A stretch of DNA of 64,000 nucleotides, from positions 70,533 through 134,532 of the forward strand of contig JAJQDE010000061.1 of NCBI GenBank assembly GCA_021202335.1, in the 5' to 3' direction. Origin of the DNA: Lachnospiraceae bacterium (GTDB lineage: Bacteria; Bacillota; Clostridia; Lachnospirales; Lachnospiraceae). How positions within the stretch are numbered: the stretch's first letter is position 1; every line of letters starts with the position of its first letter. A program made the position numbers and the translations under genes. Positions 1 through 64,000 of the stretch are shown here, one piece after another. The notes beneath the pieces are model-generated. The model saw only the letters and a list, made by a program, of their open reading frames with translations. It was not told the origin of the DNA and did no database searches.

Positions 1-2
1 AT

Positions 3-113
3 CTTTTCATATGGCTGGGATTTTACTGGTATCAGCCGTTTGCGGCGCGAGCCGGATATGAAGGGTACCTTTGGGAAGCAAAAAAGCTGATAAATAATGG
101 AGGTCGGACATGA
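3..113 (+). CDS. 3' end of an upstream, probably membrane, protein (partial)
   Basis: Frame 3 is open from the window edge (LFIWLGFYWYQPFAARAGYEGYLWEAKKLINNGGRT*). Its TGA at 111-113 overlaps the next ATG (ATGA coupling). Confidence 0.45.
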   Translation, partial: LFIWLGFYWYQPFAARAGYEGYLWEAKKLINNGGRT

Positions 114-934
114 AGCTTGTGAGTGTGATAGTCCTTGCGTACAATTCCGCAGATACAATAGTGCAGACGCTGGACAGTATAAAAGACCAAAGCTATAAAA
201 ATATAGAGCTGATTGTCACGGACGACTGCTCGCCCGACGATACGGTGGAAACGGTAAAGGGCTGGATTGGGCGAAACGAGGGCGCACTGACAAAAATAAG
301 GCTGGTAACGGCGGAGGAAAACACGGGTATTCCCGGGAATATCAATCGCGCGCTGAAGCATGCCGCCGGGGATTACGTAAAGCTGATAGCAGCAGACGAT
401 TACATGACAAGGGACGCGATATCCGAGTATGTGCGCTTCTGTGAGAAAAATCCGGATGCGATTCCCATTGCGAGGGTGCGCCTGTTTTCAGATGAAAAGC
501 TTGATAAAAACACGCTTGCGCCGATAGAAGCATACTGTAACAGGTGTTACGAATTTGCAGCGATAACGGATTACAAGCAGCAATATCACATGTTATTAAA
601 ACAAAACTGCATCGTGGCGCCTTCAGGCTCCTTCTATCCTATGAAGGTGATAAGAGAGCTTGGCGGCTATGATGAGCGTTATCGATGGTTTGAGGATTAC
701 CCGATGCATCTCAAGGTGATGCGCGCGGGGTACCGCTGCGGTTTTATCAACCGCGAGCTTGTCTGCTACAGAATATCGGGCGGCTCAATTACCGCATCCT
801 CCCGGCTTCGCCTGAAAAAGGCGGAGATGAAGCTGTTTTTCCATGAGAGAATGTACTATATGATACAGGCTGGAATGGCGTGGGAGGCAGTTAAGCAGGT
901 AAGGTATTGGGTGAAGATTGCGTTAAAGACGTAA
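110..934 (+). CDS. GT2 family glycosyltransferase
   Basis: N-terminal VSVIVLAYN, TDDCSPD, ENTGIPGNIN and the DxD-region IAADD are typical of the GT-A fold. GGAGG SD upstream. Confidence 0.9.
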   Translation: MKLVSVIVLAYNSADTIVQTLDSIKDQSYKNIELIVTDDCSPDDTVETVKGWIGRNEGALTKIRLVTAEENTGIPGNINRALKHAAGDYVKLIAADDYMTRDAISEYVRFCEKNPDAIPIARVRLFSDEKLDKNTLAPIEAYCNRCYEFAAITDYKQQYHMLLKQNCIVAPSGSFYPMKVIRELGGYDERYRWFEDYPMHLKVMRAGYRCGFINRELVCYRISGGSITASSRLRLKKAEMKLFFHERMYYMIQAGMAWEAVKQVRYWVKIALKT

Positions 935-940
935 TGCCGA

Positions 941-2533
941 ATGGAGATTAAAATGCACAAAAGATTTTTACGCTTTGCCTTTATAGTCGGTTCCTTTATA
1001 TGCTTTTTGTGCCTTACGTACCGTGCCGGCGGGGGACACAGGCAAAGGCTCTTTTCATATTTTGCTGATGAAGCAGAGTTTGACAGCCTGCTTGAAGAGC
1101 GCAGCGAAACCAATCGGGATTTTGTTAATTCAATCAGCGTTGACGGACAGATGTTAGTGAAGGACATTGATACGGATACCTTTTATTATTCCATCAATGA
1201 AACCGGCACATCCGCATATAATCCGATTGTTGAGCCGGATTTGACCGACAGGAATGCAAGGCTTGCAGTCAAAAAAAAATACATAACAAATGATTTTATT
1301 GAAACGAATGATACGATTGAGCTTATCGTGTATACGGATAATGTATATAAGCGCTATTATCTGAAAGCAACGCTTCTGCCGATTATGGAAATAAGCTGCC
1401 CCAGGGCGGATTCGGAAGCTGATGTGCCGATGCGCATGCGGCTTTACGATAACCGCGCCAATGTGGGGTACCGTGTGAGCGACTCCGAGGGGAGTATGCA
1501 TATCAGGGGCGGAACCTCCATAAACTATCCGAAAAAGGGCTGGAAGCTGTCGCTTAAAAATCCGGAGCGCATGTCGCTTTTGGGTATGCGCAGCGACGAC
1601 GATTGGATATTGTATGCGGCGTATAACGACCAGGAGAGAATACGAAACGTGTTTTCGACAAAGCTTTGGAAAGAGGGCTGCGCGTCAAATAACAGATTCG
1701 GTATTGACAATGGAGTGGAGTACAAATATGTTGAGCTTTTCCTGAACGGCAGCTATTACGGGCTGTATGCGTTGGGATATCCTGTGGACGACGATGTTTT
1801 GGACATAGCGGACGGGGAATATACCTACAAAAAGAAGTATTGGGACTGGGAGGCGGCGGAAGACTTTTCAAAGCCGGGCGCTATGGCAGGGTATGAGCTT
1901 GAGTCAAGGCGTGAAAATGATATAAGCGCGTGGAAGCCCCTTCGCGACTATTATGAGCTGCTGTATTCTCCGCAGCCACGGCCGGACAGCGAGCTTATAA
2001 GCGCAGTGGATATCGGAAATTCGATTGACACATACATATTCCTCAATCTGATACAGGGAGCCGACCATGTGGACAACCGCAGCATCCACAACGTCTATAT
2101 TACGGCAAAGCTTATGGCGGATGATTATATCATGCTTTATACGCCGTGGGACATGGATCAGGCGTGGGGAAATGTATGGTCTGACGACGCATTGAATTGG
2201 TGCGAGGCTTACGGGGCTGCTCCGGAGGACAACTACGTGCTCAACAGCGGAGCTGTCGCAGCGCTTGTAAACAGGGGCAACGAGGTGATGATCAACGCTG
2301 TGTCATGGCGCTATGAGGAGCTGCGCGAAGGCGCATGGTCTGATGAAAACATCAATAAGCTGATTGACGGCTACGAAACGGATATATATGAGTCCGGCGC
2401 ATATTTAAGGGATATGGAACGCTGGGGGGATGCGACAAGCCAAAATCCGGAAATCGGGCTGGAGCTGTTCAGGGAATATGTGCTTGCGCGTTTTGAATAC
2501 GCTGACGAATATTATGGAAGGAATGGAGATTAA
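941..2533 (+). CDS. CotH kinase family protein, N-terminal membrane anchor/signal
   Basis: CotH motifs IRGGTSINYPKKGWKL, DDDWILYA.YND, YVELFLNGSYYGLY, HNVYI, PWDMDQAWG. Hydrophobic N-terminus. Confidence 0.85.
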   Translation: MEIKMHKRFLRFAFIVGSFICFLCLTYRAGGGHRQRLFSYFADEAEFDSLLEERSETNRDFVNSISVDGQMLVKDIDTDTFYYSINETGTSAYNPIVEPDLTDRNARLAVKKKYITNDFIETNDTIELIVYTDNVYKRYYLKATLLPIMEISCPRADSEADVPMRMRLYDNRANVGYRVSDSEGSMHIRGGTSINYPKKGWKLSLKNPERMSLLGMRSDDDWILYAAYNDQERIRNVFSTKLWKEGCASNNRFGIDNGVEYKYVELFLNGSYYGLYALGYPVDDDVLDIADGEYTYKKKYWDWEAAEDFSKPGAMAGYELESRRENDISAWKPLRDYYELLYSPQPRPDSELISAVDIGNSIDTYIFLNLIQGADHVDNRSIHNVYITAKLMADDYIMLYTPWDMDQAWGNVWSDDALNWCEAYGAAPEDNYVLNSGAVAALVNRGNEVMINAVSWRYEELREGAWSDENINKLIDGYETDIYESGAYLRDMERWGDATSQNPEIGLELFREYVLARFEYADEYYGRNGD

Positions 2534-2534
2534 G

Positions 2535-3365
2535 ATGATTATCGCGGCAAACTACGCGGACAAAAAATTTAGAAGGGCGCAAAGGCTGAACAGCCAAACC
2601 GCAAAGCAATGGGGAGCCGACCGCGTGCTTGAGTACACGGATAAGGACATTGACCCTGAATTTCGCGCGGCAAATAAGGCGATACTCGACAATCCCAAAG
2701 GTGGCGGCTATTATCTTTGGAAGCCGTATGTGTTTTATAAGGCGTATCAGGAGCTTTCGGAGGGCGATTATCTGATTTATACGGACGCAGGCTCTGTTTA
2801 TGTCGATGAAATCCAAAAGCTTATCGACTGCATGGAGAGGGAGCAGGTCAACATAATGATTTTCTGCCTTGAGAATGAAAGATTGGAGCGCAGGCACACG
2901 AAGCGCGACGCGTTTATCCTCACAGGCTGCGATGCGCCTAGGTTTGCGGACACGCCGCAGTCAATAGGCGGGTATATGGTATGTAAAAAAAGCCGGGACG
3001 TTGAGGAATTTTTTAAGGAAGTGTTAAGGTATGCGCAGGATATACGCATAATCTCTGACAATCCTAACACGCTCGGAAAGGATAATTACCCGGATTTTGA
3101 AAGCCACCGCCATGACCAGTCGGTAATATCGCTTATTTCAAAGAAAAGGGGGATTAAAAGGTTTCGCGATCCCTCTCAATATGGTATAATTAACCATTAT
3201 CCGCCTGATGTGGAAAAGAGAAGCACATATCCGCAGATTATCGATTCGCATAGGCTGAATGTCGGCAGTATGAGGGAGCTTGCCTTTAAACAGACAAAGC
3301 CTATGACAAAGCTTCGCAAATTCAGGAAAAAGGTAGAGAACAAGCTTCGCGAGAGGAAATTGTAA
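2535..3365 (+). CDS. Putative GT-A-fold glycosyltransferase (glycan-locus hypothetical)
   Basis: Motifs GYYLWKP, IYTDAG, HRHDQS. Start moved from ORF-track 2430 to ATG 2535, which has GGAG SD and follows the cotH stop. Confidence 0.55.
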   Translation: MIIAANYADKKFRRAQRLNSQTAKQWGADRVLEYTDKDIDPEFRAANKAILDNPKGGGYYLWKPYVFYKAYQELSEGDYLIYTDAGSVYVDEIQKLIDCMEREQVNIMIFCLENERLERRHTKRDAFILTGCDAPRFADTPQSIGGYMVCKKSRDVEEFFKEVLRYAQDIRIISDNPNTLGKDNYPDFESHRHDQSVISLISKKRGIKRFRDPSQYGIINHYPPDVEKRSTYPQIIDSHRLNVGSMRELAFKQTKPMTKLRKFRKKVENKLRERKL

Positions 3366-4364
3366 ATGGATAAAAAGGAAAAATGGCTTAAATATGAGAA
3401 GCGCTGGAAATGGCGCGATATATATTTCAATAAAGCGCTGCGGCGGCACGGGATTGTAAAGTATTTCCACAGGGAGCCTGTAATGCCGCATTACGCGCAC
3501 AAGCGGGTTATGAGCCCTAAAAAAACAAACGATTACATCTATGACAGGATTATGGGGGGGAAGCCCTTTATGGCGTGCCGCTTTGGAAACACTGAGCTGC
3601 AGACCATGGTGGGAGATTTGGCGGTCAGGTACAAGGGACATTCGCCCGCAGACGACGAATATCTTGACAGATGGTTTACAAGGCTCGGCGCCGGAGCAGG
3701 CTTTTTTCCCGTGGATTACAAATATCTTCATCCGTTTACGGATTTGATGCTCGATTCCTGCAGGCAGGTGGATCTGCTTGCCATGTGGCATTTAAATATG
3801 GAGGATTTTATCATTGAGGAATTTGTTCCCCGGGCGGATTTGACCTTTCTTTTCAGGCTCGAGCCGTGGCTTTACGGCGGCCGTCCGTGGACCGCGGCAC
3901 TGGAAGGCAAAAAAGTGCTTATCATTCACCCGTTTGAGGACAGCATCAGGGCGCAGTACCCAAAGCGCAGGGAAATATGGGGAGAAAAGCCTATATTGCC
4001 CGATTTTGAGCTAAAGACGCTTAAAGCCGTGCAGACAATCTGCGGTGAGAAGGACGAACGCTTTGCGACGTGGTTTGACGCGCTGGAATATATGTACAAT
4101 GAGGCGATGAAGATAGATTTTGACGTTGCAATCATCGGCTGCGGCGCGTATGGCTTTCCGCTCGCGGCAAAGCTTAAATGCGCGGGGAAGCAGGCGATAC
4201 ATTTGGGCGGCGCGACACAGCTCATGTTTGGCATCAAGGGCTACCGCTGGGAGAACAACTATCCGTCAAAAATTGCGACCTTCTTTAATGACGCATGGAT
4301 TTACCCTAGTGCGTCGGAAACGCCGAAAAACGCGAAAACAGTGGAAAAGGGATGCTATTGGTGA
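3366..4364 (+). CDS. Conserved glycan-locus protein, GT-D/DUF1792-like fold
   Basis: RFGNTE (cf. RFGDGE), KKVLIIHPF, IIGCGAYGFPLAA, AIHLGG. Abuts the upstream stop. Confidence 0.55.
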   Translation: MDKKEKWLKYEKRWKWRDIYFNKALRRHGIVKYFHREPVMPHYAHKRVMSPKKTNDYIYDRIMGGKPFMACRFGNTELQTMVGDLAVRYKGHSPADDEYLDRWFTRLGAGAGFFPVDYKYLHPFTDLMLDSCRQVDLLAMWHLNMEDFIIEEFVPRADLTFLFRLEPWLYGGRPWTAALEGKKVLIIHPFEDSIRAQYPKRREIWGEKPILPDFELKTLKAVQTICGEKDERFATWFDALEYMYNEAMKIDFDVAIIGCGAYGFPLAAKLKCAGKQAIHLGGATQLMFGIKGYRWENNYPSKIATFFNDAWIYPSASETPKNAKTVEKGCYW

Positions 4365-5221
4365 TGAAAACGCTTGCTTATAGGATTTACAGAAAAATCA
4401 TTTATTTTTTTCGCAGAATATATGTATCGGCTGCGCCGATGCGCGGCGCGCTTACCCATGAGAAGCGTCCCGTGCGCGTTATAGTATCGCTTACGAGCTA
4501 TCCGGAACGGTTTTCGCATATCCACATTGCGCTCAAAAGCATTATGCTCCAGACCATGAAGCCCGACAAAATAATTGTATGGCTTGATGATGATGTGGAT
4601 AGGGCGCAGCTTACTCCGAGGATGCTTGCGCTTGAAAAGTACGGTATTGAATACAGAAGCATGCCAGGGGATTTCAAGCCGCACAAAAAATATTTTCATG
4701 CCATGCAGGAATTTCCCGACGATATTATAGTGACGGTGGACGACGACCAGATATATTCAAGGGATATGATAGAAACGCTGATTAAAACGCATGAGAGATA
4801 TCCCGATGCGGTGTGCGCAAGGCGTGTACACAAAATGACGAAAAATCCGGACGGCACGATAGCGCCCTACAATGAATGGCTGGGGGAATACTGCGGCTGC
4901 GATAAGCCCTCGCATGCGCTTGTGGCGACGGGAGTAGGCGGAGTGCTTTATCCGCCCCATTGCCTTTATGAGAAAGCGTTTGACACGGAGCTTATCACAC
5001 GCCTTTGCCTGAAGGCGGACGACATATGGCTTAAATTCATGGAGCTGCTTAATGGAACCCGCGTGGTATGGGCGCCTTGCAGAGTGCCAATGCCCTGCCT
5101 GTTGGAAAAGGAACAAGGGACAAGCCTGAGAAGCGAAAATGTGGGGCGCAACAGGAATGATGCGTACTTTTCAATGGTGCGGGATTATTTTAACGTGCAG
5201 GCGGACGCCTTTGAAATTTAG
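4364..5221 (+). CDS. GT-A glycosyltransferase
   Basis: VSLTSYPERF, PHKKY, VTVDDDQIY, GVGGVLYPP, ADDIW. TGATG coupling to the previous gene. Confidence 0.75.
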   Translation: MKTLAYRIYRKIIYFFRRIYVSAAPMRGALTHEKRPVRVIVSLTSYPERFSHIHIALKSIMLQTMKPDKIIVWLDDDVDRAQLTPRMLALEKYGIEYRSMPGDFKPHKKYFHAMQEFPDDIIVTVDDDQIYSRDMIETLIKTHERYPDAVCARRVHKMTKNPDGTIAPYNEWLGEYCGCDKPSHALVATGVGGVLYPPHCLYEKAFDTELITRLCLKADDIWLKFMELLNGTRVVWAPCRVPMPCLLEKEQGTSLRSENVGRNRNDAYFSMVRDYFNVQADAFEI

Positions 5222-5259
5222 GTGTGACAATGCTGTAATGAAAGGAGTATAACGATAAA

Positions 5260-6036
5260 ATGCAGGAAATGTTAGTGTCCGTGATTACCCCGTGCTATAA
5301 CAGCGGCAGTACCATAGAAAAAAACCTGGAGTGTATCGAAAACCAGACCTACAAAAATTTGGAATATATTATCATCGACGGCGGCTCCACGGACGGCACA
5401 CTCGAAATCATAGAGCGGCACAGGAGCAGACTCCCGGAGAATTTAAAGCTTGTGTCGGAGAAGGACAAAGGCATTTATGACGCCATGAACAAGGGAGTGC
5501 GGCTTGCGGGAGGGAAGCTTATCGGCATCGTAAACAGCGACGACTGGTATGAGGACGATACGGTCGGGCTGGCGGTTTCAAATTATCAGGGAAATAAGTA
5601 CGAGGTTGTCTATGGTATGCAGCGCAATATATTAAACGGCAGGGCGAAAACTACCTTTATACATTACCATGATTTTCTGACAGAGCAGATGATAACGCAT
5701 CCCACCTGCTTTGTGACTGCGGACACATACAGGGATTTGGGGCTTTTTGATACTAAGTACCGTTCGGCGGCGGATTACGATCTGATGCTGCGCTTTTACG
5801 AGAGCGGTAAGGTAGTGTTTACGCCTGTGATGAGGGTGATGTCAAATTTCAGGCTTGGCGGGATGTCAGGCAGCCAGACGGGAGTGCGGGAAAATGCCGC
5901 AATCCGATACCGGCATGGCTGCATGAGCAGGAGAAGATACCGGTTCGTGGTGGCAAAAAGCCGGCTCTACGAATGGACGCATAAAAAACGCCATGGTGTG
6001 CCGGCTTGCTCCATTAGTCACTCCCTGCGGTCATGA
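5260..6036 (+). CDS. GT2 family glycosyltransferase (WcaE-like)
   Basis: VSVITPCYN, IIDGGSTDGT, GIYDAMNKG, VNSDD, ADYDL, GGMS. Confidence 0.9.
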   Translation: MQEMLVSVITPCYNSGSTIEKNLECIENQTYKNLEYIIIDGGSTDGTLEIIERHRSRLPENLKLVSEKDKGIYDAMNKGVRLAGGKLIGIVNSDDWYEDDTVGLAVSNYQGNKYEVVYGMQRNILNGRAKTTFIHYHDFLTEQMITHPTCFVTADTYRDLGLFDTKYRSAADYDLMLRFYESGKVVFTPVMRVMSNFRLGGMSGSQTGVRENAAIRYRHGCMSRRRYRFVVAKSRLYEWTHKKRHGVPACSISHSLRS

Positions 6037-6053
6037 CATGGAGGCGAAATATG
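6014..6053. repeat. Dispersed ~40 bp element containing SD and start codon (copy 1)
   Basis: ttagtcactccctgcggtcatgacatggaggcgaaatatg is near-identical to 16007-16045. Confidence 0.65.
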
Positions 6054-7178
6054 AAGCTTGCCTATATATCCTTAAACACGGAAAACAAAAATTTGAGTAA
6101 ATATTACAACTCACAGGCGGAGGGGCTTGCGCGTGATCTCGCAAAAGGAGGGCATGAGGTAACGGTTTATCATCCCATACCTGACCTTGAGGCTGACAAG
6201 GAGTGCGTATGGAAGGGCGCCGTAAAAATCGAATATATTAAGTGCGGGCACATAGGAAAGCATGCCATAATAGACCTTTCCATGCTTGATGCGGATAAGG
6301 ACTGCTATATCACGGCATCGGACAATTATCTTTTTTTTGGCAGGCTTTACAGATGGTGTCGGAGGAACAATATCCTCTGTCTGCCATATATCGGAGTGGC
6401 TCACAGCAATAATTCTTCAAAGATAAAGAGAAAAATTGTTGACATTTTATGTAATAATGTTAAATATTATAAGAGAATACCTACTGTCGTAAAAACTCCC
6501 GCTTTGGAACAAAGCCTTAGGGCTGAGGGAGCTTCAACGCTGTTCTGTGTGCCGGTAGGCTTGGACGAGGAGCTTTTAAAGCAGGATTATCATAAGTATG
6601 ACGCTGAAGTCTTAAAGAAAAAATGGGATTATGGAAATACTGACAGGGTAATCCTTTTTGTGGGACGCATGACAGCCGAGAAGCAGCCCTTAAAAATGAT
6701 GGAAATTTTTCAAAAAATGCTTGAGCACGACGGCAATTACAGGCTTTTGATGGTAGGCAGCGGCGAGCTTTTGGAGAATGTAAGGAGTAAAACAGCCGCA
6801 TATGGGCTTGAACATGCGGTAAGGATTTGCGAGAGAGTGCAAAACGACCGCATGTGGGAGCTTTACCGCATGTCGGAATGCTATATTAATTTAAACACGC
6901 ATGAGATATTCGGCATGGCGATTTTGGAGGCAATGTACTATGAATGTACGGTAATTGCGCTTAGGGCGCCCGGTCCTGAGCTTATCATAGAAAACGGTAT
7001 ATCAGGATATCTGTGCGACAGCGGTGACGAGCTGATACAAAGGGTGCTGACTGCGGACATGGCAGAGCCGGCAAAGACGGCGCATAGGCAGGTCGTGCAG
7101 CGCTTTTTGTGGGAAAGCCGGGCAAAGAGGCTTGAGAATATTATCTGCGATGTTTTGGGCGCGGCTCAATCGCGGTAA
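6051..7178 (+). CDS. GT4 (GT-B) glycosyltransferase
   Basis: ILFVGRM..EKQ, EIFGMAILEAM (E-x7-E), IIENGISGYL. Start set at ATG 6051 behind GGAGG. Confidence 0.88.
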   Translation: MKLAYISLNTENKNLSKYYNSQAEGLARDLAKGGHEVTVYHPIPDLEADKECVWKGAVKIEYIKCGHIGKHAIIDLSMLDADKDCYITASDNYLFFGRLYRWCRRNNILCLPYIGVAHSNNSSKIKRKIVDILCNNVKYYKRIPTVVKTPALEQSLRAEGASTLFCVPVGLDEELLKQDYHKYDAEVLKKKWDYGNTDRVILFVGRMTAEKQPLKMMEIFQKMLEHDGNYRLLMVGSGELLENVRSKTAAYGLEHAVRICERVQNDRMWELYRMSECYINLNTHEIFGMAILEAMYYECTVIALRAPGPELIIENGISGYLCDSGDELIQRVLTADMAEPAKTAHRQVVQRFLWESRAKRLENIICDVLGAAQSR

Positions 7179-7189
7179 AGGAGTCGGAT

Positions 7190-7903
7190 TTGAATAAAAA
7201 CACATTAAGGGTTTACCGCCATGAGGTGAAATTCCTGCTTTCGATGACGGAATATGAGCAGCTAAAGCGGCTTTTAGGCTCGCTTCTTATAAAAGACGTG
7301 AATATGAAGCGAAGCGGAGATTATTATATACGCTCGCTGTATTTTGACACTCCCGAAAACAGCGATTACCATGATAAGCTGATAGGAGCTGCGCAAAGGA
7401 AAAAGATAAGGCTCAGGATATATGACACGGCAGCCGACCGGGTAAAGCTGGAAATCAAAAACAAGAATGGGGACTATTCCATAAAGGAAACCACGACGAT
7501 AAGCCGTGAAGCCGCAATCCTGCTTTCGGGCGGAAATTACGGTGCGCTTGACGGATATGGCGACGATATATCAGGGAAAGCGTATGTTATGCTGTCCTCC
7601 TATGCATATATGCCGAAGGTGCTCGTGGATTATGAAAGGGAGGCATATCTTCTTCCGGTTGAAAATGTCAGGCTTACCTTTGATAAGAGAGTGCGCGCAT
7701 GTTCCGCACGCGGATGCCGGGCGGGAGCCGGGCTTTTCGACGGCAGCAGCGCGTTTGTGGGAGTGCTTGAGCCGGGATATATGATTCTTGAGGTAAAGTA
7801 CGACAGGTATCTCCCGGCATATGTGAAAAACGTGCTTTCAAGCATAAATATGCAGCGGATGTCAATCAGCAAATACTGTATGGCGCGGGAAACCGTGGGA
7901 TAA
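7190..7903 (+). CDS. VTC (polyphosphate polymerase, CYTH-like) domain protein
   Basis: RHEVKF, YYIRSLYFDT, RKKIRLRIY, KLEIK, DYEREAY, RLTFD, ILEVKYD, SISKYC. TTG start with AAGGAG SD. Confidence 0.88.
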   Translation: MNKNTLRVYRHEVKFLLSMTEYEQLKRLLGSLLIKDVNMKRSGDYYIRSLYFDTPENSDYHDKLIGAAQRKKIRLRIYDTAADRVKLEIKNKNGDYSIKETTTISREAAILLSGGNYGALDGYGDDISGKAYVMLSSYAYMPKVLVDYEREAYLLPVENVRLTFDKRVRACSARGCRAGAGLFDGSSAFVGVLEPGYMILEVKYDRYLPAYVKNVLSSINMQRMSISKYCMARETVG

Positions 7904-7957
7904 AAAACAAGCTTTGTCGGTTCTGCAAATTTGAGTAATAATGGAGGATTATGGCGG

Positions 7958-8626
7958 ATGAGCAAGAAGGAAATTTTTAAGTATCTGATTGAGTCAAATT
8001 CAAGCATCTCAGTATATCAGGTGGTGTTTGCGATGCTGGCGGCGCTTGTGCTGGGGCTGTTTATGTATTTTATGTATCGGAAAACCTATTCAGGGGTCGC
8101 ATATTCCAAGAGCTTTAACCAGACATTGGTGCTTTTGGCAGTGATTGTTACGATGGTCATGACAATTATAGGGGGAAGCCTTGCGCTTTCGCTCGGCATG
8201 GTAGGCTCTTTGTCCGTAATCCGTTTCCGCACCGCCATAAAGGAGCCTAAGGACATGGCATTCCTTTTTTGGGCGATTGCGATAGGGCTTTCCTGCGGCG
8301 CTGAAATGTATGTGGTGGCTGTAGTCGGAAGCGCTGTCATAGCAATACTGCTCCTGTTTTTCAGGAAGGACGCGTATGATGGAAACACATATCTTATTGC
8401 GGTGCGGGGAAATGCGCTTGACAGCGGCGCGATAGAAAAGCTTATCGGTGAAAACACAAGAAGCTGGAAGCTTCGCATGCGCAGCTCCACAGGGGAGTAT
8501 GACGAAATCACCTATGAGGCGGGATTGAAGAAAAGTAATGCTTCGGAGCTTGCAAGGGCATTGAGGGAAATTGATGGGACAGACGCGGTGAATGTGGTGA
8601 CATATACGGGAGAAGTCATAGGCTGA
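7958..8626 (+). CDS. DUF4956 family membrane protein
   Basis: About four TM helices with LALSLGMVGSLSVIRFRTAIKEPKDMAFLFW, plus a soluble ACT-like C-terminus. ATG 7958 behind GGAGG. Confidence 0.88.
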   Translation: MSKKEIFKYLIESNSSISVYQVVFAMLAALVLGLFMYFMYRKTYSGVAYSKSFNQTLVLLAVIVTMVMTIIGGSLALSLGMVGSLSVIRFRTAIKEPKDMAFLFWAIAIGLSCGAEMYVVAVVGSAVIAILLLFFRKDAYDGNTYLIAVRGNALDSGAIEKLIGENTRSWKLRMRSSTGEYDEITYEAGLKKSNASELARALREIDGTDAVNVVTYTGEVIG

Positions 8627-10782
8627 TGAGAAAAAACATTTTATCAGGGGTTTGGAGAATTTTAATCATTGCGGTACCGCTTGCCGTGACAGCGGCGATG
8701 ATATATGTAAGGGCATCGCAGCTTCAGGCGTATGGCGAGAAGGGAACGCACCTTTTGATAAACGAGGTTGTGGCGGACAACCTTTCCACATTGAAGGACG
8801 GGAATGGCGTGTATTCGGATTGGATTGAGCTGTACAATCCGACGGACCATGCGATAAGCCTAAAGGGCTATTATCTGTCGGACAGCAAAAATGAGCTTAC
8901 AAAATGGGCGTTTCCCGACGTAAGCATTGACAGCGGCGGGTATTTGATTGTTTTTTGCGACGCGGGGGAAGGCCTTCTGCATGCGAATTTTTCCATAAAC
9001 TCAGATAAGGAAACCATTTACTTAAGTGATGAGAATGAAAATGTGACAGACAGCATTAAGCTTGAAAATCAGCAGTGCGACATTTCATATGGAAGGACAT
9101 TCGGAAATTATGATGAAACGGGATTTTTGCCGTACTGCACGCCGGGAGCGGCCAATCCGTCGTATTTTGGCAGTAGCGACCCGGCATATGCTGACTGGGG
9201 AGAGGTCTGCTTTTCCCTTGACGGCGGTCTGTATGATGAAAGCATACAGGTGGAGCTTTACTGTGATATAGAGGGCGCGGCGATAATCTACACACTTGAC
9301 GGGAGCGAGCCGGACATCGGCAATGCGTATATTTACGACAGGCCGATAGAGATTACCGACGAGGGCAGACCAAATCAATACACGACAAAAAAATGTCTGG
9401 TGCGGCCAAGCAGCAACGCGGATAATGCGGACACTGTATACGGCGTAAACGAAGTGTACAAGGGAACCGTAATTAGGGCAAGGATATTAAAGGATGCGAA
9501 GCTTTCCTCCTCCATACAGACCAACACGTATTTTATCAATTCGGATTATTCAATGCCTGTTGTGTCGCTTTCCACCGATCCGGACGGGCTGTTTGACGAT
9601 GTGGAGGGTGCGTATGTGCTGGGATATACCTACTACACGATGCGAAAGTACGGGGTGAATACAACACGCGCAAACAGCGGTATGCAAAAGGATTTGGCAG
9701 GGCACATAGAGATTTACGGTACGGACGGCAGCGTGTTTGAGGATGATGTGACGTTTTCAATTGCGGGCGGCTCAAGTGTCAGGACGAATCTGCAAAAGAG
9801 CTTTAACGTGATTTTGGAAAACGAAAGCATATCGGGAGATATGTTCGGGGCTTTGGCGGCAGTGGAATACGGACGTTTTACCCTGCGCGGACCGGGAAGC
9901 GGCGTGGTGCAGAGAAATAAATATGTCTATCCGAGCGCGTTTGTTTCCAACTATATCAGCGGCGAGGACACGGGCGGTCAGAGCAGCCGGTATTGCCTCC
10001 TGTTTATTGACGGGGAATATTGGGGCATATACAGCCTTATGGAGCCAAAAGGCAAGGAATACATGAGTGTGCTTACGGGCGCATCGAAAAAGGATATTAC
10101 AATCGCCGCACCATATGACGACATTTATGACGATGAATTTGACGCGCTTTTTGACGGGATAAAAAACCATGATTTTAGCAAAGCGGAAAGCTACGAGTGG
10201 ATAAAGACAGAGATTGACATGGATAACTATATGGCGTGCGTGCTCGCGGAGGCATTTTTCGGAAATACGGATGGAATCAGCAACGGCGACCATAATCTGT
10301 ATATATGGAAGGAAGCCGGCGGATTGTGGAAATGGCAGATATTTGACTTTGACGCTACAATGGTGGATAATGAGAACTATATCAGAGAGATGATAGAGTT
10401 TGATTATTTGGACAGCGAGCATGAGGAAAAGAAAAGCTTCACATCGTGGCTTTTCGGGAAGCTTTGGGAATCTGAGGAGTTTAGGGAGGATTTTACGGCA
10501 TATGTGAGGCGGCAATGCGAAGGGCTTTACAGCAGGGAGAATGTGACGGCGGCGTTTGAGGAGCATATTTCTCAGCTGCAGCCGGAAATTCAGGAAAATC
10601 TTCTTCGGTGTGAAATGGATTACACTGCTCTTAAAAAGCTGAGCTTTTGGATAAGGGGCATAGACGCCGAATATGAAAATTACACGATGGAGGACTGGGA
10701 GATTACAGTCAGCGACATGCGCAGATTTTTGGAGAACAGAACAAAGCGCGTGCTGGAGTTTTTGGATGAATTGGGGGTTTGA
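8626..10782 (+). CDS. CotH kinase family protein with lamin-tail and chitobiase/FN3-like domains
   Basis: TM anchor, then LTD (LINEV..DN..D.DWIELYN, NFSI), Ig-like (IIYTLDGSEP) and CotH core (QKSF, LFIDGEYWGIYSLME, HNLYIWK, WQIFDFD). TGATG coupling to DUF4956. Confidence 0.85.
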   Translation: MRKNILSGVWRILIIAVPLAVTAAMIYVRASQLQAYGEKGTHLLINEVVADNLSTLKDGNGVYSDWIELYNPTDHAISLKGYYLSDSKNELTKWAFPDVSIDSGGYLIVFCDAGEGLLHANFSINSDKETIYLSDENENVTDSIKLENQQCDISYGRTFGNYDETGFLPYCTPGAANPSYFGSSDPAYADWGEVCFSLDGGLYDESIQVELYCDIEGAAIIYTLDGSEPDIGNAYIYDRPIEITDEGRPNQYTTKKCLVRPSSNADNADTVYGVNEVYKGTVIRARILKDAKLSSSIQTNTYFINSDYSMPVVSLSTDPDGLFDDVEGAYVLGYTYYTMRKYGVNTTRANSGMQKDLAGHIEIYGTDGSVFEDDVTFSIAGGSSVRTNLQKSFNVILENESISGDMFGALAAVEYGRFTLRGPGSGVVQRNKYVYPSAFVSNYISGEDTGGQSSRYCLLFIDGEYWGIYSLMEPKGKEYMSVLTGASKKDITIAAPYDDIYDDEFDALFDGIKNHDFSKAESYEWIKTEIDMDNYMACVLAEAFFGNTDGISNGDHNLYIWKEAGGLWKWQIFDFDATMVDNENYIREMIEFDYLDSEHEEKKSFTSWLFGKLWESEEFREDFTAYVRRQCEGLYSRENVTAAFEEHISQLQPEIQENLLRCEMDYTALKKLSFWIRGIDAEYENYTMEDWEITVSDMRRFLENRTKRVLEFLDELGV

Positions 10783-10804
10783 GCGAGAAAGGGGTATTGT
10801 TAAT

Positions 10805-11929
10805 ATGACAATTAAGTGCAATGTTTTGGACCGACAATTTCAGATGCACCAAAGCGAATATGAGGAGGCAGCCTTAAGGGTGCTCCGTTCGGGCTGGTAT
10901 GTGCTTGGAAACGAGGTCGCAGCGTTTGAGGAGGAATTTGCCGCATACACGGGGAGAAAATACTGCGTCGGGTTAAATTCCGGGCTTGACGCGCTTATTA
11001 TGTCCGTGCGCGCGCTGGGCATAGGCGAGGGCGATGAGGTCATCGTGCAGTCAAACACCTATATCGCGACAGTGCTTGGGATTACGGAAAATAAGGCGAC
11101 GCCCGTTTTCGTGGAGCCGGACGAATACTTTAACATGGATGCGGAAAAAATCGAACAGGCAATTACGCCAAAGACAAGGGCGATCATGGTTACGCATTTA
11201 TATGGGCAGGCAAGCAATATGGAACCGATTGCCCGGATTGCGAAAAAGCATCATTTAGAGCTGCTTGAGGACTGCGCGCAGTCGCACGGCGCGTGCTTTG
11301 AAGGCAAAATGACGGGAAGCTTTGGCATTTCCGGCTGCTTTAGCTTTTATCCGACCAAAAATCTCGGCGCCTTTGGCGACGCGGGCGCGGTGGTGACGGA
11401 TGATGAAGGGCTTGCGGATGAGCTTAGGATGATGAGAAATTACGGCAGCCGCGTCAGATATTATAATGAAATAGAAGGACTTAACTCAAGACTCGACGAG
11501 CTGCAGGCGGCATTTCTGAGGATAAAGCTGAAATATGTTGACAATCTTAATAGTGAGAGAAGGGCTCTTGCTTTGGCATACGATACCGGCATCAAAAATG
11601 ATAAAATTGCCCTGCCGAAGGTTCGCCCCGGCGCGGACAATATTTGGCATCAGTATGTGGTACGCTGTGGGGAGCGTGACAGATTGCGGCAGTATTTACA
11701 GGAGAACGATATCCAAACGCAGATTCATTATCCTATACCGCCGCATCTTGCCGAATGTTATCGGCATTTAGGGTATAAAAAGGGCGATTTTCCTATAGCG
11801 GAGCGCTATGCGGATGAGGTCTTAAGCCTTCCCATCTACACGGGCATGACAGGGGCGGAGCAGGACTATGTTATTGAAAAATTAAATAGTTTCAGCTTAA
11901 TGAATTCTGAAAGGGAGAATTGTGTATGA
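10805..11929 (+). CDS. fdtB: DegT/DnrJ/EryC1 PLP aminotransferase, dTDP-3-amino-3,6-dideoxyhexose transaminase type
   Basis: LEDCAQSHGA, SFYPTKNLGAFGDAG, GLNSRLDELQAA, LSLPIY. Next to a cupin 3,4-ketoisomerase. fdtB versus qdtB cannot be resolved from sequence. Confidence 0.85.
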   Translation: MTIKCNVLDRQFQMHQSEYEEAALRVLRSGWYVLGNEVAAFEEEFAAYTGRKYCVGLNSGLDALIMSVRALGIGEGDEVIVQSNTYIATVLGITENKATPVFVEPDEYFNMDAEKIEQAITPKTRAIMVTHLYGQASNMEPIARIAKKHHLELLEDCAQSHGACFEGKMTGSFGISGCFSFYPTKNLGAFGDAGAVVTDDEGLADELRMMRNYGSRVRYYNEIEGLNSRLDELQAAFLRIKLKYVDNLNSERRALALAYDTGIKNDKIALPKVRPGADNIWHQYVVRCGERDRLRQYLQENDIQTQIHYPIPPHLAECYRHLGYKKGDFPIAERYADEVLSLPIYTGMTGAEQDYVIEKLNSFSLMNSERENCV

Positions 11930-12354
11930 ATATAGAGGATTGCAGGCTGCTGGAGTTTCCGCAGAGGGGCGATGAGCGGGGGCATCTTGTTGCAATAGAG
12001 GGCTGCGGGGATATTCCCTTTGAAATCAAGCGCGTATTTTATATTTATGGTTCCGACAGGAACGTTGTGCGCGGGCGGCACGCGAATAACAATTCGGAGT
12101 TCGTGCTGATAAACGTGTCCGGTACGTCAAAGGTAAAGGTCGACGACGGCAGAAAAACTAAAATATTTGATTTGGACAGACCGCATATCGGCATCTATCT
12201 GCCGCGGCTCGTTTGGAAGGATATGTATGATTTTTCAGAGGATTCCGTGCTGCTTTGCCTGTCAAGCGAGCATTACGACGCCGGGGAGTATATCAGAGAT
12301 TACGACAGCTACCTGGAGATTATGAAAAAGCATTGGGAGGAAGAAAATGCTTAG
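11926..12354 (+). CDS. fdtA: dTDP-4-keto-6-deoxyhexose 3,4-ketoisomerase (FdtA/QdtA cupin)
   Basis: DERGHLVAIE, IPFEIKRVFYIY, RGRHA, LLCLSSEHYD..EYIRDY. ATGA overlap. Confidence 0.88.
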   Translation: MNIEDCRLLEFPQRGDERGHLVAIEGCGDIPFEIKRVFYIYGSDRNVVRGRHANNNSEFVLINVSGTSKVKVDDGRKTKIFDLDRPHIGIYLPRLVWKDMYDFSEDSVLLCLSSEHYDAGEYIRDYDSYLEIMKKHWEEENA

Positions 12355-12835
12355 ACGGCTTGAGGAAAAGGATGCGCCGCTGATGCTGGAGTGGATGTAC
12401 GACAGCGAAATCAATTGCAATTTTAGAGCGGATTTTGCCTCTGCCACATTGGAGAGCGCAAAAGAATTTATACGCGGCAGTTTTACTGATAAAGACATGA
12501 ACTTTGCTTTTGTTGATGAAAACGACGAGTACATGGGGACAATAAGCTTAAAGAATATTTCATATGAGGATAGCAGCGCCGAGTATGCGGTAGTCGCAAG
12601 GAAAAAGGCGCAGGGCACGGGAGCTGCGATGAGGGCGACAAAGGAGCTTCTTAATTATGCCTTTGAGAAACTTAAGCTCCACAAGGTATACCTAAACGTG
12701 CTCGAGGAAAATGTGAGGGCGCAGAGGCTGTATGAAAAGTGTGGCTTTGTCTGCGAAGGAAGCGCTGTCGACGCGGTGAAAATAAAGGGAGTGTATAGGA
12801 CGCTTAAGTGGTACGGCATAATAAATGAAAGATGA
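12347..12835 (+). CDS. GNAT N-acyltransferase (PseH/RimL-like), probable sugar N-acyltransferase
   Basis: GNAT motifs AQGTGAA, VYLNVLEENVRAQRLYEKCGF. Overlaps fdtA. Confidence 0.75.
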   Translation: MLRRLEEKDAPLMLEWMYDSEINCNFRADFASATLESAKEFIRGSFTDKDMNFAFVDENDEYMGTISLKNISYEDSSAEYAVVARKKAQGTGAAMRATKELLNYAFEKLKLHKVYLNVLEENVRAQRLYEKCGFVCEGSAVDAVKIKGVYRTLKWYGIINER

Positions 12836-12839
12836 AGCT

Positions 12840-12939
12840 CTGATGAAAAAAGTCAGATGCAATGATAAAGAAAAGCAGTGAAAGAAAAGGAAAGGAAACC
12901 GGAATATGACAGCGGAAGAAGTGACTGACCGGATTGCAG
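12840..12939 (+). repeat. ~100 bp imperfect direct repeat, copy 1
   Basis: Shares identical 15 bp (aaagaaaagcagtga) and 27 bp (atatgacagcggaagaagtgactgacc) blocks with 15045-15147, both at an offset of 2208 bp. Confidence 0.9.
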
Positions 12940-13022
12940 AGATATGCGGGCAAAATTCGGTGGAGGAGGCCTGGTTATTCGGCTCGTGCGCAATCGGGAT
13001 TTTTCGGATTCCTTTGTGCTGA
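12906..13022 (+). pseudogene. Truncated minimal nucleotidyltransferase (MNT, HI0073-type antitoxin) remnant
   Basis: Manual translation MTAEEVTDRIAEICGQNSVEEAWLFGSCAIGIFRIPLC* holds the MNT LFGSxAxG motif and stops after 38 codons. Confidence 0.7.
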
Positions 13023-13336
13023 GTGGGACAAGTGCAAAATTTTGCATAACGTTTGAATTGGCATGGAAGGTCATGAAGGATATATTGGTGCAGTATTATG
13101 CGATTACGGGGTTTGTGACGGGTTCCCCCAAGGAGGTATTAAAACAGTCTTTTAAGACATATCTGATAACGGACGGCAGATGGCTTGATATGCTGAGGGT
13201 CAGAAATGAACTGTCGCATGATTATGATGATGCGGTTATCAGAGCTCATTGCGGGAATATTATTGGTATATATTCGGATTTATTTACAGACTTGGAAGAA
13301 AGAGTTGATAAATTATTGAGCAATCCCGCCGGGTGA
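12944..13336 (+). CDS. HEPN/HI0074-family nucleotidyltransferase substrate-binding protein, N-terminally deleted/chimeric
   Basis: FCITFELAWKVMKDIL, GSPKEVLK, WLDMLRVRNELSHDYD (R-x4-H). The first ~20 codons are an alternative frame of the MNT remnant. Confidence 0.75.
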   Translation: MRAKFGGGGLVIRLVRNRDFSDSFVLSGTSAKFCITFELAWKVMKDILVQYYAITGFVTGSPKEVLKQSFKTYLITDGRWLDMLRVRNELSHDYDDAVIRAHCGNIIGIYSDLFTDLEERVDKLLSNPAG

Positions 13337-13381
13337 ATTGACCCGATTTTGAATATGTAAAACAAGGGGGCTGGAACAGGG

Positions 13382-15070
13382 ATGAAACCGGCTGCATTAG
13401 GTATAACGAAATTTGAGGATATCGTAAACGAAAATGTATTTTATGTTGACAAGACATATTTTATACGGGAGTGGCTTGCCGGCAGTGACCGCGTAACGCT
13501 TGTCACAAGACCGAGACGTTTCGGAAAGACACTGACATTAAATATGGTGGAAACCTTTTTTTCCAAAGCATATGAGGGCAGAAGCGACCTGTTCGAACGC
13601 TTTGATGTATGGAAGGACGAGAAGCTGCGCACTATGCAGGGGCAATATCCCGTGATAAACCTGAGCTTTGCTGATGTGAAGCAGGACAGCTACGAGAGCA
13701 TGACGGCAAAGATGAAACGGATTATTTCGACGTTGTATAAGCGGCATAGGTATCTGCTCGATTCGGACAAACTAAGTAAGGATGACAAGGCTGTATTTAC
13801 GGCGTATCTTGAGAGAAAAGCGACGGATGAGGAATGTATGGAATCACTCTTAAGGCTGTCGGAATATATGCATATTCATTTTGAAAAGCCGGTCATAATT
13901 TTGATGGACGAATACGACACGCCAATGCTCGAGGCATACACGGCAGGCTATTGGGATAAGGCAATCGTCTACATCCGCAGGATGTTTCACGCCACCTACA
14001 AGGATAATCCAAACCTTTTCAGAGGTCTAATGACGGGAATTACAAGAATAACGCAGGAATCCGTATTTTCTGATTTGAATAACGTTGCGGTAGTGACGAC
14101 TACTACCGAGCTTTTTGAAACGAGCTTTGGGTTTACTGAGGATGAAGTCCATGATGCGTTAAGAGAGTATGGGTTGTATGAGAAAAAGGATGAAGTCAGA
14201 CGGTGGTATGACGGCTTTAGGTTTGGCAGGAGGTCTGATATATACAATCCGTGGTCTATAATAAATTTCCTGAAATTTGGGAAATTTGAGCCATATTGGA
14301 TGAACACAAGTGGGAATGGACTGGTAGGAAAGCTTTTGCGCGAAGGTTCGGTTGATGTTAAGAATGATTTTGAAAATCTCCTTAACGGAGGGACAATCTG
14401 CTCCGAGATAGATGAGGCGATAACCTATGCGGAGCTTTCGGGGGCTTCAAAATCCATATGGAGTTGGCTTGTTACGACGGGCTATATCAAAATAGTGTCT
14501 GAGCAGACACCGTGCTATGAGCTTGCGCTCACAAATTATGAGGTGCGGCTTGCTTTTGCAAAGCTTGTAAAAAAGTGGTTTGATGGGAGCTATGACAATT
14601 ATAAGGGGCTTATGCGCAAGCTTTTGGAGGGTGATTTGGAAAGCCTGCAGTATTATATGGAAAAGGTGACGCGGCAGACCTTCAGTTTTTTCGACGTTGG
14701 AAACGAATCGACGGAAACGGAGAGGACAGAGCAGTTTTATCACGGTTTTACGCTTGGACTGATAGCTGATTTAAACAATACGCATGTCGTTACCTCAAAC
14801 CGTGAGAGCGGTTTCGGAAGATACGATGTGTGCATAGAGCCGAATGACGTGTCTAAGGACGGTATTATTATAGAATTTAAGATATTTGACCCCAAAAAGG
14901 AAAAGACGCTTGAGGAAACGGCGCGCCGTGCGTTAAAGCAGATAGAGGACAGAAAATATGAAACGGCGCTTAAAGCTAAAGGGATAAAGACTGTGCGCAG
15001 ATACGGTTTTGCTTTTAAGGGTAAGGAAGTGCTTATAATGGAGGCTGATGAAGAAAAACGTCAGATATAA
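13382..15070 (+). CDS. AAA-ATPase-like / PD-(D/E)XK nuclease (PDDEXK_9) protein
   Basis: YVDKT, Walker A RPRRFGKT, Walker B ILMDEYD, YNPWS, YWMNTSGN, EQFYHGF, SNRESGFGRYD, IIIEFK, ALKQI. Confidence 0.9.
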   Translation: MKPAALGITKFEDIVNENVFYVDKTYFIREWLAGSDRVTLVTRPRRFGKTLTLNMVETFFSKAYEGRSDLFERFDVWKDEKLRTMQGQYPVINLSFADVKQDSYESMTAKMKRIISTLYKRHRYLLDSDKLSKDDKAVFTAYLERKATDEECMESLLRLSEYMHIHFEKPVIILMDEYDTPMLEAYTAGYWDKAIVYIRRMFHATYKDNPNLFRGLMTGITRITQESVFSDLNNVAVVTTTTELFETSFGFTEDEVHDALREYGLYEKKDEVRRWYDGFRFGRRSDIYNPWSIINFLKFGKFEPYWMNTSGNGLVGKLLREGSVDVKNDFENLLNGGTICSEIDEAITYAELSGASKSIWSWLVTTGYIKIVSEQTPCYELALTNYEVRLAFAKLVKKWFDGSYDNYKGLMRKLLEGDLESLQYYMEKVTRQTFSFFDVGNESTETERTEQFYHGFTLGLIADLNNTHVVTSNRESGFGRYDVCIEPNDVSKDGIIIEFKIFDPKKEKTLEETARRALKQIEDRKYETALKAKGIKTVRRYGFAFKGKEVLIMEADEEKRQI

Positions 15071-15147
15071 TGAGAAAGAAAAGCAGTGAGGGAAAATGAA
15101 AGGAACTCGGGATATGACAGCGGAAGAAGTGACTGACCAGATTGCAG
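15045..15147 (+). repeat. ~100 bp imperfect direct repeat, copy 2 (includes second MNT-start remnant MTAEEVTDQIAG..., 15114-15170)
   Basis: Direct comparison with 12840-12939. Confidence 0.9.
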
Positions 15148-15176
15148 GAATGTATGACAATGGAGTATAAGAGGAA

Positions 15177-16001
15177 TTGAGGAAATATATTAAAAAAATA
15201 ATAAATCTCCCTAAAAGAATATATCGCGGCATAGAGGGCAGCAGGTACCGCAGGGGAAAATATCGAAACAGCATATCAGTGCTTTCGGCGTCGCAAACGA
15301 TTGATAAGCTTTTGGAAGCGCAGTGCAGCTTCTGCAGGTTTGGCGATGGGGAAATTGCGGTTATGAGAGGAGAAGGGATAGCCTTTCAAAAGGCGGACAG
15401 AGGGCTTGGCGAGCGCCTTTTGGAAATCCTTCAGTCCGAGGATGAGGGGCTTCTTGTGGGGATAAATTATTTTTATCTGAACCCCGTGACAGGAGTAAAC
15501 GGATTTACCCGGAATTTTTTGAACTGTCTTCAGATGCAGCGGAGATTTTTGATAAAAAACTGCAGTAAAAAGAGAACCTATATTGACGCTGCGATTACGC
15601 AAATGTATCAAAACTATAACGAATATGATTTTGACGCTCATTTTAAAAGGCTCCAAAAGCTTTTTGAAGGCCAAAAGGTTGTTCTTATCTGCGGCGAAAA
15701 CGTTCTGAGTGACATCAGATATAATGCGCTTGACGTTTGCAAACAGATCCAATACATTTACGGACCGTCAAGGGATGCATATGACCGGCATGATGAACTG
15801 TTAAAAAAAGCGCTTGAAACGGACAAGGATTTTATCGTCTGCGTTATACTCGGACCTGAGGCAAAGGTCTTGGTTTATGATTTGTTTAAGCATAACAGAA
15901 TTGCCTGGGATATCGGGCACTATTTGAAGGATTACGATTCATACATGCGGCAGCAGCCGCGGACGGATGCCGCAATAGAGCAGTTTTTTAAGCCCGATTA
16001 A
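15177..16001 (+). CDS. GT-D fold (DUF1792) glycosyltransferase
   Basis: FCRFGDGE, VILGPEAKVLVYDL, AWDIGH motifs. TTG start. Confidence 0.8.
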   Translation: MRKYIKKIINLPKRIYRGIEGSRYRRGKYRNSISVLSASQTIDKLLEAQCSFCRFGDGEIAVMRGEGIAFQKADRGLGERLLEILQSEDEGLLVGINYFYLNPVTGVNGFTRNFLNCLQMQRRFLIKNCSKKRTYIDAAITQMYQNYNEYDFDAHFKRLQKLFEGQKVVLICGENVLSDIRYNALDVCKQIQYIYGPSRDAYDRHDELLKKALETDKDFIVCVILGPEAKVLVYDLFKHNRIAWDIGHYLKDYDSYMRQQPRTDAAIEQFFKPD

Positions 16002-16006
16002 CAAAC

Positions 16007-16045
16007 TTAGCCGCTCCCTGCGGTCGTGACGTGAGGTGAACAATG
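16007..16045. repeat. Dispersed ~40 bp element containing SD and start codon (copy 2)
   Basis: ttagccgctccctgcggtcgtgacgtgaggtgaacaatg matches 6014-6053. Confidence 0.65.
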
Positions 16046-17794
16046 TATAAAAAGATAAAATATATTTTAGACAGAGAACAAAAAATAAAATTATTTGTCC
16101 TGCTTATTGTCATTCTTGTGGGAGCCCTTGTGGAGCTTTTGGGCGTATCTTCCATTATGCCGCTTATTGATGTGGCGACAAATCCTGACGCAGTGAATGA
16201 AAAATGGTATCTTGTGCTTGTAAGCGATACGTTTGGATTTAGTGAAGTCAAGCAGATTATCGCATTTCTTGCGCTTGTGCTGGTAGGCGTGTATATTGTC
16301 AAAAATCTGTATATCAGCATGATGTACAGTTTGCAGTACAGATTTATTTTTAATAATCAAAGACGGCTTGCCGTGAAAATGATGAATGCGTATATGCACC
16401 AAAACTATCTGTTTCATGTGTCGAGAAATGTCGCAGAGCTTCAGAGAAACGTTACTGAGGATGTAAACGGATTTTACACGGTAGTGTTGAACGCGATGCA
16501 GTTTATCGCGGAAGCGAGCGTATGCATTGTGCTTGTCGTATACCTGATGCGGACCGACGTCATGACTACGCTGGTGGTGGCGGCGCTGGTTTTTGTTTTT
16601 GCAGTGCTGGTGGGTATTGTGTTCAAAAAGACTCTCGTAAAAAAGGGAAAAGAGAACAGGAGCGTCAGCATAAGCCTTACCAAGTGGGTGCTGCAGTCAT
16701 TTTCGGGAATAAAAGAGATTAAGGTCATGAACAGAGAAGGCTTTTTTCTTCAAAATTACGAGAGTACATACCGCAGATTTACGGTATTGCAAAGGCAGCA
16801 GTCAATGCTTACGTTTATTCCACGCCCCATCATGGAAACGGTCTGCGTCGGCGGGCTTCTTCTGACAATGGCGGTTAAGGTATATGTGCTTGATACGGAT
16901 TTGACTGAATTTGTCCCTGCATTATCAGTGTTTGCGATAGCGGCGTTCAGAATGCTCCCGTCATTCAACAGGATTTCCGGTTACATGAGCGCAATGATGT
17001 TCAACAGACCGGCGATAGATGTGCTTTATGATGATCTGGTGGAAATAGAAAAGCTCAATGGAAAAGCTTATGAAGAAAATGGAGCTGCCAAGCCGCTTGT
17101 TATAAAAAACGGCATTTCGATTAAAAACGTATCCTTTCAATATCCTGCTTCGGACAGGCAGGTGCTTAAAAATCTTGATTTAGAGATTAAAAACAACACG
17201 TCCGTAGCCCTTATCGGCGCATCAGGAGCGGGAAAATCAACGCTTGCAGATGTGATACTGGGAGTTTTGGAGCCGCAAAGCGGAAGCATCCTTGTGGACG
17301 GAAAGGATATCAGCCAAAATATGGGCGCATGGCACGCAGCCATCGGCTATATTCCGCAGGCTATATATCTTATGGACGATACAATCAGGGCAAATGTCGC
17401 GTTTGGAATAGAGGAAGGTAAGATAGATGAAGCGATGCTTTGGAAAGCGCTGCATGAGGCACAGCTTGAGGAGTTTGTAAAGGACTTGCCGGACGGGCTT
17501 GATACGATGATAGGCGACAGGGGAGTCAAGCTTTCGGGAGGACAGCGCCAGCGCATCGGCATCGCCAGAGCCTTATATGGAAATCCGCAGGTGCTTATAC
17601 TTGACGAGGCGACATCGGCGCTTGATAATGAAACGGAAAAGGAAGTAATGGATGCGATAGACAGTCTTCACGGTACGAGAACACTGATTGTGATTGCCCA
17701 CAGACTCACCACGATAAGAAAATGCGACAAAATTTACGAAGTGGGAAACGGCACAATCCGTGCAAGGAGTAAGGAAGAGGTATTTGGGGGATAG
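16043..17794 (+). CDS. Half-type ABC transporter (TMD+NBD), PglK/Wzk-like lipid-linked glycan flippase
   Basis: Six TM helices, GASGAGKST, LSGGQRQRIGIARALY, ILDEATSALD, IAHRL. Located in a glycan locus. Confidence 0.85.
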   Translation: MYKKIKYILDREQKIKLFVLLIVILVGALVELLGVSSIMPLIDVATNPDAVNEKWYLVLVSDTFGFSEVKQIIAFLALVLVGVYIVKNLYISMMYSLQYRFIFNNQRRLAVKMMNAYMHQNYLFHVSRNVAELQRNVTEDVNGFYTVVLNAMQFIAEASVCIVLVVYLMRTDVMTTLVVAALVFVFAVLVGIVFKKTLVKKGKENRSVSISLTKWVLQSFSGIKEIKVMNREGFFLQNYESTYRRFTVLQRQQSMLTFIPRPIMETVCVGGLLLTMAVKVYVLDTDLTEFVPALSVFAIAAFRMLPSFNRISGYMSAMMFNRPAIDVLYDDLVEIEKLNGKAYEENGAAKPLVIKNGISIKNVSFQYPASDRQVLKNLDLEIKNNTSVALIGASGAGKSTLADVILGVLEPQSGSILVDGKDISQNMGAWHAAIGYIPQAIYLMDDTIRANVAFGIEEGKIDEAMLWKALHEAQLEEFVKDLPDGLDTMIGDRGVKLSGGQRQRIGIARALYGNPQVLILDEATSALDNETEKEVMDAIDSLHGTRTLIVIAHRLTTIRKCDKIYEVGNGTIRARSKEEVFGG

Positions 17795-17861
17795 GTTTTA
17801 TCCATAATGCCGGATAAACCGGTTATTATTTGGAATATTTTGAAACGCGGGGAAAAGTGTA

Positions 17862-19047
17862 ATGCTAAAGAAACACTTTACATTATTGGTAAGCATATGT
17901 ACAATTTTAAGCATCGGATTTGCATTTATCAATATTGTATATAATGAAACATATATGCTGTTGGTATATGATTTAAAAACCGGATTTACTGATAATGTTT
18001 CATATGCAGTAAGTGCTGCAGTGCTGATAGTTCTGACAGCGATACTTGGGGGGGGGTATATGGAGAATCCTGTTTGGCAGAATACATGTCATTGTGATGG
18101 TTACAATAAGGGGCAGGCTGTTTGTTGCCGCGACGGATGAAGATGATGGAGCCGATATAAATGCTGACAGACGGATAGACCTTGCATTTGTTTTAAATGT
18201 AATATGCAGTGCAGTCATTATTGCCTGCATGACGAATTTCATCGCTTTTTTTACGGAAACAAATATAACGGAAGGTACATGGGGATATCCGAAAACTGTC
18301 GGTCATTCGTTTGGGGCGGCGGATGGATATGACTATACGGGTTCATTGGAAGCTTTCCTATATAACTATAAATTGGGAAGAAGAACGATGGAAGTAGATT
18401 TAATCCTTACAACGGATGACAGGCTTGTGCTCAAACATGATTGGGATACGCCGGAACAGTTCGGGATATCCGAGGATAATCCGCCGGACGAGGAAACCTT
18501 TTTAAACACGAAAATCTTGGGAAAATATACGCCGTTAAGCTTTTCGGGGCTTTGTGAACTTATGGTGGAGTACCCGGATATATGGATTATCACTGATACA
18601 AAAAGCGTGGAAAGTGAAGAAATCAAGAAACAGTTTGCGGTTATGCTTGATACGGTGCACCGGTTAGGGTGCGAAGAAATTTTGGACAGGCTTATTATTC
18701 AGGTATATCATGAGGAGATGTATCAAATTGTAAATGATATATATCGGTTTGATAATTACATTTTTACCATGTATTGGCGGTTTGACAGCGATGATTGGCT
18801 GGAAACTACCAAAGAAGTATGCCGATTTTGCGTAAATAATGGAATAGAAACGATTACGATTGGGACGAATAGGATTTCGCCCGAAATGGAAGCTGTTGCA
18901 GAACGCTATGGAAGAAAAGTATATATCCATACGGTGAACGATCTGCAAAAAGCAGAGCAATATTTCCAAATGGGGGTAACGGGGATATATACCGATATAA
19001 TAACAGATGAGGATTTGCGGCAAAGTAAAACGGGAGATATTAAATGA
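17862..19047 (+). pseudogene. Membrane-anchored glycerophosphodiester phosphodiesterase (GDPD)-like gene split by a frameshift at a G9 tract
   Basis: ORF 17862-18140 (TM helices) and ORF 18046-19047 (GHSFG, EVDLILT.D..LVLKHD, IITDTK, YIHTVN, GIYTD) join at G9 (18048-18056). G8 would give one 394-aa ORF. Confidence 0.75.
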
Positions 19048-20279
19048 AAGAAATTAACCGGGAAAATAGAAGATTTTTAATAGTATTAATAGGAATCATG
19101 CTTATATGGGCGCTAAGCCTTTATCCGTTCAAGTTTGGCGGCTGGAATCAGATCATGCTGGCTTTTTCGTACAGATTTGGATTTATACAGAGGGCGTTTA
19201 TCGGGAGCGTGATTGATGTTGTTTCAACGGTATTTAGGATACCATTGAAATATATGAGATATCTGTATGGAATCAGTACGGTGGGAATATTTACGTTAGG
19301 CGCGCTGCTTATTGTATATAAGGCGTTGATACATGCTGAAGGCGACAATACCGTAAAGTGCTTTTATAAGGGTATGGCGCTGGTGTTTTTTATGGGACCG
19401 GGGTGGTGCACGAATTACAATAATTTTGCACTCACGGATATGTGGCTTCCGATGATTTCATTAATCGGGGTATGGTTTATTCTTAAAGGGAAGCATGTTT
19501 GGATTTCTCTGGCAGCGACTGTTATCTGCGTACTGATTCATCCGGCATATGTTTTTTTATATTTCAATTTGATTTTGGCAGCATTTATATATAAGGAATT
19601 TTTGGCAAATGACAGAACGGATAAAAAAAGCCTTATTTGGCTGGCAATTGTTTTTGCTTTTGGTTCAGTGTTATTTATATATATGATGTTTTTCTCGCAT
19701 GCGCGTGAGGGCGTCACTGCTGATGAAATAATGCAGAGAGCGGCAATTGTTGTCGATAAAAGTGTTGAGGAGATAAGCAACCATGAACCGACTGTAAGAG
19801 GGTATCTGCTGAGGGACGGCGGCGAAAGTGGTGTACAGCTTGTAATAAACAGCTATTGGCTTTTGCTGGCGGTATCGGTTATAATGTTTATGCCCTTTAT
19901 TTTTGAAATCTTTAAATATTGGAAATACGTTTATAAAGAAGCTAAGAGCAATGGAATAAAGAACCACATACTTTACGCCTTGTTGCCGATGGGCGTAGTT
20001 ACGGCTGCGCCAATGTATATTATGCATAATGATTATGGAAGATGGACTTATGCGGTATTTTTCTATGAGTTTGCAATTATTTGGATTTTTAATTTATTGA
20101 AAGATGCGAACGTAAAAAAAGCAACGTATGATTTGATGGAAAGAGTATTTTCGCATAAGGCTTATTATCTGCTGCTGCTTTTTTATGCCGCTGTGTCAGG
20201 ACCATTTCAGCAGAATTTAATTAATCCGATGATTTCAAAGCTGGAAACGCTTGGATGGAAGCTTTTGGGAGTGTATTGA
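19044..20279 (+). CDS. Polytopic membrane protein, probable GT-C/polymerase-like
   Basis: About 10 hydrophobic segments, motifs SYRFGFIQRAFIG, IHPAY, NDYGRW. ATGA overlap. Confidence 0.55.
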   Translation: MKEINRENRRFLIVLIGIMLIWALSLYPFKFGGWNQIMLAFSYRFGFIQRAFIGSVIDVVSTVFRIPLKYMRYLYGISTVGIFTLGALLIVYKALIHAEGDNTVKCFYKGMALVFFMGPGWCTNYNNFALTDMWLPMISLIGVWFILKGKHVWISLAATVICVLIHPAYVFLYFNLILAAFIYKEFLANDRTDKKSLIWLAIVFAFGSVLFIYMMFFSHAREGVTADEIMQRAAIVVDKSVEEISNHEPTVRGYLLRDGGESGVQLVINSYWLLLAVSVIMFMPFIFEIFKYWKYVYKEAKSNGIKNHILYALLPMGVVTAAPMYIMHNDYGRWTYAVFFYEFAIIWIFNLLKDANVKKATYDLMERVFSHKAYYLLLLFYAAVSGPFQQNLINPMISKLETLGWKLLGVY

Positions 20280-20281
20280 TT

Positions 20282-21853
20282 ATGGCTGTGGAGGAAGAAA
20301 CTAATTCAAAAGTAAATATATTGAAACAGGTTATAGTTCAGGTAATAATGTTTATGCTTATATTTCTTACCTGCAGCCTGGTATGGTGCATGGACAACTT
20401 TGGGAATATAGGTATGGAGCAAATTGTTTTCACGCTGAATATGCCTTTAAAGGGAGCATCGACTAATTATTTTTACAGTTACTTTATAAGAGCATTTTTG
20501 CCTGCGATTATTCTGTTTGTGTTGGAGATGTTCCTATGGTTCAAAAAGAAGAAACGGGCGTATATTCTTCAGGCTCAGATAAGAGGTAAAAGCCATGATG
20601 TGCGCTTGTGGCCGATAAGAGTCAGCCCTTTAGCAACAATATTTGTGTTTGCTGTTTGGACATTTGGAATTGTATGTACGGCGGATGATAATTTTCAGAT
20701 ATCAGATTATATAAAAAATCAGTTGGAGGCTTCGGAATTCATAGAAGAAAATTATGTAAATCCGTTGAGTATAGATATTACATTTCCGGATGATAAACCT
20801 AATATAATATGTATCTATATGGAGTCGGCGGAAACGAGTCTGCAGGATTTTGATAACGGAGGATTGATGGATGTAAATGTGATTCCTGAAATGACGGCGC
20901 TTGCCAAAGAGAATATCAGTTTTTCACAGTCAGGACTTATTGAAGGCGCGGCGGTCGCGCCGGGCTGCGGATGGACAATGGCAGGGCTGGTGGCACAGAC
21001 GGCAGGTATTCCCATTAAGCTTTACACATATGGGGATGAGGGCGCTCTGTATAATTCACTGGGAGCTTATAAATCGTTTCTGCCGGGAGTGGTGAGCATC
21101 GGTGAAATATTGGAGGATGAGGGATATCATAACTTTTTCATGGCAGGCTCGGATTTTAGCTTTGGCGGAAGAACAGATTACTTTGAACAGCACGGAAACT
21201 ATACAATATGGGATTTGTATTCTGCGAAAGAAGAAGGGAAAATCCCAGAGGATTATAGCGAGGCCTGGGGCTTTGAGGACGAGAAGCTTTATGAATATGC
21301 TAAGGAAAAGCTGTTGGAGCTTGCAAGCAAGGATGAACCGTTTAATTTTTCCATGCTTACGGTTGATACACATGCAGGGGGAGGGTACCGGTGTGAATTA
21401 TGTCCGGATACGTTTGAGGACAACTATTTGAATGTATGGGCGTGCGCCTCACAACAGGTATATAATTTTGTAGAGTGGATAAAGGAGCAGGAATTTTATG
21501 AAAATACAGTGGTTTATATAGCAGGTGACCATTGTAGTATGGAGAGTGATTTCCTTACGGATTACTCATCGGATAAATTTAACGGAAGTGTTGACAGAAA
21601 AGTTTATAATGTGTTTATCAATGCGAGATCAGCCCCGTTAAAGACGGAGAATAGAAAATTTACAACGATGGATTTGTGCCCGACTGTGCTTGCCGCCATG
21701 GGAGCCGTCATAGAGGGTGACAGGATAGGCTTAGGAGTGAATCTGTTTTCCGATAGCAGCACTTTGGCTGAAATATATGGGTATGACACACTGTTTTCGG
21801 AACTGTCAAAGAAATCTAACTTTTATGATAATGAATTATTATATACAAATTAA
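20282..21853 (+). CDS. LTA-synthase/OpgB-like phosphoglycerol transferase (copy 1)
   Basis: N-terminal TMs, IYMESAE, catalytic Thr in GCGWTMAG, MLTVDTH, AGDH, GLGVNLFS. Confidence 0.85.
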   Translation: MAVEEETNSKVNILKQVIVQVIMFMLIFLTCSLVWCMDNFGNIGMEQIVFTLNMPLKGASTNYFYSYFIRAFLPAIILFVLEMFLWFKKKKRAYILQAQIRGKSHDVRLWPIRVSPLATIFVFAVWTFGIVCTADDNFQISDYIKNQLEASEFIEENYVNPLSIDITFPDDKPNIICIYMESAETSLQDFDNGGLMDVNVIPEMTALAKENISFSQSGLIEGAAVAPGCGWTMAGLVAQTAGIPIKLYTYGDEGALYNSLGAYKSFLPGVVSIGEILEDEGYHNFFMAGSDFSFGGRTDYFEQHGNYTIWDLYSAKEEGKIPEDYSEAWGFEDEKLYEYAKEKLLELASKDEPFNFSMLTVDTHAGGGYRCELCPDTFEDNYLNVWACASQQVYNFVEWIKEQEFYENTVVYIAGDHCSMESDFLTDYSSDKFNGSVDRKVYNVFINARSAPLKTENRKFTTMDLCPTVLAAMGAVIEGDRIGLGVNLFSDSSTLAEIYGYDTLFSELSKKSNFYDNELLYTN

Positions 21854-21890
21854 AAAAGAACAAACAAAGCTTGAAGAAAGCTCGTTATGA

Positions 21891-21917
21891 CTATTTGTGC
21901 AGGAGCGTCACAAATAG
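21891..21917. other. 9-bp stem hairpin in the intergenic region
   Basis: ctatttgtg-caggagcgt-cacaaatag followed by cttt. Weak terminator or leader structure. Confidence 0.5.
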
Positions 21918-21962
21918 CTTTGATGGAATTACGTTGCTAACGCTCCGGAATGGAGGATTAAA

Positions 21963-22283
21963 ATGTTCACTTATTTGATAGTTTTAGGAACCGGGGCGAT
22001 AACTTTTGTTATTGAGAAGAAACTGGCAGGAAAGCGGGATGACAGGGCCGTTTTTATGGTAATTGAATATTTGATGTATGTTGGCATTGATTTAGTGTCA
22101 ACATATTTGCTGCTTAGTCCGACGGGAAGGATTACAATGGTGCAGTCTGAAGCGGGAACCTCGGAAATTGTATACGGCAGTTCTGCAATTATCGTGTCGA
22201 TTGTGCTGTCTGTAATATGGGGGCTGGTATTTGCGTTTTTGAATAAAAACGTTAAGTTTGATGTGCGTATTGATAAGAAGTGA
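21963..22283 (+). CDS. Small membrane protein, unknown family (copy 1)
   Basis: 106 aa, three hydrophobic segments, GGAGG SD. Clearly paralogous to 27893-28216. Confidence 0.75.
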   Translation: MFTYLIVLGTGAITFVIEKKLAGKRDDRAVFMVIEYLMYVGIDLVSTYLLLSPTGRITMVQSEAGTSEIVYGSSAIIVSIVLSVIWGLVFAFLNKNVKFDVRIDKK

Positions 22284-22297
22284 GAAGGCGCGGCGGG

Positions 22298-23242
22298 ATG
22301 GATAAATTAAAAAAAGCCATAAAAATATTAGCTGTATTACTGATAGCATTGATTATATTTTTTAAAATAGAGGAAATAGCGGATTGTATTACGTCATTTA
22401 AGGCAAAAGTATTCTCTGTCATGGAAAATCCGGAGAATACAGAAAACTTAAGTTTGACAGATGTTGATTTTTCGGTGTATACACCTCTTGCGGATGAAGA
22501 AGGAGCTTGGTATTGCAATAATCCGATTGTTGCACATGCTGGGGGGGGGTATTATGGGAAAACATATACTAATTGCCTGGAGGCTATGCGGCTGGCTGTT
22601 GAAAATGGGATTAACGTTATAGAGGTTGATATGGTGGTGACTTCGGATAATCAGATAATTCTGAAGCACGATTGGGATGAGGATGAGGACGGAAATGATA
22701 TTGTGCTGTCGCATAAGGAGTTTATGAGTAGTGCTATTGAACGGTTGTATACTCCAATGGATATTTATTCCCTGTTTGAACTGATGAACTCTTATGATGA
22801 GCTTTATATTATTGTGGATGTGAAAGCGCCGCTTGAAGTATATGAGCTTTTGGCTGAGGCGGCGAGGGATACGGATAATCTGGAACTGATGGATCGGTTT
22901 ATCATACAACTGTATACAAGGGACAGTATTTCACAGATTAAGGAGATATATCCGTTTCCGAGTCTGTTATATACTCTATATGTGAGCGGCGACAGGGATT
23001 TCAACGCTATTGCGGCTTTTTGCCTCGAAAATGACATTCACGTCATTACAATGCCCGTCGGCTGGGCAGCCTCTTATGAAGATGAACTCAAGGTGTTTAA
23101 TGAACAGAATGTGCATGTGTATGTCCATACCGTAAATGACATTCAGACGGTAATTGACATGAACGGCAGGGGTATATCCGGATTTTACAGTGATTGGCTG
23201 CGCCCGGAGGACTTGAGAAAAGTGGGACTCTTATCTGATTAG
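22298..23242 (+). CDS. GDPD-like phosphodiesterase with N-terminal anchor (copy 2)
   Basis: AHAGGG, EVDMVVTSD..ILKHD, IIVDVK, YVHTVND, GFYSD. In-frame G9 tract at 22541-22549. Confidence 0.82.
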   Translation: MDKLKKAIKILAVLLIALIIFFKIEEIADCITSFKAKVFSVMENPENTENLSLTDVDFSVYTPLADEEGAWYCNNPIVAHAGGGYYGKTYTNCLEAMRLAVENGINVIEVDMVVTSDNQIILKHDWDEDEDGNDIVLSHKEFMSSAIERLYTPMDIYSLFELMNSYDELYIIVDVKAPLEVYELLAEAARDTDNLELMDRFIIQLYTRDSISQIKEIYPFPSLLYTLYVSGDRDFNAIAAFCLENDIHVITMPVGWAASYEDELKVFNEQNVHVYVHTVNDIQTVIDMNGRGISGFYSDWLRPEDLRKVGLLSD

Positions 23243-23266
23243 AGAAAGGTAAAGGTACTTAAAGCT

Positions 23267-24826
23267 TTGGGAAAAATAATCTCAGCAGATGAAACAATTC
23301 AAACGGCATATTTAAAGCTTTCAAAGCCATTCAAAACAGCATTTTCTTCCGCGTGTATTTGGGGCATTGCGGCGCATTTATACATGTTTATGAATAAGCT
23401 TCCAAACTATGACGATATGGGACTAAACGGATTTGGAGCGACATTTAAGCTTGGAAGGTGGTTTTTATGGGTTTTAGGCGCCGCAGCATATCATTTGGAT
23501 TTTGTTTACAGCCTGCCGTGGGTAAACGGTATGCTCACACTTTTCTTTATTGCATTGTCAGCGGGGCTTGTGGCGGATATTTTCAGCGTGAAGAGCTTTG
23601 TGGGCAATGCGCTGATGGGAGCGGCAATGGTGGTATATCCAAGCTGGACTGCTACATTTTTCTTTATGTTTACTGCGCCATATTACGCTGTTTCATTGTT
23701 TTTGGCGGTCTTGGCTGTTTATATATCAATGAAAGGAGCACGGAGCTTCGTACCGTCTGCCTTTCTTATTGCCTGCTCATTGGGAATTTATCAGGCGTAT
23801 CTCCCGTTTGCGGCGATAATATATGTTATGGCGCTGCTGTTGATGCTTACCGAAAGTAAAAACGACTATATTAAAATAATCAGAAGTTCTTTTTACTATC
23901 TCGCACAGCTTGCTGCAGGGGTGGCAATCTATCTGGTTATTACAAAGATATCATTGATTGTCACCGGTCAGGAATTAGCGGATTATAAGGGCGTTAATTC
24001 GATGGGAAGTCTTTCGGGCTTTCGGTTTTCCGAATTTATTGAAACCGTCCTGTACGATTTTTTAGGGCTGGCTTATAACAATAATTTGGAGCTTAGCTAT
24101 AATTATGTGACGAAATTTATGTATGCGTTCTTGATTGTGTTGTCGGGAGCGTTTATAATACTATTGATAATACGGAATATAAAAGAAAGACAATATCTTA
24201 AAGCAATAGAAACGGCGGTGATTGCGGCTGCTTTTGTTATTGCAATAAACAGCATCTGTCTTGTAAGCGATGAGGTGTACTCATTGATGCGGTATTCATA
24301 TGTGGGTCTGTTGCTCCTTCCCATATGCCTTGTTGACAGATACAAAAATTCTTCGCAGGGACAGCGCAAGGTTAATCATATATTGAGGGCGGAGTGGGCG
24401 ATGGTATTGGTTTTAGCTGCCGGAATTATGAGCTATTGCCATTTTGCAAATGCACAGTATTTAAGTATGGATTTAGGCCTTAAACAGGCGTCCTCATATT
24501 ATGGGACGATTATCACCCAAATAAAAGAACTCGAGGGTTATGAACCTGAGATGAAGACGGCGTTCATAGGATATGATAATATAGAAGATAAGAGCCTGTA
24601 CAGAAATCAGATTATGGAAGTATTTGAAATGAGTGGCAGGGACAGTGTAATGGCGCAGGCTTACAGCATAGAATACTTTTTGAAATACTATTGCGGATTT
24701 GACACGGAGCTGATTGAAATTGATTCAGATAATGAAGAAGTGCGGCAAATGCCAACATATCCTATGGAAGGTTCCATAAAAATAGTTGATGATGTCGTTG
24801 TGGTAAAGTTTTCGGATGGAATGTAA
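23267..24826 (+). CDS. Glucosyltransferase GtrII-like (Glucos_trans_II, GT-C) membrane protein (copy 1)
   Basis: NKLPNYDD, GRWFL, SLGIYQAY, YKGVNSMG, C-terminal MPTYPMEGSIKIVDDVVVVKF. Paralog of 28229-29821. Confidence 0.8.
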   Translation: MGKIISADETIQTAYLKLSKPFKTAFSSACIWGIAAHLYMFMNKLPNYDDMGLNGFGATFKLGRWFLWVLGAAAYHLDFVYSLPWVNGMLTLFFIALSAGLVADIFSVKSFVGNALMGAAMVVYPSWTATFFFMFTAPYYAVSLFLAVLAVYISMKGARSFVPSAFLIACSLGIYQAYLPFAAIIYVMALLLMLTESKNDYIKIIRSSFYYLAQLAAGVAIYLVITKISLIVTGQELADYKGVNSMGSLSGFRFSEFIETVLYDFLGLAYNNNLELSYNYVTKFMYAFLIVLSGAFIILLIIRNIKERQYLKAIETAVIAAAFVIAINSICLVSDEVYSLMRYSYVGLLLLPICLVDRYKNSSQGQRKVNHILRAEWAMVLVLAAGIMSYCHFANAQYLSMDLGLKQASSYYGTIITQIKELEGYEPEMKTAFIGYDNIEDKSLYRNQIMEVFEMSGRDSVMAQAYSIEYFLKYYCGFDTELIEIDSDNEEVRQMPTYPMEGSIKIVDDVVVVKFSDGM

Positions 24827-24828
24827 AA

Positions 24829-26292
24829 TTGGGAGAGATTAGGGCAAATATACAAAAAGAAAAGAAAAATATCTTCGCAGCGGCAAAGAATCTGTTATGC
24901 TCGCAGAAAGCGCCGGGATTGATTGAATACGGGATTCTTTTTTTGTTCTTTATGCTTACGTTTACGACAATGATGTACGGAGATACAAAAGCGTTCGTGC
25001 ATTACGGCGTAAATTTTTGGAAGAGCATTACGGAAGGCGGCGGACTTCGCAATTTTTATGAGTATTCCAACGATATGCTGGCGTATTACAGAGCTAACGG
25101 AATTGGCGGAGCATATGAAGTGATTTATGATTTCCCGGTTTATATCGTGCTTGGCATATGGAATTTTCCATTGTGGATTGTATGCAGCGCTTTTGGGATT
25201 GAAGAAACATCGAGCATGTGGACAATGCTTTATTCAAAATCAGAATATATTGCGGCGCTTATCATCGTGGCATATCTTATACGTAAAATCTGCAGGAATA
25301 TCGGCGTGGAGGATGTTATGTCGAAGTGGGCGGCGTTTCTGTTTTTGTCCTCAACGCTTGTGTTTGTGGAGATAGGAATTGCAGGGCAGTTAGACGTGCT
25401 GGGAATGCCCTTTACGTTATTGGCAGTATATTATTTTCGGAAAAAATGCAGATGGAAATTTTTACTGTTTTTTTCCATATCCGTTACCTTTAAGCAGTTT
25501 CCGCTGTTTATATTTCTTCCTTTGGTGATGCTGATAGAGAAAAACGTTTTAAAAATAGCTGTCGATACCCTTATTGTCTTTGCGGTCACTATCATTTCAG
25601 GACTGCCTTTTCCTAAGGGTACGGAGGCCATGCAGGTAAAGGAAGAAATCAGAAGTCAATTTATGGCATCTTTTTTGGGGGTAAAGGCTCCGCTGTATAA
25701 CAGTGCAGTTCCGGTCATAGTGCTTCTGATAGGCGGGCTATGCGTATTCTGTTACTTGAAAAATATAAGGGATGATAGGGAACTGGAGCAATATTCCGTA
25801 TTTATCCCTGCACTGTCAATGTTCGTATTGTTTATATCATTTGACAGCAATCCGTATTGGTTTATACATCTTGCGCCTTTTATGGCAATATTGATTGCAT
25901 ATAATTCAAGCCGCTTTAATCAGTTGATTTTATTTGAAACGGTTGGGATGCTGTGTCTGATATTGAACCAGTTTGGGGCAAATTATTGGGTATATGAGAG
26001 TTATTGGGCGCGGGGGATGCTTTTGGATAAGATATTCGGATATCCTGAAAATCTTATAACCTTGGAACGCTTTGGCGCATCTGCGGGGCTGGATGAATTT
26101 TACGGAGTGTTTTTTGCCGGATTTGTTATTTGCATCGTAGCCTGCCTGCTCATAAGCCTGCCGGGAAAAATGAAGCAGGGTGAGGATGTTGCCGTAAGAC
26201 CGTATGCGATGCTCAGAATGCTTTTAAACGCAGGAATTTCATGGATACCCGGATTTTTGTTTGTGATTTCTCATTACATCACTCTTAACTGA
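24829..26292 (+). CDS. GT-C superfamily (GT87/DUF2029-like) membrane glycosyltransferase
   Basis: Polytopic, with GQLDV, SVTFKQFPLF and NPYW motifs. Confidence 0.6.
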   Translation: MGEIRANIQKEKKNIFAAAKNLLCSQKAPGLIEYGILFLFFMLTFTTMMYGDTKAFVHYGVNFWKSITEGGGLRNFYEYSNDMLAYYRANGIGGAYEVIYDFPVYIVLGIWNFPLWIVCSAFGIEETSSMWTMLYSKSEYIAALIIVAYLIRKICRNIGVEDVMSKWAAFLFLSSTLVFVEIGIAGQLDVLGMPFTLLAVYYFRKKCRWKFLLFFSISVTFKQFPLFIFLPLVMLIEKNVLKIAVDTLIVFAVTIISGLPFPKGTEAMQVKEEIRSQFMASFLGVKAPLYNSAVPVIVLLIGGLCVFCYLKNIRDDRELEQYSVFIPALSMFVLFISFDSNPYWFIHLAPFMAILIAYNSSRFNQLILFETVGMLCLILNQFGANYWVYESYWARGMLLDKIFGYPENLITLERFGASAGLDEFYGVFFAGFVICIVACLLISLPGKMKQGEDVAVRPYAMLRMLLNAGISWIPGFLFVISHYITLN

Positions 26293-26324
26293 CATTTGGC
26301 ATTGCTTTTGGAATGGAGGAGTAT

Positions 26325-27884
26325 ATGAAAAAATATGTCAATATAGCGAAAGGCATTGCGATACAGCTGCTCATATTGGCGCTGTTTCTGCTTTATTTCA
26401 GCATGGCATGGTGTTCGGATAATTTTGGAAACATCGGACTGAATGAAATAGTATTTACGCTAAACATGCCGCTTAAGGGGGCAGCAAACTCATATTTTCA
26501 GACATATTTTACGGACGCGTTGCTTCCAACGATTATTGGCTTTGCAATAGAGCTTATATTATATATATTTCCTAAGAAAAAGCGGTATGAGTTAAGCGCC
26601 TGCGTGGGAAGAAGGACATGGAAAGTCAGCATATTTCCGCTAAAGCTGAATGGTTTTATATGGAGCGGAATCATTCTGTTTTGGCTTGTTATAATTGTCA
26701 ATGCGGCAGATGAAAAGTTTAATGTGTATGATTTTATAAGAGACCAGCTGGAAGCATCGGAGTTTATAGAAAACGAGTATGTCGATGCCGCGTTGGTGGA
26801 AATTAAATTTCCGGAGGAAAAAAGGAATCTGATATGTATTTATCTTGAATCGGCGGAATCGTCGTTTCAGGATAAAGAAAACGGAGGGCTTTTAGATGTG
26901 AATATCATACCGGAAATGACAGAGCTTGCGAAAAACAATATAAGCTTTTCACAGTCAGAACTGATAGAAGGCGCGGCGGTTGCGCCATCATGCGGATGGA
27001 CAATCGCGGGGTTGGTTGCACAGACATCGGGACTTCCCTTAAAGCTGTTCAACTTTGATGATGCTTTGGATGGCACTGATAATACCATGGATAAATATGT
27101 ATCATTTATGCCGGGCGCGACGACGCTTGGAGATATTTTGGAACAGGAAGGGTATTATAATTTCTTTATGGCGGGTTCGGATTTTACCTTTGGAGGCAGA
27201 CGCGATTATTTCACGCAGCATGGAAATTATGAAATATGGGATTATAACACTGCGATAGAGCTTGGAAAGATAGAGGAGGACTATAAAGAAGGATGGGGAT
27301 TTGAAGACAGAAAGCTTTATGATTATGCAAAGGAAAAACTTTTGGAGCTTGCGCAGGAGGAGCAGCCGTTTAATTTTTCGATGCTTACGGTTGATACGCA
27401 TACGGGAGGCGGTTACCTGTGCGAGCTGTGCCCTGATACATTTGAAACAAGATATGAAAACGTTTGGGCATGCGCGTCATACCAGTTGAGTGATTTTATA
27501 GAATGGATACAGCAGCAGGATTTTTACGAGAATACAACGATATGCATTTCAGGAGACCACAGCAGTATGCAGGAAGGGTTCCTTACGGAATATGATTATG
27601 ACAAGCACAGGGGGAATATAGAGAGAAAGGTTTATAATGTGTTTATCAATACAGCGTATGAGCCTGTGAATATGAAAAACAGGCAATTCACTACGTTGGA
27701 TTATTTTCCGACTGTTTTGGCAGCCGTAGGGGCGGAAATAGAAGGAAACAGGTTGGGGCTCGGCACCAATCTGTTTTCTGACAGAGATACATTGGCAGAG
27801 GAATATGGTTTTGAGGATATGTTTGAGGAATTGAATAAGAAGTCGAATTTTTATGACAGTGAAATTTTATATCCGGAAAGGTAG
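26325..27884 (+). CDS. LTA-synthase/OpgB-like phosphoglycerol transferase (copy 2)
   Basis: IYLESAE, SCGWTIAG, MLTVDTH, SGDH, GLGTNLFS. Strongly similar to 20282-21853. Confidence 0.85.
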   Translation: MKKYVNIAKGIAIQLLILALFLLYFSMAWCSDNFGNIGLNEIVFTLNMPLKGAANSYFQTYFTDALLPTIIGFAIELILYIFPKKKRYELSACVGRRTWKVSIFPLKLNGFIWSGIILFWLVIIVNAADEKFNVYDFIRDQLEASEFIENEYVDAALVEIKFPEEKRNLICIYLESAESSFQDKENGGLLDVNIIPEMTELAKNNISFSQSELIEGAAVAPSCGWTIAGLVAQTSGLPLKLFNFDDALDGTDNTMDKYVSFMPGATTLGDILEQEGYYNFFMAGSDFTFGGRRDYFTQHGNYEIWDYNTAIELGKIEEDYKEGWGFEDRKLYDYAKEKLLELAQEEQPFNFSMLTVDTHTGGGYLCELCPDTFETRYENVWACASYQLSDFIEWIQQQDFYENTTICISGDHSSMQEGFLTEYDYDKHRGNIERKVYNVFINTAYEPVNMKNRQFTTLDYFPTVLAAVGAEIEGNRLGLGTNLFSDRDTLAEEYGFEDMFEELNKKSNFYDSEILYPER

Positions 27885-27892
27885 GAAACGGT

Positions 27893-28216
27893 ATGTTTAA
27901 TTATGTAATAATGGCAGGAAGCGGGGCAATCACATATCTGCTTGTTCAGAAGTGCTCGGGAAAGTGTGTGGAAAGATGGCACGATGCATGTATTGAATTT
28001 TTTATGTATGTTATGACAGACATGCTGACAGTTTATTTCTGTATGAGCCCGTTGGGGCGTGTGACGCGCGTTGACGATATGACGGGTGGCGTGTCGGAGC
28101 TTCAATATGGAAATATGTCTATTTTGTTTTCAATTGTAATTGCGGTAGTTTGGGGAATTGTATTTTCGTTTTTAAAGAAGAAGGTTGACGTTAAAACGGA
28201 AATCAGCGAAAAATAA
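27893..28216 (+). CDS. Small membrane protein, unknown family (copy 2)
   Basis: Shares MF.Y.I..G.GAIT, IE..MYV..D, SP.GR.T.V, SE..YG and WG.VF.FL.K with 21963-22283. Confidence 0.75.
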   Translation: MFNYVIMAGSGAITYLLVQKCSGKCVERWHDACIEFFMYVMTDMLTVYFCMSPLGRVTRVDDMTGGVSELQYGNMSILFSIVIAVVWGIVFSFLKKKVDVKTEISEK

Positions 28217-28228
28217 ACGCTTGCGTGA

Positions 28229-29821
28229 GTGGCGTATGGAAAAATGGGGCAGTGGCATTTGGAAAGATTAGACGATATTTTAAAAAAAATTTATGATAAA
28301 ATAAGCGGGCGGTTCAGATTAGCGTTTATATCCGCTATGGCGTCAGGAATTGTGGCGCATATGTATATGTTTATGAATAAACTGCCGAACCATGATGATT
28401 TGGGAATAAACAATTTTGGCAGCACCTTCAGAAATGGACGGTGGTTTTTGTGGGTAGTGGGTTCTGTTGCGTATCATTTGGATTTGGTATTCAGTCTTCC
28501 TTGGGTCAACGGACTTGTTACCCTGTTGCTTCTCGGCATTTGTGCGGGACTTGTCGCGGAGCTGATTGGGATGAAAAGCAGAATTGCAAATGTGATTTTG
28601 GGAGCCGCGCTTGTGGTTTTCCCGAGTTGGACGGGAACCTTCTTTTTTATGTTTACCGCTCCGTACTATGCGCTGGCGGTTTTGATGTCAGTTATTTCCG
28701 TCAGGCTTATGGTCCGCAAAAGCAAGGCTACATGGCTTTCACCCATATTATTTGCCTGCGCGCTTGGAATATACCAGTCCTACCTTCCGTTTACGGCTAC
28801 CCTTTATGTGGTACTGCTGTTTCTCATGCTGTTTGATGAGCGATACGGATATTTGGATATATTAAAACAATCGTTGCTGTATCTTTTTAATTTGACGATT
28901 GGAGTCTTAATGTACTTCGGTTGCATGAAGCTTTCCTTGTTTCTTACCGGACAGGAGCTGAGCGCATACAAGGGAATAAGTTCAATGGGACGGCTGGATT
29001 TCTCAAGAATTCCCCAAATATGCAGGATGATAGGTGTAAATTTTTTTGGAATATTTTTAAACAATAATTTGGAGTTGAGTTACAATTACATTACCAAGGG
29101 AATGTATTTGATTTTGATGGCAGCATGCGCGGTGCTGATAGTGGGATTGTTACTGTCCCTGCTGAAAAGAAGAGATATATTGAAAGCGATAGAAACAGTT
29201 GTGCTGACAGGAGCATTTGTTGTTGCCATAAATTTGATTTATATTATGTGCGAGGATGGATTTTATTCTCTGATGTACTATTCTTATGTTTTCCTGATAA
29301 TATTTCCGTTTGCGCTTTTGGACAGGCGCATGGAACAGGTGGAGCGCAAATCCGTGATAGCCGGCGAGTATATAATGACATTAGCGGCTGTGTTGGGAAT
29401 CTTAAGCTATTGTCACTTTGCGAACGGTCAGTATTTCAGCATGCAGCTAAGCTTTGATCAGGCACTAAGTTATTACACCACTATGATTACCGAAATAAAG
29501 AGTACGAAGGGATATAATGAGGATATGAAGGTGGTGTTTGGCGGAGTTGACATAGTGGATAAAACATTATATCATAATGAAATCATGAGTGTATTTTCAA
29601 TGAGCGGACGTGATGATGCATTGGCGGATGCACACAGCAAACAGTTATTTATTTTGTATTACTGCGGTTTTGATGCGGAAATTGCAGGTACGGATATATT
29701 GTCAGAGGAGTCCCGGCTTATATTGGAAGCTATGCCGACATATCCCAATGATGGTTCCATACGGATTTTAGACGATACTGTGGTGGTTAAGCTGTCGGAG
29801 CAGGAGGATGCAGAGGAATAG
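28229..29821 (+). CDS. Glucosyltransferase GtrII-like (GT-C) membrane protein (copy 2)
   Basis: NKLPNHDD, GRWFL, ALGIYQSY, YKGISSMG, MPTYPNDGSIRILDDTVVVKL. Confidence 0.8.
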   Translation: MAYGKMGQWHLERLDDILKKIYDKISGRFRLAFISAMASGIVAHMYMFMNKLPNHDDLGINNFGSTFRNGRWFLWVVGSVAYHLDLVFSLPWVNGLVTLLLLGICAGLVAELIGMKSRIANVILGAALVVFPSWTGTFFFMFTAPYYALAVLMSVISVRLMVRKSKATWLSPILFACALGIYQSYLPFTATLYVVLLFLMLFDERYGYLDILKQSLLYLFNLTIGVLMYFGCMKLSLFLTGQELSAYKGISSMGRLDFSRIPQICRMIGVNFFGIFLNNNLELSYNYITKGMYLILMAACAVLIVGLLLSLLKRRDILKAIETVVLTGAFVVAINLIYIMCEDGFYSLMYYSYVFLIIFPFALLDRRMEQVERKSVIAGEYIMTLAAVLGILSYCHFANGQYFSMQLSFDQALSYYTTMITEIKSTKGYNEDMKVVFGGVDIVDKTLYHNEIMSVFSMSGRDDALADAHSKQLFILYYCGFDAEIAGTDILSEESRLILEAMPTYPNDGSIRILDDTVVVKLSEQEDAEE

Positions 29822-29909
29822 TGTGAAAATAAGCTTGATAGCTTATAATGGCGTTTCTGCCGTTAAAGCGCAGAACAGACCGTGAAAAACGAATGGAGAT
29901 TAGATATAA

Positions 29910-32051
29910 ATGGAAAAGTACATTGGCGTGTTGGCGATGTGCATTGCGGCGGGAATCCTGTCGGCGCTGGTGCACATGCTGCTTGCAGATAAAGAGGAAA
30001 GAAGCTTTCATATAAAAAACGTATATTTTTATTCTGTTGTTTTTTACGGAGCTATGTCGCTTATGAAGGCTGCTGTCGGGGAAGGCGGGAAAACACTTTT
30101 TTCTGCTTTCAACGATATGGAAGCCTTAACATATATACATTATGGCGTGCCGCTTATTATAATGGCGCTTGCCCTTCCCATATTGATAAAGCTTGTGTTG
30201 GGCTTTGGGAAAGGGCAGCGGTTTATTGGACTTTTCCTGTCAATTTTTTCGTTTATCATAGGGCTGGAATTTTTGCTGTGGGGAGTTATAAGCTCCTATA
30301 ACTATATTGCGGTATGCATTGCTGCAATGCTGCTTTCCTTTGGAATTTTGTTTTTTTATAAGGGAGAGATTCGTTTTTTTGCAAAAGAAAATGCGAAAGC
30401 AAGAGCGGCGTTTATTCTGCCGATTCTTTTGCTGTGGATTGTAATTGTTTTGATTTTTGAGCCAAACCAGTTGCTTCTTAACAATTTGGACGAGTTTTCC
30501 ATACCTTATTTTACGTTTTTTGGTATTATGCTTGCTGAGGGGGCTGCTATGGCGGCAGTCTATACTGTTATCTGTGTGTTTGTACTGTCGGACAGACAGC
30601 TTAAGCTGTTTGGGACGATTATATTCGGTATTTCAGCGGCGGGTTATATTCAGGGGAATTTCCTGAATGGCGAAATGCTTCTGATGGACGGGAATGTTCA
30701 AACGTGGAGCAGCGTGCAGAAGGCTATAAACGGCGCTGCATGGATTATTATGCTTGCAGTGGCAGCGTATTTGAATTACAACAGGCGTTTTAAAGGTATA
30801 TGCAGGAAAATCGTGTCGGCGGTATGTGTTTATATCTGCCTGGTACAGCTTCTTTCGCTTGTCTTTATGATAGCATCCGCGAAATTCCCGGACGAGGAAA
30901 ACGAGTTTGTGCTGACTACTAACCATATGCTTGAGCTGGATGATGAAAATAATGTTGTTGTTTTTGTCTTGGACTGGTTCGACAGGCAGATTATGGATGA
31001 TATAGAGGAGGAAAATCCTGATTTTACGGAAGCGCTTAAGGACTTTACGGAATACACTGACACGACAAGCAGATACGCGTTTACGGCATTGTCTGTTCCG
31101 TATCTGCTTACGGGAGTCGAGTGGGAGTATGGCATGGAAGCGGATGAGTATTGCGAGTACGCCTACGGCAACGGTAATTTCCTGAGCGATATAGAAGGGC
31201 AAAATTACAGCCTGGGCGTATATACGGGTTCGAGGCATGTGGGCGACGCCGTAAAAGAGAAGCTGATAAATTACTCAAATGAGATTACGCGGGAGATTGG
31301 CATTAAAAAGGCATTTTATGTGATGAGCGATACATCCAAGTACAAAATGGCTCCGTTTGCGGCAAAACAGATGTATTTTTATACTACGGATGATATCGCT
31401 GAGATTGTGGTAAACAGCGGAGAATATACGGCAAACAATGATATTGTATTTTACAATGAATTGTCACAAAACAAGCTTTCAATCGATGAGAGCGGAGCGT
31501 ATGAGGGAGCGTTTAGATTTTATCATTTAAAAGGAGCGCATCCTCAATTTACCATGAATGAAAACTTTGAGGAGGTAGAGGGAGATGGCGGCACTCAGCT
31601 TTCACAGTCGAAGGGCTCTTTAAAGATTGTGTATCAATATATTGACGAGATGAAAAAGCTGGGGGTTTATGATAATGCGACCATTATCATAACTGCTGAC
31701 CACGGACAAAATACAAATGTGATGAAAGAATCTGCTCTTGATACGGATTATGATATGACGTCGACGCCGATTCTTTTTGTAAAGCTGCCAAATGAACAGC
31801 ATGATGACGGACCCGCAAAAAGCAGCGCGCAGGTGTCGCACACGGATTTTGCGGCAACTGTCATCAATGCGGTAGGCGGAAACCCGGCTGAATACGGAAG
31901 AACCTTTGCGGAGATTGATGAGGACGAGGTGAGGGACAGGGTATTTACTTATGTGGTGGCTCCGGATAAAAAATACGCGAGGTATGTTATTACAGGGGAT
32001 TCCAATAATCCTGAAGCGTGGAGGGAAGCTGCCGGGGACGGGGCGGATTAA
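29910..32051 (+). CDS. Membrane-bound alkaline-phosphatase-superfamily (sulfatase-like) hydrolase/transferase
   Basis: About 9 TMs, then VFVLDWFD, YAFTALSVPYLLTG, YHLKGAHP, IITADHG. Confidence 0.75.
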   Translation: MEKYIGVLAMCIAAGILSALVHMLLADKEERSFHIKNVYFYSVVFYGAMSLMKAAVGEGGKTLFSAFNDMEALTYIHYGVPLIIMALALPILIKLVLGFGKGQRFIGLFLSIFSFIIGLEFLLWGVISSYNYIAVCIAAMLLSFGILFFYKGEIRFFAKENAKARAAFILPILLLWIVIVLIFEPNQLLLNNLDEFSIPYFTFFGIMLAEGAAMAAVYTVICVFVLSDRQLKLFGTIIFGISAAGYIQGNFLNGEMLLMDGNVQTWSSVQKAINGAAWIIMLAVAAYLNYNRRFKGICRKIVSAVCVYICLVQLLSLVFMIASAKFPDEENEFVLTTNHMLELDDENNVVVFVLDWFDRQIMDDIEEENPDFTEALKDFTEYTDTTSRYAFTALSVPYLLTGVEWEYGMEADEYCEYAYGNGNFLSDIEGQNYSLGVYTGSRHVGDAVKEKLINYSNEITREIGIKKAFYVMSDTSKYKMAPFAAKQMYFYTTDDIAEIVVNSGEYTANNDIVFYNELSQNKLSIDESGAYEGAFRFYHLKGAHPQFTMNENFEEVEGDGGTQLSQSKGSLKIVYQYIDEMKKLGVYDNATIIITADHGQNTNVMKESALDTDYDMTSTPILFVKLPNEQHDDGPAKSSAQVSHTDFAATVINAVGGNPAEYGRTFAEIDEDEVRDRVFTYVVAPDKKYARYVITGDSNNPEAWREAAGDGAD

Positions 32052-32073
32052 GGGCTTAAAACAGATTGACAAA

Positions 32074-32118
32074 AACATGAACGTTTTGAACATGAACGTT
32101 TTGAACATGAATGTTTTG
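32074..32118. repeat. 15-bp tandem repeat x3 (aacatgaacgttttg)
   Basis: Units at 32074, 32089 and 32104 (the third has one substitution). No spacers. Confidence 0.9.
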
Positions 32119-32127
32119 CAAAAACAC

Positions 32128-32156
32128 TTGAAACTGTAAATTTAATGTGATATTAT
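32128..32156 (+). promoter_or_regulatory. Sigma-A promoter of the T-box-aspS-gatCAB operon
   Basis: TTGAAA-17-TATTAT with extended -10 TG. Confidence 0.7.
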
Positions 32157-32202
32157 GATAAAAGTTCGGCAAGAATATAAAAACAGAGTAAAATGTATAA
32201 AA

Positions 32203-32473
32203 AATGCCAAGAAGGAGACTCTTGTCAGAGGAAACGACAGGAATACGGCGTCGCCGACTGAGAGCGCCGTGCGCGGAAGCTGATGAAGGGAACGCTCCGG
32301 AGCAGATTATTCGAAAGACGTTAAGTTGATTAGGGTAATACGTAGACGTGCGTTAAACGTGAGAGCGGGCAGAGTTTATGCTCTTTAGAGCAGTCCTTTG
32401 CCAATGCGGGTGGTACCGCGGGTATTTCAAGATTATCCGTCCCGGAATATGTTTGTATTCCGGGACGTTTTTT
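32203..32473 (+). ncRNA. T-box riboswitch, specifier AAC (Asn)
   Basis: T-box AATGCGGGTGGTACCGCG at 32403-32420. Stem I base GGAG(32214-17)/CTCC(32295-98) with GA motif puts AAC (32291-93) in the specifier position. Terminator follows. Confidence 0.9.
32438..32473 (+). terminator. T-box intrinsic terminator
   Basis: cgtcccggaata-tgtttg-tattccgggacg-tttttt. Confidence 0.9.
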
Positions 32474-32523
32474 ATCGTATAGGAAAGTTCGTCCTATACG
32501 ATAAAAACGCTCCGCGTGGATGC
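32470..32523. repeat. Dispersed ~55 bp palindromic (REP-like) element, copy 1
   Basis: ttttatcgtatagg-aaagttcgt-cctatacgataaaa-acgctccgcg.gatgc, nearly identical to 54943-54995. Confidence 0.85.
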
Positions 32524-32595
32524 GCACTCGCGCGAAGGAGAAATAAGTCGCATTTTTTGGCAGTCCGGTTATGAATTCAGCAGGAGGAATTGAAA

Positions 32596-34332
32596 ATGTA
32601 TCGGAATATTACAATGAAAGAGATTGGGGAACAGCATATCGGCAGCACTCTGCAGGTTGCAGGATGGGTGGAAAATATCCGTGACCACGGCGGCGTGTCG
32701 TTTATCGACTTGCGCGATATGTACGGAGTGCTGCAGGTGGTCATGCGTGACACCTCCCTTTTGAACGGCATTACAAAAGAAATGTGCGTGTCAATTGAGG
32801 GAATTGTCGAGAAAAGAGACGAGGAAACCTATAACCCGAAAATCCCAACGGGAACGATAGAGCTTGAGGCAAAAAAGGTGGATATTCTCGGCAGGGTGTA
32901 CTCTCAGCTCCCGTTCGAGGTAATGACCTCAAAGGAAACGAGAGAGGATGTGCGCCTCAAATACCGTTATCTGGACCTTCGCAACGCAAAGGTGCGGGAT
33001 AAAATCCTTTTCCGCTCGCAGGTAATCAGCTTTTTGCGGCAGAAAATGACGGAGCTTGGCTTCGTTGAAATACAGACGCCGATTTTGTGCGCTTCCTCGC
33101 CCGAGGGCGCGAGGGATTACATTGTGCCTTCAAGAAAATATAAAGGGAAATTTTATGCGCTTCCACAGGCGCCCCAGCAGTATAAGCAGCTTCTGATGGT
33201 GTCGGGCATCGACAAATATTTTCAGATAGCGCCCTGCTTCCGCGATGAGGATGCGCGTGCGGACCGCTCGCCCGGAGAATTTTACCAGCTTGACTTTGAA
33301 ATGAGCTTCGCAACGCAGGAGGATGTGTTCCGGGTCGGCGAGGAAATCCTTTCGTCAACCTTTGAAAAATTTGCCCCCGAGGGATATGAGGTCACAAAGG
33401 CGCCATATCCGGTTATCAGCTACAAACAGGCGATGTTAGAGTTTGGCACGGATAAGCCCGACCTTAGAAATCCGCTGCGCATAATTGACGTGACGGAATT
33501 TTTCCAAAGCTGTACCTTTAAGCCGTTTATCGGAAGGACAGTGCGGGCGATTAAGGTACACGCCGATATGTCGAAGGGCTTCCATGAAAAGCTTTTGAGC
33601 TTTGCAACAGGGATGGGAATGGGCGGACTCGGATATCTTGAGGTCGCGGAGGATATGAGCTATAAGGGACCGATTGACAAGTTCATTCCGCAGGAGCTGA
33701 AATCAAGGCTTAGCGTGATTGCGGGGCTTGAAGCGGGAGATACCATATTCTTTATTGCGGACAAGGAGGAGCGCGCAAACTATTATGCGGGGCAGCTTAG
33801 GATTGAGCTTGGCAACAGACTGGAGCTGTGTGAGAAGCAGGCTTACCGGTTCTGCTATGTGAAGGATTTTCCGATGTATGAAACTGACCCTGAAACAAAG
33901 AAAATCGGTTTTACGCATAATCCGTTTTCGATGCCGCAGGGAGGGCTTGAAGCGCTTGAAAATGAAAATCCGTTGGAAATTTTGGCGTATCAGTATGACA
34001 TAGTATGCAACGGCGTGGAGCTGTCGAGCGGCGCGGTCAGAAACCATGATCTGGACATTATGAAGAAGGCGTTTGCGATTGCGGGCTATGATGAGGAAAC
34101 GCTGAAATCCAAATTCGGTGCGCTCTATCAGGCGTTTCAGTTCGGAGCTCCGCCACATGCTGGAATGGCTCCCGGCGTGGACAGGATGCTGATGCTTTTA
34201 AAGAACGAGGAGAACATCCGGGAGGTCATTGCGTTTCCTATGAGCGGCTCGGCGCAGGATTTGATGTGCGGAGCGCCGAACGATGTCACGGAGCAGCAGC
34301 TTCGGGAGGTTCATATTAAAATCAGGTCGTAG
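32596..34332 (+). CDS. aspS: Aspartate--tRNA(Asp/Asn) ligase, non-discriminating type
   Basis: IRDHGG (His typical of ND enzymes), [38 protein letters not shown]. Operonic with gatCAB. Confidence 0.95.
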
Positions 34333-34345
34333 AAAGGAGCAGCTT

Positions 34346-34636
34346 ATGGCAAATGTAATTACGGATGAAACAATCGATTATGTCGGTATTCTTGCAAAGC
34401 TTGAGCTCTCGGAGGAGGAAAAGGAGCAGGCAAAGAAGGACATGGGCAGCATGCTCGACTATATTGATAAGCTCGGCGAGCTTGAAACCACGGGGATTGA
34501 GCCGATGTCGCATGTGTTTCCGGTGCAGAACGTGTTTCGGGAAGATGTTGTGACGAACGGCGATGAGAGTGCAAAAATCTTAAAGAACGCACCCGGAGAA
34601 AAGGACAACATGTTTATGGTGCCCAAAACAGTTTAG
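34346..34636 (+). CDS. gatC: Asp/Glu-tRNA amidotransferase subunit C
   Basis: [30 protein letters not shown]. Confidence 0.93.
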
Positions 34637-34659
34637 TCCGGAAGAATGGGGGATATTGA

Positions 34660-36114
34660 ATGGATTTATTGGCATACAGCGCCGTAGAGCTTTCGGCGGC
34701 GATAAAGGAAGGCAAGACGACTGCCGTTGAGGCGATGGAGGCAGTGCTTGCAAAAATTGATGAAAAAGAGAGCGGCATTCACGCCTATGTCACCATAGAC
34801 CGGGAGGCTGCCCTTGAGTCGGCAGCCCGCGTGCAGAAAAAAATCGAAGCGGGAGAGCTTACGGGACCGCTTGCGGGCGTGCCGGTGGCAATCAAGGACA
34901 ATATGTGTACGGAAGGAATGCTCACGACCTGCTCGTCAAAAATACTCGGCAATTTTATCCCGACCTTTTCGGCGGAGGCGGTGCTCAATCTTGAAAAGGC
35001 GGGTGCGGTGCTTATTGGCAAGACCAACATGGACGAATTTGCAATGGGCTCCACGACGGAAACCTCCGCATACGGAGAAACGAAAAACCCGTGGAATTTG
35101 GAGCATGTGCCGGGCGGTTCATCAGGAGGCTCTGCGGCGGCTGTGGCGGCAGGAGAGTGCTTTTTTGCTCTGGGCTCGGATACGGGCGGTTCAATCAGGC
35201 AGCCGGCGTCGTTTTGCGGCGTGGTGGGCTTGAAGCCGACCTACGGTACTGTTTCAAGATACGGACTGATTGCCTACGGCTCGTCCTTGGATCAAATAGG
35301 ACCGCTCACAAAAAATGTTTCGGACTGCGCGGCAGTGCTTGAGGCAATCGCTTCTCATGACAGTAAGGATTCTACCTCAGTGGAGCGCGATGATACGGAC
35401 TTTACGTCTGCTCTGTCCGCGGATGTAACAGGCATGAAAATAGGAATCCCCCGCGATTATTTCGGGGAAGGGCTTGACGCCCGGGTGAAGGAAGCGGTGC
35501 TTGCGGCGGCGAAAGCGCTTGAGGAAAAGGGGGCTGTTGTCGAGGAATTTGACTTAAGCCTCGTGGAATATGCAATCCCGGCTTACTATACAATCGCGGC
35601 TGCGGAGGCAAGCTCTAATCTGGAACGCTTTGACGGCGTGAAATACGGCTACCGAACCCCTGAATATGAGGGTTTGCACAATATGTATAAAAAAACACGC
35701 TCCGAAGGCTTCGGCGCTGAGGTAAAGCGCAGGATTATGCTCGGCTCGTTTGTGTTAAGCTCAGGCTACTATGATGCATATTATCTCAAGGCGCTTAAGG
35801 TAAAGGCGATGATAAAAAAGGCGTTTGACGATGCGTTTGTGAAGTATGACTGCATTCTCGGACCTGTAGCTCCCACGACTGCCCTGCGGCTTGGCGAGAG
35901 CCTGTCCGACCCCTTAAAGATGTATCTTGGCGATATTTACACCATATCCGTAAATCTTGCCGGGCTTCCCGGAATTTCAGTTCCGTGCGGAAGGGATGCA
36001 AAGGGGCTTCCGATAGGTTTACAGCTTATAGCCGACAGCTTCAGGGAAAAGACGCTCATCAGGGCGGCATATACCTACGAGCAGCTTCGCGGTGAGTTCG
36101 GCACGGCAATTTAG
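34660..36114 (+). CDS. gatA: Asp/Glu-tRNA amidotransferase subunit A
   Basis: Amidase signature GKTNMDEFAMGS, PGGSSGGSAAA, GSDTGGSIRQPA. Confidence 0.97.
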   Translation: MDLLAYSAVELSAAIKEGKTTAVEAMEAVLAKIDEKESGIHAYVTIDREAALESAARVQKKIEAGELTGPLAGVPVAIKDNMCTEGMLTTCSSKILGNFIPTFSAEAVLNLEKAGAVLIGKTNMDEFAMGSTTETSAYGETKNPWNLEHVPGGSSGGSAAAVAAGECFFALGSDTGGSIRQPASFCGVVGLKPTYGTVSRYGLIAYGSSLDQIGPLTKNVSDCAAVLEAIASHDSKDSTSVERDDTDFTSALSADVTGMKIGIPRDYFGEGLDARVKEAVLAAAKALEEKGAVVEEFDLSLVEYAIPAYYTIAAAEASSNLERFDGVKYGYRTPEYEGLHNMYKKTRSEGFGAEVKRRIMLGSFVLSSGYYDAYYLKALKVKAMIKKAFDDAFVKYDCILGPVAPTTALRLGESLSDPLKMYLGDIYTISVNLAGLPGISVPCGRDAKGLPIGLQLIADSFREKTLIRAAYTYEQLRGEFGTAI

Positions 36115-36134
36115 GAAAGGACGGGGATGGAGAA

Positions 36135-37565
36135 ATGGCAAAGCAATATGAAACGGTCATAGGTCTTGAGGTGCATGTGGAGCTTGCGACTAAGACAAAG
36201 ATATTCTGCGGCTGTTCCACGGAGTTTGGCGGAGCGCCCAACACACATACCTGCCCTGTCTGCACAGGCATGCCGGGCTCGCTGCCCGTGCTCAACAGGC
36301 AGGTGGTAAACTATGCGATAGCAGTCGGGCTTGCGACGAACTGTGAGATTACGCAGTATTGTAAATTTGACAGAAAGAATTATTTTTATCCCGACAATCC
36401 GCAGAATTATCAGATAAGCCAGCTTTACCTGCCAATCTGCCGAAACGGCCATGTGGATATCGAAACCGCGGATGGCAGGAAATCGGTGGGAATCCATGAA
36501 ATCCACATGGAGGAGGACGCGGGAAAGCTTATCCATGACGAGTGGGAGGATTGCTCATTGGTCGATTATAACCGCTCCGGAGTTCCGCTTATCGAGATAG
36601 TGTCCGAGCCTGATATGAGAAGCGCGGAGGAAGTGACAGCCTATCTTGAAAAGCTGCGCATGACTATACAATATCTGGGTGCGTCGGACTGCAAGCTGAA
36701 TGAAGGCTCAATGCGCGCGGACGTGAACTTGTCGGTGCGTGAGATTGGGGCGGAGGAGTTTGGAACACGCACGGAGATGAAAAACCTGAATTCGTTTAAG
36801 GCAATCACGCGTGCAATCGAAAACGAGCGCGAGCGTCAGATTGACCTGTTGGAGTCAGGGCAGCAGGTGGAGCAGGAAACAAGGCGCTGGGATGATGCGG
36901 GAGAGTATTCCTACGCGATGCGTTCAAAGGAGGATGCGCAGGATTACCGGTATTTTCCCGACCCGGATCTGGTTCCCGTGTATATCAGTGATGAATGGCT
37001 TGAGGAAATCCGCAGCAGCCGTCCTGAGCTTCGTGAAGAGAAAATGGAGCGCTATAAGAGGGAGTTTGACCTGCCGGATTATGATATCGGTATTATCACG
37101 GGTTCAAAGCGCATGGCGGATTTGTTTGAGGAAACGGTGGCAATATGCAGTCAGCCCAAAAAGGTTTCAAACTGGATTATGGGAGAAACTTTGCGCCTTC
37201 TCAAGGAGAGGAACATGGATGCGGGCGATATCCGCTTTTCGCCGGAAAATCTTGCAAAGCTCATAGGTCTTGTGGAGAGCAAGGCTGTCAACTCCACGGT
37301 TGCCAAGGAAGTGTTTGAGGTCATGTTTGACGAGGACATTGACCCGGAGGCATATGTGGAGGAGAAGGGATTAAAAACAGTAAACGATGAGGCTGCGCTC
37401 AGAAGCGCGGTTGAGGCGGTTATCGATGCCAATCCGCAGTCTGTGGAGGACTACCGCGGCGGCAGGGAAAAGGCAATCGGCTTCCTGGTAGGGCAGACGA
37501 TGAAAGCGATGAAGGGAAAAGCAGACCCCGGAATGATAAACCGGATTTTAAAGGAGCTTTTGTAA
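36135..37565 (+). CDS. gatB: Asp/Glu-tRNA amidotransferase subunit B
   Basis: IGLEVHVEL, RKNYFYPD, HMEEDAGK, DYNRSGVPLIEIVSEPD, DYRYFPDPDL. Confidence 0.97.
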   Translation: MAKQYETVIGLEVHVELATKTKIFCGCSTEFGGAPNTHTCPVCTGMPGSLPVLNRQVVNYAIAVGLATNCEITQYCKFDRKNYFYPDNPQNYQISQLYLPICRNGHVDIETADGRKSVGIHEIHMEEDAGKLIHDEWEDCSLVDYNRSGVPLIEIVSEPDMRSAEEVTAYLEKLRMTIQYLGASDCKLNEGSMRADVNLSVREIGAEEFGTRTEMKNLNSFKAITRAIENERERQIDLLESGQQVEQETRRWDDAGEYSYAMRSKEDAQDYRYFPDPDLVPVYISDEWLEEIRSSRPELREEKMERYKREFDLPDYDIGIITGSKRMADLFEETVAICSQPKKVSNWIMGETLRLLKERNMDAGDIRFSPENLAKLIGLVESKAVNSTVAKEVFEVMFDEDIDPEAYVEEKGLKTVNDEAALRSAVEAVIDANPQSVEDYRGGREKAIGFLVGQTMKAMKGKADPGMINRILKELL

Positions 37566-37659
37566 TAATAGATGGTCTGTTTTTGCTTTGAACGGGTGGC
37601 ATTTGCCCGTTTGAAAAAATAGTACAAAAAAATAGTACAAAAAAATATTGAAAAAATAA

Positions 37660-37688
37660 TTGACAATATTCCGCGCTGAAAGTATACT
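37660..37688 (+). promoter_or_regulatory. Sigma-A promoter of the str operon
   Basis: TTGACA-17-TATACT, preceded by A-tract repeats (aaaaaaatagtac x2) resembling an UP element. Confidence 0.8.
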
Positions 37689-37747
37689 AATCTAGTATGC
37701 GTGTAAAAAGAGGCATTTAGTGATGATTTTACAGGAGGTGAAAAAGA

Positions 37748-38167
37748 ATGCCAACATTTAACCAATTAGTAAGAAAAGGACGTCAGGAAACAGTTAAGAA
37801 GTCTACTGCACCGGCACTTCAGAGAGGCTACAACTCTTTAAAGAAGCGCGCTACAAACACATCTTCTCCTCAAAAGAGAGGCGTTTGCACGGCAGTTAAG
37901 ACTGCAACACCTAAGAAGCCTAATTCGGCTCTTAGAAAGATTGCCAGAGTTCGTCTTTCAAACGGAATGGAGGTAACAAGCTACATTCCCGGCGAGGGCC
38001 ACAACTTACAGGAGCATAGTGTTGTTCTTATCAGAGGCGGACGTGTTAAGGACTTACCCGGTACAAGATATCATATTATCAGAGGTACTCTTGATACTGC
38101 CGGAGTCGCTAACAGAAAGCAGGCCCGCTCTAAGTATGGAGCTAAGAGGCCGAAAGCAGGTAAATAA
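37748..38167 (+). CDS. rpsL: 30S ribosomal protein S12
   Basis: [30 protein letters not shown]. Confidence 0.99.
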
Positions 38168-38369
38168 TAATTAATTTACCACGTACCACAAAAAAACTAA
38201 TTAGTGTTGGGATTCTGATTTAATACCTTTGACTGTAAATAAAGAAAGATTAAAATAGAAAACCGCACGAACACAAGGTTTTATTAATGTGAGTACCGTT
38301 GATTTAATCAAATAGTGGCAATTCGCCGTTTGGGCGGGTGCGCTATCAATAATTAAGGAGGGAAGAACC

Positions 38370-38840
38370 GTGCCACGTAAAGGACATATTCAAAAAAGAG
38401 ACGTATTGGCAGATCCCATATACGGAAATAAAGTGGTTACTAAGCTTATCAACAATGTTATGTTGGATGGCAAAAAGGGTGTAGCCCAAAAGATTGTATA
38501 TGGAGCATTTGCAAGAGTAGAAGAGAAAGCACAGAAGCCTGCGTTGGATGTATTTGAGGAGGCAATGAACAATATCATGCCGTTACTTGAGTGCAAGGCA
38601 AGACGTATCGGCGGCGCCACTTATCAGGTGCCTCTTGAGGTAAAGCCTGACCGCCGTCAGACATTGGGACTCCGCTGGCTGGTATTTTTTGCCCGCAAGA
38701 GAGGCGAAAAGACCATGGAGGAAAGACTGGCGAATGAAATTATCGATGCGTCAAATAATACAGGTGGAGCAGTAAAGAGAAAAGAAGATATGCACAAGAT
38801 GGCAGAGGCAAACAAAGCTTTCGCACACTACCGTTTCTAA
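38370..38840 (+). CDS. rpsG: 30S ribosomal protein S7
   Basis: [27 protein letters not shown]. Confidence 0.99.
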
Positions 38841-38925
38841 TAATGAAATGGTTCTGCCGCGAAGCTTCAGCCTTTGCGCATTACCGCTTCTAATATTGTT
38901 TCTAATTAATTAAGGAGGAAGAACC

Positions 38926-41043
38926 TTGGCTGGGAGAGAATATCCTTTAGAGAGAACCAGAAATATTGGTATTATGGCTCATATTGATGCCGGCAAGACC
39001 ACTCTTACAGAGCGTATCTTATACTATACCGGTGTTAATTATAAAATTGGTGATACACATGAAGGTACTGCTACCATGGACTGGATGGAGCAGGAGCAGG
39101 AAAGAGGTATCACAATTACGTCAGCCGCTACAACATGCCACTGGACACATCAGGAGAATGCGAAGCCTCAGGAGGGCGCTTTAGAGCACCGTATCAATAT
39201 TATTGATACACCGGGTCATGTGGACTTTACGGTAGAGGTTGAACGTTCGCTTCGCGTGCTGGACGGCGCCGTGGGCGTTTTCTGCGCAAAGGGCGGCGTA
39301 GAGCCGCAGTCAGAGAACGTATGGCGTCAGGCTGACACCTACAATGTTCCGAGAATGGCTTTTATTAACAAGATGGATATCTTGGGCGCTAATTTTTACG
39401 GCGCTGTGGAGCAGATTAGGACGAGATTGGGTAAAAATGCAATTGTCCTTCAATTGCCTATAGGTAAGGAGGATAGTTTCAAAGGGATTGTCGATCTGAT
39501 GGAAATGAAGGCTTACATCTATAATGATGATAAGGGCGATGACATTTCGATTACTGATATCCCCGCAGATATGACAGACGATGCAGAGCTTTACCATTCA
39601 GAGATGGTGGAAAAGATTTGTGAGCTGGATGATGATTTAACGATGATGTACCTTGAGGGAGAGGAGCCGTCGGTAGAGCAGCTTAAGGCAGTCCTCAGAA
39701 AGGCTACATGCGAGTGTACGGCAGTTCCGGTATGCTGCGGTTCTGCTTACAGAAATAAGGGCGTACAGAAGCTTTTGGACGCGATTCTTGACTTTATGCC
39801 GGCTCCTACCGACATCCCTCCTATCAAGGGTGTTGATTTGGACGGCAACGATGTGGTAAGGCATTCGTCAGATGAAGAGCCGTTTTCGGCGCTTGCATTT
39901 AAGATTATGGCAGACCCGTTTGTCGGTAAGCTGGCATTCTTCAGAGTTTATTCAGGTATGATGAATTCAGGCTCTTATGTATTAAATGCTACAAAGGATA
40001 AGAAGGAGCGCGTGGGACGTATTCTGCAGATGCATGCCAATAAAAGGCAGGAGTTAGACAAGGTTTACTCCGGCGACATCGCGGCAGCAGTCGGCTTTAA
40101 GTTTACAACCACAGGCGACACAATCTGTGATGAGCAGCACCCAGTTATCCTGGAGTCCATGGAGTTCCCTGAGCCTGTTATCGAGCTTGCCATTGAGCCT
40201 AAGACAAAGGCAGGACAGGGCAAGATGGGCGAGGCGCTTGCTAAGCTTGCAGAGGAAGACCCGACTTTCCGTGCACACACAAATCAGGAAACAGGTCAGA
40301 CAATTATCGCAGGTATGGGTGAGCTTCATCTTGAGATTATTGTAGACAGGCTTCTTCGTGAGTTTAAGGTAGAGGCAAACGTTGGCGCGCCTCAGGTTGC
40401 ATACAAGGAGGCTATCACAAAAGAGGTTGATATCGATTCTAAGTACGCAAAGCAGTCAGGCGGACGCGGACAGTACGGACACTGTAAGGTTAAGTTCAGT
40501 CCGATGGATGCGAACGGTGAGGAGCTCTTTAAGTTTGAATCCAGCGTTGTCGGCGGTGCGATTCCGAAGGAATACATTCCCGCAATCGGTGAAGGTATTG
40601 AGGAAGCTACGCACGCAGGTATACTTGGCGGCTTCCCTGTTGTCGGAGTATACGCAAACGTATATGACGGTTCGTACCATGAGGTCGATTCTTCGGAGAT
40701 GGCATTCCACATTGCAGGTTCACTTGCATTTAAGGAGGCTATGCAGAAAGCGGCTCCAGTGCTTCTTGAGCCTATCATGAAGGTTGAAGTAACAATGCCT
40801 GAAGAGTATATGGGTGATATTATCGGCGATATTAATGCTCGCCGCGGACGTATTGAGGGTATGGACGACCTTGGCGGCGGCAAGATTGTCAGAGGTTATG
40901 TTCCTCTTGCAGAGATGTTCGGTTATTCTACCGACCTGCGTTCGAGAACGCAGGGACGCGGAAACTACTCAATGTTCTTTGAAAAATATGAGCAGGTTCC
41001 CAAGAGTGTGCAGGATAAAGTGCTTGCTGCAAGGAAAGGCTGA
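38926..41043 (+). CDS. fusA: Elongation factor G
   Basis: [30 protein letters not shown]. Confidence 0.99.
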
Positions 41044-41082
41044 TGTTTTTGCCCCAAAACGGTACTATTTTATAAATAATGC

Positions 41083-41111
41083 TTGAAAATCCCAACAATT
41101 TCTAATATAAT
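41083..41111 (+). promoter_or_regulatory. Internal sigma-A promoter for tuf
   Basis: TTGAAA-17-TATAAT. Confidence 0.75.
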
Positions 41112-41188
41112 TAAGCGTAGTTGGGTAAAGTTTTATGTAGAATGAAACTAATTAAAATTTTTAATATCTATTAAGGAGGACTTTTAAA

Positions 41189-42376
41189 ATGGCAAAGGCT
41201 AAATTTGAAAGAAGTAAACCCCATTGTAACATTGGTACAATTGGACACGTTGACCATGGTAAAACAACTTTGACAGCAGCAATCACAAAGGTATTGGCTG
41301 AGAGAGTTGCAGGTAACGTAGCAACAGATTTTGAGAATATTGATAAGGCTCCCGAAGAGAGAGAGCGTGGTATTACGATTAATACTGCACACGTTGAGTA
41401 CGAAACAGAGAAAAGGCATTACGCACATGTGGACTGCCCGGGTCATGCAGATTATGTAAAGAACATGATTACAGGTGCTGCACAGATGGATGGCGCTATC
41501 CTTGTTGTAGCTGCAACGGATGGTGTTATGGCGCAGACAAAGGAGCATATCCTTCTTTCACGTCAGGTAGGCGTACCTAAGATTGTTGTATTTATGAATA
41601 AGTGCGACATGGTTGACGACCCTGAGTTACTTGAGCTTGTTGAGATGGAAATTACAGAGCAGCTTGAGGAGTACGGTTTCACGGATTGCCCTATCATTAA
41701 GGGTTCTGCTTTGAAGGCTCTTGAGGATCCCAGCGGAGAGTGGGGCGATAAGATTATAGAGCTTATGGATACAGTTGATGAATATATTCCTGATCCTGTA
41801 CGTGCAACAGATCAGCCGTTCCTTATGCCGATTGAGGATATCTTTACAATCACAGGTCGTGGTACTGTTGCTACCGGTAGAGTTGAGCGTGGTGTGCTTC
41901 ACCTTAACGAGGAAGTTGAAATCGTTGGTATCAGCGAGGAAACAAAAAAGACTGTTTGTACAGGTATTGAGATGTTCAGAAAGCTTCTTGATGAGGCACA
42001 GGCCGGTGATAACATCGGAGCTCTTCTCCGTGGTATCCAGAGAACGGAAATCCAAAGAGGACAGGTTCTTGCAAAGCCCGGTACGGTTACATGCCACAAG
42101 AAGTTTACGGCTCAGGTTTACGTTCTGACAAAGGACGAGGGTGGCCGTCATACACCTTTCTTTAACAACTATCGTCCGCAGTTCTATTTCAGAACAACAG
42201 ACGTAACAGGCGTTTGCAACCTTCCTGAGGGTACAGAGATGTGCATGCCTGGCGATAACGTAGAAATGACAATTGAGCTTATCCATCCTATCGCTATGGA
42301 GCAGGGACTTACATTCGCTATCCGTGAGGGTGGTAGGACTGTTGGGTCAGGCCGTGTTGCTACAATCATTGAGTAA
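41189..42376 (+). CDS. tuf: Elongation factor Tu
   Basis: [40 protein letters not shown]. Confidence 0.99.
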
Positions 42377-42396
42377 TTAATAAAGTTGGATTTTAT

Positions 42397-42430
42397 AAGG
42401 ACTTCGAGTGTTTTGCTCGAAGTCCTTTTT
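42397..42430 (+). terminator. Intrinsic terminator after tuf
   Basis: aaggacttcgag-tgttttg-ctcgaagtcctt-ttt. Confidence 0.9.
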
Positions 42431-42557
42431 CTAATCTCTGTTTGAAAAATATATACGTGATAACAGAATGATAACAAAAATTCACTAATTCTGATAAAGC
42501 AGTGTATTATGTTATTATTTTAAGATTTTGAAAATTGGGAAAGTCCCCAAAATGATA

Positions 42558-42586
42558 TAGACGTATAAGGAAAAAATACCTATAAT
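42558..42586 (+). promoter_or_regulatory. Probable sigma-A promoter of the MATE gene
   Basis: TAGACG-17-TATAAT. Confidence 0.55.
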
Positions 42587-42593
42587 ATATCTT

Positions 42594-42680
42594 ATGAGAA
42601 GCTGCAAAGCAGATTCTCATAAAAGCCCTCGTAAGAGGGCGCAAATCTGATTACAGGGTTCGCGAAGCGGTTCCTGTAAT
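42594..42680 (+). promoter_or_regulatory. Structured leader with an 18-codon uORF upstream of the MATE gene
   Basis: Three consecutive hairpins with an alternative pairing (cagatt/aatctg). ATG 42594-TGA 42650 reads MRSCKADSHKSPRKRAQI*. Confidence 0.4.
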
Positions 42681-42731
42681 ACATCATAAAATAAAAAAAC
42701 GGATTTTATAATAAAGAAAATGGAGCTTCTT

Positions 42732-44117
42732 ATGTCAAACGAAAACAGAACGTCAGTTGATGCACAAAAAACAGAGCTTTTCGAGCGCGCGCCGATTCCG
42801 CAGGCGGTCATGAAAATGGCTATTCCTACGGTGCTAAGCTCGCTTGTCATGGTAATCTATAATTTGGCGGACACCTACTTTGTGGGGATGCTGAATGATT
42901 CGATAGAAAACGCGGCGGTCACTTTGGCGGCGCCTGTGCTTTTGGCATTCAATGCAGTGATAAACCTGTTCGGGGTGGGCGGCTCAAGTTTGATGAGCCG
43001 TTACATGGGGCAAAAGGAGTATGCGGCGGTGAGAAAAAGCTCCGCCGTAAGCTTTTATTTTGCGCTGGGATTTTCCGTACTGTTTTCCGCTGCGTTTGCC
43101 ATTTTCCATACACAGCTCCTTAGGCTGCTGGGAACGACCGTTGATACGGCGGCGGCAACATGGAGGTATCTTCGCTGGACGACTGTCTGCGGCGCGGTTC
43201 CTGCGATTTTAAATGTGGTATTGGCAAATCTGGTGCGTGAGGAAGGAAATTCCCTCCATGCCGGTATCGGAACGATGAGCGGCTGCATCTTAAATATGCT
43301 TCTCGATCCGTTTTTTATTCTTCCGTTCGGACTTGGGCTGGGAGCCGCCGGCGCGGGGCTTGCAACCTTCCTTTCAAACTGTGCGGCGTGTATTTACTTT
43401 TTTGCGCTTTTGCGGGTGCGCCGCGGGCAGACGTTTGTTTGCGTTAATCCGCGGGTATTTTCCTTTGACGCAAAAATCATTGGGCAGATTTGCGCCGTCG
43501 GCGTTCCGGCTGCGATACAAAATCTTCTCAACGTGACGGGAATGACGATTTTGAATAATTTCACGGCGGCGTACGGTTCTACGGCAGTCGCCGCCATGGG
43601 AATTACGCAAAAAATCAATATGATTCCCATGTATATTGCCATGGGTGTTTCGCAGGGGATTATGCCGCTGGTCGGCTATAACTATGCCTGCGGGAACCGC
43701 AGCCGCATGAGAAAAGCAGTCACATTTACCGCTAAAATAAGCGTTTCGTTTATTCTTCTGATGACGGTCGTTTATTACGTGGGAAGCAAAGACCTGATTG
43801 GGCTGTTTATGAAAAATGATGAGGTTATCGCCTATGGCAGCCGTTTCCTGCGCGGTATGTGCATAGGCTTGGTATTTTTGACAATTGATTTTCTGGCGGT
43901 CGGTGTATTTCAGGCGTGCGGCATGGGAAAGGCGTCGCTTATTTTTGCGATTCTCAGGAAAATTGTCCTTGAAATTCCTGCTCTGTTTTTATTAAATCGG
44001 ATTTTACCGCTGTACGGGCTTGCCTATGCGCAGACCTGCGCGGAATTTGTACTCGCCATTGCGGCGATTGTCCTGCTGCGGGAAATTTTGCGCACACAGG
44101 ATAAGGCTTTGGGGTAG
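42732..44117 (+). CDS. MATE family efflux transporter (MepA-like)
   Basis: About 12 TMs, AIPTVLSSLVMVIYNLADTYFVG, NMLLDPFFI, GAAGAGLAT, QGIMPLVGYNYA. ATG 42732 behind GGAG. Confidence 0.92.
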   Translation: MSNENRTSVDAQKTELFERAPIPQAVMKMAIPTVLSSLVMVIYNLADTYFVGMLNDSIENAAVTLAAPVLLAFNAVINLFGVGGSSLMSRYMGQKEYAAVRKSSAVSFYFALGFSVLFSAAFAIFHTQLLRLLGTTVDTAAATWRYLRWTTVCGAVPAILNVVLANLVREEGNSLHAGIGTMSGCILNMLLDPFFILPFGLGLGAAGAGLATFLSNCAACIYFFALLRVRRGQTFVCVNPRVFSFDAKIIGQICAVGVPAAIQNLLNVTGMTILNNFTAAYGSTAVAAMGITQKINMIPMYIAMGVSQGIMPLVGYNYACGNRSRMRKAVTFTAKISVSFILLMTVVYYVGSKDLIGLFMKNDEVIAYGSRFLRGMCIGLVFLTIDFLAVGVFQACGMGKASLIFAILRKIVLEIPALFLLNRILPLYGLAYAQTCAEFVLAIAAIVLLREILRTQDKALG

Positions 44118-44228
44118 GCGTTGAGAAAACGGCGTAATTTTGTGTTAAGCTTAAGGCAGCATACTTAAGGAAGCATGGTAAAAATAGCATTAAAATTTGA
44201 AGTACAATTGGAGGCGAATGGAGATTAT

Positions 44229-44894
44229 ATGGCTTTTGACTTTAAAAAAGAATATAAGGAATTTTATATGCCTAAGAACAAGCCCGAAATCGTAACTGTG
44301 CCAAAGATGAATTATATTGCGGTAAGAGGCAAGGGCAATCCAAACGAAGAAGGTGGAGCATACCGGCAGGCTATCAGTGTGTTGTATGCCGTGGCATATA
44401 CTTTGAAAATGAGTTATAAAACAGATTATAAAATTGAAGGCTTTTTTGAGTATGTGGTTCCTCCGCTTGAGGGATTTTGGTGGCAGGAGGATGTCAGCGG
44501 AGTTGATTACGGCAATAAGGACTCATTTCATTGGATTTCCGTCATAAGATTGCCTGATTTTGTTTCAAAAGAGGATTTTGCCTGGGCGGTGGAAACAGCG
44601 GCAAAAAAGAAAAAAACAGATTGCTCATCTGCGGAATTTTTTACCGTTGATGAGGGATTGTGTGTCCAAATTATGCATATCGGAGCATTTGACGATGAAC
44701 CTAAATCCGTAGCTTTGATGGACGCTTATCTTGAGGCAAAAGGGTATGAAAATGATTTGACAGATACGAGGCTGCATCATGAAATTTATCTGTCCGATGC
44801 AAGAAAGGTTGTTCCGGAAAAATGGAAAACCGTAATCAGGCATCCGATTCGACATAAGGAGGTTAAAATCATTAGCCACTCTCTGTGGTCGTGA
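44229..44894 (+). CDS. GyrI-like small-molecule-binding domain protein (lin2189-like)
   Basis: MAFDFKKEYK, GKGNPN, YVVPPLEGFWW, CVQIMHIGAFDDE, HHEIYLSD. Confidence 0.82.
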   Translation: MAFDFKKEYKEFYMPKNKPEIVTVPKMNYIAVRGKGNPNEEGGAYRQAISVLYAVAYTLKMSYKTDYKIEGFFEYVVPPLEGFWWQEDVSGVDYGNKDSFHWISVIRLPDFVSKEDFAWAVETAAKKKKTDCSSAEFFTVDEGLCVQIMHIGAFDDEPKSVALMDAYLEAKGYENDLTDTRLHHEIYLSDARKVVPEKWKTVIRHPIRHKEVKIISHSLWS

Positions 44895-44907
44895 TATGAG
44901 GTGAAAA

Positions 44908-45534
44908 ATGGAATTTTATGAAGCTGTGGAAAAGAGAAGAACTGTAAGGGAGTTTTTAGATAAAGAGGTTGACTTTGAAGCAATAAAAAGAATTTTGGAA
45001 GCAGGCAACAAGGCGCCGACATGGAACCATAACCGCAACTGGAGCTTTATAGTTTTAAGGACAGATAAGGAAAAAGAATTTGCTTTTGAGGAATCAAAGA
45101 AAATAGCCGATAAATTTGATGCGGAAAAGTACCTGAATGTTCCAAGACCATATCCTGTTACACTGGGGCAGAAAATGTACGCCCATGCAATGCCTAGACA
45201 GTTTACAATGCTGAAGGATGCTCCCTATGTCATAATTCCTGTATTCAAATGTAAGGAGCTGAATGCTGAAAGCATATCTAAGCTAAATCCGTTTTCGACA
45301 ATCTGGTGTGTTGTAGAGAATATTTTTTTGGCGGCATCAGCAGAAGGCTTATCCTGTTCTATGAGGATACCGTTGAATGACGAACACGATAAAGTAAAAG
45401 CACGCTTGAAAGTTCCGGCAACATATATGATTCCGGTCTTTATTGGAATCGGTTATGCTGATTCAAACGAAAAGAAATTATAACAAAAATACCCTGAGCT
45501 TGAAAAGCAAATTCATTTTGGCAAATGGAAATGA
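44908..45534 (+). pseudogene. Nitroreductase family protein with a premature TAA 16 codons before the apparent end
   Basis: RRTVREF, AGNKAPTWNH, ENIFLAASAEGL. After TAA at 45481-83 the frame continues QKYPELEKQIHFGKWK* to 45534. Confidence 0.6.
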
Positions 45535-45605
45535 TTTAAGAATAATATTTTAACGATAGGGTGCTTTCGGTTTGTGTTTGGAATTTTAGGGGAAGCTTAA
45601 GGGAT

Positions 45606-45989
45606 ATGAATATAAAAGAATTTTGGAGAGCTGTTCTTGCTCAGGATGAAACGGAAATCAGAAAATATTTTGATAGTGACGCTTATATAAATTGGCACTG
45701 TACAAATGAGCATTTTAATGTTGACGAATACATTATTGCTAATTGCGAGTACCCCGGAGAATGGGCCGGGGTTGTTGAGCGGATAGAGAAGATTTTGTGC
45801 AATGATCATGATTTGATTATTACCGTGACAGTTGTATACCCGAAGGACAGGAGCAGTTCATTTCATGTAACGTCATTTATACAAACACAAAACGATAAAA
45901 TAATTTCGATGGATGAATATTGGGCTGATGATACAGAGGCTCCTCAATGGAGAAAGGATAAGCATATAGGAGGGTATTTGAAGGAGTAA
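45606..45989 (+). CDS. SnoaL-like / NTF2 family protein
   Basis: FWRAVLAQD, WHCTNEHF, NCEYPGEW, MDEYWADD. Confidence 0.75.
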   Translation: MNIKEFWRAVLAQDETEIRKYFDSDAYINWHCTNEHFNVDEYIIANCEYPGEWAGVVERIEKILCNDHDLIITVTVVYPKDRSSSFHVTSFIQTQNDKIISMDEYWADDTEAPQWRKDKHIGGYLKE

Positions 45990-46174
45990 GGGAAACCCGT
46001 CTGATTGATTGCCGAAAGGAAGCTGCCTGTATTTTTCAAAAATTTTACATATATTCCACAGGAGTATGGTAGCTGCCTTTACAAACGCACGTTAATATTT
46101 CTTTATAACCCAAACGCCTGTCATGCAGGGAGCTTGGTATGTTATCAACATCAAGAGAAGAGGAGATTAAAGAG

Positions 46175-47740
46175 ATGAGACGATTCAATCACAAAGCAAC
46201 GGCAGCGCTGATGTCTGTGGTTCTGATGGCCTCCGCACTGATCGGCTGCGGAATGGCTGCGGAAAAAACAGCCGTAAGCACGGAAGTGACAAACGAGGTT
46301 TATGAGGCAAACGCTGCCAATAAGGCTAAGACGGTATCAAACGGCACGCCGAAGTACATTTTCTTATTTATTGGCGATGGCATGAGCTATCCTCAGATAC
46401 AGTCAGCTTCATACTATTTGGGAGCAAAGAGCAGTACGGGCGGAGATGTGACGGGCGGAGAGGCGCTGTCATTCATGAATTTCCCGACGGCGGGCTCTGC
46501 GCAGACCTATGACAGCACATCCTTCTGCCCTGATTCCGCGTCGACCGCAACCTCGATTTCCACCGGACATAAGACATACAGCGGAGTAATCAACATGGAT
46601 ACCACAAAGACCGTGGCATATGAAACGGTGGCGGAAAAGCTCAAGTCGCAGTTGGGCTACAAAATCGGCATACTGACAACGGTAAATTTGAACCATGCAA
46701 CGCCGGCGGCCTTTTATGCGCATCAGGCATCAAGAAACAACTATTATGAGATAGCGCAGGAGCTGGTGGCAAGCGGCTTTGATTATTTTGCGGGCGGCGG
46801 TCTTTTAAAGCCGACAGGCGTAAACAAGGATTTGCCGAGCATATATGACGTTGCAGAGGAAGCAGGTTACACAGTAGTCACCACACAGGCTGAAATAGAG
46901 GCAGTGACGGCTGATACGGGAAAAGTCATTGCAATCGATGAGCATCTTGCGGATTCAAGCGCCATGGCATACGAGGTGGACCGCGAGGACGGACAGTGGC
47001 AGTTGGCTGATTATGTGGAGAAGGGCATTGATGTTTTGGACAACGATACAGGCTTCTTCATGATGGTGGAAGGCGGCAAGATTGACTGGGCATGCCATGC
47101 AAACGATGCGGCGGCGACAATTAACGACACAATCGCGTTTGACAGGGCGGTTCAGAAGGCATATGCATTTTATGAGGAGCATCCGGCTGAAACCCTGATT
47201 TTGGTGACGGGCGACCATGAAACGGGCGGTATGACAATCGGCTATGCAGGGACCAATTACGATACATTCTTGAAAAACCTTGAGAACCAGACAATTTCCT
47301 TTGCAAAGTTTGACACGGACTATGTGGCTTCATATAAGGAAAACAACACGCCGTTTGAGCAGGTGCTGGCTGATATTCAGGAGAATTTCGGTTTTGTGGC
47401 TCCGGAAAACGCGGCGCAGGCTAAGGCTGAGGAGCTTGTACTGACTGATTATGAGGTTGAAAAGCTGAAAACCGCATATAAGAGAACCCTCAAGGTCGGA
47501 ACCTCAACCCAAAGTGAAATGACACAGGAGGAGTACGAATTATACGGTACATACGAACCGCTTTCCGTTACGATTACACACATTATGAACAATAAGGCGG
47601 GAGTGTCGTTTACCTCTTATTCGCACACGGGTCTTCCGGTTCCGGTATTTGCAATCGGCAACGGCTCAAGCCTGTTTGAGGGCTACTATGATAACACGGA
47701 TATTTACAACAAGCTTGCCACGCTGACAAGCATAAAATAA
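46175..47740 (+). CDS. Alkaline phosphatase (PhoA family), probable lipoprotein
   Basis: Lipobox LIGC, IGDGM, PDSASTATS (catalytic Ser), HATPA, EGGKIDWACHAND, GDHETGG, HTG.PVPVFA. Confidence 0.92.
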   Translation: MRRFNHKATAALMSVVLMASALIGCGMAAEKTAVSTEVTNEVYEANAANKAKTVSNGTPKYIFLFIGDGMSYPQIQSASYYLGAKSSTGGDVTGGEALSFMNFPTAGSAQTYDSTSFCPDSASTATSISTGHKTYSGVINMDTTKTVAYETVAEKLKSQLGYKIGILTTVNLNHATPAAFYAHQASRNNYYEIAQELVASGFDYFAGGGLLKPTGVNKDLPSIYDVAEEAGYTVVTTQAEIEAVTADTGKVIAIDEHLADSSAMAYEVDREDGQWQLADYVEKGIDVLDNDTGFFMMVEGGKIDWACHANDAAATINDTIAFDRAVQKAYAFYEEHPAETLILVTGDHETGGMTIGYAGTNYDTFLKNLENQTISFAKFDTDYVASYKENNTPFEQVLADIQENFGFVAPENAAQAKAEELVLTDYEVEKLKTAYKRTLKVGTSTQSEMTQEEYELYGTYEPLSVTITHIMNNKAGVSFTSYSHTGLPVPVFAIGNGSSLFEGYYDNTDIYNKLATLTSIK

Positions 47741-47756
47741 AAAACGGAGGCTTCAG

Positions 47757-48899
47757 ATGAAACGGAGATATCAAAAATATATCCTGCCTCATCTGCCTTT
47801 CCTGATATGCGTGATACTGTTATGCGTCCTCATGGCCCTGCCCACGGGCTATGAGGACGCTGTCATTTATCAGGGTACGGACAGATGCAAGGCTAAGGTG
47901 CTGGCGACAGACGAATCCGCAGTAATCCACAGCGGGCTGATACAGTCAGGAGAACAGACCTGTACGGTGCGTTTGCTGGGCGGAAAGTTCAAGGGACAGG
48001 AAACGCAGGCGTATAATCTGCTGACAGGCTCGCTGCAAAACGATAAAATTTTCTCAGAGGGTGATATGGCGCAGGTGGTCATCAGCTATCAGGACGACGC
48101 TATTCTTTCCGTGAATATGATAGACCATTACAGACTCGACAAGGAGCTGATTCTGCTGCTGATTTTTGCCGTGGTGCTGGTGCTGTTTGCAAAGGGAATA
48201 GGCTTGCGCAGTCTGCTGTCCTTTGCCATCTCGGTGCTGTGCATTTGGAAGGTGCTGGTGCCTGCGTGCTTAAACGGCAGCAACCCGGTAGTAACCGGAC
48301 TTGTGTTGATAACGCTGCTGACCGTTGTGATCATTTCCCTTGTATACGGCTATGACAGGCGTTTTCTGGCGGCGACGGCAGGGGTTTTGTTGGGCGTTGT
48401 CACTACATGTATTCTTGGCATTATCTTTACGTTGCTTTTTAAGATACACGGAGCGGTGATGAGCAATTCGGAAAGTCTTTTGTATTCGGGGTATGAGTAT
48501 CTGAACCTGACGGAAATTTTCATGGCGAGCGTATTTATCGGGGCGAGCGGAGCCATTATGGACATTGCCGTGGATATCACGTCTGCGGTAAACGAGGTCG
48601 TGGAAAAGAAGCCGGAGATAGGCAGAAGGGAAGCGGCAATGTCGGGGATACATGTAGGGCGCGCCGCGATGGGAACCATGACGACCACGCTGCTGCTTGC
48701 GTATTCGGGCGGATATCTGGCGCTGCTGATGGTGTTTATGGCGCAGGGAACGCCGGTTTACAATATCCTGAATTATAAATACGTGGCGTAGGAAATCCTG
48801 CACACAATTGTCGGCAGCTTCGGGCTGGTGGCAGTGGCGCCGTTTACCGCGCTTATGAGCGGACTGCTTTTGACGCGCAGACATGATAATCCTCTTTAG
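47757..48899 (+). pseudogene. YibE/F family membrane protein interrupted by an in-frame TAG at 48789-48791
   Basis: GAIMDIAVDI, GTMTTTLLLAYSG. Past the TAG the frame continues EILHTIVGSFGLVAVAPFTAL..., the usual YibE/F C-terminal helix, to a stop at 48897-99. Confidence 0.75.
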
Positions 48900-48999
48900 A
48901 AGCACTTGATATTTCCGACCGATGCGTCTATACTTTTAAACAGAAAAAAGAAATCTTAATTGCACAAACATTGCTTTAGGCGCAAATGGCAGCGCGGAA

Positions 49000-49884
49000 A
49001 TGAGGGAAATGATGAGTCAGAAGAAGGAAATCAGCGGGGAATTGCTGACCGGAGAACGGGCGCTTTTTCAGGGACATGATTTGAAAATAGTTGATAGCAT
49101 TTTTGCGGACGGGGAATCTCCGCTTAAGGAAAGCAGGGATATTGAGCTTTACGGCTGTATGTTCAAATGGAAATATCCGCTTTGGTACTCAAAAAATATT
49201 ACGGTCAAAAACAGCACATGGTTTGAGCAGGGGCGGGCAGGCGTGTGGTACACGGACAAAATCACTGCGGAGGACTGCGCGGTTGAGGCGCCGAAAAATT
49301 TTCGCCGCTGTAATGACGTTACCCTTCGCAACGTGTCCTTCCCGAACGCGGCGGAAACGCTTTGGAGCTGCCGCGGCGTTTTGATGGAGCAGGTGATGGC
49401 AAAGGGAGATTACTTTGCGATGAACAGCGCGGATATGGTTATCCGGGGGCTTACGCTTTACGGCAATTATCCCTTTGACGGAGCGGAGAATGTGGAAATC
49501 CGCAATTCCCGTCTGCTGTCTAAGGACGCTTTTTGGAACAGCGCAAACGTCACGGTGTACGACTCCTTTATTTCAGGGGAATATCTGGGGTGGAACGCTA
49601 AAAACCTGACCTTTGTAAATTGCACCATAGAGAGCCTGCAGGGCTTGTGCTACATAGATAATCTGGTGATGAAAAACGGCAGACTGCTGAACACGACCCT
49701 GGCGTTTGAGTATTCTACCGTTGACGCTCAGATTGACAGTCAGATTGACAGTGTGATAAACCCGAGCGGCGGGACAATCCGCGCCGAATCCATCGGGGAG
49801 CTGATTATGGAACGGGATAAGATTGACCCGGACAAGACAACTATTGTCTGCCGGCAGCAGCCGGCAAAAAACGAGTGCGTATGA
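49000..49884 (+). CDS. DUF3737 family protein (beta-helix-like repeats)
   Basis: GERALF, GESPLKES, WKYPLW, SKDAFWN, GEYLGW, QGLCY, LAFEYS. Confidence 0.85.
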   Translation: MREMMSQKKEISGELLTGERALFQGHDLKIVDSIFADGESPLKESRDIELYGCMFKWKYPLWYSKNITVKNSTWFEQGRAGVWYTDKITAEDCAVEAPKNFRRCNDVTLRNVSFPNAAETLWSCRGVLMEQVMAKGDYFAMNSADMVIRGLTLYGNYPFDGAENVEIRNSRLLSKDAFWNSANVTVYDSFISGEYLGWNAKNLTFVNCTIESLQGLCYIDNLVMKNGRLLNTTLAFEYSTVDAQIDSQIDSVINPSGGTIRAESIGELIMERDKIDPDKTTIVCRQQPAKNECV

Positions 49885-49897
49885 AGGAGGCAGACGG

Positions 49898-51067
49898 GTG
49901 AATTACGATTTTGACAAGCCGGTAAACAGAAGAAACACAAATTCTCTCAAATGGAACGTGGGAGAAAACGAGCTTCCCATGTGGGTGGCGGATATGGACT
50001 TTGAAACCGCGCCGGAAATCCGCGAGGCAATCATGGAAAGGGCGGCGCACGGAGTGTTCGGCTACACGGATATTCCCAAGGAATGGTACCGGGCATACAC
50101 GGATTGGTGGGAGAAGCGCCACGGCCTTGCTATGCAGGAGGAGTGGCTGATTTTCTGCACGGGAATAGTCCCTGCCATCTCAAGCATTGTGCGCAAGCTG
50201 ACTACGCCGGCGGAAAAGGTGCTGCTTCAGACACCGGTCTACAACATCTTTTTTAATTCCATTGTAAATAACGGGCGGGAGGTTCTGCAAAGCCCTCTGC
50301 TTTATGATGGGAACGAGTACCGGATTGACTTTGAGGATTTGGAGCGCAGGCTTGCGGATCCGCAGACTGCAATGATGATTTTGTGCAATCCGCACAATCC
50401 CATAGGAAAAATATGGGAGCGGGAAACGTTGGAGCGGATTGGCGAGCTGTGCATGAAGCACCATGTGATTGTCGTGTCTGATGAAATCCATTGCGATCTG
50501 ACGGCTCCCGGTCGTGAATATATCCCGTTTGCATCGGTGTCCGAGGCATGCCGTGAGATCGGCATTACCTGTATTGCTCCGACCAAGACGTTTAATCTGG
50601 CGGGATTGCAGACGGCGGCTGTCGCCGTGCCGAATGAAGCGCTGCGCCACAAGGTTTGGCGCGGACTCAACACGGACGAGGCGGCGGAGCCGAACGCTTT
50701 TGCGATGGGCGCTGCGATAGCGGCATTTACCAAGGGGGCTGCTTGGCTGGACGCGCTTCGCGCATATATTCATGAAAATAAAGAAACGGCCGTGCAGTAT
50801 GCGGCAGAGCATATCCCGCAGCTTAAAATCGTTCCGTCCGAGGCGACCTATCTGCTGTGGCTGGATATCGGGGCGCTGACTGAGGACAGCGCGCAGGCGG
50901 CACGTTTTATCAGGGAACGGACGGGACTTTATTTATCCGAGGGCAGTCAGTTTGGCGGAAACGGCGCCCGTTTTTTGCGCATGAACACGGCGTGTCCGCG
51001 ACATGTGCTTTTGGATGGCATGGAGCGTCTTAAGAGAGGACTTGCGCTTTTTGTGGATATTTCATAA
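49898..51067 (+). CDS. patB: MalY/PatB family PLP C-S lyase/aminotransferase
   Basis: YDFD...R.T.SLKW, PMWVADMDF, LCNPHNP, SDEIHCD, APTKTFNLAG, RMNTACP. GTG start. Confidence 0.9.
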   Translation: MNYDFDKPVNRRNTNSLKWNVGENELPMWVADMDFETAPEIREAIMERAAHGVFGYTDIPKEWYRAYTDWWEKRHGLAMQEEWLIFCTGIVPAISSIVRKLTTPAEKVLLQTPVYNIFFNSIVNNGREVLQSPLLYDGNEYRIDFEDLERRLADPQTAMMILCNPHNPIGKIWERETLERIGELCMKHHVIVVSDEIHCDLTAPGREYIPFASVSEACREIGITCIAPTKTFNLAGLQTAAVAVPNEALRHKVWRGLNTDEAAEPNAFAMGAAIAAFTKGAAWLDALRAYIHENKETAVQYAAEHIPQLKIVPSEATYLLWLDIGALTEDSAQAARFIRERTGLYLSEGSQFGGNGARFLRMNTACPRHVLLDGMERLKRGLALFVDIS

Positions 51068-51075
51068 AAATATTA

Positions 51076-51104
51076 TTGAAAGTGGTTGAAAATTGAGCTA
51101 TAAG
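51076..51104 (+). promoter_or_regulatory. Possible sigma-A promoter of the MCP gene
   Basis: TTGAAA-17-TATAAG. Confidence 0.35.
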
Positions 51105-51150
51105 GTGCATATGACTCATAAAAAATAAAACTTAAGAAGGAGAAGTGCAT

Positions 51151-52716
51151 ATGAAACTCAAAACAAAATTAATGATGCTGGTTATAGTTCCCATCGTCGT
51201 GCTGGGTTTGGGACTTGCCATTATAGCTTACAACATGGCGGAGAACTCTCTTGTCGACAGCATTGAGGCGCAGCTGCAGATTGCCTGTGAGGGATACACG
51301 GACGATTTATATGCCTTTCAGCTGCAGAATATAGACATCACGGTGTTTGAGGGAGATACGCGAGTGGCAAGCTCGATAGACGGCGTGGTAGGAACGAAGG
51401 CTTCCGATGCCGTTATTGAAGCCGTGTGGCAGAATAAGGAAACATATTTCAGCAGGAATGCGGACGTGAACGGCACTCCGTATTACGGCTTCTACATACC
51501 CGTGGACGACGGGATGCTTTTTGCAGGCAAGCCGCAGGCGACAGTAAAGAGCGAGCTGAACAGCCTGCTGCGCGTGATACTTATCTGTGCGATAGTGCTT
51601 GTGATAATAGCGGCGGTAGTTGCATATATTGTGGCGAATATACTGGTGAAGGCAATCGTTGCGGTTGAAACCCTTGTGGGAAAGGTTGCAGACGGCGACC
51701 TCACGACGAAGATGGACGAGCGCAAGGGCAGGGACGAAATCAGCGTGATTTGGAATTCCGTCAGAACCATGCTTGGAAACCTGACGCGGATAGCGACCGA
51801 ATCAAAGAATGTCAGCAAGGATGTGTATGCGTCGTCTACAGAGCTTCACAGAACATCATCGTCAACGCTTCGCGCCTGTGAGGAAATTTCAAAGGCGATT
51901 GAGGATGTGGCGCAGAACAACACAAGTCAGGCGGGCGTTGCATCGGATATAACAGCGGAAATCGGAATTATGCAGGAAAAGACGGCTGATATCTCCGAGT
52001 GCGTTACGGGGATTGAGGGCTGTTCGACAATTTTGGTGGACAACTGCAACGATATGCGGGTTAAGATTGCGGACACGCAGAAGAACAGCAGCATGATGTC
52101 CGAGAGCGTAATCCGGATTAAGGATAAGATTGATGAAACGAACAAGGTTATAGCAAAGATGTCTGAAATCCTTGTAGGCATTGAGGATATCGCGTCACAG
52201 ACAAAGCTGCTGTCGCTGAACGCTTCCATAGAGGCTGCAAGGGCAGGGGAGCTTGGCAAGGGCTTCAGCGTTGTCGCAGACAATATCCGCACGCTGTCGG
52301 AGAACACGGCGCAGGAGCTTGTCCGTATTAAGGATATCATCCAAAACATAACGGGCGACTTTAAGGCATGCGCGGAGAGCATTGACGTGGCGGTAAAGAA
52401 CAATGAGGAAAGCTCAAAGAGTATTTCGCAGGTTATCAGCTCATTTGAAGCGGTGGACAACGCGATTCAGGACACCTCAAGGCAGGTGCAGCTTATCAGC
52501 GCAGCAGTCGAGGAAACGAATACGCAGCTCCAGGGCGTGTCGCATGATATCGTTACCTTGGGGCAGGCGTCGGAGAGCAACGCGGCAGCCAGCGAGGAGG
52601 TCAACGCATCCGTTGAGGAGCTGACCGCGCTGATGAATTCCGTGGATGAAAGCTCGTCGGCATTGACGCGCGAGGCGCAGGTGCTTGAGGAAGTGCTGAA
52701 AATATTTAAGCTGTAA
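51151..52716 (+). CDS. Methyl-accepting chemotaxis protein (Cache-like sensor, HAMP, MA domain)
   Basis: Two TMs, [34 protein letters not shown]. Confidence 0.93.
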
Positions 52717-52731
52717 ATAAGATTGTAATAC

Positions 52732-52785
52732 AAAACCCGGGCGAACCGATGCGGTATAAAACCACATCGGTTCGCCCGGGCTTTT
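52732..52785. terminator. Bidirectional terminator between mcp and buk
   Basis: aaaacccgggcgaaccgatg / catcggttcgcccgggctttt stem with A and T tails. Confidence 0.9.
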
Positions 52786-52820
52786 ATTGTATGGGAAGGC
52801 GGTGCTATATATGCACCTGC

Positions 52821-53888
52821 TTAATATTCCCGTACATTCTCCTCGCCGTTCATAACGCGCAGCGCCCCCTGTGCGAGAGCAAGCAGCTCGTCCTCGCCGG
52901 GATATACCGTGAACGGGGCAATCCATTCCGCGCGCTCCTTGAGAGTCGCAACCACGTCCGCGGCGTATGAGATACCGCCGGTAACGATAATTTGGTCTAC
53001 CCTGCCGTTCAGAACGCACGCCATTGAGCCGATATCCTTTGACACCTGCAGCAGGAATGCCTCTTTCGCCTCGGCAGCCTTTTCGTTGCCCTCGGCAGCC
53101 ATTTTTGACACCTCGCGCATGTCGTTCGTGCCAAGGTATGCGTTGAAGCCGCCTTTGCCGATGAGCTTGCCGTATATCTCCTTTTCGGTGTATTTTCCCG
53201 AGAAGCACATTTTGACAAGCGCGCCGCAGGGAACACCGCCCGCGCGCTCGGGAGAGAAAGCACCGTCGCCGTCAAAGGCGCTGAACACGTCGATTACCCT
53301 TCCTCCCTCATGCGCTCCGACAGATACGCCGCCGCCCATATGGACAACGATTAAACGAAGCGACTCGTAAGGCTTGCCGATTTCCTTTGCATATCTTTTT
53401 GCCACTGCTTTTTGGTTCAGCGCATGGAAAATGCTGCCGCGCGGAATTTCGGGCATGCCGGAATATCTTGCAATCGGCATCAGCTCGTCAACCACAACAG
53501 GGTCAACTATATATGCGGGCACTCCGATGGAATCGGCAAGCTCTCTTGCCAAAATGCCGCCGAGATTGGACGCGTGCTGTCCCTGCACGCCGATTTTTAA
53601 GTCCTCAAGCAGCGTGTCAGTCACCGCGTATGTACCGCCGGGAATCGGCTTAAGCATACCGCCGCGCCCAACTATCACGTCAAGCGACTTAAGATCAAAA
53701 TTTTTCCTGTCTAATAAGTCCGTGATGATTTTCTTCCGGAAATCCTTCTGCTCCACAATGGTATTATATTGCGATATTTCCTCTGTTGAGTGCCTTAAGG
53801 TTTCCTCAAACAACAGGGTTTCGTCCTCGAAAACACCGATTTTGGTGGAGGTGGAACCCGGGTTTATGATTAAGCTTTTGATTGACAT
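52821..53888 (-). CDS. buk: Butyrate kinase
   Basis: [47 protein letters not shown]. Confidence 0.96.
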
Positions 53889-53909
53889 ATTTATCCTCCC
53901 ATTCATTAT

Positions 53910-54827
53910 TTATTTCTGACGCATTGCTTCAGCGACAACTGCCGCAAGCGCGATGGAATTGAGCTTTGCCTCAAAGGAATCGGAGCGCGAGGTCAGAATG
54001 ACGGGAGCTGCGGTGCCTGTAAGTATATTGCCGTTTTTCACCTCGCACAGATGCGTCAGCACCTTGTACACAAGGTTGCCCGCGTGGATATCCGGGAAAA
54101 GAAGCACATCGGCGTCGCCCGCGATTTGTCTGCCCGTGCCGCCCTTGTGGGAAGCAGCCTCCCTGTCGATTGCCATATCCATAGAGAGAGGACCGTCGAT
54201 AATACAGCCTGTGATTTTGCCCTCGGCGTTCATTTTGGTAAGCTCATCGGCGTCAACGGTGCAGGGCATCTTGGGATTGACGACCTCAACCGCCGCGACC
54301 GGCGCAACCTTAGGCTCTGCGATGCCGCATGCGTGGCAGACCTCAACGGTATTGTTGATGATGGCGACCTTGTCCTCCAGCGTGGGATAGGTCATAAACG
54401 CAACGTCGGATAAGAATAAAAGACGGTCAATGCCCTTTACCTCAAACACGCACACATGTGACAGCGCCCTGCCCGTGCGAAGCCCGACCTCCTTGTCCAG
54501 CACGCTTTTCAGGAAGCTCTTGGTATCGATAAGCCCCTTCATGTACATGTCAGCCTTGCCGTCATGAACCAGCTTTACGGCAGTGCGGGCAGCCGCAACA
54601 GGCTCCTCCTCATTGATAATCGTAAAGCCTGTCAAATCCATTCCGATTGATGCGGCAGCTGCACGTATCTTTTCCTCGCTGCCGACAAGAATGGCGTCTG
54701 CAATATTCTTCTGCTTTGCGGCTCTTACTGCCTCCAAAACCGGCTCGTCCTCGGCGACTGCCACCGCTACGGTCTTGAGGCTGCATTCCGAAACCTTTTT
54801 CAGTAAATCTTCAAAACCTTTACTCAT
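53910..54827 (-). CDS. ptb: Phosphate butyryltransferase
   Basis: MKGLIDT, LSHV, DGPLSMD.AI, PDIHAGN, LTSRSDS. Upstream of buk. Confidence 0.93.
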   Translation of the reverse strand: MSKGFEDLLKKVSECSLKTVAVAVAEDEPVLEAVRAAKQKNIADAILVGSEEKIRAAAASIGMDLTGFTIINEEEPVAAARTAVKLVHDGKADMYMKGLIDTKSFLKSVLDKEVGLRTGRALSHVCVFEVKGIDRLLFLSDVAFMTYPTLEDKVAIINNTVEVCHACGIAEPKVAPVAAVEVVNPKMPCTVDADELTKMNAEGKITGCIIDGPLSMDMAIDREAASHKGGTGRQIAGDADVLLFPDIHAGNLVYKVLTHLCEVKNGNILTGTAAPVILTSRSDSFEAKLNSIALAAVVAEAMRQK

Positions 54828-54898
54828 TTCAATCCTCCATGCCGCCTATGGCGGCTCAAATAGAAATAAAAATAAAAATCGTTACATAGTCCGTTAAA

Positions 54899-54927
54899 AT
54901 AATAACACTTCATAAAAACATGGTCAA
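54899..54927 (-). promoter_or_regulatory. Possible sigma-A promoter of ptb-buk
   Basis: Minus strand TTGACC-17-TATTTT with TG extension. Confidence 0.45.
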
Positions 54928-54942
54928 GTAAATCCTTTCCTG

Positions 54943-54995
54943 TTTTATCATATAGGAAAGTTCGTCCTATACGATAAAACGCTCCGCGCAGATGC
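54943..54995. repeat. Dispersed ~55 bp palindromic (REP-like) element, copy 2
   Basis: ttttatcatatagg-aaagttcgt-cctatacgataaaa-cgctccgcgcagatgc, cf. 32470-32523. Confidence 0.85.
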
Positions 54996-54999
54996 TTTG

Positions 55000-55890
55000 T
55001 TAAATCCGTTTTTCGCGGCGGAAGGCTCCGCCGAAATGGAGTCTGCGGATAGGCTTTTCGCCGCGGTGCGAAACCCTTCCGTCATTTGCCGCGTCCACAA
55101 GAAAGCGATAGACCTGCAGCCGCTTTTTTTCATAATCCTCCTCGTCGTAGACATTTTTGTAGAAATTATTGTAATATTCAAAAACCATCAGCTTCATTTT
55201 AACGGTTTTGCTGATGCTCATGCCTTGGCAGGAAAGGGAACCCTTGGTCTTTACGTAGTAGTAGATTGGAATCCGCAGCGCGTAAAATATGTTGGCATGC
55301 AGGATATATTCCAGATTAAAGAGAAAGTCCTCGCACCAACTGATTGAGGCGTCCATGCGGAGCCGGTATTTTTCGATTAAATCCCTGCGGAAAAGCTTGT
55401 TCCAAAGCACGCCGTAATAGAAATCCGCAGGATTTTCCATCATGTGCCGGGCAAATTCCTCCCTTGTCAGTATGCCGTCCTCTTTGATATCGCCCTTGTG
55501 GGAAACGCGTTCGCCGACTACGCGGTAAAAATCCGCGATAACCATGTCGCAGTTAAATTCCGCTGCGGCGCACACCAAAAGTCCTGTCGCATCGGGAGTA
55601 ATCCAGTCGTCGCTGTCGATGAATTGGATATAAGTGCCTGCGGCATTGCTGATGGCGATATTGCGCGTGTCGGAAACGCCGGTATTTTCCTTGTGTATGA
55701 CCCGGATGCGGGAATCCTTTGCCGCGTACTTATCGCAGATGGCGCCGGAGGAATCCGTGCTCCCGTCGTCTGCAAGGATTAACTCAAAGTCGGTATATTC
55801 CTGATTGATGATGCTGTCGACACACCGCCTGAGATAATTCTCCGCATTGCGGATGGGAACGATGATACTGACTGTCGGTTTTATGCTCAT
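55000..55890 (-). CDS. GT2 family glycosyltransferase, possibly C-terminally truncated
   Basis: VSIIVPIRN, ADDGSTD, GVSDTRN, FIDSDD, LWNKLFRR, EDFLFN. The last ~25 codons run through GC-rich mini-hairpins. Confidence 0.8.
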   Translation of the reverse strand: MSIKPTVSIIVPIRNAENYLRRCVDSIINQEYTDFELILADDGSTDSSGAICDKYAAKDSRIRVIHKENTGVSDTRNIAISNAAGTYIQFIDSDDWITPDATGLLVCAAAEFNCDMVIADFYRVVGERVSHKGDIKEDGILTREEFARHMMENPADFYYGVLWNKLFRRDLIEKYRLRMDASISWCEDFLFNLEYILHANIFYALRIPIYYYVKTKGSLSCQGMSISKTVKMKLMVFEYYNNFYKNVYDEEDYEKKRLQVYRFLVDAANDGRVSHRGEKPIRRLHFGGAFRREKRI

Positions 55891-55957
55891 TGCATCCAAT
55901 GCTTATCACCCTATATATTGTATTCGGCTCTGACGCAACGCACAGCCTGTTAAAATA

Positions 55958-55983
55958 GTAGCACTTTCAAAAAAAGCGGTCAA
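55958..55983 (-). promoter_or_regulatory. Probable sigma-A promoter of the GT2 gene (approximate bounds)
   Basis: Minus strand TTGACC-17-TACTAT with TG extension. Confidence 0.5.
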
Positions 55984-56071
55984 GCAAATCAGGCAAAAAG
56001 AGAAATACCGGCTCAAAACGGTGGACTTGTCTGCGAAAATGGAATACAATGTTTTTTATCGGAGAAAATTA

Positions 56072-56098
56072 ACGCCGCGCCCTTTGCAGCATATATTA
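56072..56098 (+). promoter_or_regulatory. Sigma-K-like sporulation promoter
   Basis: AC-16 nt-CATATATTA matches the B. subtilis sigma-K consensus AC-n16/17-CATAnnnT and lies about 30 nt upstream of a Csp-type gene. Confidence 0.5.
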
Positions 56099-56126
56099 TA
56101 ACAACAATCCGGTTGCGAGGGAAAAG

Positions 56127-57839
56127 GTGACTTGCAGGGAGCGTATTTTATCAAACGACTATATGGACATTCTTTTGGATTACGTGCTTTCCCCTGAATA
56201 TGGCTATGAGCCGCAGGCGGATTACGGCTATCATGCGCTCGGAAATGACAGGGGGATTCTGTTTATAGAAAGAAGCGACCGTGTGCAGAGCATGATTGCG
56301 GAGCGGACGTATTCCTTTATGCCCAAATGCTACGGACTGATGGAGTGCAGGGCGGCGCAGGGCGCGGGGCTGAATACCTTAAGCCTTGCGGAAACCGGAA
56401 TATTAAGGGTGCAAAACGCCCCGCTTAATCTCAAGGGCAGTGATGTGACGATTGGGTTTATCGACACAGGCATACGCTACAGCGATGAGGTTTTCAGGGA
56501 CTATGCGGGCAGAAGCCGCATTGACGCCATTTGGGATCAGACCATTCAGACGGGCACGCCGCCCGAGGGCTTTGCGTATGGCTCCGAGTATACTAACGCG
56601 ATGATAAACGAGGCGCTTGCAGACGATAATCCGCTCTCCGTCGTCCCCAGCACGGACGCGAACGGGCACGGGAGCATTATGGCGGCAGCGGCAGCGGGCA
56701 GCTCCATCGAAAACGGAAGCTTTATCGGAGCCGCGCCCGAATGTCGGATTGTGGCGGTAAAGCTAAAGGAGGCAAAGCAGTATCTTAGGGATTACTATAA
56801 AATCCCCCCGGGAGTCCCCTGTTACAGCGAAACGGATATTCTGCAGGCGATACAGTATCTTCAAAAATATGTGAGCATTTTCACGAAGCCGCTTGTTATA
56901 TGCCTCGGCGTCGGCACGAGCTTGGGCGACCACACGGGCGTGGGAACGCTTGGAAACTACATTGATTATTTCAGCCAAAAAAGAAGCCGCGTGTTTGTCA
57001 CGGCGGGAGGAAACGAGGGCAACGCCGCGCACCATTTCCACGGAGAAATAAGCGAAAGGCAGAGCCAAAGGGATGTGGAGGTCCGCGTAGGCGAAAATGA
57101 GCGCGGCTTTATTATGGATCTGTGGGGAGATGCGCCGTATTTTTATAATGCGGCAATCCGTTCGCCCGGCGGTGAGACAATCCGCTGGAATAATCCGCGC
57201 AGCACGGTGCCGCAGGAGTTTAGCTTTATATATGAAAGCACGAGAATCGTGATAGAGTATCAGCTTGTGGAAACGATGTCGGGCGCGGAGGTTATCCGCT
57301 TTCGCTTTATTGAGCCGACGGCGGGCGTGTGGAATATCCGGATAAGCTCGGAGGGCAATACGGTCGGCGGCAGCTTTGACATTTGGCTTCCCATTACCGA
57401 ATTTCTTTCCGCTGACACTTATTTTTTGGAGCCGGACCCGCAGACCACGATTACGGAGCCGGGCTATGTACACAGCGCGGTCACGGCTGCGGCATATCAG
57501 ACTTCAAACAACAGCATTGCCGCCTTTTCGGGGCGCGGCTATGCCAGAGATAACTATGTTGTGCCGGATATCGCCGCGCCGGGCGTGAGCGTTTCGACAC
57601 CCTATGGCGCGGCAAGCGGAAGCAGCGTTGCGGCGGCGCTTACTGCGGGAGGCTGCGCGCTGCGGCTGGAGTGGGCGGTGGTGCGCCAAAACGATATCAT
57701 GGTCAATTCCGTGAACGTTAAAAACTATTTAATCCGCGGGGCGCAGCGGGTTTCGTATCTTGAATATCCCAACAGGGAGTGGGGCTATGGGCGTTTGGAC
57801 ATAGCCGGCGTTTTTGAATTTCTTGCAGGGCTTAGCTGA
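56127..57839 (+). CDS. S8 subtilisin-like peptidase, clostridial Csp (spore germination protease) type
   Basis: IGFIDTGI (Asp), DANGHGS (His), AGGNEG, PDIAAPG, SGSSVAAA (Ser), YPNREWGYGRLD. Confidence 0.85.
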   Translation: MTCRERILSNDYMDILLDYVLSPEYGYEPQADYGYHALGNDRGILFIERSDRVQSMIAERTYSFMPKCYGLMECRAAQGAGLNTLSLAETGILRVQNAPLNLKGSDVTIGFIDTGIRYSDEVFRDYAGRSRIDAIWDQTIQTGTPPEGFAYGSEYTNAMINEALADDNPLSVVPSTDANGHGSIMAAAAAGSSIENGSFIGAAPECRIVAVKLKEAKQYLRDYYKIPPGVPCYSETDILQAIQYLQKYVSIFTKPLVICLGVGTSLGDHTGVGTLGNYIDYFSQKRSRVFVTAGGNEGNAAHHFHGEISERQSQRDVEVRVGENERGFIMDLWGDAPYFYNAAIRSPGGETIRWNNPRSTVPQEFSFIYESTRIVIEYQLVETMSGAEVIRFRFIEPTAGVWNIRISSEGNTVGGSFDIWLPITEFLSADTYFLEPDPQTTITEPGYVHSAVTAAAYQTSNNSIAAFSGRGYARDNYVVPDIAAPGVSVSTPYGAASGSSVAAALTAGGCALRLEWAVVRQNDIMVNSVNVKNYLIRGAQRVSYLEYPNREWGYGRLDIAGVFEFLAGLS

Positions 57840-57867
57840 CAGTAAAAAAATAAAAAAGGAGCGAAAA

Positions 57868-58656
57868 ATGGTACATTTTGTGGGCGCGGGAAGCGGCGCG
57901 CCGGATTTGATAACAGTAAGGGGTATGCGGCTTATCGGGTCTGCGGATGTCATCATCTACACAGGCTCGCTGATAAATCCGGAGCTTTTGGGCTGTGCGG
58001 CCAAGAGCTGCCGGCTGCATAACAGCGCATACCTGAATTTGGACGAAGTGATTGCGCTTATGAAGGATGCGGAGGAACAGGGGCTTACGACAGTGCGTCT
58101 GCATACGGGTGACACCTCGCTTTACAGCGCAGTCAGAGAGCAGATGGACAGGCTGAGCCGGTTAGGAATCGCCTACGATGTGTGCCCGGGGGTAAGCTCC
58201 TTTTGCGGCGCGGCGGCGGCGCTTGGGGCTGAGTACACGCTTCCCGGCGTTTCCCAGTCCGTCATCATCACGCGCATGGCGGGTAGGACGCCCGTGAGGG
58301 AGCAGGAGAGCATGAGAAGCCTTGCGTCGCATCAGGCGACCATGGTTATATTTCTGAGCATGGGGCTTTTAGAGGAGCTGACGCGGGAGCTTATCGCGGG
58401 CGGTTACGGAGAGGACACGCCCGCCGCGATTGTATATAAGGCGACGTGGCCGGAGCAGAAGGTGATTTACTGCACGGTGTCCGGGCTTGCGCAGGCGGCG
58501 GAAAAAAACGGGATTACAAAGACGGCGCTTGTGGCGGTCGGGTATTTTCTCGGCGATTCCTATGAGCTTTCAAAGCTGTACGATGCGGCGTTTGCGACAG
58601 AGTACCGCAGCGCGGACACAAGGGCCTGCGGGACGGACGGGGGTAAGGATAAATAA
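57868..58656 (+). CDS. cbiF: Cobalt-precorrin-4 C11-methyltransferase
   Basis: VHFVGAG.GAPDLITVRG, VRLHTGD..LYSA..EQM, PGVSSF..AAA.L..EYT.P.VSQSVIITR. Confidence 0.95.
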   Translation: MVHFVGAGSGAPDLITVRGMRLIGSADVIIYTGSLINPELLGCAAKSCRLHNSAYLNLDEVIALMKDAEEQGLTTVRLHTGDTSLYSAVREQMDRLSRLGIAYDVCPGVSSFCGAAAALGAEYTLPGVSQSVIITRMAGRTPVREQESMRSLASHQATMVIFLSMGLLEELTRELIAGGYGEDTPAAIVYKATWPEQKVIYCTVSGLAQAAEKNGITKTALVAVGYFLGDSYELSKLYDAAFATEYRSADTRACGTDGGKDK

Positions 58657-59700
58657 ATGGAAATCATTGCGGCGGCATACACAAGGCAGGGCGGAGAGCT
58701 TTGCGCGCATCTGATTGAGGAGCTTTCCGAAAGGGGGCATGCGTGTAAGGGATATATTTTTGCAAGGTATGAAAACAGCCGCCTTCTTCCCTTTGACGAC
58801 CTTGAGCCGATTATCGGCGGTGCGTTTGAGAAGAGGCAGGCATTGATACTGATTTGCGCGATGGGGATTGCGGTCAGGAAAATCAGCGGATTTATTAAAT
58901 CAAAGACGACCGATTCCCCGGTCGTGGTGGTTGATGAAACGGGACATTTTTGCATACCTGTGCTTTCGGGGCATTTGGGCGGAGCAAATGCGCTCGGCAG
59001 GCTGTGCGCGGAAATTACGGGGGGCGTTCCCGTGATTACGACGGCGACGGACCTTCACGGCAGGTTTGCGCCGGATATGTTTGCAAAAAGCAACGGGCTT
59101 GTTATCGCGGACATGGCGGCGGCAAAGCGCATAGCGGCGGATTTGCCGGAACAAAAGAGGATTTATATGTACGCGGAGGGAGTAAGCTTTGCAAACAGGC
59201 CCTCCGACGAGTCGGTAATCATCACGGACGACATTGAGCGTGCAAGGGCGGGCGGCATCATCATATCCGCAAGGACAGTGGAGTCTTGCGGCGCGCTGTG
59301 GCTTATTCCGCGTCAGGTGACGCTTGGAATAGGGTGCAGGCGCGGCACGCCAAAGGAGCAGATAGCCTCGGCGGCGGCTTACGTGCTTACGGAAAACGGG
59401 CTTTCTTTTGCGGCAGTGAAGCAAATCTGTTCCATTGATTTAAAAAAGGATGAGAAGGGGCTTGTGGAATTTGCCGCTGAAAACGGGCTTATATTCCGCA
59501 CCTTTGACAGCGCCGCGCTTGCGGCAGTGGAGGGGGATTTTTGCGGCTCGGAATTTGTCCGCGGCGCAACGGGAGTCGACAACGTGTGCGAGAGGAGCGC
59601 AGTGGCAGGAAGCGGCGGCGCGCTTATCGTGAGGAAAACCGTGCGGGAGCATGTGACGGTGGCGGCGGCGCTCTCTGAAGCGGAGCTGTATTTTGACTAG
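58657..59700 (+). CDS. cbiG: Cobalt-precorrin-5A hydrolase
   Basis: AMGIAVR, DSPVVVVDE.G.F.IPVLSGHLGGAN, VITTATD, LGIGCRRG, GVDNVCERSA. Confidence 0.93.
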   Translation: MEIIAAAYTRQGGELCAHLIEELSERGHACKGYIFARYENSRLLPFDDLEPIIGGAFEKRQALILICAMGIAVRKISGFIKSKTTDSPVVVVDETGHFCIPVLSGHLGGANALGRLCAEITGGVPVITTATDLHGRFAPDMFAKSNGLVIADMAAAKRIAADLPEQKRIYMYAEGVSFANRPSDESVIITDDIERARAGGIIISARTVESCGALWLIPRQVTLGIGCRRGTPKEQIASAAAYVLTENGLSFAAVKQICSIDLKKDEKGLVEFAAENGLIFRTFDSAALAAVEGDFCGSEFVRGATGVDNVCERSAVAGSGGALIVRKTVREHVTVAAALSEAELYFD

Positions 59701-59718
59701 GAAAAGGGTGAGCGGATT

Positions 59719-60501
59719 TTGAAGAGGGTATTGGTTTTTGGCGGCACCACTGAGGGGAAGAAAACGCTCGAGCTGTTAGAGCGGCTTGGCATTGAGGCAT
59801 ATGTGAGCGTGGCGACGCAGTACGGCGCGCAGACGCTTGATCAAAAGCCGCGCTGCTGCGAGATTATCACAGGGCGGCTGGACGCTTCGCAGATGGCGGA
59901 TTTTTTAAGCAGGAACCGGATTTTGCTCGTGATTGACGCGACGCACCCGTATGCCGTTGAGGTGACTGCAAACATTAAGACCGCCTGTGCCGCGGCGGGA
60001 AACGATGCCGCGTATTTAAGGCTTGCGCGCGGGCAGGGCGAAAGGCTTTCGGACGCTCTTTATTTCCCCGGAATGGAGGAGGCGGCGCAGTACCTTTGCG
60101 GGAAAGAGGGCAATGTGCTTCTGACCACCGGAAGCAAGGATTTAGCCTGTTTTACAGTCATCGATGATTTTAAAAGCCGGGTGTATGCGCGAATCCTTCC
60201 GGCGGCGCAGTCGGCGGATATTGCGCTTGCGGCGGGCTATCTGGGAGAGCATCTGATTTTCGGACAGGGCCCCTTTTCAGAGCGGCAGAATGTTGATATC
60301 CTTAAGCAATGCGGGGCGCGGTATCTTGTGACAAAGGACACGGGAGCGGAGGGCGGCTTGCCCCCAAAAGCGAGTGCGGCGCGCAGGCTGGGAGTCCGCC
60401 TTTTGATTGTGGAACGCCCAAAGGAAACGGGAGGCGTTACGCTTGAGGAGCTTGCCGTATATTTGCAGAAGGAGAGGGGACGCTTATGCGGAGATTTATG
60501 A
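59719..60501 (+). CDS. cbiJ: Cobalt-precorrin-6A reductase
   Basis: VFGGTTEG, IDATHPYA, LTTGSK, GPFS...N, VTKDTG..GG. Confidence 0.92.
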   Translation: MKRVLVFGGTTEGKKTLELLERLGIEAYVSVATQYGAQTLDQKPRCCEIITGRLDASQMADFLSRNRILLVIDATHPYAVEVTANIKTACAAAGNDAAYLRLARGQGERLSDALYFPGMEEAAQYLCGKEGNVLLTTGSKDLACFTVIDDFKSRVYARILPAAQSADIALAAGYLGEHLIFGQGPFSERQNVDILKQCGARYLVTKDTGAEGGLPPKASAARRLGVRLLIVERPKETGGVTLEELAVYLQKERGRLCGDL

Positions 60502-61859
60502 TAGCGGGAACTTCCGGCGGAAGCGGGAAAACGACCATAACCTGTGCCATATTACAGGCGCTTGTAAACAGGGGAATGAAGGCCGCAAGCTTTAAGTGCG
60601 GGCCCGATTACATAGACCCAATGTTCCACAGCCGCATCATAGGGGCAAGGTCGCGCAATCTGGACGGTTATTTCATGGATAGAGACACGCTTTGCCGGCT
60701 GCTTGACAAAAATTCGCGCGAGGCGGATGTGGCGGTCATAGAGGGCGTGATGGGATATTACGACGGGCTTGGCATGGAGAATACGGCAAGCTCATATGCG
60801 CTGGCAAGGGACACGGGTACGCCCGTTATCCTCGTCGTGCCATGCAGGGGAATGAGCAGGTCTGTTCAGGCGCTAATCGACGGATTTTGCCTTTTTGAGA
60901 AGGACTCAAATATTCGGGGAGTGATATTCAATCAGCTTGCGCCGGCGCTTTACCCCGCCATGCAGGAGTATTGCCGCAGCAGAAATATCCGTGCGCTCGG
61001 TTATTTCCCGAGGGTGGAAGAGGCGGGGCTTGAGAGCAGGCATTTGGGACTTGTCACGGCGGACGAGATAGCGGATATCAAAGAAAGGCTGCAGCTTTTG
61101 GCGCGGACAGCCGAGAAGTATCTTGATATTGACGCAGTTTTGGAGCTTGCGGAAGCCTCGTTGGATTTATCCGCACGGGAATATCAGGCGATATATAATA
61201 AGGAAGAAAAGGTTCCCGGCGCCGGAGTACGCATCGCGGTTGCAAGGGATAGGGCTTTTTGCTTTTACTATGAGGATAATCTGGAGCTTTTAAGGGAGCT
61301 TGGCTGCGAGCTTGCGGAGTTTTCCCCATTGGAGGACAGGGCGCTTCCTCCGGACATCGACGGGCTGATTTTGGGCGGCGGCTATCCTGAGCTTTACGGC
61401 AGTACGCTTGAGAAGAACGAGGCAATGCGCCGCTGCGTAAAGGAGCGGATTCTCGGTGGGCTTCCCACACACGCGGAGTGCGGCGGTTTCATGTATCTGC
61501 ACAGGGAGATAACGGCGCCGGACGGCACAAGGAGCAGGATGGCGGGCGTTTTGGACGCAAGCTGTGCCTTTACGCAAAGGCTGCAGCACTTCGGCTATGT
61601 GGAGCTTGAGGCGTTAAAGGATAATCTTCTGTGCAAAAAGGGCATGCGCATACGTGCGCACGAATTTCACAGGTGCGTTTCCGATATTGCCGCAGACACC
61701 TTTTTGACACGGAAAAACGGGAAAGAGTGGACGAGCTTTGTTTCCACGGACACTTTGCTTGCGGGCTTTCCGCATATCCACTATTATACCTCCCTGCAGC
61801 TTGCCCTAAGCTTCGTGCAAAAATGCGCCGCATACAGAAAAGCTAAAGAAAAAGCATAG
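60486..61859 (+). CDS. cbiA: Cobyrinate a,c-diamide synthase
   Basis: SGGSGKTT, FKCGPDYIDP, EGVMGYYDG, ESRHLGLV, GGGYPE, AECGGFMYL, AHEFH. Confidence 0.95.
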   Translation: MRRFMIAGTSGGSGKTTITCAILQALVNRGMKAASFKCGPDYIDPMFHSRIIGARSRNLDGYFMDRDTLCRLLDKNSREADVAVIEGVMGYYDGLGMENTASSYALARDTGTPVILVVPCRGMSRSVQALIDGFCLFEKDSNIRGVIFNQLAPALYPAMQEYCRSRNIRALGYFPRVEEAGLESRHLGLVTADEIADIKERLQLLARTAEKYLDIDAVLELAEASLDLSAREYQAIYNKEEKVPGAGVRIAVARDRAFCFYYEDNLELLRELGCELAEFSPLEDRALPPDIDGLILGGGYPELYGSTLEKNEAMRRCVKERILGGLPTHAECGGFMYLHREITAPDGTRSRMAGVLDASCAFTQRLQHFGYVELEALKDNLLCKKGMRIRAHEFHRCVSDIAADTFLTRKNGKEWTSFVSTDTLLAGFPHIHYYTSLQLALSFVQKCAAYRKAKEKA

Positions 61860-61871
61860 GGGGATAAAGTC

Positions 61872-62837
61872 ATGTACCGGTATACTACAATCTCCATATT
61901 TGCGGGGGTTTTGCTGGATTTTATCGTAGGCGACCCGCACGGGATTATGCATCCCGTCGTTATTATCGGAAAAATGATTAACTGTTTGGAAGCCGTGTTA
62001 AGGCGGATTTTTCCCGACACGGCAGGAGGAAAGCGTGCGGCGGGGACGCTGCTTTGGGTGATGGTTGTCCTGATCTCCTGCGCGGCTCCCGCAGCGGTTT
62101 TATACGCGGCGTGGCGGCTTCACCCGGCGGCGTACTGCGTTATTGCGTCGGTCATGTGCTGTCAGATTATGGCGACAAAGGCGCTTAAGGACGAGAGCGG
62201 CAAGGTTTACCAGGCGCTTATGGAGCGGGATATCGTAAAGGCGCGCCGGTGCGTGTCGATGATTGTGGGCAGAGATACGGACTCGCTCGACGAGGCGGGG
62301 GTGACAAGGGCGGCGGTAGAAACTGTCGCGGAAAACACCTCCGACGGAAGCATCGCGCCGCTGTTTTATCTTATGCTGGGCGGTCCCGTCCTCGGCTTTG
62401 CCTATAAGGCAGTGAACACAATGGATTCAATGCTTGGCTATAAGAACGGGAAATATCTGGATTTTGGCAGAACCGCCGCGAGGATGGATGATGTATGGAA
62501 CTTCATACCGTCAAGGCTTGCTGCCGTGTTTATGACACTTGCGTCATTTTTTGCCGGCTTTGACGGCAAAAACGCGTGGAGAATTTTTCTGCGTGACAGG
62601 CAAAAATCGTCAAGCCCCAATGCGGGACAGACGGAGGCTGTCTGCGCGGGAGCCTTGGGCGTGCGGCTTTTGGGCGACTGCCGGTATTTCGGCGAGCTTC
62701 ATCACAAGGAAACTGTCGGGGACGCGGACAGGGAGCCGGAGCCGGAGGATATCATGCGCGCGAACAGGCTGCTTTATGTAACGGTAATTCTCGCGGCGTT
62801 TGCTTTCGGCGCGCTGCGGCTTTTGTGGAAATGGTAA
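61872..62837 (+). CDS. cbiB: Adenosylcobinamide-phosphate synthase
   Basis: [44 protein letters not shown]. Confidence 0.95.
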
Positions 62838-62848
62838 GGAGGATTGGA

Positions 62849-64000
62849 ATGGCGCGTGCAATTATGGTGCAGGGGACAATGTCCAACGCGGGAAAAAGCC
62901 TTGTGGTGGCAGGGCTTTGCAGAATATTCAGACAGGACGGGCTGCGCGCGTGCCCGTTTAAATCGCAGAACATGGCGTTAAACTCATTTATCACGGAAGA
63001 GGGGCTTGAGATGGGGAGGGCGCAGGTCATGCAGGCGCAGGCGGCGGGCATTGCGCCCTCCGTCAGAATGAATCCGATTTTGATCAAGCCCAACAGCGAC
63101 ACGGGCTCGCAGGTTATTGTAAACGGTGAAGTGCGCGGAAATATGACGGCAGCGGAGTATTACAAAAGAAAGCGTGAGCTTGTGCCGGAAATACTGAAGG
63201 CATACCGCGGGCTGGAAAGCGAATATGACGTCATGGTAATCGAGGGGGCGGGAAGCCCGGCGGAGATTAATCTGAAGGAAAACGATATCGTCAACATGGG
63301 AATGGCAAAAATGGCGGACGCGCCCGTGCTTCTTGTGGGAGATATCGACAGAGGTGGCGTGTTTGCCCAGCTGTACGGCACCGTAAAGCTTTTGGAGATA
63401 GAGGAGCAGCAAAGAATAAAGGGGCTTGTCATAAACAAATTCCGAGGCGACGCCGGCATTTTAAGACCGGGGCTTGAGCAGCTTGAGAAGCTGACGGGAA
63501 TCCCCGTGATAGGCACGCTTCCGTATATGCGGCTGGATATCGATGATGAGGACAGCCTTTCGCAGCGTCTGTGTGGCGGATGCGGGGCTGCAGGGGAACG
63601 CCCCGTAAAAATCGCCGTCGTAAGGCTGCCGAGGCTTTCCAATTTTACGGACTTTTCCGTGTTTGACCGCTTTGCGCAGGCTTCGCTTTTTTATACCGCC
63701 TCGCCGGAGGCTTTGGAGAGCGCGGATTTGATTATCCTTCCGGGGAGCAAGAGCACAATGGCGGATTTGCTGTGGCTCAGGCAGAACGGGATTGAGCCGG
63801 CAATCCAAAAGGCGGCGCGGCGCGGCGTGCCTGTCTTTGGCATATGCGGCGGCTATCAGATGCTCGGGCAGGAGCTGCGCGACCCCAAAGGAGTGGAAGG
63901 CGGCGGAGTGATGCGGGGTATGGGGCTTTTGCCCGTTATCACCGTGTTTGATGAAAAAAAGCACAGGTCGCAGGTCAGGGGCGCTTTTTTGGAAATAAAG
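62849..64000 (+). CDS. cbiP: Cobyric acid synthase (partial, runs off the window)
   Basis: Manual translation [72 protein letters not shown]. Absent from the ORF track because it is unterminated. Confidence 0.95.

Follow-up and report, generated by a model that had tools for sequence, protein, structure and literature searches.

What brings together, within a single run of surface-glycan genes, a close relative of the yeast polyphosphate (polyP) polymerase, a membrane protein of the DUF4956 family and a CotH kinase-like protein? The question is raised by three adjacent forward-strand genes at positions 7190-10782 of a 64,000-nucleotide stretch of Lachnospiraceae DNA, analysed here as a whole (the window; Table 1). 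The original prediction described these genes as a VTC/DUF4956/CotH triad, the last two coupled by a TGATG, set between glycosyltransferase and sugar-nucleotide genes. Open reading frames and Pfam matches bear out that description, with all elements lying where they had been placed.

Table 1. The triad and its genetic surroundings (positions in the window)
Feature	Positions	Strand	Remarks
VTC-domain protein, soluble candidate polyP polymerase	7190..7903	+	237 aa, Pfam VTC
DUF4956 membrane protein	7958..8626	+	222 aa, Pfam DUF4956
TGATG stop/start overlap, DUF4956/CotH	8624..8628	+	read directly from sequence
LTD + Ig-like + CotH kinase-fold protein, predicted membrane-anchored	8626..10782	+	718 aa, Pfam
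Second CotH-family gene, different subfamily, same glycan locus	941..2533	+	530 aa, Pfam CotH
Upstream glycosyltransferase genes GT-D-like, GT2, GT2, GT1	3366..7178	+	
Downstream DegT aminotransferase, FdtA-type isomerase, GNAT acetyltransferase	10766..12835	+	

The locus and its recurrence in other genomes

The genes are closely packed. Translation of the VTC protein would begin 11 nt after the end of the GT1 gene, at a TTG that has AAGGAG (7178-7183) 6 nt upstream. The DUF4956 reading frame spans 7931-8626; its likely start, the ATG at 7958 with GGAGG 10 nt upstream, gives the 222-residue product and agrees with the start that was called independently in four metagenome contigs. Its stop TGA (8624-8626) has one base in common with the ATG of the CotH gene (8626-8628), which in turn overlaps the DegT gene by 17 nt. 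The module thus sits within a long, tightly spaced, same-strand run of glycan genes that is probably one operon. To judge from their families, the downstream DegT, FdtA and GNAT genes encode a dTDP-3-acetamido-3,6-dideoxyhexose pathway, and the locus also carries ABC exporter, LtaS-like, GDPD and GtrII genes. Pel-type families are absent from the annotated genes of the locus at 110-32051, the 5' end of which lies beyond the window (L001 shows a further 1.1 kb of it).

A gene-neighbourhood survey, the check proposed with the original prediction, took in 80 species-level genomes, the closest among at least 588, and found the association to be recurrent. VTC adjoins DUF4956 in 78 of the 80 loci; 71 loci have a CotH-family gene, and in 61 the three genes follow one another without interruption, in seven different orders. 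The flanks are heterogeneous, with 80 Pfam families among the 139 nearest neighbours, and three divergent DUF4956 proteins taken as anchors all proved to lie within triads (3/3). When loci are compared in pairs, the distances obtained with the three proteins correlate with one another (r about 0.9, 55 loci): the proteins are inherited together. That three unrelated genes met by accident and that their adjacency is meaningless is virtually out of the question, chance being ruled out by the linkage in 78/80 and 71/80 loci, the permuted orders, the unrelated flanks and the spread over several phyla. The triad is a real and widespread module, for which a mechanism can plausibly be proposed.

Linkage to glycan loci, as anticipated, was borne out in part. 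Glycan genes are the commonest neighbours of the triad, carried by at least 27 of the 80 loci, but most triads lie outside recognisable glycan loci, so that a glycan need not be the target. In 10 loci the trio stands with a CE4 gene, and nine of these also have a GH16 gene, making up a GH16-PgaC-like-trio-CE4 cassette. Some VTC-DUF4956 pairs come without CotH, and such pairs are found beside Wzx-like flippases.

The three predicted proteins

The VTC protein matches Pfam VTC (PF09359) with E=8.5e-38 (130.7 bits, cut-off 23) over model positions 2-232 of 235. Its 237 residues hold the VTC domain only, Pfam finding no SPX domain, and a transmembrane (TM) scan of the sequence gave no TM-like segment; one VTC protein in the 80 surveyed loci has one. 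A profile of 18 homologues matches yeast Vtc4 (3g3q) at E=2e-6. When the AlphaFold2 model (pLDDT 88.4, pTM 0.87) was compared with the PDB by Foldseek, the top 13 matches were all Vtc4, Vtc3 or Vtc2; the best was Vtc4 3g3r (E=1.6e-15, TMq 0.70-0.74), with Vtc2/3 next, and other triphosphate tunnel metalloenzymes (TTMs) ranked at 6e-10 or worse. The bacterial clade keeps R10, K14, R74, R76, K90, K99, Y148, R150, R161 and E201 invariant, and all Vtc4 tunnel residues checked within the alignment are invariant there. Their Vtc4 equivalents in the alignment are R196/K200 for R10/K14, R264/R266 for R74/R76, K281 for K90, K294 for K99, Y359/R361 for Y148/R150, R373 for R161 and E426 for E201 (numbering of Hothorn 2009). 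Further on, in a C-terminus that HMMER does not align to Vtc4, K228 is invariant and S227 nearly so ('SISKYC'), at the place expected for the Lys458/Ser457 plug helix; they may be the counterparts of catalytic Lys458 and of Ser457. Two of the four acidic-patch positions were mapped: R10 is basic as in Vtc4, whereas at E12 the clade has an invariant Glu in place of the Thr of Vtc4. In hydrolase-type TTMs this patch forms a second metal site, Vtc4 having basic residues there instead, and AtTTM3 has Glu-4 at the position of E12 (PMC4641920). Fold and residues alike place the window protein in the Vtc4 branch of the TTMs, with most Vtc4 catalytic and tunnel residues kept, as a candidate polymerase; the soluble protein with basic tunnel motifs that had been announced is thereby recovered. 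A literature search found no experiments on any bacterial VTC-domain protein.

DUF4956 fared differently. All 28 aligned relatives match Pfam DUF4956 (PF16316), the window protein with E=1.1e-14 (55 bits, cut-off 30.6). Where about four TM helices had been expected, the AlphaFold2 model (pLDDT 76) has an N-terminal amphipathic helix, five predicted TM helices (19-43, 51-71, 75-93, 97-114 and 118-137) and a C-terminal beta-alpha-beta-beta-alpha-beta ACT-like domain (144-215). Foldseek gave weak matches to ACT domains (E about 4e-3) and none to the TM chains of 7ytj or 8i6v, nor to any membrane protein. The loop between TM3 and TM4 carries the invariant residues R89, R91, K95 and D99, and charge counts fit an N-out/C-in topology; the ACT-like domain and the invariant R-x-R-x3-K cluster are predicted to be on the cytoplasmic side. 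Pfam MgtC (PF02308) gives sub-threshold matches in 20 of the 28 members, the best at 4.4e-6 (for the window protein 16.1 bits, below the cut-off of 31.4), which suggests at most a distant relative of MgtC. The proposal that VTC and DUF4956 form a split polymerase-translocase therefore loses its footing in homology: having neither sequence nor fold similarity to the yeast VTC membrane subunits, and being distantly MgtC-like, DUF4956 leaves it an analogy.

In the triad CotH protein, Pfam delimits an LTD domain (41-145), a CHB_HEX_C_1/Fn3_assoc Ig-like region (199-302) and CotH (PF08757; 382-707, E=1.4e-24, 87.7 bits, cut-off 23.8). A single N-terminal hydrophobic segment (12-30) is preceded by R2, K3 and R11, and 60 of 63 triad CotH partners in the survey have such a segment; they are predicted to be extracytoplasmic and N-terminally anchored, which agrees with the anchored, outward-facing protein first proposed, outward being a predicted topology. 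A profile of 23 triad-linked CotH domains matches Bacillus cereus CotH (5jd9) at E=5.8e-12. K391, N547, D549, N557 and D574 are invariant among these domains; D549 and D574, conserved in 23/23, align to B. cereus D224 and D247, whose spacing of 23 residues is that of D228 and D251 in Bacillus subtilis, where mutation of these aspartates inactivates CotH (PMC7821199). The protein, a candidate kinase, thus reads as a phosphotransferase of the CotH fold whose catalytic loop is intact. The window has a second, divergent CotH gene (941-2533), which the original prediction had not listed: it matches Pfam CotH at 6.7e-31 (108.4 bits), has a TM-like segment (9-27) that would likewise anchor it N-terminally, and has GAD (D375) and WDMD (D404) motifs; an HMM of the triad CotH domains fails to pick it up with a limit as loose as E<=10.

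What the module may do

The reading that we prefer, with a probability of about 0.35, is that of a membrane-spanning module in which VTC would make polyP, DUF4956 would pass it across, and CotH would use it to phosphorylate a surface polymer. VTC would dock on DUF4956 and make polyP from ATP; DUF4956, probably oligomeric, would bring the polyP chain, or phosphoryl groups from it, to the cell exterior, where CotH would use polyP in place of scarce ATP. Because the module lies inside a long run of glycan genes, the likeliest target here would be the heteroglycan that the neighbouring glycosyltransferases build, or else a protein attached to that polymer. Both polyP export and polyP use by CotH are steps that we infer, and we know of no protein-kinase-fold enzyme that uses polyP. 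Several observations weigh against this reading: deletions of each gene in Streptococcus intermedius had no clear Pel or aggregation phenotype; the invariant E12 occupies an acidic-patch position of hydrolase-type tunnel enzymes; DUF4956 bears no likeness to the yeast channel, and its distant relative MgtC is known as a regulator; some pairs lack CotH, and most triads stand outside recognisable glycan loci.

Alternatively, the exported polyP might itself be the product, a surface or matrix polyanion pairing, for example, with amino-sugar or de-N-acetylated cationic exopolysaccharides, while CotH would bind, anchor, cap or trim it. We hold this to be rather unlikely, even though the module recurs by CE4 deacetylases and PgaC/IcaA-like synthases (10 trio-CE4 loci, nine with GH16) and beside pel operons, whose product is cationic (PMC7112168), and even though pairs without CotH occur next to Wzx-like flippases. 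The catalytic loop, intact in 23/23 sampled CotH partners, favours catalysis over binding, and the amino-sugar pathway of the window has an N-acetyltransferase and no deacetylase, so that no cationic glycan is predicted here. It is also conceivable, if doubtful, that polyP stays in the cytoplasm and that DUF4956 is an MgtC-like anchor or regulator of VTC, its ACT-like domain sensing a metabolite so as to tune ATP or phosphate in envelope polymer synthesis, with CotH acting independently at the outer face and using another donor. The sub-threshold MgtC matches in 20/28 members and the shared TM plus ACT layout speak for it, as does the known action of Salmonella MgtC on ATP synthase and on the uptake of phosphate. 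Cytoplasmic polyP was likewise proposed in the S. intermedius work, other parts of the VTC complex being missing (bioRxiv 10.1101/2024.04.20.589940). It would, however, leave unexplained the tight linkage of CotH (71/80), often translationally coupled to DUF4956, through seven gene orders. There is little to recommend, finally, a VTC protein that would be a tunnel-enzyme hydrolase or cyclase (a tri/polyphosphatase or a nucleotide-processing enzyme), yielding a signal or small donor for DUF4956 to sense or pass on: E12 does bring back the E-x-K that belongs to the canonical CYTH motif and is absent from Vtc4, and AtTTM3 closely resembles Vtc4 in the tunnel centre and yet is a tripolyphosphatase (PMC4641920), but R10, like its Vtc4 counterpart, takes up the other acidic-patch position at the N-terminus, the checked tunnel residues are invariant, and Foldseek ranks Vtc4 about five orders of magnitude above hydrolase and cyclase TTMs.

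The preferred reading, that of polyP made inside and used outside by CotH, has a bolder extension, which we regard as speculative and improbable on present grounds: a VTC-type polymerase and an MgtC-like protein would export phosphoanhydride energy, the outward CotH drawing on polyP and not on ATP, and polyP would thus be a dedicated extracellular phosphoryl currency for the modification of surface glycans or proteins, spread, if this is true, over gut, rumen and environmental species numbering in the hundreds. The enzymes credited with making polyP in bacteria are PPK1 and PPK2; were the Vtc4-type polymerase of at least 588 bacterial species active, it would be a third route. Bacteria and fungi commonly have outward-facing CotH proteins, and the module offers a concrete candidate for their extracellular phosphoryl donor; it would also, if our reading is true, give the DUF4956/MgtC-like membrane fold its first molecular function. 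As the module accompanies pel, PgaC-like/CE4 and heteroglycan loci as well as a disease-associated Clostridium perfringens locus, its product may shape the biofilm matrix or surface charge.

Comparison with known systems

The CotH Ser kinase of Bacillus spore coats (5JD9/5JDA) has the N-x-D...N catalytic loop and the WDxD aspartate in common with triad CotH. The spore enzyme works in the mother cell, with ATP, on CotB and CotG; by contrast, the window protein has an N-terminal anchor, LTD and Ig-like domains and a predicted outward topology, and its genetic partners are VTC and DUF4956 and not cotG or cotB. The MgtC/SapB family, to which Salmonella MgtC belongs, combines a multi-TM N-terminal domain with a C-terminal ACT-like domain, as does the DUF4956 model, whereas the conserved S-L-G...R-F-R-T-x-x-K-x-x-x-D core is specific to the DUF4956 family. 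To our knowledge, MgtC is described as regulatory and not as a channel, and it has not been linked to VTC or CotH. By structure and by profile alike, the window VTC protein is best matched by the catalytic tunnel domain of the yeast VTC complex (Vtc4/Vtc3/Vtc1; PDB 3G3Q, 3G3R, 7YTJ, 8I6V), which likewise joins its enzyme to a membrane protein. The yeast channel, however, is built of 3-TM Vtc1-type (DUF202) subunits, to which DUF4956, with five predicted TM helices and an ACT-like domain, has no detectable similarity; the window protein lacks SPX and a fused TM region, its clade has the extra invariant Glu E12, and the product of what is only a candidate polymerase would go to the cell surface and not to the vacuole.

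The closest precedents are genetic. A trio of the same families, side by side and joined to exopolysaccharide genes as in the window, adjoins Gram-positive pel operons (cotH, 'polyphosphate polymerase', DUF4956, with DUF4832; SIR_1591-1594 in S. intermedius; PMC7112168). In S. intermedius the trio genes have been deleted singly, leaving Pel production and aggregation unabolished, and the same preprint reports that it found no trio outside pel operons (bioRxiv 10.1101/2024.04.20.589940). The claim that the triad lacked functional characterisation thus stands for its biochemistry and falls for its genetics, the trio having been described and knocked out beside pel. Unlike that report, our 80-locus survey finds the trio in many non-pel contexts, and the window triad, which among the annotated genes at 110-32051 has no pelDEA(DA)FG beside it, belongs to a heteropolymer locus with GT-D, GT2, GT1 and a predicted dTDP-amino-sugar pathway. 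C. perfringens NELoc-2, associated with necrotic enteritis, reportedly combines a CotH kinase gene and two genes described as VTC-domain or 'polyphosphate polymerase domain' with genes for a glycosyltransferase and a polysaccharide deacetylase (PMC11677781); going by this description, its gene content matches the GT2-trio-CE4 cassette of the 10 loci, whereas, compared with the window, it has a plasmid or pathogenicity-locus setting and its own sigma/anti-sigma pair. What is new beside these precedents is the triad in a non-pel heteroglycan locus, its company of glycan genes in at least 27 of 80 loci, and the GH16-PgaC-like-trio-CE4 cassette.

A recurrent three-gene module

A scan with a VTC alignment, run over one genome per species, found relatives in at least 588 genomes, and the best 80 loci from these were surveyed with 10-kb flanks each, the trio genes being identified with HMMs built for this analysis. 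These 80 loci belong mostly to Bacillota (Lachnospiraceae/Butyrivibrio, Oscillospiraceae, Faecalibacterium/Gemmiger, Tissierellales), a few being labelled Spirochaetales, Campylobacterota, Coriobacteriaceae, Chloroflexota or archaeal MAG. DUF4956 adjoins VTC in 78 of them; in the remaining two a contig end interrupts the locus. Of the 80 loci, 71 include a CotH-family gene, and two more contigs, also cut, display an adjacent LTD ORF. In 61 loci the trio is contiguous, with seven different gene arrangements: CotH-VTC-DUF4956 (23), VTC-DUF4956-CotH (19), DUF4956-CotH-VTC (8), divergent CotH (7) and three rarer ones; three further, divergent DUF4956 anchors all lie in triads. The adjacency noted in the original prediction is not a matter of chance. 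With 80 Pfam families represented among the 139 nearest flanking genes, conserved synteny does not account for the linkage. Pairwise distances of the three proteins are correlated (r ~0.9 over 55 loci, Mantel-type correlation), which is compatible with the three being inherited together; yet shared species phylogeny contributes and could alone give such a value, so that this correlation weighs little. The trio is a real and widespread module, functionally uncharacterised.

Some loci display particular features. In one contig (L087, 6860-12870) a CotH-VTC-DUF4956 triad is followed by phage-type YopX, Bro-N, large terminase and SPP1-type portal genes, the trio directly abutting the prophage. In another (L086, 6914-8637) the CotH gene beside an intact VTC-DUF4956 pair is split into short fragments, those with CotH matches being 127 and 113 aa long, either a decaying gene or an assembly error. 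A fusion (Rosetta-stone) search with a concatenated VTC+DUF4956 query retrieved apparent VTC+DUF4956 or DUF4956+CotH fusions among metagenome-predicted proteins. Those inspected (P0241, P0245, P0247, P0255, P0265, P0267, P0270, P0282), mostly on short contigs, were discarded as truncated chimeras or frameshift read-throughs and are not used as evidence of physical coupling. The sole topologically sensible join, P0282, combines a DUF4956 TM region, a signal-like segment and a full CotH.

The three proteins

Three ORFs on one strand occupy 7190-10782. ORF calling, Pfam and reading of the sequence bear out the adjacency, glycan flanks and TGATG coupling described in the original prediction, where the TGA stop of DUF4956 and the ATG start of CotH have the A in common. 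No NCBIfam model exists for the products of these ORFs or for the window's other CotH protein, and a promoter/terminator scan found consensus matches inside genes only, none usable.

Pfam VTC covers the first product nearly end to end (E=8.5e-38), and the protein has no hydrophobic segment. Single-sequence phmmer against the PDB gave no relevant match for VTC or for CotH, requiring the use of profiles. With 18 homologues, the VTC profile matches yeast Vtc4 (3g3q, E=2e-6). R10, K14, R74, R76, K90, K99, Y148, R150, R161 and E201 are invariant in bacterial VTC and align, respectively, with Vtc4 R196, K200, R264, R266, K281, K294, Y359, R361, R373 and E426 (numbering of Hothorn 2009). AlphaFold gives a confident model (pLDDT 88.4), for which the 13 best-ranked PDB matches are without exception Vtc4, Vtc3 or Vtc2 structures (best E=1.6e-15, TMq 0.70-0.74). 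Profile, alignment and fold ranking agree with the VTC-domain protein with intact tunnel motifs of the original prediction. As a caveat, the C-terminal Ser-Lys pair falls outside the HMMER alignment to Vtc4, although in the bacterial proteins K228 is invariant and S227 nearly so. The window protein also has a 6-residue insertion within SARGCRAGAG (residues ~171-180), a loop that is shorter in 17 homologues and, of the internal parts of the model, is predicted with the least confidence.

The second product, also called independently on four metagenome contigs, matches Pfam DUF4956 (E=1.1e-14). It had been expected to be a membrane protein with about four TM segments; the first point stands, whereas the model (pLDDT 76) has an N-terminal amphipathic helix, five TM helices (19-43, 51-71, 75-93, 97-114, 118-137) and, at residues 144-215, an ACT-like beta-alpha-beta-beta-alpha-beta domain. 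Charge counts are compatible with an N-out/C-in topology, which would place the invariant R89, R91, K95 and D99 on a loop facing the cytoplasm. Foldseek of this model against the PDB gave weak ACT-domain matches only, none of them like the yeast VTC channel, and homology to the yeast translocase was rejected on that ground. With this result and sub-threshold MgtC matches in 20 of 28 family members, DUF4956 is, as judged from sequence and model, a distant MgtC-like protein rather than a Vtc1-type subunit.

In the third product a single N-terminal hydrophobic segment precedes the recognized domains; 60 of 63 full-length CotH partners also have an N-terminal hydrophobic segment. A profile built from the kinase domains of 23 triad-linked CotH proteins matches B. 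cereus CotH (5jd9, E=5.8e-12, PDB), with K391, N547, D549, N557 and D574 invariant among the 23. D549 and D574 are the counterparts of B. subtilis D228 and D251, mutation of which inactivates the kinase (PMC7821199).

The glycan setting

Features of the window (positions in nucleotides)
Feature	Position	Strand	Details
Single same-strand glycan locus	110 to ~32051		
Second CotH-family gene	941-2533	+	530 aa; N-terminal TM-like segment; GAD and WDMD catalytic motifs
VTC gene	7190-7903	+	TTG start, AAGGAG 6 nt upstream; 237 aa
DUF4956 gene	7958-8626	+	Listed from TTG 7931; ATG 7958 with GGAGG 10 nt upstream; 222 aa
CotH gene	8626-10782	+	718 aa; LTD, CHB_HEX_C_1/Fn3_assoc and CotH domains
NTase_sub_bind (HEPN-like) and AAA-ATPase_like + PD-(D/E)XK genes	12944-15070	+	Between sugar-nucleotide and GT-D/ABC-exporter genes
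Repeated GDPD (2), LtaS-like 'sulfatase' (3) and GtrII (2) sets	18046-32051	+	GC ~0.40-0.43 vs ~0.48 in flanks
ORFs without Pfam match in this block	19044-20279; 24829-26292		
Alkaline phosphatase gene	46139-47740	+	~35 kb downstream, among unrelated housekeeping genes

Upstream of VTC lie GT-D-like, GT2, GT2 and GT1 genes, the last ending 11 nt before the VTC start; downstream, DegT (overlapping the end of the CotH gene by 17 nt), FdtA and GNAT genes follow. The locus further contains an ABC exporter, GT-D and the repeated sets, where the GC drop and the repetition suggest a mosaic region of enzymes for extracytoplasmic glycerophosphate/glucosyl decoration. The gene pair at 12944-15070 looks like a foreign insertion. 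The second CotH gene has no VTC/DUF4956 of its own and represents a different CotH subfamily, since the HMM of triad-linked CotH domains misses it even at E<=10. The alkaline phosphatase gene has no evident link to the trio.

Among the best 80 loci glycan genes are the commonest neighbours of the trio, with at least 27 loci having one within the flank; the 139 nearest genes include 15 GT2, 11 CE4 deacetylase, 3 GT1, 3 Wzx-like and 2 DegT. The two closest relatives (VTC 74% and 69% identical) have the same GT1/trio/DegT embedding as the window. Ten loci from Tissierellales, Alkaliphilus and other Clostridia (L008, L013, L016, L019, L022, L024, L030, L036, L052, L060) have in common the order VTC-DUF4956-CotH, then a CE4 polysaccharide deacetylase, mostly preceded by a GT2 whose top NCBIfam match is PgaC/IcaA, well under cut-off, with a GH16 gene nearby in nine. 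In many further loci the genes next to the trio are housekeeping or unrelated ones (AI-2E transporter, diacylglycerol-kinase-like, DegV, MreB, PBP, tRNA synthetases).

Readings of the module and known systems

The predicted layout, in which a membrane protein is the constant companion of a Vtc4-like enzyme in the cytoplasm and of a kinase-fold enzyme facing outward, is most simply read as a trans-membrane phosphoryl supply line, as originally proposed, to which we give a probability of about 0.35. Family membership, residue conservation, predicted topology and linkage are what the analysis shows; beyond these, VTC would make polyphosphate (polyP) and dock on DUF4956, the polymer would be translocated across the membrane, and CotH would use it. 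This mechanism is attractive and directly testable, if unproven.

That polyP itself is the exported end product is an unlikely reading; it may be set beside the CotH-less VTC-DUF4956 pairs found, within the fetched flanks, in four Oscillospiraceae MAG loci, where Pfam places a Wzx-like (Polysacc_synt) flippase directly upstream in L047 and L081, and where L050 and L082 have flippase homologues of the same sequence cluster. It is equally doubtful that VTC and DUF4956 form a cytoplasmic MgtC-like regulatory pair, CotH being independent: the MgtC matches lean this way, the contiguity of the three genes the other. Less probable still is a non-polymerase tunnel enzyme. E12, a Glu invariant in the bacterial clade, stands at a position that belongs to the acidic patch in hydrolase-type tunnel enzymes but not in Vtc4 (PMC4641920); against this, tunnel enzymes outside the Vtc4/Vtc3/Vtc2 group match the VTC model only from 6e-10 on.

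The original prediction knew of no functional characterisation. This holds for biochemistry, as literature searches found no biochemical study on bacterial VTC-domain proteins or the trio, but the gene association is already known and published, as are deletions in S. intermedius. Gram-positive pel operons have been described with the trio as adjoining accessory genes (PMC7112168). In S. intermedius, neither Pel production nor aggregation was abolished when the genes were deleted one at a time; the authors considered that polyP may remain cytoplasmic, and they did not find the trio outside pel operons (bioRxiv 10.1101/2024.04.20.589940). In C. perfringens, NELoc-2 comprises VTC-domain, CotH, glycosyltransferase and deacetylase genes (PMC11677781), a reported layout similar to the GT2-trio-CE4 cassette. 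New with respect to earlier reports are three settings of the trio: a non-pel heteroglycan locus, PgaC-like/CE4 cassettes and a stand-alone form.

What the first reader, a model, noticed from the sequence alone, without database searches (positions are those of the whole stretch)
12840..15147. HEPN plus AAA/PD-(D/E)XK nuclease cassette bracketed by ~100 bp direct repeats inside the glycan operon
Seen: two imperfect repeats 2208 bp apart, each carrying an SD-like purine tract and the first codons of an MNT gene (MTAEEVTD[R/Q]IA). They enclose a HEPN gene and an AAA-ATPase/PDDEXK_9 gene unrelated to glycan synthesis. Inference: an excisable or amplifiable defence/TA cassette. RecA recombination between the repeats would delete 2.2 kb cleanly, and the repeat may be an insertion hotspot for conflict genes in a surface-antigen locus.
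Basis: partly seen in the sequence, partly recalled or inferred. Interest (0 to 1): 0.65.

Follow-up and report, generated by a model that had tools for sequence, protein, structure and literature searches.

The report
Old duplication scar around inserted selfish genes
Two real 99-base repeats bracket a 2.3-kb block of foreign genes (a dead toxin-antitoxin pair and an intact ATPase-nuclease of unknown function) that landed inside a cell-wall sugar operon of a gut Lachnospiraceae bacterium. The repeats look like an old duplication scar, not the ends of a working mobile cassette.

Summary
The repeat is real: 12841-12939 and 15049-15147, 99 nt, 88% identical, 2208 nt apart. Its edges are sharp and these are the only two copies in the genome.

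Each copy is the 65-nt leader plus the first 11 codons of an MNT antitoxin gene. The enclosed "HEPN gene" is not intact. A deletion of about 240 nt at a GCGCA microhomology fused MNT codon 29 to HEPN residue ~22, so the toxin-antitoxin pair is dead. The DUF1703 ATPase-nuclease (PF09820+PF08011) is intact and is one of at least 12 paralogues.

Four sister species have the GNAT and GT-D genes directly abutting, with no cassette and no repeat. The whole 12827-~15166 block, both repeats included, is therefore a lineage-specific insertion. The predicted "empty allele with one repeat" was not found.

Contigs from six metagenome samples (99.9% identical or better) show only the full structure wherever they reach it. 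The MNT-HEPN family and the DUF1703 family are not normally neighbours. Among 29 DUF1703 loci from other genera, flanking repeats are rare (1 of 29).

Best reading: a passive scar of an old unit duplication followed by deletion. The second copy may now serve as an 18-codon leader that ends 6 nt before GT-D's TTG start. Ordinary; low to moderate interest.

The parts
12347..12835 (+). GNAT N-acetyltransferase of the 3-amino-dideoxyhexose branch; left flank of the insertion. Its C-terminal tail is 11 residues shorter than in sister species.
   Evidence: Pfam PF13302, 1e-21. About 75% nt identity to G002, G017, G010 and G008. In G002 the protein ends ...WYGIINRLSSFKSEDKLE*; here it ends ...WYGIINER*.
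12827..15166 (.). Lineage-specific insertion of about 2340 nt relative to four sister species; it contains both repeat copies.
   Evidence: In G002, G017 and G010 the GNAT and GT-D matches are 31-32 nt apart and the GNAT stop overlaps the GT-D TTG. G008 is likewise adjacent. The native junction has no significant similarity to the repeat.
12841..12939 (+). Repeat copy R1: 65-nt leader with SD-like tract plus MNT codons 1-11, continuous with the rest of the MNT remnant.
   Evidence: The MNT N-terminus aligns across the R1 edge with full-length MNT homologues.
12906..13022 (+). MNT antitoxin remnant: residues 1-29 are homologous to MNT (…LFGS-CA), followed by 9 out-of-frame codons and a stop. 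The catalytic GSx10-13DxD motif is lost after GS.
   Evidence: Translation. Full-length homologues are 89-107 aa with LYGSRAKGT..RSDIDIAV.
12987..12994 (+). Deletion junction fusing MNT codon 29 to HEPN residue ~22 at a GCGCA(A) microhomology (SRAK codons / ARE codons). About 240 nt are missing.
   Evidence: Read directly from the sequence against the L062 and L039 MNT-HEPN pairs.
12944..13336 (+). Chimeric ORF: about 15 codons of MNT DNA in another frame, then HEPN (HI0074/HepT-type) residues ~22 to the end. It keeps Rx4H (RNELSH) but lacks the N-terminal helix.
   Evidence: PF08780 profile 25-124 of 126. TIGR01987 positions 18-121. PDB 8yuf/8xdj matched from residue 24. Homologues match from query residue ~15.
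13382..15070 (+). Intact DUF1703 ATPase-nuclease, 562 aa. It has Walker A RPRRFGKT, Walker B DEYD and nuclease residues D482...E498-x-K500 and Q520. Its last 7 codons lie in R2.
   Evidence: PF09820 at 145.5 bits and PF08011 at 63.4 bits. All family-invariant columns are kept. AF2 model pLDDT 84; weak fold matches to Avs3, NLRC4, RFC and the CinB nuclease. Homologues have variable tails after ...EVLI(ME).
15049..15147 (+). Repeat copy R2: an orphan copy of the MNT leader plus 11 codons, starting in the DUF1703 C-terminal tail.
15114..15170 (+). 18-codon mini-ORF (MTAEEVTDQIAGMYDNGV*) started by R2. Its stop lies 6 nt upstream of, and in frame with, the GT-D TTG start. Possible translational coupler.
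   Evidence: Sequence. In sister species the GNAT stop overlaps the GT-D TTG. The function is inferred, not shown.
15177..16001 (+). GT-D fold glycosyltransferase with a conserved TTG start; right flank of the insertion.
   Evidence: PF08759, 5e-53. The N-terminus (R/N)KYIKKI.N.PKRIYR is conserved with G002, G017 and G010.

Best explanation
The stretch is a lineage-specific insertion of about 2.34 kb between two translationally coupled genes (GNAT and GT-D) of a wall-glycan operon.

It holds two unrelated accessory modules.
1. A dead MntA/HepT-type (HI0073/HI0074) toxin-antitoxin pair. One microhomology deletion of about 240 nt removed the antitoxin's catalytic part and the toxin's first helix.
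2. An intact stand-alone DUF1703 ATPase-nuclease. It is one of at least 12 paralogues in this genome. It is most likely an NTP-gated nuclease of the conflict or selfish kind, but its function has not been tested.

The two 99-nt repeats are two copies of the TA module's own 5' end: the leader, the SD, the ATG and 11 codons. They are a passive scar of an old duplication. Two routes would give the same result:
- an in-situ tandem duplication of the [MNT-HEPN-DUF1703] unit, followed by deletion of most of copy 2;
- import of slightly more than one unit of such an array.

Since then the copies have diverged by 12%. They are not target-site duplications, not att sites, and not evidence of a currently excisable element.

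Inferred add-on: the orphan copy R2 may be retained because its SD, ATG and 18-codon ORF end 6 nt before GT-D's weak TTG start. This could replace the GNAT/GT-D coupling that the insertion destroyed.

Shown: the anatomy, the dead TA pair, the intact DUF1703 gene, the insertion relative to sister species, and the absence of the repeat from empty sites.
Inferred: the duplication route, the nuclease function and the coupling role.
For: Repeat: real, exactly two copies, sharp edges.

R1 is contiguous with a genuine MNT gene: residues 1-29 align across the repeat edge with full-length MNTs. R2 is therefore the displaced copy, not a pre-existing target.

Empty sites: G002, G017, G010 and G008 lack both the cassette and the repeat.

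Dead TA pair.

The two modules are independent:
- of 80 MNT-HEPN loci, only one has a distant DUF1703 neighbour;
- the closest DUF1703 homologues (72-67% identity) have no MNT-HEPN nearby.

Tandem duplication of DUF1703 units is common. Contig C41 has a pair that is 100% identical, C46 a pair at 93-99%, and L058 a tandem with a 54-nt shared 5' region. The literature reports expansions and recombination of the family (PMC6387759).

R2 begins in the variable tail, 8 codons after the conserved ...EVLIME end seen in the closest homologue.

No structure variants appear in contigs from six samples. There is no recombinase, no Rfam hit, no RNA fold and no PADLOC hit.
Against: - The exact route (in-situ duplication plus deletion, import of a fragment longer than one unit, or recombination with a resident stub) cannot be told apart. 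No intermediate allele or other R-bearing locus was found.
- All same-species data are from one near-clonal strain in one study, so presence/absence polymorphism is essentially untested.
- Reads could not be examined.
- Substitutions are unevenly spread: 1 of 34 in the coding part against 11 of 65 in the leader. This hints at constraint or conversion rather than purely neutral decay.
- Earlier AI notes from other phyla report TA or ATPase-nuclease cassettes between long direct repeats, so a mobility-related origin is not excluded.
Confidence: 0.6

Rival explanations
1. The repeats are functional ends of an excisable or amplifiable cassette. RecA recombination between R1 and R2 deletes or amplifies the 2.2-kb unit, giving presence/absence or copy-number variation of conflict genes in a surface-antigen locus.
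For: Direct repeats of 99 nt with a 27-nt perfect core exist. The cassette is absent from sister species. Tandem amplification of DUF1703 units does occur in this genome.
Against: The empty alleles have no repeat. The copies are 12% diverged, which implies long coexistence without deletion. Only the full structure is seen in contigs from six samples. The TA part is dead. In 29 DUF1703 loci from other genera, only one has any flanking repeat.
Confidence: 0.12
2. Campbell-type or homology-facilitated integration. A circular or linear [MNT-HEPN-DUF1703] fragment recombined with a resident MNT stub left by an earlier TA insertion, duplicating the shared 99 nt. On this view the 12% divergence reflects two different source lineages.
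For: It explains why the repeat is cassette-derived and not target-derived. It also explains why the copies are diverged while the cassette's DUF1703 gene is intact.
Against: It needs two separate arrivals of related MNT modules at the same site. No stub-only allele or R-like sequence is seen anywhere else.
Confidence: 0.1
3. Insertion with long target duplication (Nobusato-type). On this view the 99 nt pre-existed once at the target and was duplicated when the cargo entered.
For: The geometry (a long imperfect direct repeat around a recombinase-less cargo) resembles cases reported for restriction-modification genes. It also resembles cases in earlier AI notes of this scan. One DUF1703 locus (L244) is bracketed by a 38-nt repeat of the upstream gene's tail.
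Against: The defining feature fails here. Four empty sites lack the repeat, and the native junction shows no significant similarity to it. R1 is also an integral part of the cargo's own MNT gene.
Confidence: 0.03
4. This is not exclusive with the best explanation. R2 persists because it was exapted as a translation-initiation leader for GT-D after the insertion broke the GNAT/GT-D coupling.
For: The mini-ORF stop lies 6 nt before GT-D's TTG and in the same frame. GT-D's own SD is only about 2 nt from the TTG here, against 5 nt in G002. The SD-ATG-codon part of R is 97% conserved, against 83% for the rest. Another leader element about 40 nt long that supplies SD+ATG is spread over at least 15 genes of this genome.
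Against: The evidence is purely positional, with no expression data. The conservation difference is only marginally significant.
Confidence: 0.3

Closest known systems
MntA-HepT / HI0073-HI0074 (type VII) MNT-HEPN toxin-antitoxin pairs (PF08780, TIGR01987; PDB 8xdj, 8yuf, 1jog)
   Same: The gene order, the overlapping bicistron layout, the MNT N-terminus (M..EEV....ICxxxxVxxxxLFGS) and a HEPN body with Rx4H are all recognisable. The HEPN part is up to 71% identical to Lachnospiraceae homologues.
   Different: Both genes are truncated by one deletion. The antitoxin lacks its DxD catalytic motif and C-terminal two thirds. The toxin lacks about 22 N-terminal residues and its own start. This is a remnant, not a working pair.
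DUF1703 family (PF09820 AAA-ATPase_like + PF08011 PDDEXK_9; Knizewski et al. 2007, PMC1913061; Cardinium expansion, PMC6387759)
   Same: Full architecture with the family-specific Walker A RPRRFGKT, DEYD and the D...ExK nuclease core. It is multi-copy, with tandem duplicates in the same genome.
   Different: Nothing essential differs; it is an ordinary member. What is particular here is that it sits co-directionally inside a glycan operon next to a TA remnant and is bracketed by the TA's duplicated 5' end.
Insertion with long target duplication (restriction-modification genes in Helicobacter, Nobusato et al. 2000; cited from my own knowledge and from earlier notes, not read here)
   Same: A long (about 100 nt) imperfect direct repeat flanks a recombinase-less selfish-gene insertion.
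   Different: Here the repeat is part of the cargo (the MNT 5' end) and is absent from empty sites, so it is not a target duplication.
Tandem-duplication junction scars and remnants of gene amplification
   Same: The periodic structure (one 2208-nt unit plus 99 nt), the sharp edges, and the many recent tandem DUF1703 duplicates in the same genome.
   Different: The second unit is almost wholly deleted and the copies are old (12% divergence).

Membership tests
MNT-HEPN (MntA-HepT, HI0073/HI0074) toxin-antitoxin | MNT with the complete nucleotidyltransferase motif GSx10-13[DE]x[DE] and a length of about 90-135 aa | tested here: not met
   The ORF stops after 38 codons. Only ...LFGS is left and the DxD motif is absent.
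MNT-HEPN (MntA-HepT, HI0073/HI0074) toxin-antitoxin | HEPN domain with the Rx4-6H motif | tested here: met
   RNELSH is present. PF08780 at 69 bits (cut-off 31.8) and TIGR01987 at 73.9 bits (cut-off 55.8).
MNT-HEPN (MntA-HepT, HI0073/HI0074) toxin-antitoxin | Full-length HEPN (about 133-139 aa) with its own start overlapping the MNT stop | tested here: not met
   Profile positions 1-24 are missing. PDB 8yuf is matched only from residue 24, and homologues match only from query residue ~15.
DUF1703 ATPase-nuclease | PF09820 and PF08011 both above the curated cut-offs in one polypeptide | tested here: met
   145.5 bits against 26.1, and 63.4 bits against 25.5.
DUF1703 ATPase-nuclease | Family-specific Walker A RPRRFGK[ST], Walker B DEYD and PD-(D/E)XK residues D...ExK plus Q | tested here: met
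   R43-T50, D176-D179, D482, E498, K500 and Q520 are invariant in 27 homologues and present here. The motifs are as defined in PMC1913061.
DUF1703 ATPase-nuclease | ATP-dependent nuclease activity or a defence phenotype | not testable with these tools
   No member has been characterised. There is no PADLOC or NCBIfam model.
Insertion with long target duplication | The repeat sequence is present once at the empty target site | tested here: not met
   Empty sites in G002, G017, G010 and G008 have a junction of about 32 nt with no significant similarity to R.
Integrative element with att sites (integrase-mediated) | A recombinase or integrase gene within or next to the element | tested here: not met
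   The only ORFs between the repeats are the TA remnant and DUF1703.
Integrative element with att sites (integrase-mediated) | Detectable excised or empty forms in populations | tested here: inconclusive
   Assembled contigs from six samples show only the full form.
Known anti-phage defence system (PADLOC-DB 2.0) | Match to a catalogued defence protein model | tested here: not met
   No families matched at E<=0.01 for either protein.

The most novel reading that the evidence does not exclude
DUF1703 genes, with or without TA companions, may be recombinase-less mobile units. On this reading they spread through a tandem or circular intermediate and arrive with terminally redundant ends of about 100 nt. 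The R1/R2 pair would be that footprint and could still mediate loss or amplification. Glycan operons would be preferred landing sites: four copies lie in glycan regions of this genome, and earlier AI notes report similar cases in other phyla.
Probability: 0.08. Interest if true: 0.6.

Novelty: new member of a known kind. Interest (0 to 1): 0.27.

Why it matters
The locus gives a clean before-and-after picture of selfish or conflict genes colonising a tightly coupled surface-glycan operon without inactivating it. In sister species the GNAT and GT-D genes abut or overlap; here 2.3 kb has been inserted between them. It also shows how such cargo decays, with the TA pair killed by a single microhomology deletion while the DUF1703 gene stays intact.

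It corrects the tempting reading that direct repeats mean a mobile cassette. Here the repeat belongs to the cargo, not to the target.

If the orphan repeat does act as a leader for GT-D, this would be a small example of exaptation of selfish-gene debris for operon repair.

None of this changes what is known about the families involved.

Tried and rejected
2. Strain-level variation: exact-protein look-ups for DUF1703, GNAT and GT-D found only one near-clonal strain in six samples of one study, all with the cassette.
3. Closer relatives or intermediate alleles: none in 40 relatives, 400 family genomes, genome contigs or metagenome contigs. The best GNAT match was 74% aa and the best HEPN match 71%.
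4. Source of R: there is no third copy in the genome and no R-like DNA in about 100 fetched loci.
5. Repeat as a relic of the target or of a former upstream DUF1703 3' end: no significant similarity and no gapped extension.
6. Flanking repeats as a general DUF1703 signature: 0 of 9 other own-genome loci once tandem paralogues are excluded, and 1 of 29 loci from other genera.
7. RNA element in R: no Rfam hit, and fold z-scores of -0.8 and +0.1.
8. Foreign composition: GC is 42-45%, not distinct from the flanks.
9. Plasmid or phage origin: only a HEPN hit at 72% on a Roseburia plasmid, plus distant DUF1703 hits in unannotated metagenomic 'phage' contigs.
10. Defence annotation: no PADLOC hit.
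11. Fold search: only weak STAND/AAA+ matches (Avs3, NLRC4, RFC) and CinB nuclease matches, with TM scores at or below 0.32.
12. Enrichment of DUF1703 in glycan loci of this genome: suggestive only, P=0.07.
Full report

The repeat finder returns one outstanding direct-repeat family in 11500-16500. It spans 12841-12939 and 15049-15147, 99 nt, 88% identical, 2208 nt apart. Searched against the whole 2.74-Mb assembly, the second copy scores E = 3.9e-29, and there is no third copy.

The edges are sharp. In the same register, identity is 17% in the 40 nt to the left and 31% in the 32 nt to the right, which is background. Gapped local alignment does not extend the repeat on either side.

Within the repeat, the 65-nt leader is 83% identical and the 34-nt coding part is 97% identical (33 of 34). 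Both copies carry a purine-rich SD-like tract, an ATG and MTAEEVTD[R/Q]IA.

**2. What lies between the repeats?**

The R1 ATG (12906) opens MTAEEVTDRIAEICGQNSVEEAWLFGSCA..., which stops after 38 codons. Its first 29 residues align with the N-termini of full-length MNT antitoxins from MNT-HEPN pairs. An example is MTVEEVIEKIIEICRRFSVREVYLYGSRA in L062. The alignment runs across the R1 right edge, so R1 is an integral part of a real MNT gene.

The ORF 12944-13336 is not an intact HEPN gene:
- it hits PF08780 only from profile position 25 of 126;
- it hits TIGR01987 from position 18;
- it matches the solved 139-aa HEPN toxins 8yuf and 8xdj from residue 24;
- it matches every one of more than 130 homologues only from its own residue ~15.

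Full-length pairs encode an MNT of 89-107 aa and a HEPN of 132-150 aa. The window therefore carries MNT(1-29) fused to HEPN(~22 to the end). The joint is at about 12987-12994, where the MNT SRAK codons and the HEPN ARE codons share GCGCA(A). About 240 nt are missing.

The antitoxin has lost its DxD catalytic motif. The toxin has lost its first helix and its own start, although RNELSH (Rx4H) survives. The pair is dead. This agrees with the separate first-reader note e1-5133945, and I checked it independently.

The third gene, 13382-15070, is an intact DUF1703 protein:
- PF09820 scores 145.5 bits and PF08011 scores 63.4 bits;
- it carries the family's odd Walker A (RPRRFGKT), DEYD, and D482, E498-x-K500 and Q520;
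- every column that is invariant in 27 homologues is kept, and the motifs match their definition in PMC1913061.

An AlphaFold model (pLDDT 84) gives only weak fold matches. The N-terminal two thirds resemble STAND/AAA+ switches (Avs3, NLRC4, RFC), and the C-terminus resembles the CinB PD-(D/E)XK nuclease.

No PADLOC, NCBIfam or solved-structure relative exists. The family is huge: at least 8000 hits at E<1e-50, with close hits in 57 of 151 sampled genera. It is functionally untested.

**3. Is the block an insertion?**

Yes. In same-genus species G002, G017 and G010, the GNAT and GT-D matches (about 75% nt identity) are 31-32 nt apart. The GNAT stop overlaps the GT-D TTG start. G008 is likewise adjacent.

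Homology to the window ends after the ...WYGIIN codon (12826) and resumes at the GT-D SD (about 15167). The insertion is thus about 2340 nt and contains both repeat copies plus 14 nt on the left and about 19 nt on the right.

The native junction has no significant similarity to the repeat (shuffle P of 0.12 or higher). The repeat is cargo-derived, not target-derived.

**4. Is there evidence of excision or variation?**

Exact-protein look-ups for DUF1703, GNAT and GT-D retrieve contigs from six samples of one study (SRR15221326, 27, 29, 34, 35, 36). All are at least 99.93% identical to the window, and all carry the full structure wherever the contig reaches it. No closer relatives exist in the genome or metagenome collections.

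The 12% divergence, with a longest perfect run of 27 nt, means the two copies have coexisted for a long time without recombining each other away.

**5. Are the modules one system?**

No.
- Among 80 loci with the closest HEPN homologues, only one (L088) has a distant (22%) DUF1703 gene downstream.
- The closest DUF1703 homologues (72-67% identity) sit in unrelated contexts, often in tandem with other AAA-ATPase_like genes.

**6. Where did the repeat come from?**

The structure is one 2208-nt unit plus 99 nt of a periodic sequence: [leader-MNT-HEPN-DUF1703][leader-MNT(1-11)]. R2 begins in the variable tail of DUF1703, 8 codons after the conserved ...EVLIME, which is where the closest homologue stops.

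Tandem duplication of DUF1703 units is frequent. Two copies on contig C41 are 100% identical, two on C46 are 93-99% identical, and L058 has a tandem pair with a 54-nt shared 5' region. The literature reports recombination among paralogues.

The simplest reading is an old duplication of the unit, either in situ or already present in the donor. The body of the second unit was then lost from MNT codon 12 onward.

Flanking repeats are not a general signature of the family. There are none at the nine other own-genome loci apart from those caused by tandem paralogues. Among 29 loci from other genera, one has a flanking repeat. That one, L244, is a 38-nt duplicate of the upstream gene's tail. It is of the target-derived kind reported in earlier AI notes, which is unlike the case here.

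**7. A possible present-day role for R2.**

In sister species, GT-D's weak TTG start is coupled to the GNAT stop. In the window the SD lies only about 2 nt from the TTG. The R2 mini-ORF (15114-15170, 18 codons) terminates 6 nt upstream and in the same frame. R2 may therefore supply translating ribosomes to GT-D.

This is an inference from position only. The better conservation of the SD-ATG-codon part of the repeat is only marginally significant.

**8. Context.**

Other DUF1703 paralogues of this genome also lie co-directionally inside glycan regions on contig C59:
- between a GT2 and a GT4 gene;
- between a GT4 gene and an NTP-transferase/aminotransferase gene;
- between a double GT2 gene and a phosphomannomutase/GtrA pair.

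One paralogue lies next to a ParE-like TA pair.

The genome has very large glycan regions, so the enrichment is only suggestive: 3 of 10 loci lie within 5 kb of a GT2 or GT1 hit, against 10% of the genome (P=0.07).

**9. Verdict.**

The 'excisable cassette or insertion hotspot defined by the repeat' part is not supported.

The locus is an ordinary, decaying insertion with an old duplication scar, involving known families.

Noticed in passing
window 6021-6052 and 16014-16045; also genome contigs C5, C9, C12, C14, C18, C26, C34, C38, C45, C57, C59 (x2), C63: An element of about 40 nt, ATTAGC[C/T]ACTCCCTGCGGTCGTGACATGAGGTGAAAAATG, occurs at least 15 times in the genome. In 14 of the 15 copies it ends in an SD plus an ATG that can open a reading frame (in the C14 copy the ATG is followed directly by a stop); in the window these are ATG 6050 and the ABC exporter ATG 16043. 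There is no Rfam hit for the 16014 copy. It looks like a dispersed leader or translation-initiation element.
   Followed up: partly
own genome C59:60193-61925, C59:65999-67678, C59:107379-109013: Three further DUF1703 paralogues (one split in two ORFs) lie co-directionally inside polysaccharide-biosynthesis gene runs (GT2, GT4, Wzx-type flippase, NTP-transferase, phosphomannomutase, GtrA). Enrichment over the genome background is only suggestive (P about 0.07).
   Followed up: partly
own genome C41:19647-23085 and C46:18026-21219: Very recent tandem duplicates of DUF1703 genes: 100% identity over 1445 nt on C41, next to an integrase fragment and running to the contig end, and 93-99% on C46. 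The copy number may be under-assembled.
   Followed up: partly
own genome C10:2516-4930: Another DUF1703 paralogue sits directly beside a ParE-like toxin / AbrB-like antitoxin pair and an RNase_H_2 exonuclease gene. This is a second TA-DUF1703 adjacency in the same genome.
   Followed up: no
L244 1166-1203 and 3185-3222 (G156:C78): In another Lachnospiraceae genus, a small HTH-like gene plus a DUF1703 gene are bracketed by a 38-nt, 95% direct repeat. The repeat is the 3' tail of the upstream gene (...EANPLYA[S/A]VKK[E/D]*). This is a target-derived 'duplicated gene tail', unlike the window's repeat.
   Followed up: partly
L088 76-2401 (Ruminococcus bicirculans contig): An MNT-HEPN-type HEPN gene is followed about 530 nt downstream by a distant (22% identity) DUF1703 gene, in the same order as in the window. 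It is the only such case among 80 HEPN loci.
   Followed up: no
window 12827-12835: The insertion replaced the last 12 codons of the GNAT gene (RLSSFKSEDKLE in G002) with ER-stop. It also removed the stop/start overlap with GT-D.
   Followed up: yes
window 13330-13345: A weak terminator-like hairpin (CGGGTGAATTGACCCG followed by ATTTTGAATA, only 5 of 10 T) overlaps the HEPN stop. It may be the TA module's own terminator, now inside the operon. Its effect on downstream expression is unknown.
   Followed up: no

Follow-up and report, generated by a model that had tools for sequence, protein, structure and literature searches.

Switches that act through slippage at simple repeats are textbook features of mucosal pathogens such as Campylobacter, Haemophilus and Neisseria, and are also known from surface-glycan genes of Helicobacter. 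The closest parallel to the locus described here is found in the capsule, LOS and flagellar-glycan loci of Campylobacter jejuni, where genes such as the MeOPN transferases cj1421/cj1422, cgtA and wlaN carry an intragenic poly-G run of about 8-12 in their 5′ part, a one-base change in length toggles the frame of a surface-glycan decorator, several tract-bearing genes lie in each glycan locus and otherwise identical strains differ in tract length. The lic1A and lgtA/C/D genes of Haemophilus influenzae and Neisseria likewise turn phosphodiester or sugar decorations ON and OFF by slipped-strand mispairing at repeats within an ORF. The locus presented here, which lies in a 64-kb stretch of Lachnospiraceae DNA (the window), differs from the Campylobacter genes in that its host is a Gram-positive-type Firmicute gut commensal and not an epsilonproteobacterial pathogen, and in that the enzyme to be switched is a GDPD-fold putative remover rather than an adder of decorations. 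The Haemophilus and Neisseria systems act on LOS, use tetranucleotide repeats in Haemophilus and encode unrelated enzymes, whereas the target here would be a wall-linked polymer.

The enzyme itself is most readily compared with the GlpQ-type teichoicases of B. subtilis and S. aureus and with the GDPD of the phage phi812/K spike, which are among its best fold and profile matches and share the TIM barrel and, by alignment, the presumed two catalytic His residues and Glu/Asp metal ligands. These proteins act outside the cytoplasm on wall glycerophosphate polymers, B. subtilis GlpQ being a wall-teichoic-acid exo-hydrolase. In contrast, the putative enzyme described here is only 13-21% identical to them, has a three-TM anchor, an extra conserved N-terminal module and 'GHSFG' in place of 'HRG', and is encoded inside a glycopolymer-modification operon. 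GacH/SccH and OpgB/LtaS, the enzymes that write GroP onto streptococcal rhamnopolysaccharides, OPGs and LTA, resemble the neighbouring sulfatase-domain genes and not the switched gene. No GacH-type system with a dedicated phase-variable GDPD partner was found in the searched literature, and neither a GDPD nor an LtaS-type component appears in the preprint on the S. pyogenes qim operon, which concerns a modification that is teichoic-acid-like. To our knowledge, phase variation in gut commensals is described almost entirely from the invertible promoters of Bacteroides and the recombinase switches of Clostridioides. A full-text literature search turned up no account of phase variation by homopolymers in Lachnospiraceae, and in a recent review of surface polysaccharides of the gut, phase variability comes up for Bacteroides only.

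A poly-G tract that divides one gene into two frames

The gene at 17862-19047 is interrupted in the window by a run of nine G residues, which reads directly as ...GCG ATA CTT GGG GGG GGG TAT ATG... and separates an ORF of 92 aa in frame 0 (17862-18140) from one of 333 aa in frame +1 (18046-19047), the two overlapping at the run. The parts of the gene are as follows.

17862..18047, + strand: 5′ part of the GDPD gene, encoding the N-terminus, TM1, a conserved short loop and most of TM2
18048..18056, + strand: poly-G tract, G9 and out of frame here; an in-frame G8 or G11 encodes Gly63-65 at the end of TM2
18057..19047, + strand: 3′ part of the GDPD gene in the +1 frame, encoding a beta-hairpin region, TM3 and the GDPD TIM barrel
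18138..18140, + strand: premature TGA met in the G9 state, giving a 92-aa product of TM1-loop-TM2 plus a 27-aa out-of-frame tail

The tract lies inside the ORF near its 5′ end, 187 nt past the ATG, and its length sets the frame. Removal of one G (G8, with CTT GGG GGG GGT ATA TGG across the tract) or addition of two (G11) yields a single open frame of 394/395 aa, while G10 is out of frame like G9; the remainder of the ORF is intact, with zero further stops or indels over 1.2 kb. The original prediction had placed a G9 tract at 18048-18056 between a TM-encoding 5′ ORF and a GDPD ORF, and had held that G8 or G11 would fuse them into a protein of 394 aa; the coordinates and the ORF table agree with the former, and the frame arithmetic and length of the latter are correct.

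The run is not remarkable by base composition alone. Only two G/C runs of eight or more occur in the window, each within a GDPD paralogue, and in a first-order Markov simulation of its sequence the average is 0.53 G/C runs of nine or more per 64 kb, with a probability of 0.10 for two or more. The significance of the tract comes instead from comparison with other assemblies. An Rfam search of the window gave no match, and a scan for promoters and terminators near the GDPD gene gave nothing better than shuffled sequence.

A homologue search across 5.8 billion proteins yielded 199 relatives. Relatives belong without exception to Lachnospiraceae MAGs, for the most part from mouse gut. The 12 closest are 57-63% identical to the fused protein, measure 360-400 aa and cover 96-98% of it including the part before the tract, and an N-terminal motif, NES..L..YD.K.GF.DN, is conserved, with L33, D37 and F42 nearly invariant among 23 homologues. 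As close relatives span both halves and keep the N-terminal motif, the two ORFs of the window are halves of one gene, the full-length form of which is ancestral.

Tract length within and between species

The window's own species is represented by only four assemblies, which read G9, G9, G8 and G8, that is, two ON and two OFF. The G8 translation and the best protein match (P0001) are 100% identical. Over 12,310 alignment columns (window positions 7862-20171) the Logan assembly of SRR15221329 shows 0 mismatches and a single gap, the missing G, and so carries G8 and an intact 394-aa gene. The assembly of SRR15221326 also has G8, with two SNPs over 7 kb relative to the window. An independent MAG (GCA_965310885.1), 99.6% identical with 11 SNPs in 2.8 kb, likewise reads G9 and has its ORFs split in the same way, which speaks against the possibility, raised with the original prediction, that the window's G9 is an assembly error and the gene G8 throughout. 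In a further run (X2), at a depth of about 4, one contig ends inside the tract and another spans the second G9 run of the window intact; this break is compatible with mixed tract length at that point and is suggestive only. The window's tract flank had no exact-pattern match in JGI metagenome contigs.

The second G9 run (22541-22549) lies in the catalytic domain of a paralogous GDPD gene, where it is in frame and encodes the GGG of 'HAGGGYY'. It is G9 in 5/5 instances, a reminder that a run of this length need not vary. Variability of this second tract was considered and is not supported, since the 273-aa member of its cluster reflects a different choice of start at M42.

When orthologue DNA was read at the homologous codons, five sister species proved to have a tract there, and two others have it interrupted or lack it.

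Species B (P0011 cluster; L006): ACA GGG GGG GGG TAC, G9 in frame
Species C (P0006/P0143 cluster; L038-L047): G12 in frame
P0004 species (L056): G8 in frame
P0009 species (L066): G9 in frame
P0005 species (L065): GGA followed by G7
P0003 species (L004): GGC GGG GTG GGA, an interrupted tract
P0007 species (L005): tract absent

A run of at least seven thus occupies the homologous codons in 6/8 close orthologue lineages, which are not fully independent of one another. The original prediction had asked whether orthologues share the tract: they have long tracts at the same codons that are read through, with G8 or other in-frame lengths, and the contrary case, in which orthologues would lack a long tract and use an internal start, does not describe the five sister species that carry it. 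Four-fold sites between the species are near saturation (35-44% third-base identity) and only 21% of the locus's Gly codons are GGG. That several lineages have kept GGG-GGG despite such near-saturated synonymous sites, and despite the modest share of GGG, hints at selection for the run itself.

In two of these species, those whose runs are longest, the 90%-identity clusters include long contigs with truncated members, which are 267 aa in species B and 281 aa in species C. In species B the full-length protein is encoded on 59 contigs (G9 where the DNA was read, L006) and a truncated one on at least 13; the nine truncated contigs listed have G8 (four), G10 (three), G11 (one) and an interrupted G5TG4 (one). 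In species C the full-length G12 form is present on about 16-17 contigs, the ten listed all being G12, and the truncated form on at least 24, with G11 (eight), G10 and G14 among those listed. The only in-frame length is G9 among the G8/9/10/11 of species B and G12 among the G10/11/12/14 of species C, and the 1.2-kb flanks differ by 0-2 mismatches in species B and by 0 in species C. Even adjacent run accessions of species C differ (SRR21424790 has G12, SRR21424789 has G14), and one study of this species gave G11 in six samples and G10 in one. The clusters with the interrupted tract (P0003) and without it (P0007) are full length in 9/9 and 7/7 members with zero truncated, a control in which slippage in the cell and in the sequencer would look alike.

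The encoded protein and its neighbourhood

The gene at 17862-19047 encodes a membrane-anchored, GDPD-fold putative phosphodiesterase with three predicted TM helices. The fused protein matches Pfam GDPD (PF03009) at 30.8 bits (cut-off 23.6; E = 4e-7) over profile positions 12-240 of 244, and scores far below the cut-offs of the NCBIfam GDPD equivalog models. An AlphaFold2 model built on an alignment of 24 homologues (pLDDT 87, pTM 0.82) has helices at residues 2-27, 46-71 and 107-132 (TM3), the last two of them separated by a beta-hairpin segment, and a C-terminal alpha/beta (TIM) barrel at about residues 140-390. The top Foldseek matches are all GDPDs, with a probability of 1.00 and target TM-scores up to 0.81, and the 50 matches listed have the GDPD fold except for two entries of one multidomain beta-1,3(4)-glucanase; the best include B. 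subtilis GlpQ, the S. aureus lysophosphatidylglycerol phospholipase D and the central spike GDPD of phage phi812/K. Residues H148, E177, D179, H192, D193, D245 and K247 are invariant among the 24 homologues and align to the HRG, ExD and HD motifs of the family, the presumed catalytic His pair and acidic metal ligands. The Arg of the canonical HRG is replaced by Ser149 ('GHSFG'), and the match to the family is a divergent one. The basic N-terminus (MLKKH) together with three TM helices predicts that the barrel lies outside the membrane, and we infer from this modelled topology that the catalytic barrel faces the cell exterior.

The GDPD gene sits in an operon-like cluster, the members of which that bear most on its role are listed here.

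15177..16001, + strand: GT-D fold glycosyltransferase (E = 5e-53)
16043..17794, + strand: PglK/MsbA-like ABC exporter of the lipid-linked glycan flippase type, directly upstream of the GDPD gene
19044..20279, + strand: 411-aa polytopic membrane protein downstream of the GDPD gene, with no Pfam or NCBIfam match
20255..21853, + strand: OpgB/LtaS-like phosphoglycerol transferase (Pfam Sulfatase), a candidate GroP 'writer'
22298..23242 (22280 as an alternative start), + strand: paralogous single-TM GDPD gene with the second G9 tract inside it

The candidate writer matches NCBIfam phosphoglycerol transferase I at E = 6e-49, below the equivalog cut-off. It is followed, in order, by a 106-aa membrane protein, the second GDPD, a GtrII-like transferase, a 487-aa membrane protein, a second phosphoglycerol transferase (a sulfatase-domain gene at 26313-27884 that also matches phosphoglycerol transferase models), a 107-aa protein, a second GtrII-like protein and a 713-aa sulfatase-domain protein. 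The upstream genes DegT, FdtA and acetyltransferase form a 3-acetamido-dideoxyhexose pathway. The cluster is a locus for the extracytoplasmic decoration of a wall glycopolymer. The stop codon of the GDPD gene shares bases with the start codon of its downstream neighbour (ATGA, 19044-19047), and this 411-aa gene in turn abuts the phosphoglycerol transferase gene, so that downstream genes may be translationally coupled to the GDPD and polarly affected when it is OFF.

The OpgB/LtaS-like transferases nearby make GroP a plausible substrate. On the combined grounds of its fold, the topology predicted for its barrel and the OpgB/LtaS-like, GtrII-like and PglK-like neighbours, the GDPD could plausibly be an ectoenzyme that removes or trims GroP-type phosphodiester substituents set by the neighbouring transferases, a putative 'eraser', as the original prediction had also proposed. 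At the level of the substrate we consider this assignment somewhat less likely than not. Other possible roles are action on lyso-phosphatidylglycerol and the scavenging of glycerophosphodiesters for donor supply; GlpQ of H. influenzae scavenges glycerophosphodiesters for choline.

A model for switching by tract slippage

We propose a model in which a membrane-anchored GDPD gene in a glycopolymer-decoration locus is governed by a slippage-driven ON/OFF contingency switch, and consider that this model is probably correct. During replication the poly-G tract at codons 63-65 would change length by slipped-strand mispairing. Cells with G8 or G11 would produce the 394/395-aa enzyme and be ON, and in cells with G9, as in the window, translation would end after 92 aa and the gene would be OFF. 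Expression of the downstream genes that overlap it may fall as well in the OFF state. Kept at the same codons across Lachnospiraceae species, the tract would constitute a stochastic, heritable and presumably reversible switch that would flip back and forth within a population, and the benefit may lie in a varied surface as seen by phages or host antibody. Lengths that vary on near-identical flanks, with only the right frame giving the full protein, are the signature of a slipped-strand contingency locus, and on these alignments the tract appears to mutate far faster than its surroundings. The mechanism would thus be that of a classical homopolymer contingency switch, in that the tract lies within the ORF, near-identical genomes differ in its length and both ON and OFF alleles are common in natural samples of three species. 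The original prediction of a phase-variable gene that is currently OFF in the window is accordingly supported at the level of differences between samples, with length polymorphism (G8 vs G9 in the window's species) seen in three species, where every tract length is the consensus of an assembly and in many cases that of a metagenome contig of low coverage.

Such consensus calls could be mistaken. If errors of homopolymer sequencing, library PCR or consensus were responsible, the organism would truly be G8 with an intact gene, and other odd lengths would perhaps be artefacts too. Homopolymers of eight or more are error-prone, especially in long-read assemblies, and two near-identical assemblies (L001 and L002) do read G8; many OFF contigs of the sister species have low coverage (2.8-11 in the contig names), and -1 stutter at G12, a typical artefact, may feed many of the G11 calls in species C. 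This account fits poorly with a G9 in an independent MAG from another sample that differs by 11 SNPs, with the +1, +2, -1 and -2 lengths, G14 included, in the sister species, and with a G10 on a 156-kb contig at 11x. It is also at odds with the internal control provided by the second G9 run, which reads G9 in SRR15221326 and SRR15221329, where the first reads G8. We regard error as an unlikely explanation of the pattern. If the lengths are real, they could still mark an ordinary inactivating frameshift in a dispensable accessory gene and no selected, reversible switch. Accessory glycan-modification genes are often lost, the paralogue at 22298-23242 could compensate, and the species B contig with an interrupted, out-of-frame G5TG4 (L026) would be a locked-off allele. 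A decaying gene is hard to reconcile with an ORF otherwise free of stops and indels across 1.2 kb, with a single G as the sole difference from an ON strain in 12.3 kb, with toggling of the same site in three species through several lengths on near-identical flanks, or with retention of the run across lineages whose synonymous sites are near saturation; plain pseudogenisation is, to our minds, very improbable.

The G9 state may also not be truly OFF, the tract serving to tune the amount or isoform of the protein through an internal start, RNA-polymerase slippage or ribosomal frameshifting. Initiation at the internal GTG/ATG at 18094/18097 (V78/M79) would give a product of 316/317 aa that keeps TM3 and the whole barrel, a layout that exists in the paralogue with its one TM and GDPD, and NCBI has annotated exactly these 317/316-aa products in the same-species protein cluster (P0121, P0123). 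The 317-aa P0121, for which a look-up gave no recorded contig, is probably the annotation of the window itself. For A/T runs, slippage of transcription on long homopolymers is established; on G runs it is generally inefficient. The internal-start explanation is not supported by the window, in which 18094/18097 has no Shine-Dalgarno-like sequence ahead of it and no codon for an in-frame restart lies close to the early stop (18138-18140). Furthermore, the TM1-loop-TM2 module is conserved in all close homologues, which implies that it is needed, and the truncated product called in species B starts inside TM3, so that no proper anchor would remain. As TM3 and the barrel are kept, the G9 allele may have some residual function by way of an internal start; a G9 state that is not OFF at all we consider improbable, marginally more so than sequencing error.

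The GDPD gene may not be alone in this form of control. In the species with the interrupted GDPD tract (L004), a sulfatase/OpgB-like gene beside the GDPD has G11/G12 in its ON forms (528/529 aa) and G13 in its OFF form (386 aa), and on another contig (L011) a G11 splits a methyltransferase-like ORF. These further poly-G runs in related loci suggest a multi-gene phasotype system. Poly-G contingency loci might then be a conserved, selected strategy of murine-gut Lachnospiraceae, in which hypermutable G runs in different genes of one family of wall-glycopolymer loci, for a three-TM GDPD 'eraser', OpgB-like GroP 'writers' and a methyltransferase, would have each clonal population display, at all times, a combinatorial mix of surface phosphodiester decorations; we extend the model this far tentatively, the wider reading being nearly as apt to hold as to fail. 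If true, obligate anaerobic Firmicute commensals would possess a phasotype system resembling that of Campylobacter, and pressure from phages and IgA would be likely to have shaped it.

The novelty lies in the setting, in obligate-anaerobe Firmicute gut commensals, in the three-TM GDPD clade and in a tract that keeps one codon position from species to species. The locus points to a little-characterised clade of three-TM GDPD enzymes that are genetically paired with GroP transferases and are possible removers of teichoic-acid-like decorations. Should the switch be real, it would bear on the annotation of MAGs, in which such genes are now called truncated proteins or pseudogenes. It would also mean that abundant butyrate-producing commensals stochastically diversify the decorations of their wall polymers, with a bearing on phage host range, IgA coating and the persistence of strains.

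The first G tract in divergent and low-coverage contigs

In X2, a sequencing run available as Logan contigs, one contig from a slightly divergent strain stops inside the first G tract, that which splits the GDPD gene, and the following contig starts 48 nt beyond the break (window 18055-18104), while the second G9 run is spanned without a gap by another contig of the same run. The break may reflect mixed tract lengths in the sample, or just low depth (about 4). The tract is interrupted and out of frame (GGGGGTGGGG) in one species B contig of coverage 2.8 (L026 1097-1106). The allele may be locked OFF, or the low coverage may have introduced an error.

A second G9 run and the surrounding locus

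The second G9 run lies in frame within a paralogous single-TM GDPD gene, where it encodes the GGG of 'VAHAGGGYY', adjoining the catalytic His. It is G9 in each of the five instances seen: the window, three Logan contigs and one X2 contig. A 273-aa cluster member of this paralogue was considered as a length variant and rejected, as it reflects an alternative choice of start codon.

Runs and locus features in the window
1271-1279: A9
3554-3560: G7
6331-6338: T8
13382-15070: predicted AAA-ATPase / PD-(D/E)XK nuclease gene (PDDEXK_9)
20255-29821: duplicated module, with two copies each of a phosphoglycerol transferase (532/523 aa), a small membrane protein (106/107 aa) and a GtrII-like protein (519/530 aa)
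22298-23242: paralogous single-TM GDPD gene
22541-22549: second G9 run
28282-28289: A8 (second GtrII-like gene, near its 5' end)

Logan contigs are interrupted between the two copies of the module. The PDDEXK_9 gene sits within the glycan locus, with sugar-nucleotide genes on one side and glycosyltransferase/flippase genes on the other, and in the annotation of L001, a near-identical contig of the same species, an NTase_sub_bind protein lies immediately upstream of it.

Poly-G runs in other genes of related loci

Nearly all poly-G runs seen in these loci are directly followed by TAT or TAC (window 18057-18059 and 22550-22552; L004, L006, L007, L011, L038 and L056), the exceptions being L065 and L066 from two other species, with TTT instead. 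The preceding base is usually T, giving T-Gn-TAT, and several of the runs are not mutually homologous.

In L011, the GDPD orthologue is preceded by a methyltransferase-like gene in which G11 separates two overlapping ORFs (L011 539-549), and a sulfatase-domain gene of L007 carries an in-frame G8 (L007 4587-4594). In the L004 species, the sulfatase/OpgB-like gene that adjoins the GDPD gene with the interrupted tract has a poly-G run of its own (L004 7923-7933; about 1435 / 1865 in L051-L055, further loci of this gene). With G11 or G12 the gene reads in frame and encodes 528/529 aa, with G13 the frame is lost and the call is 386 aa long, and one allele has an interrupted run, G10AG. The switch appears to be located in different genes of the locus depending on the species.
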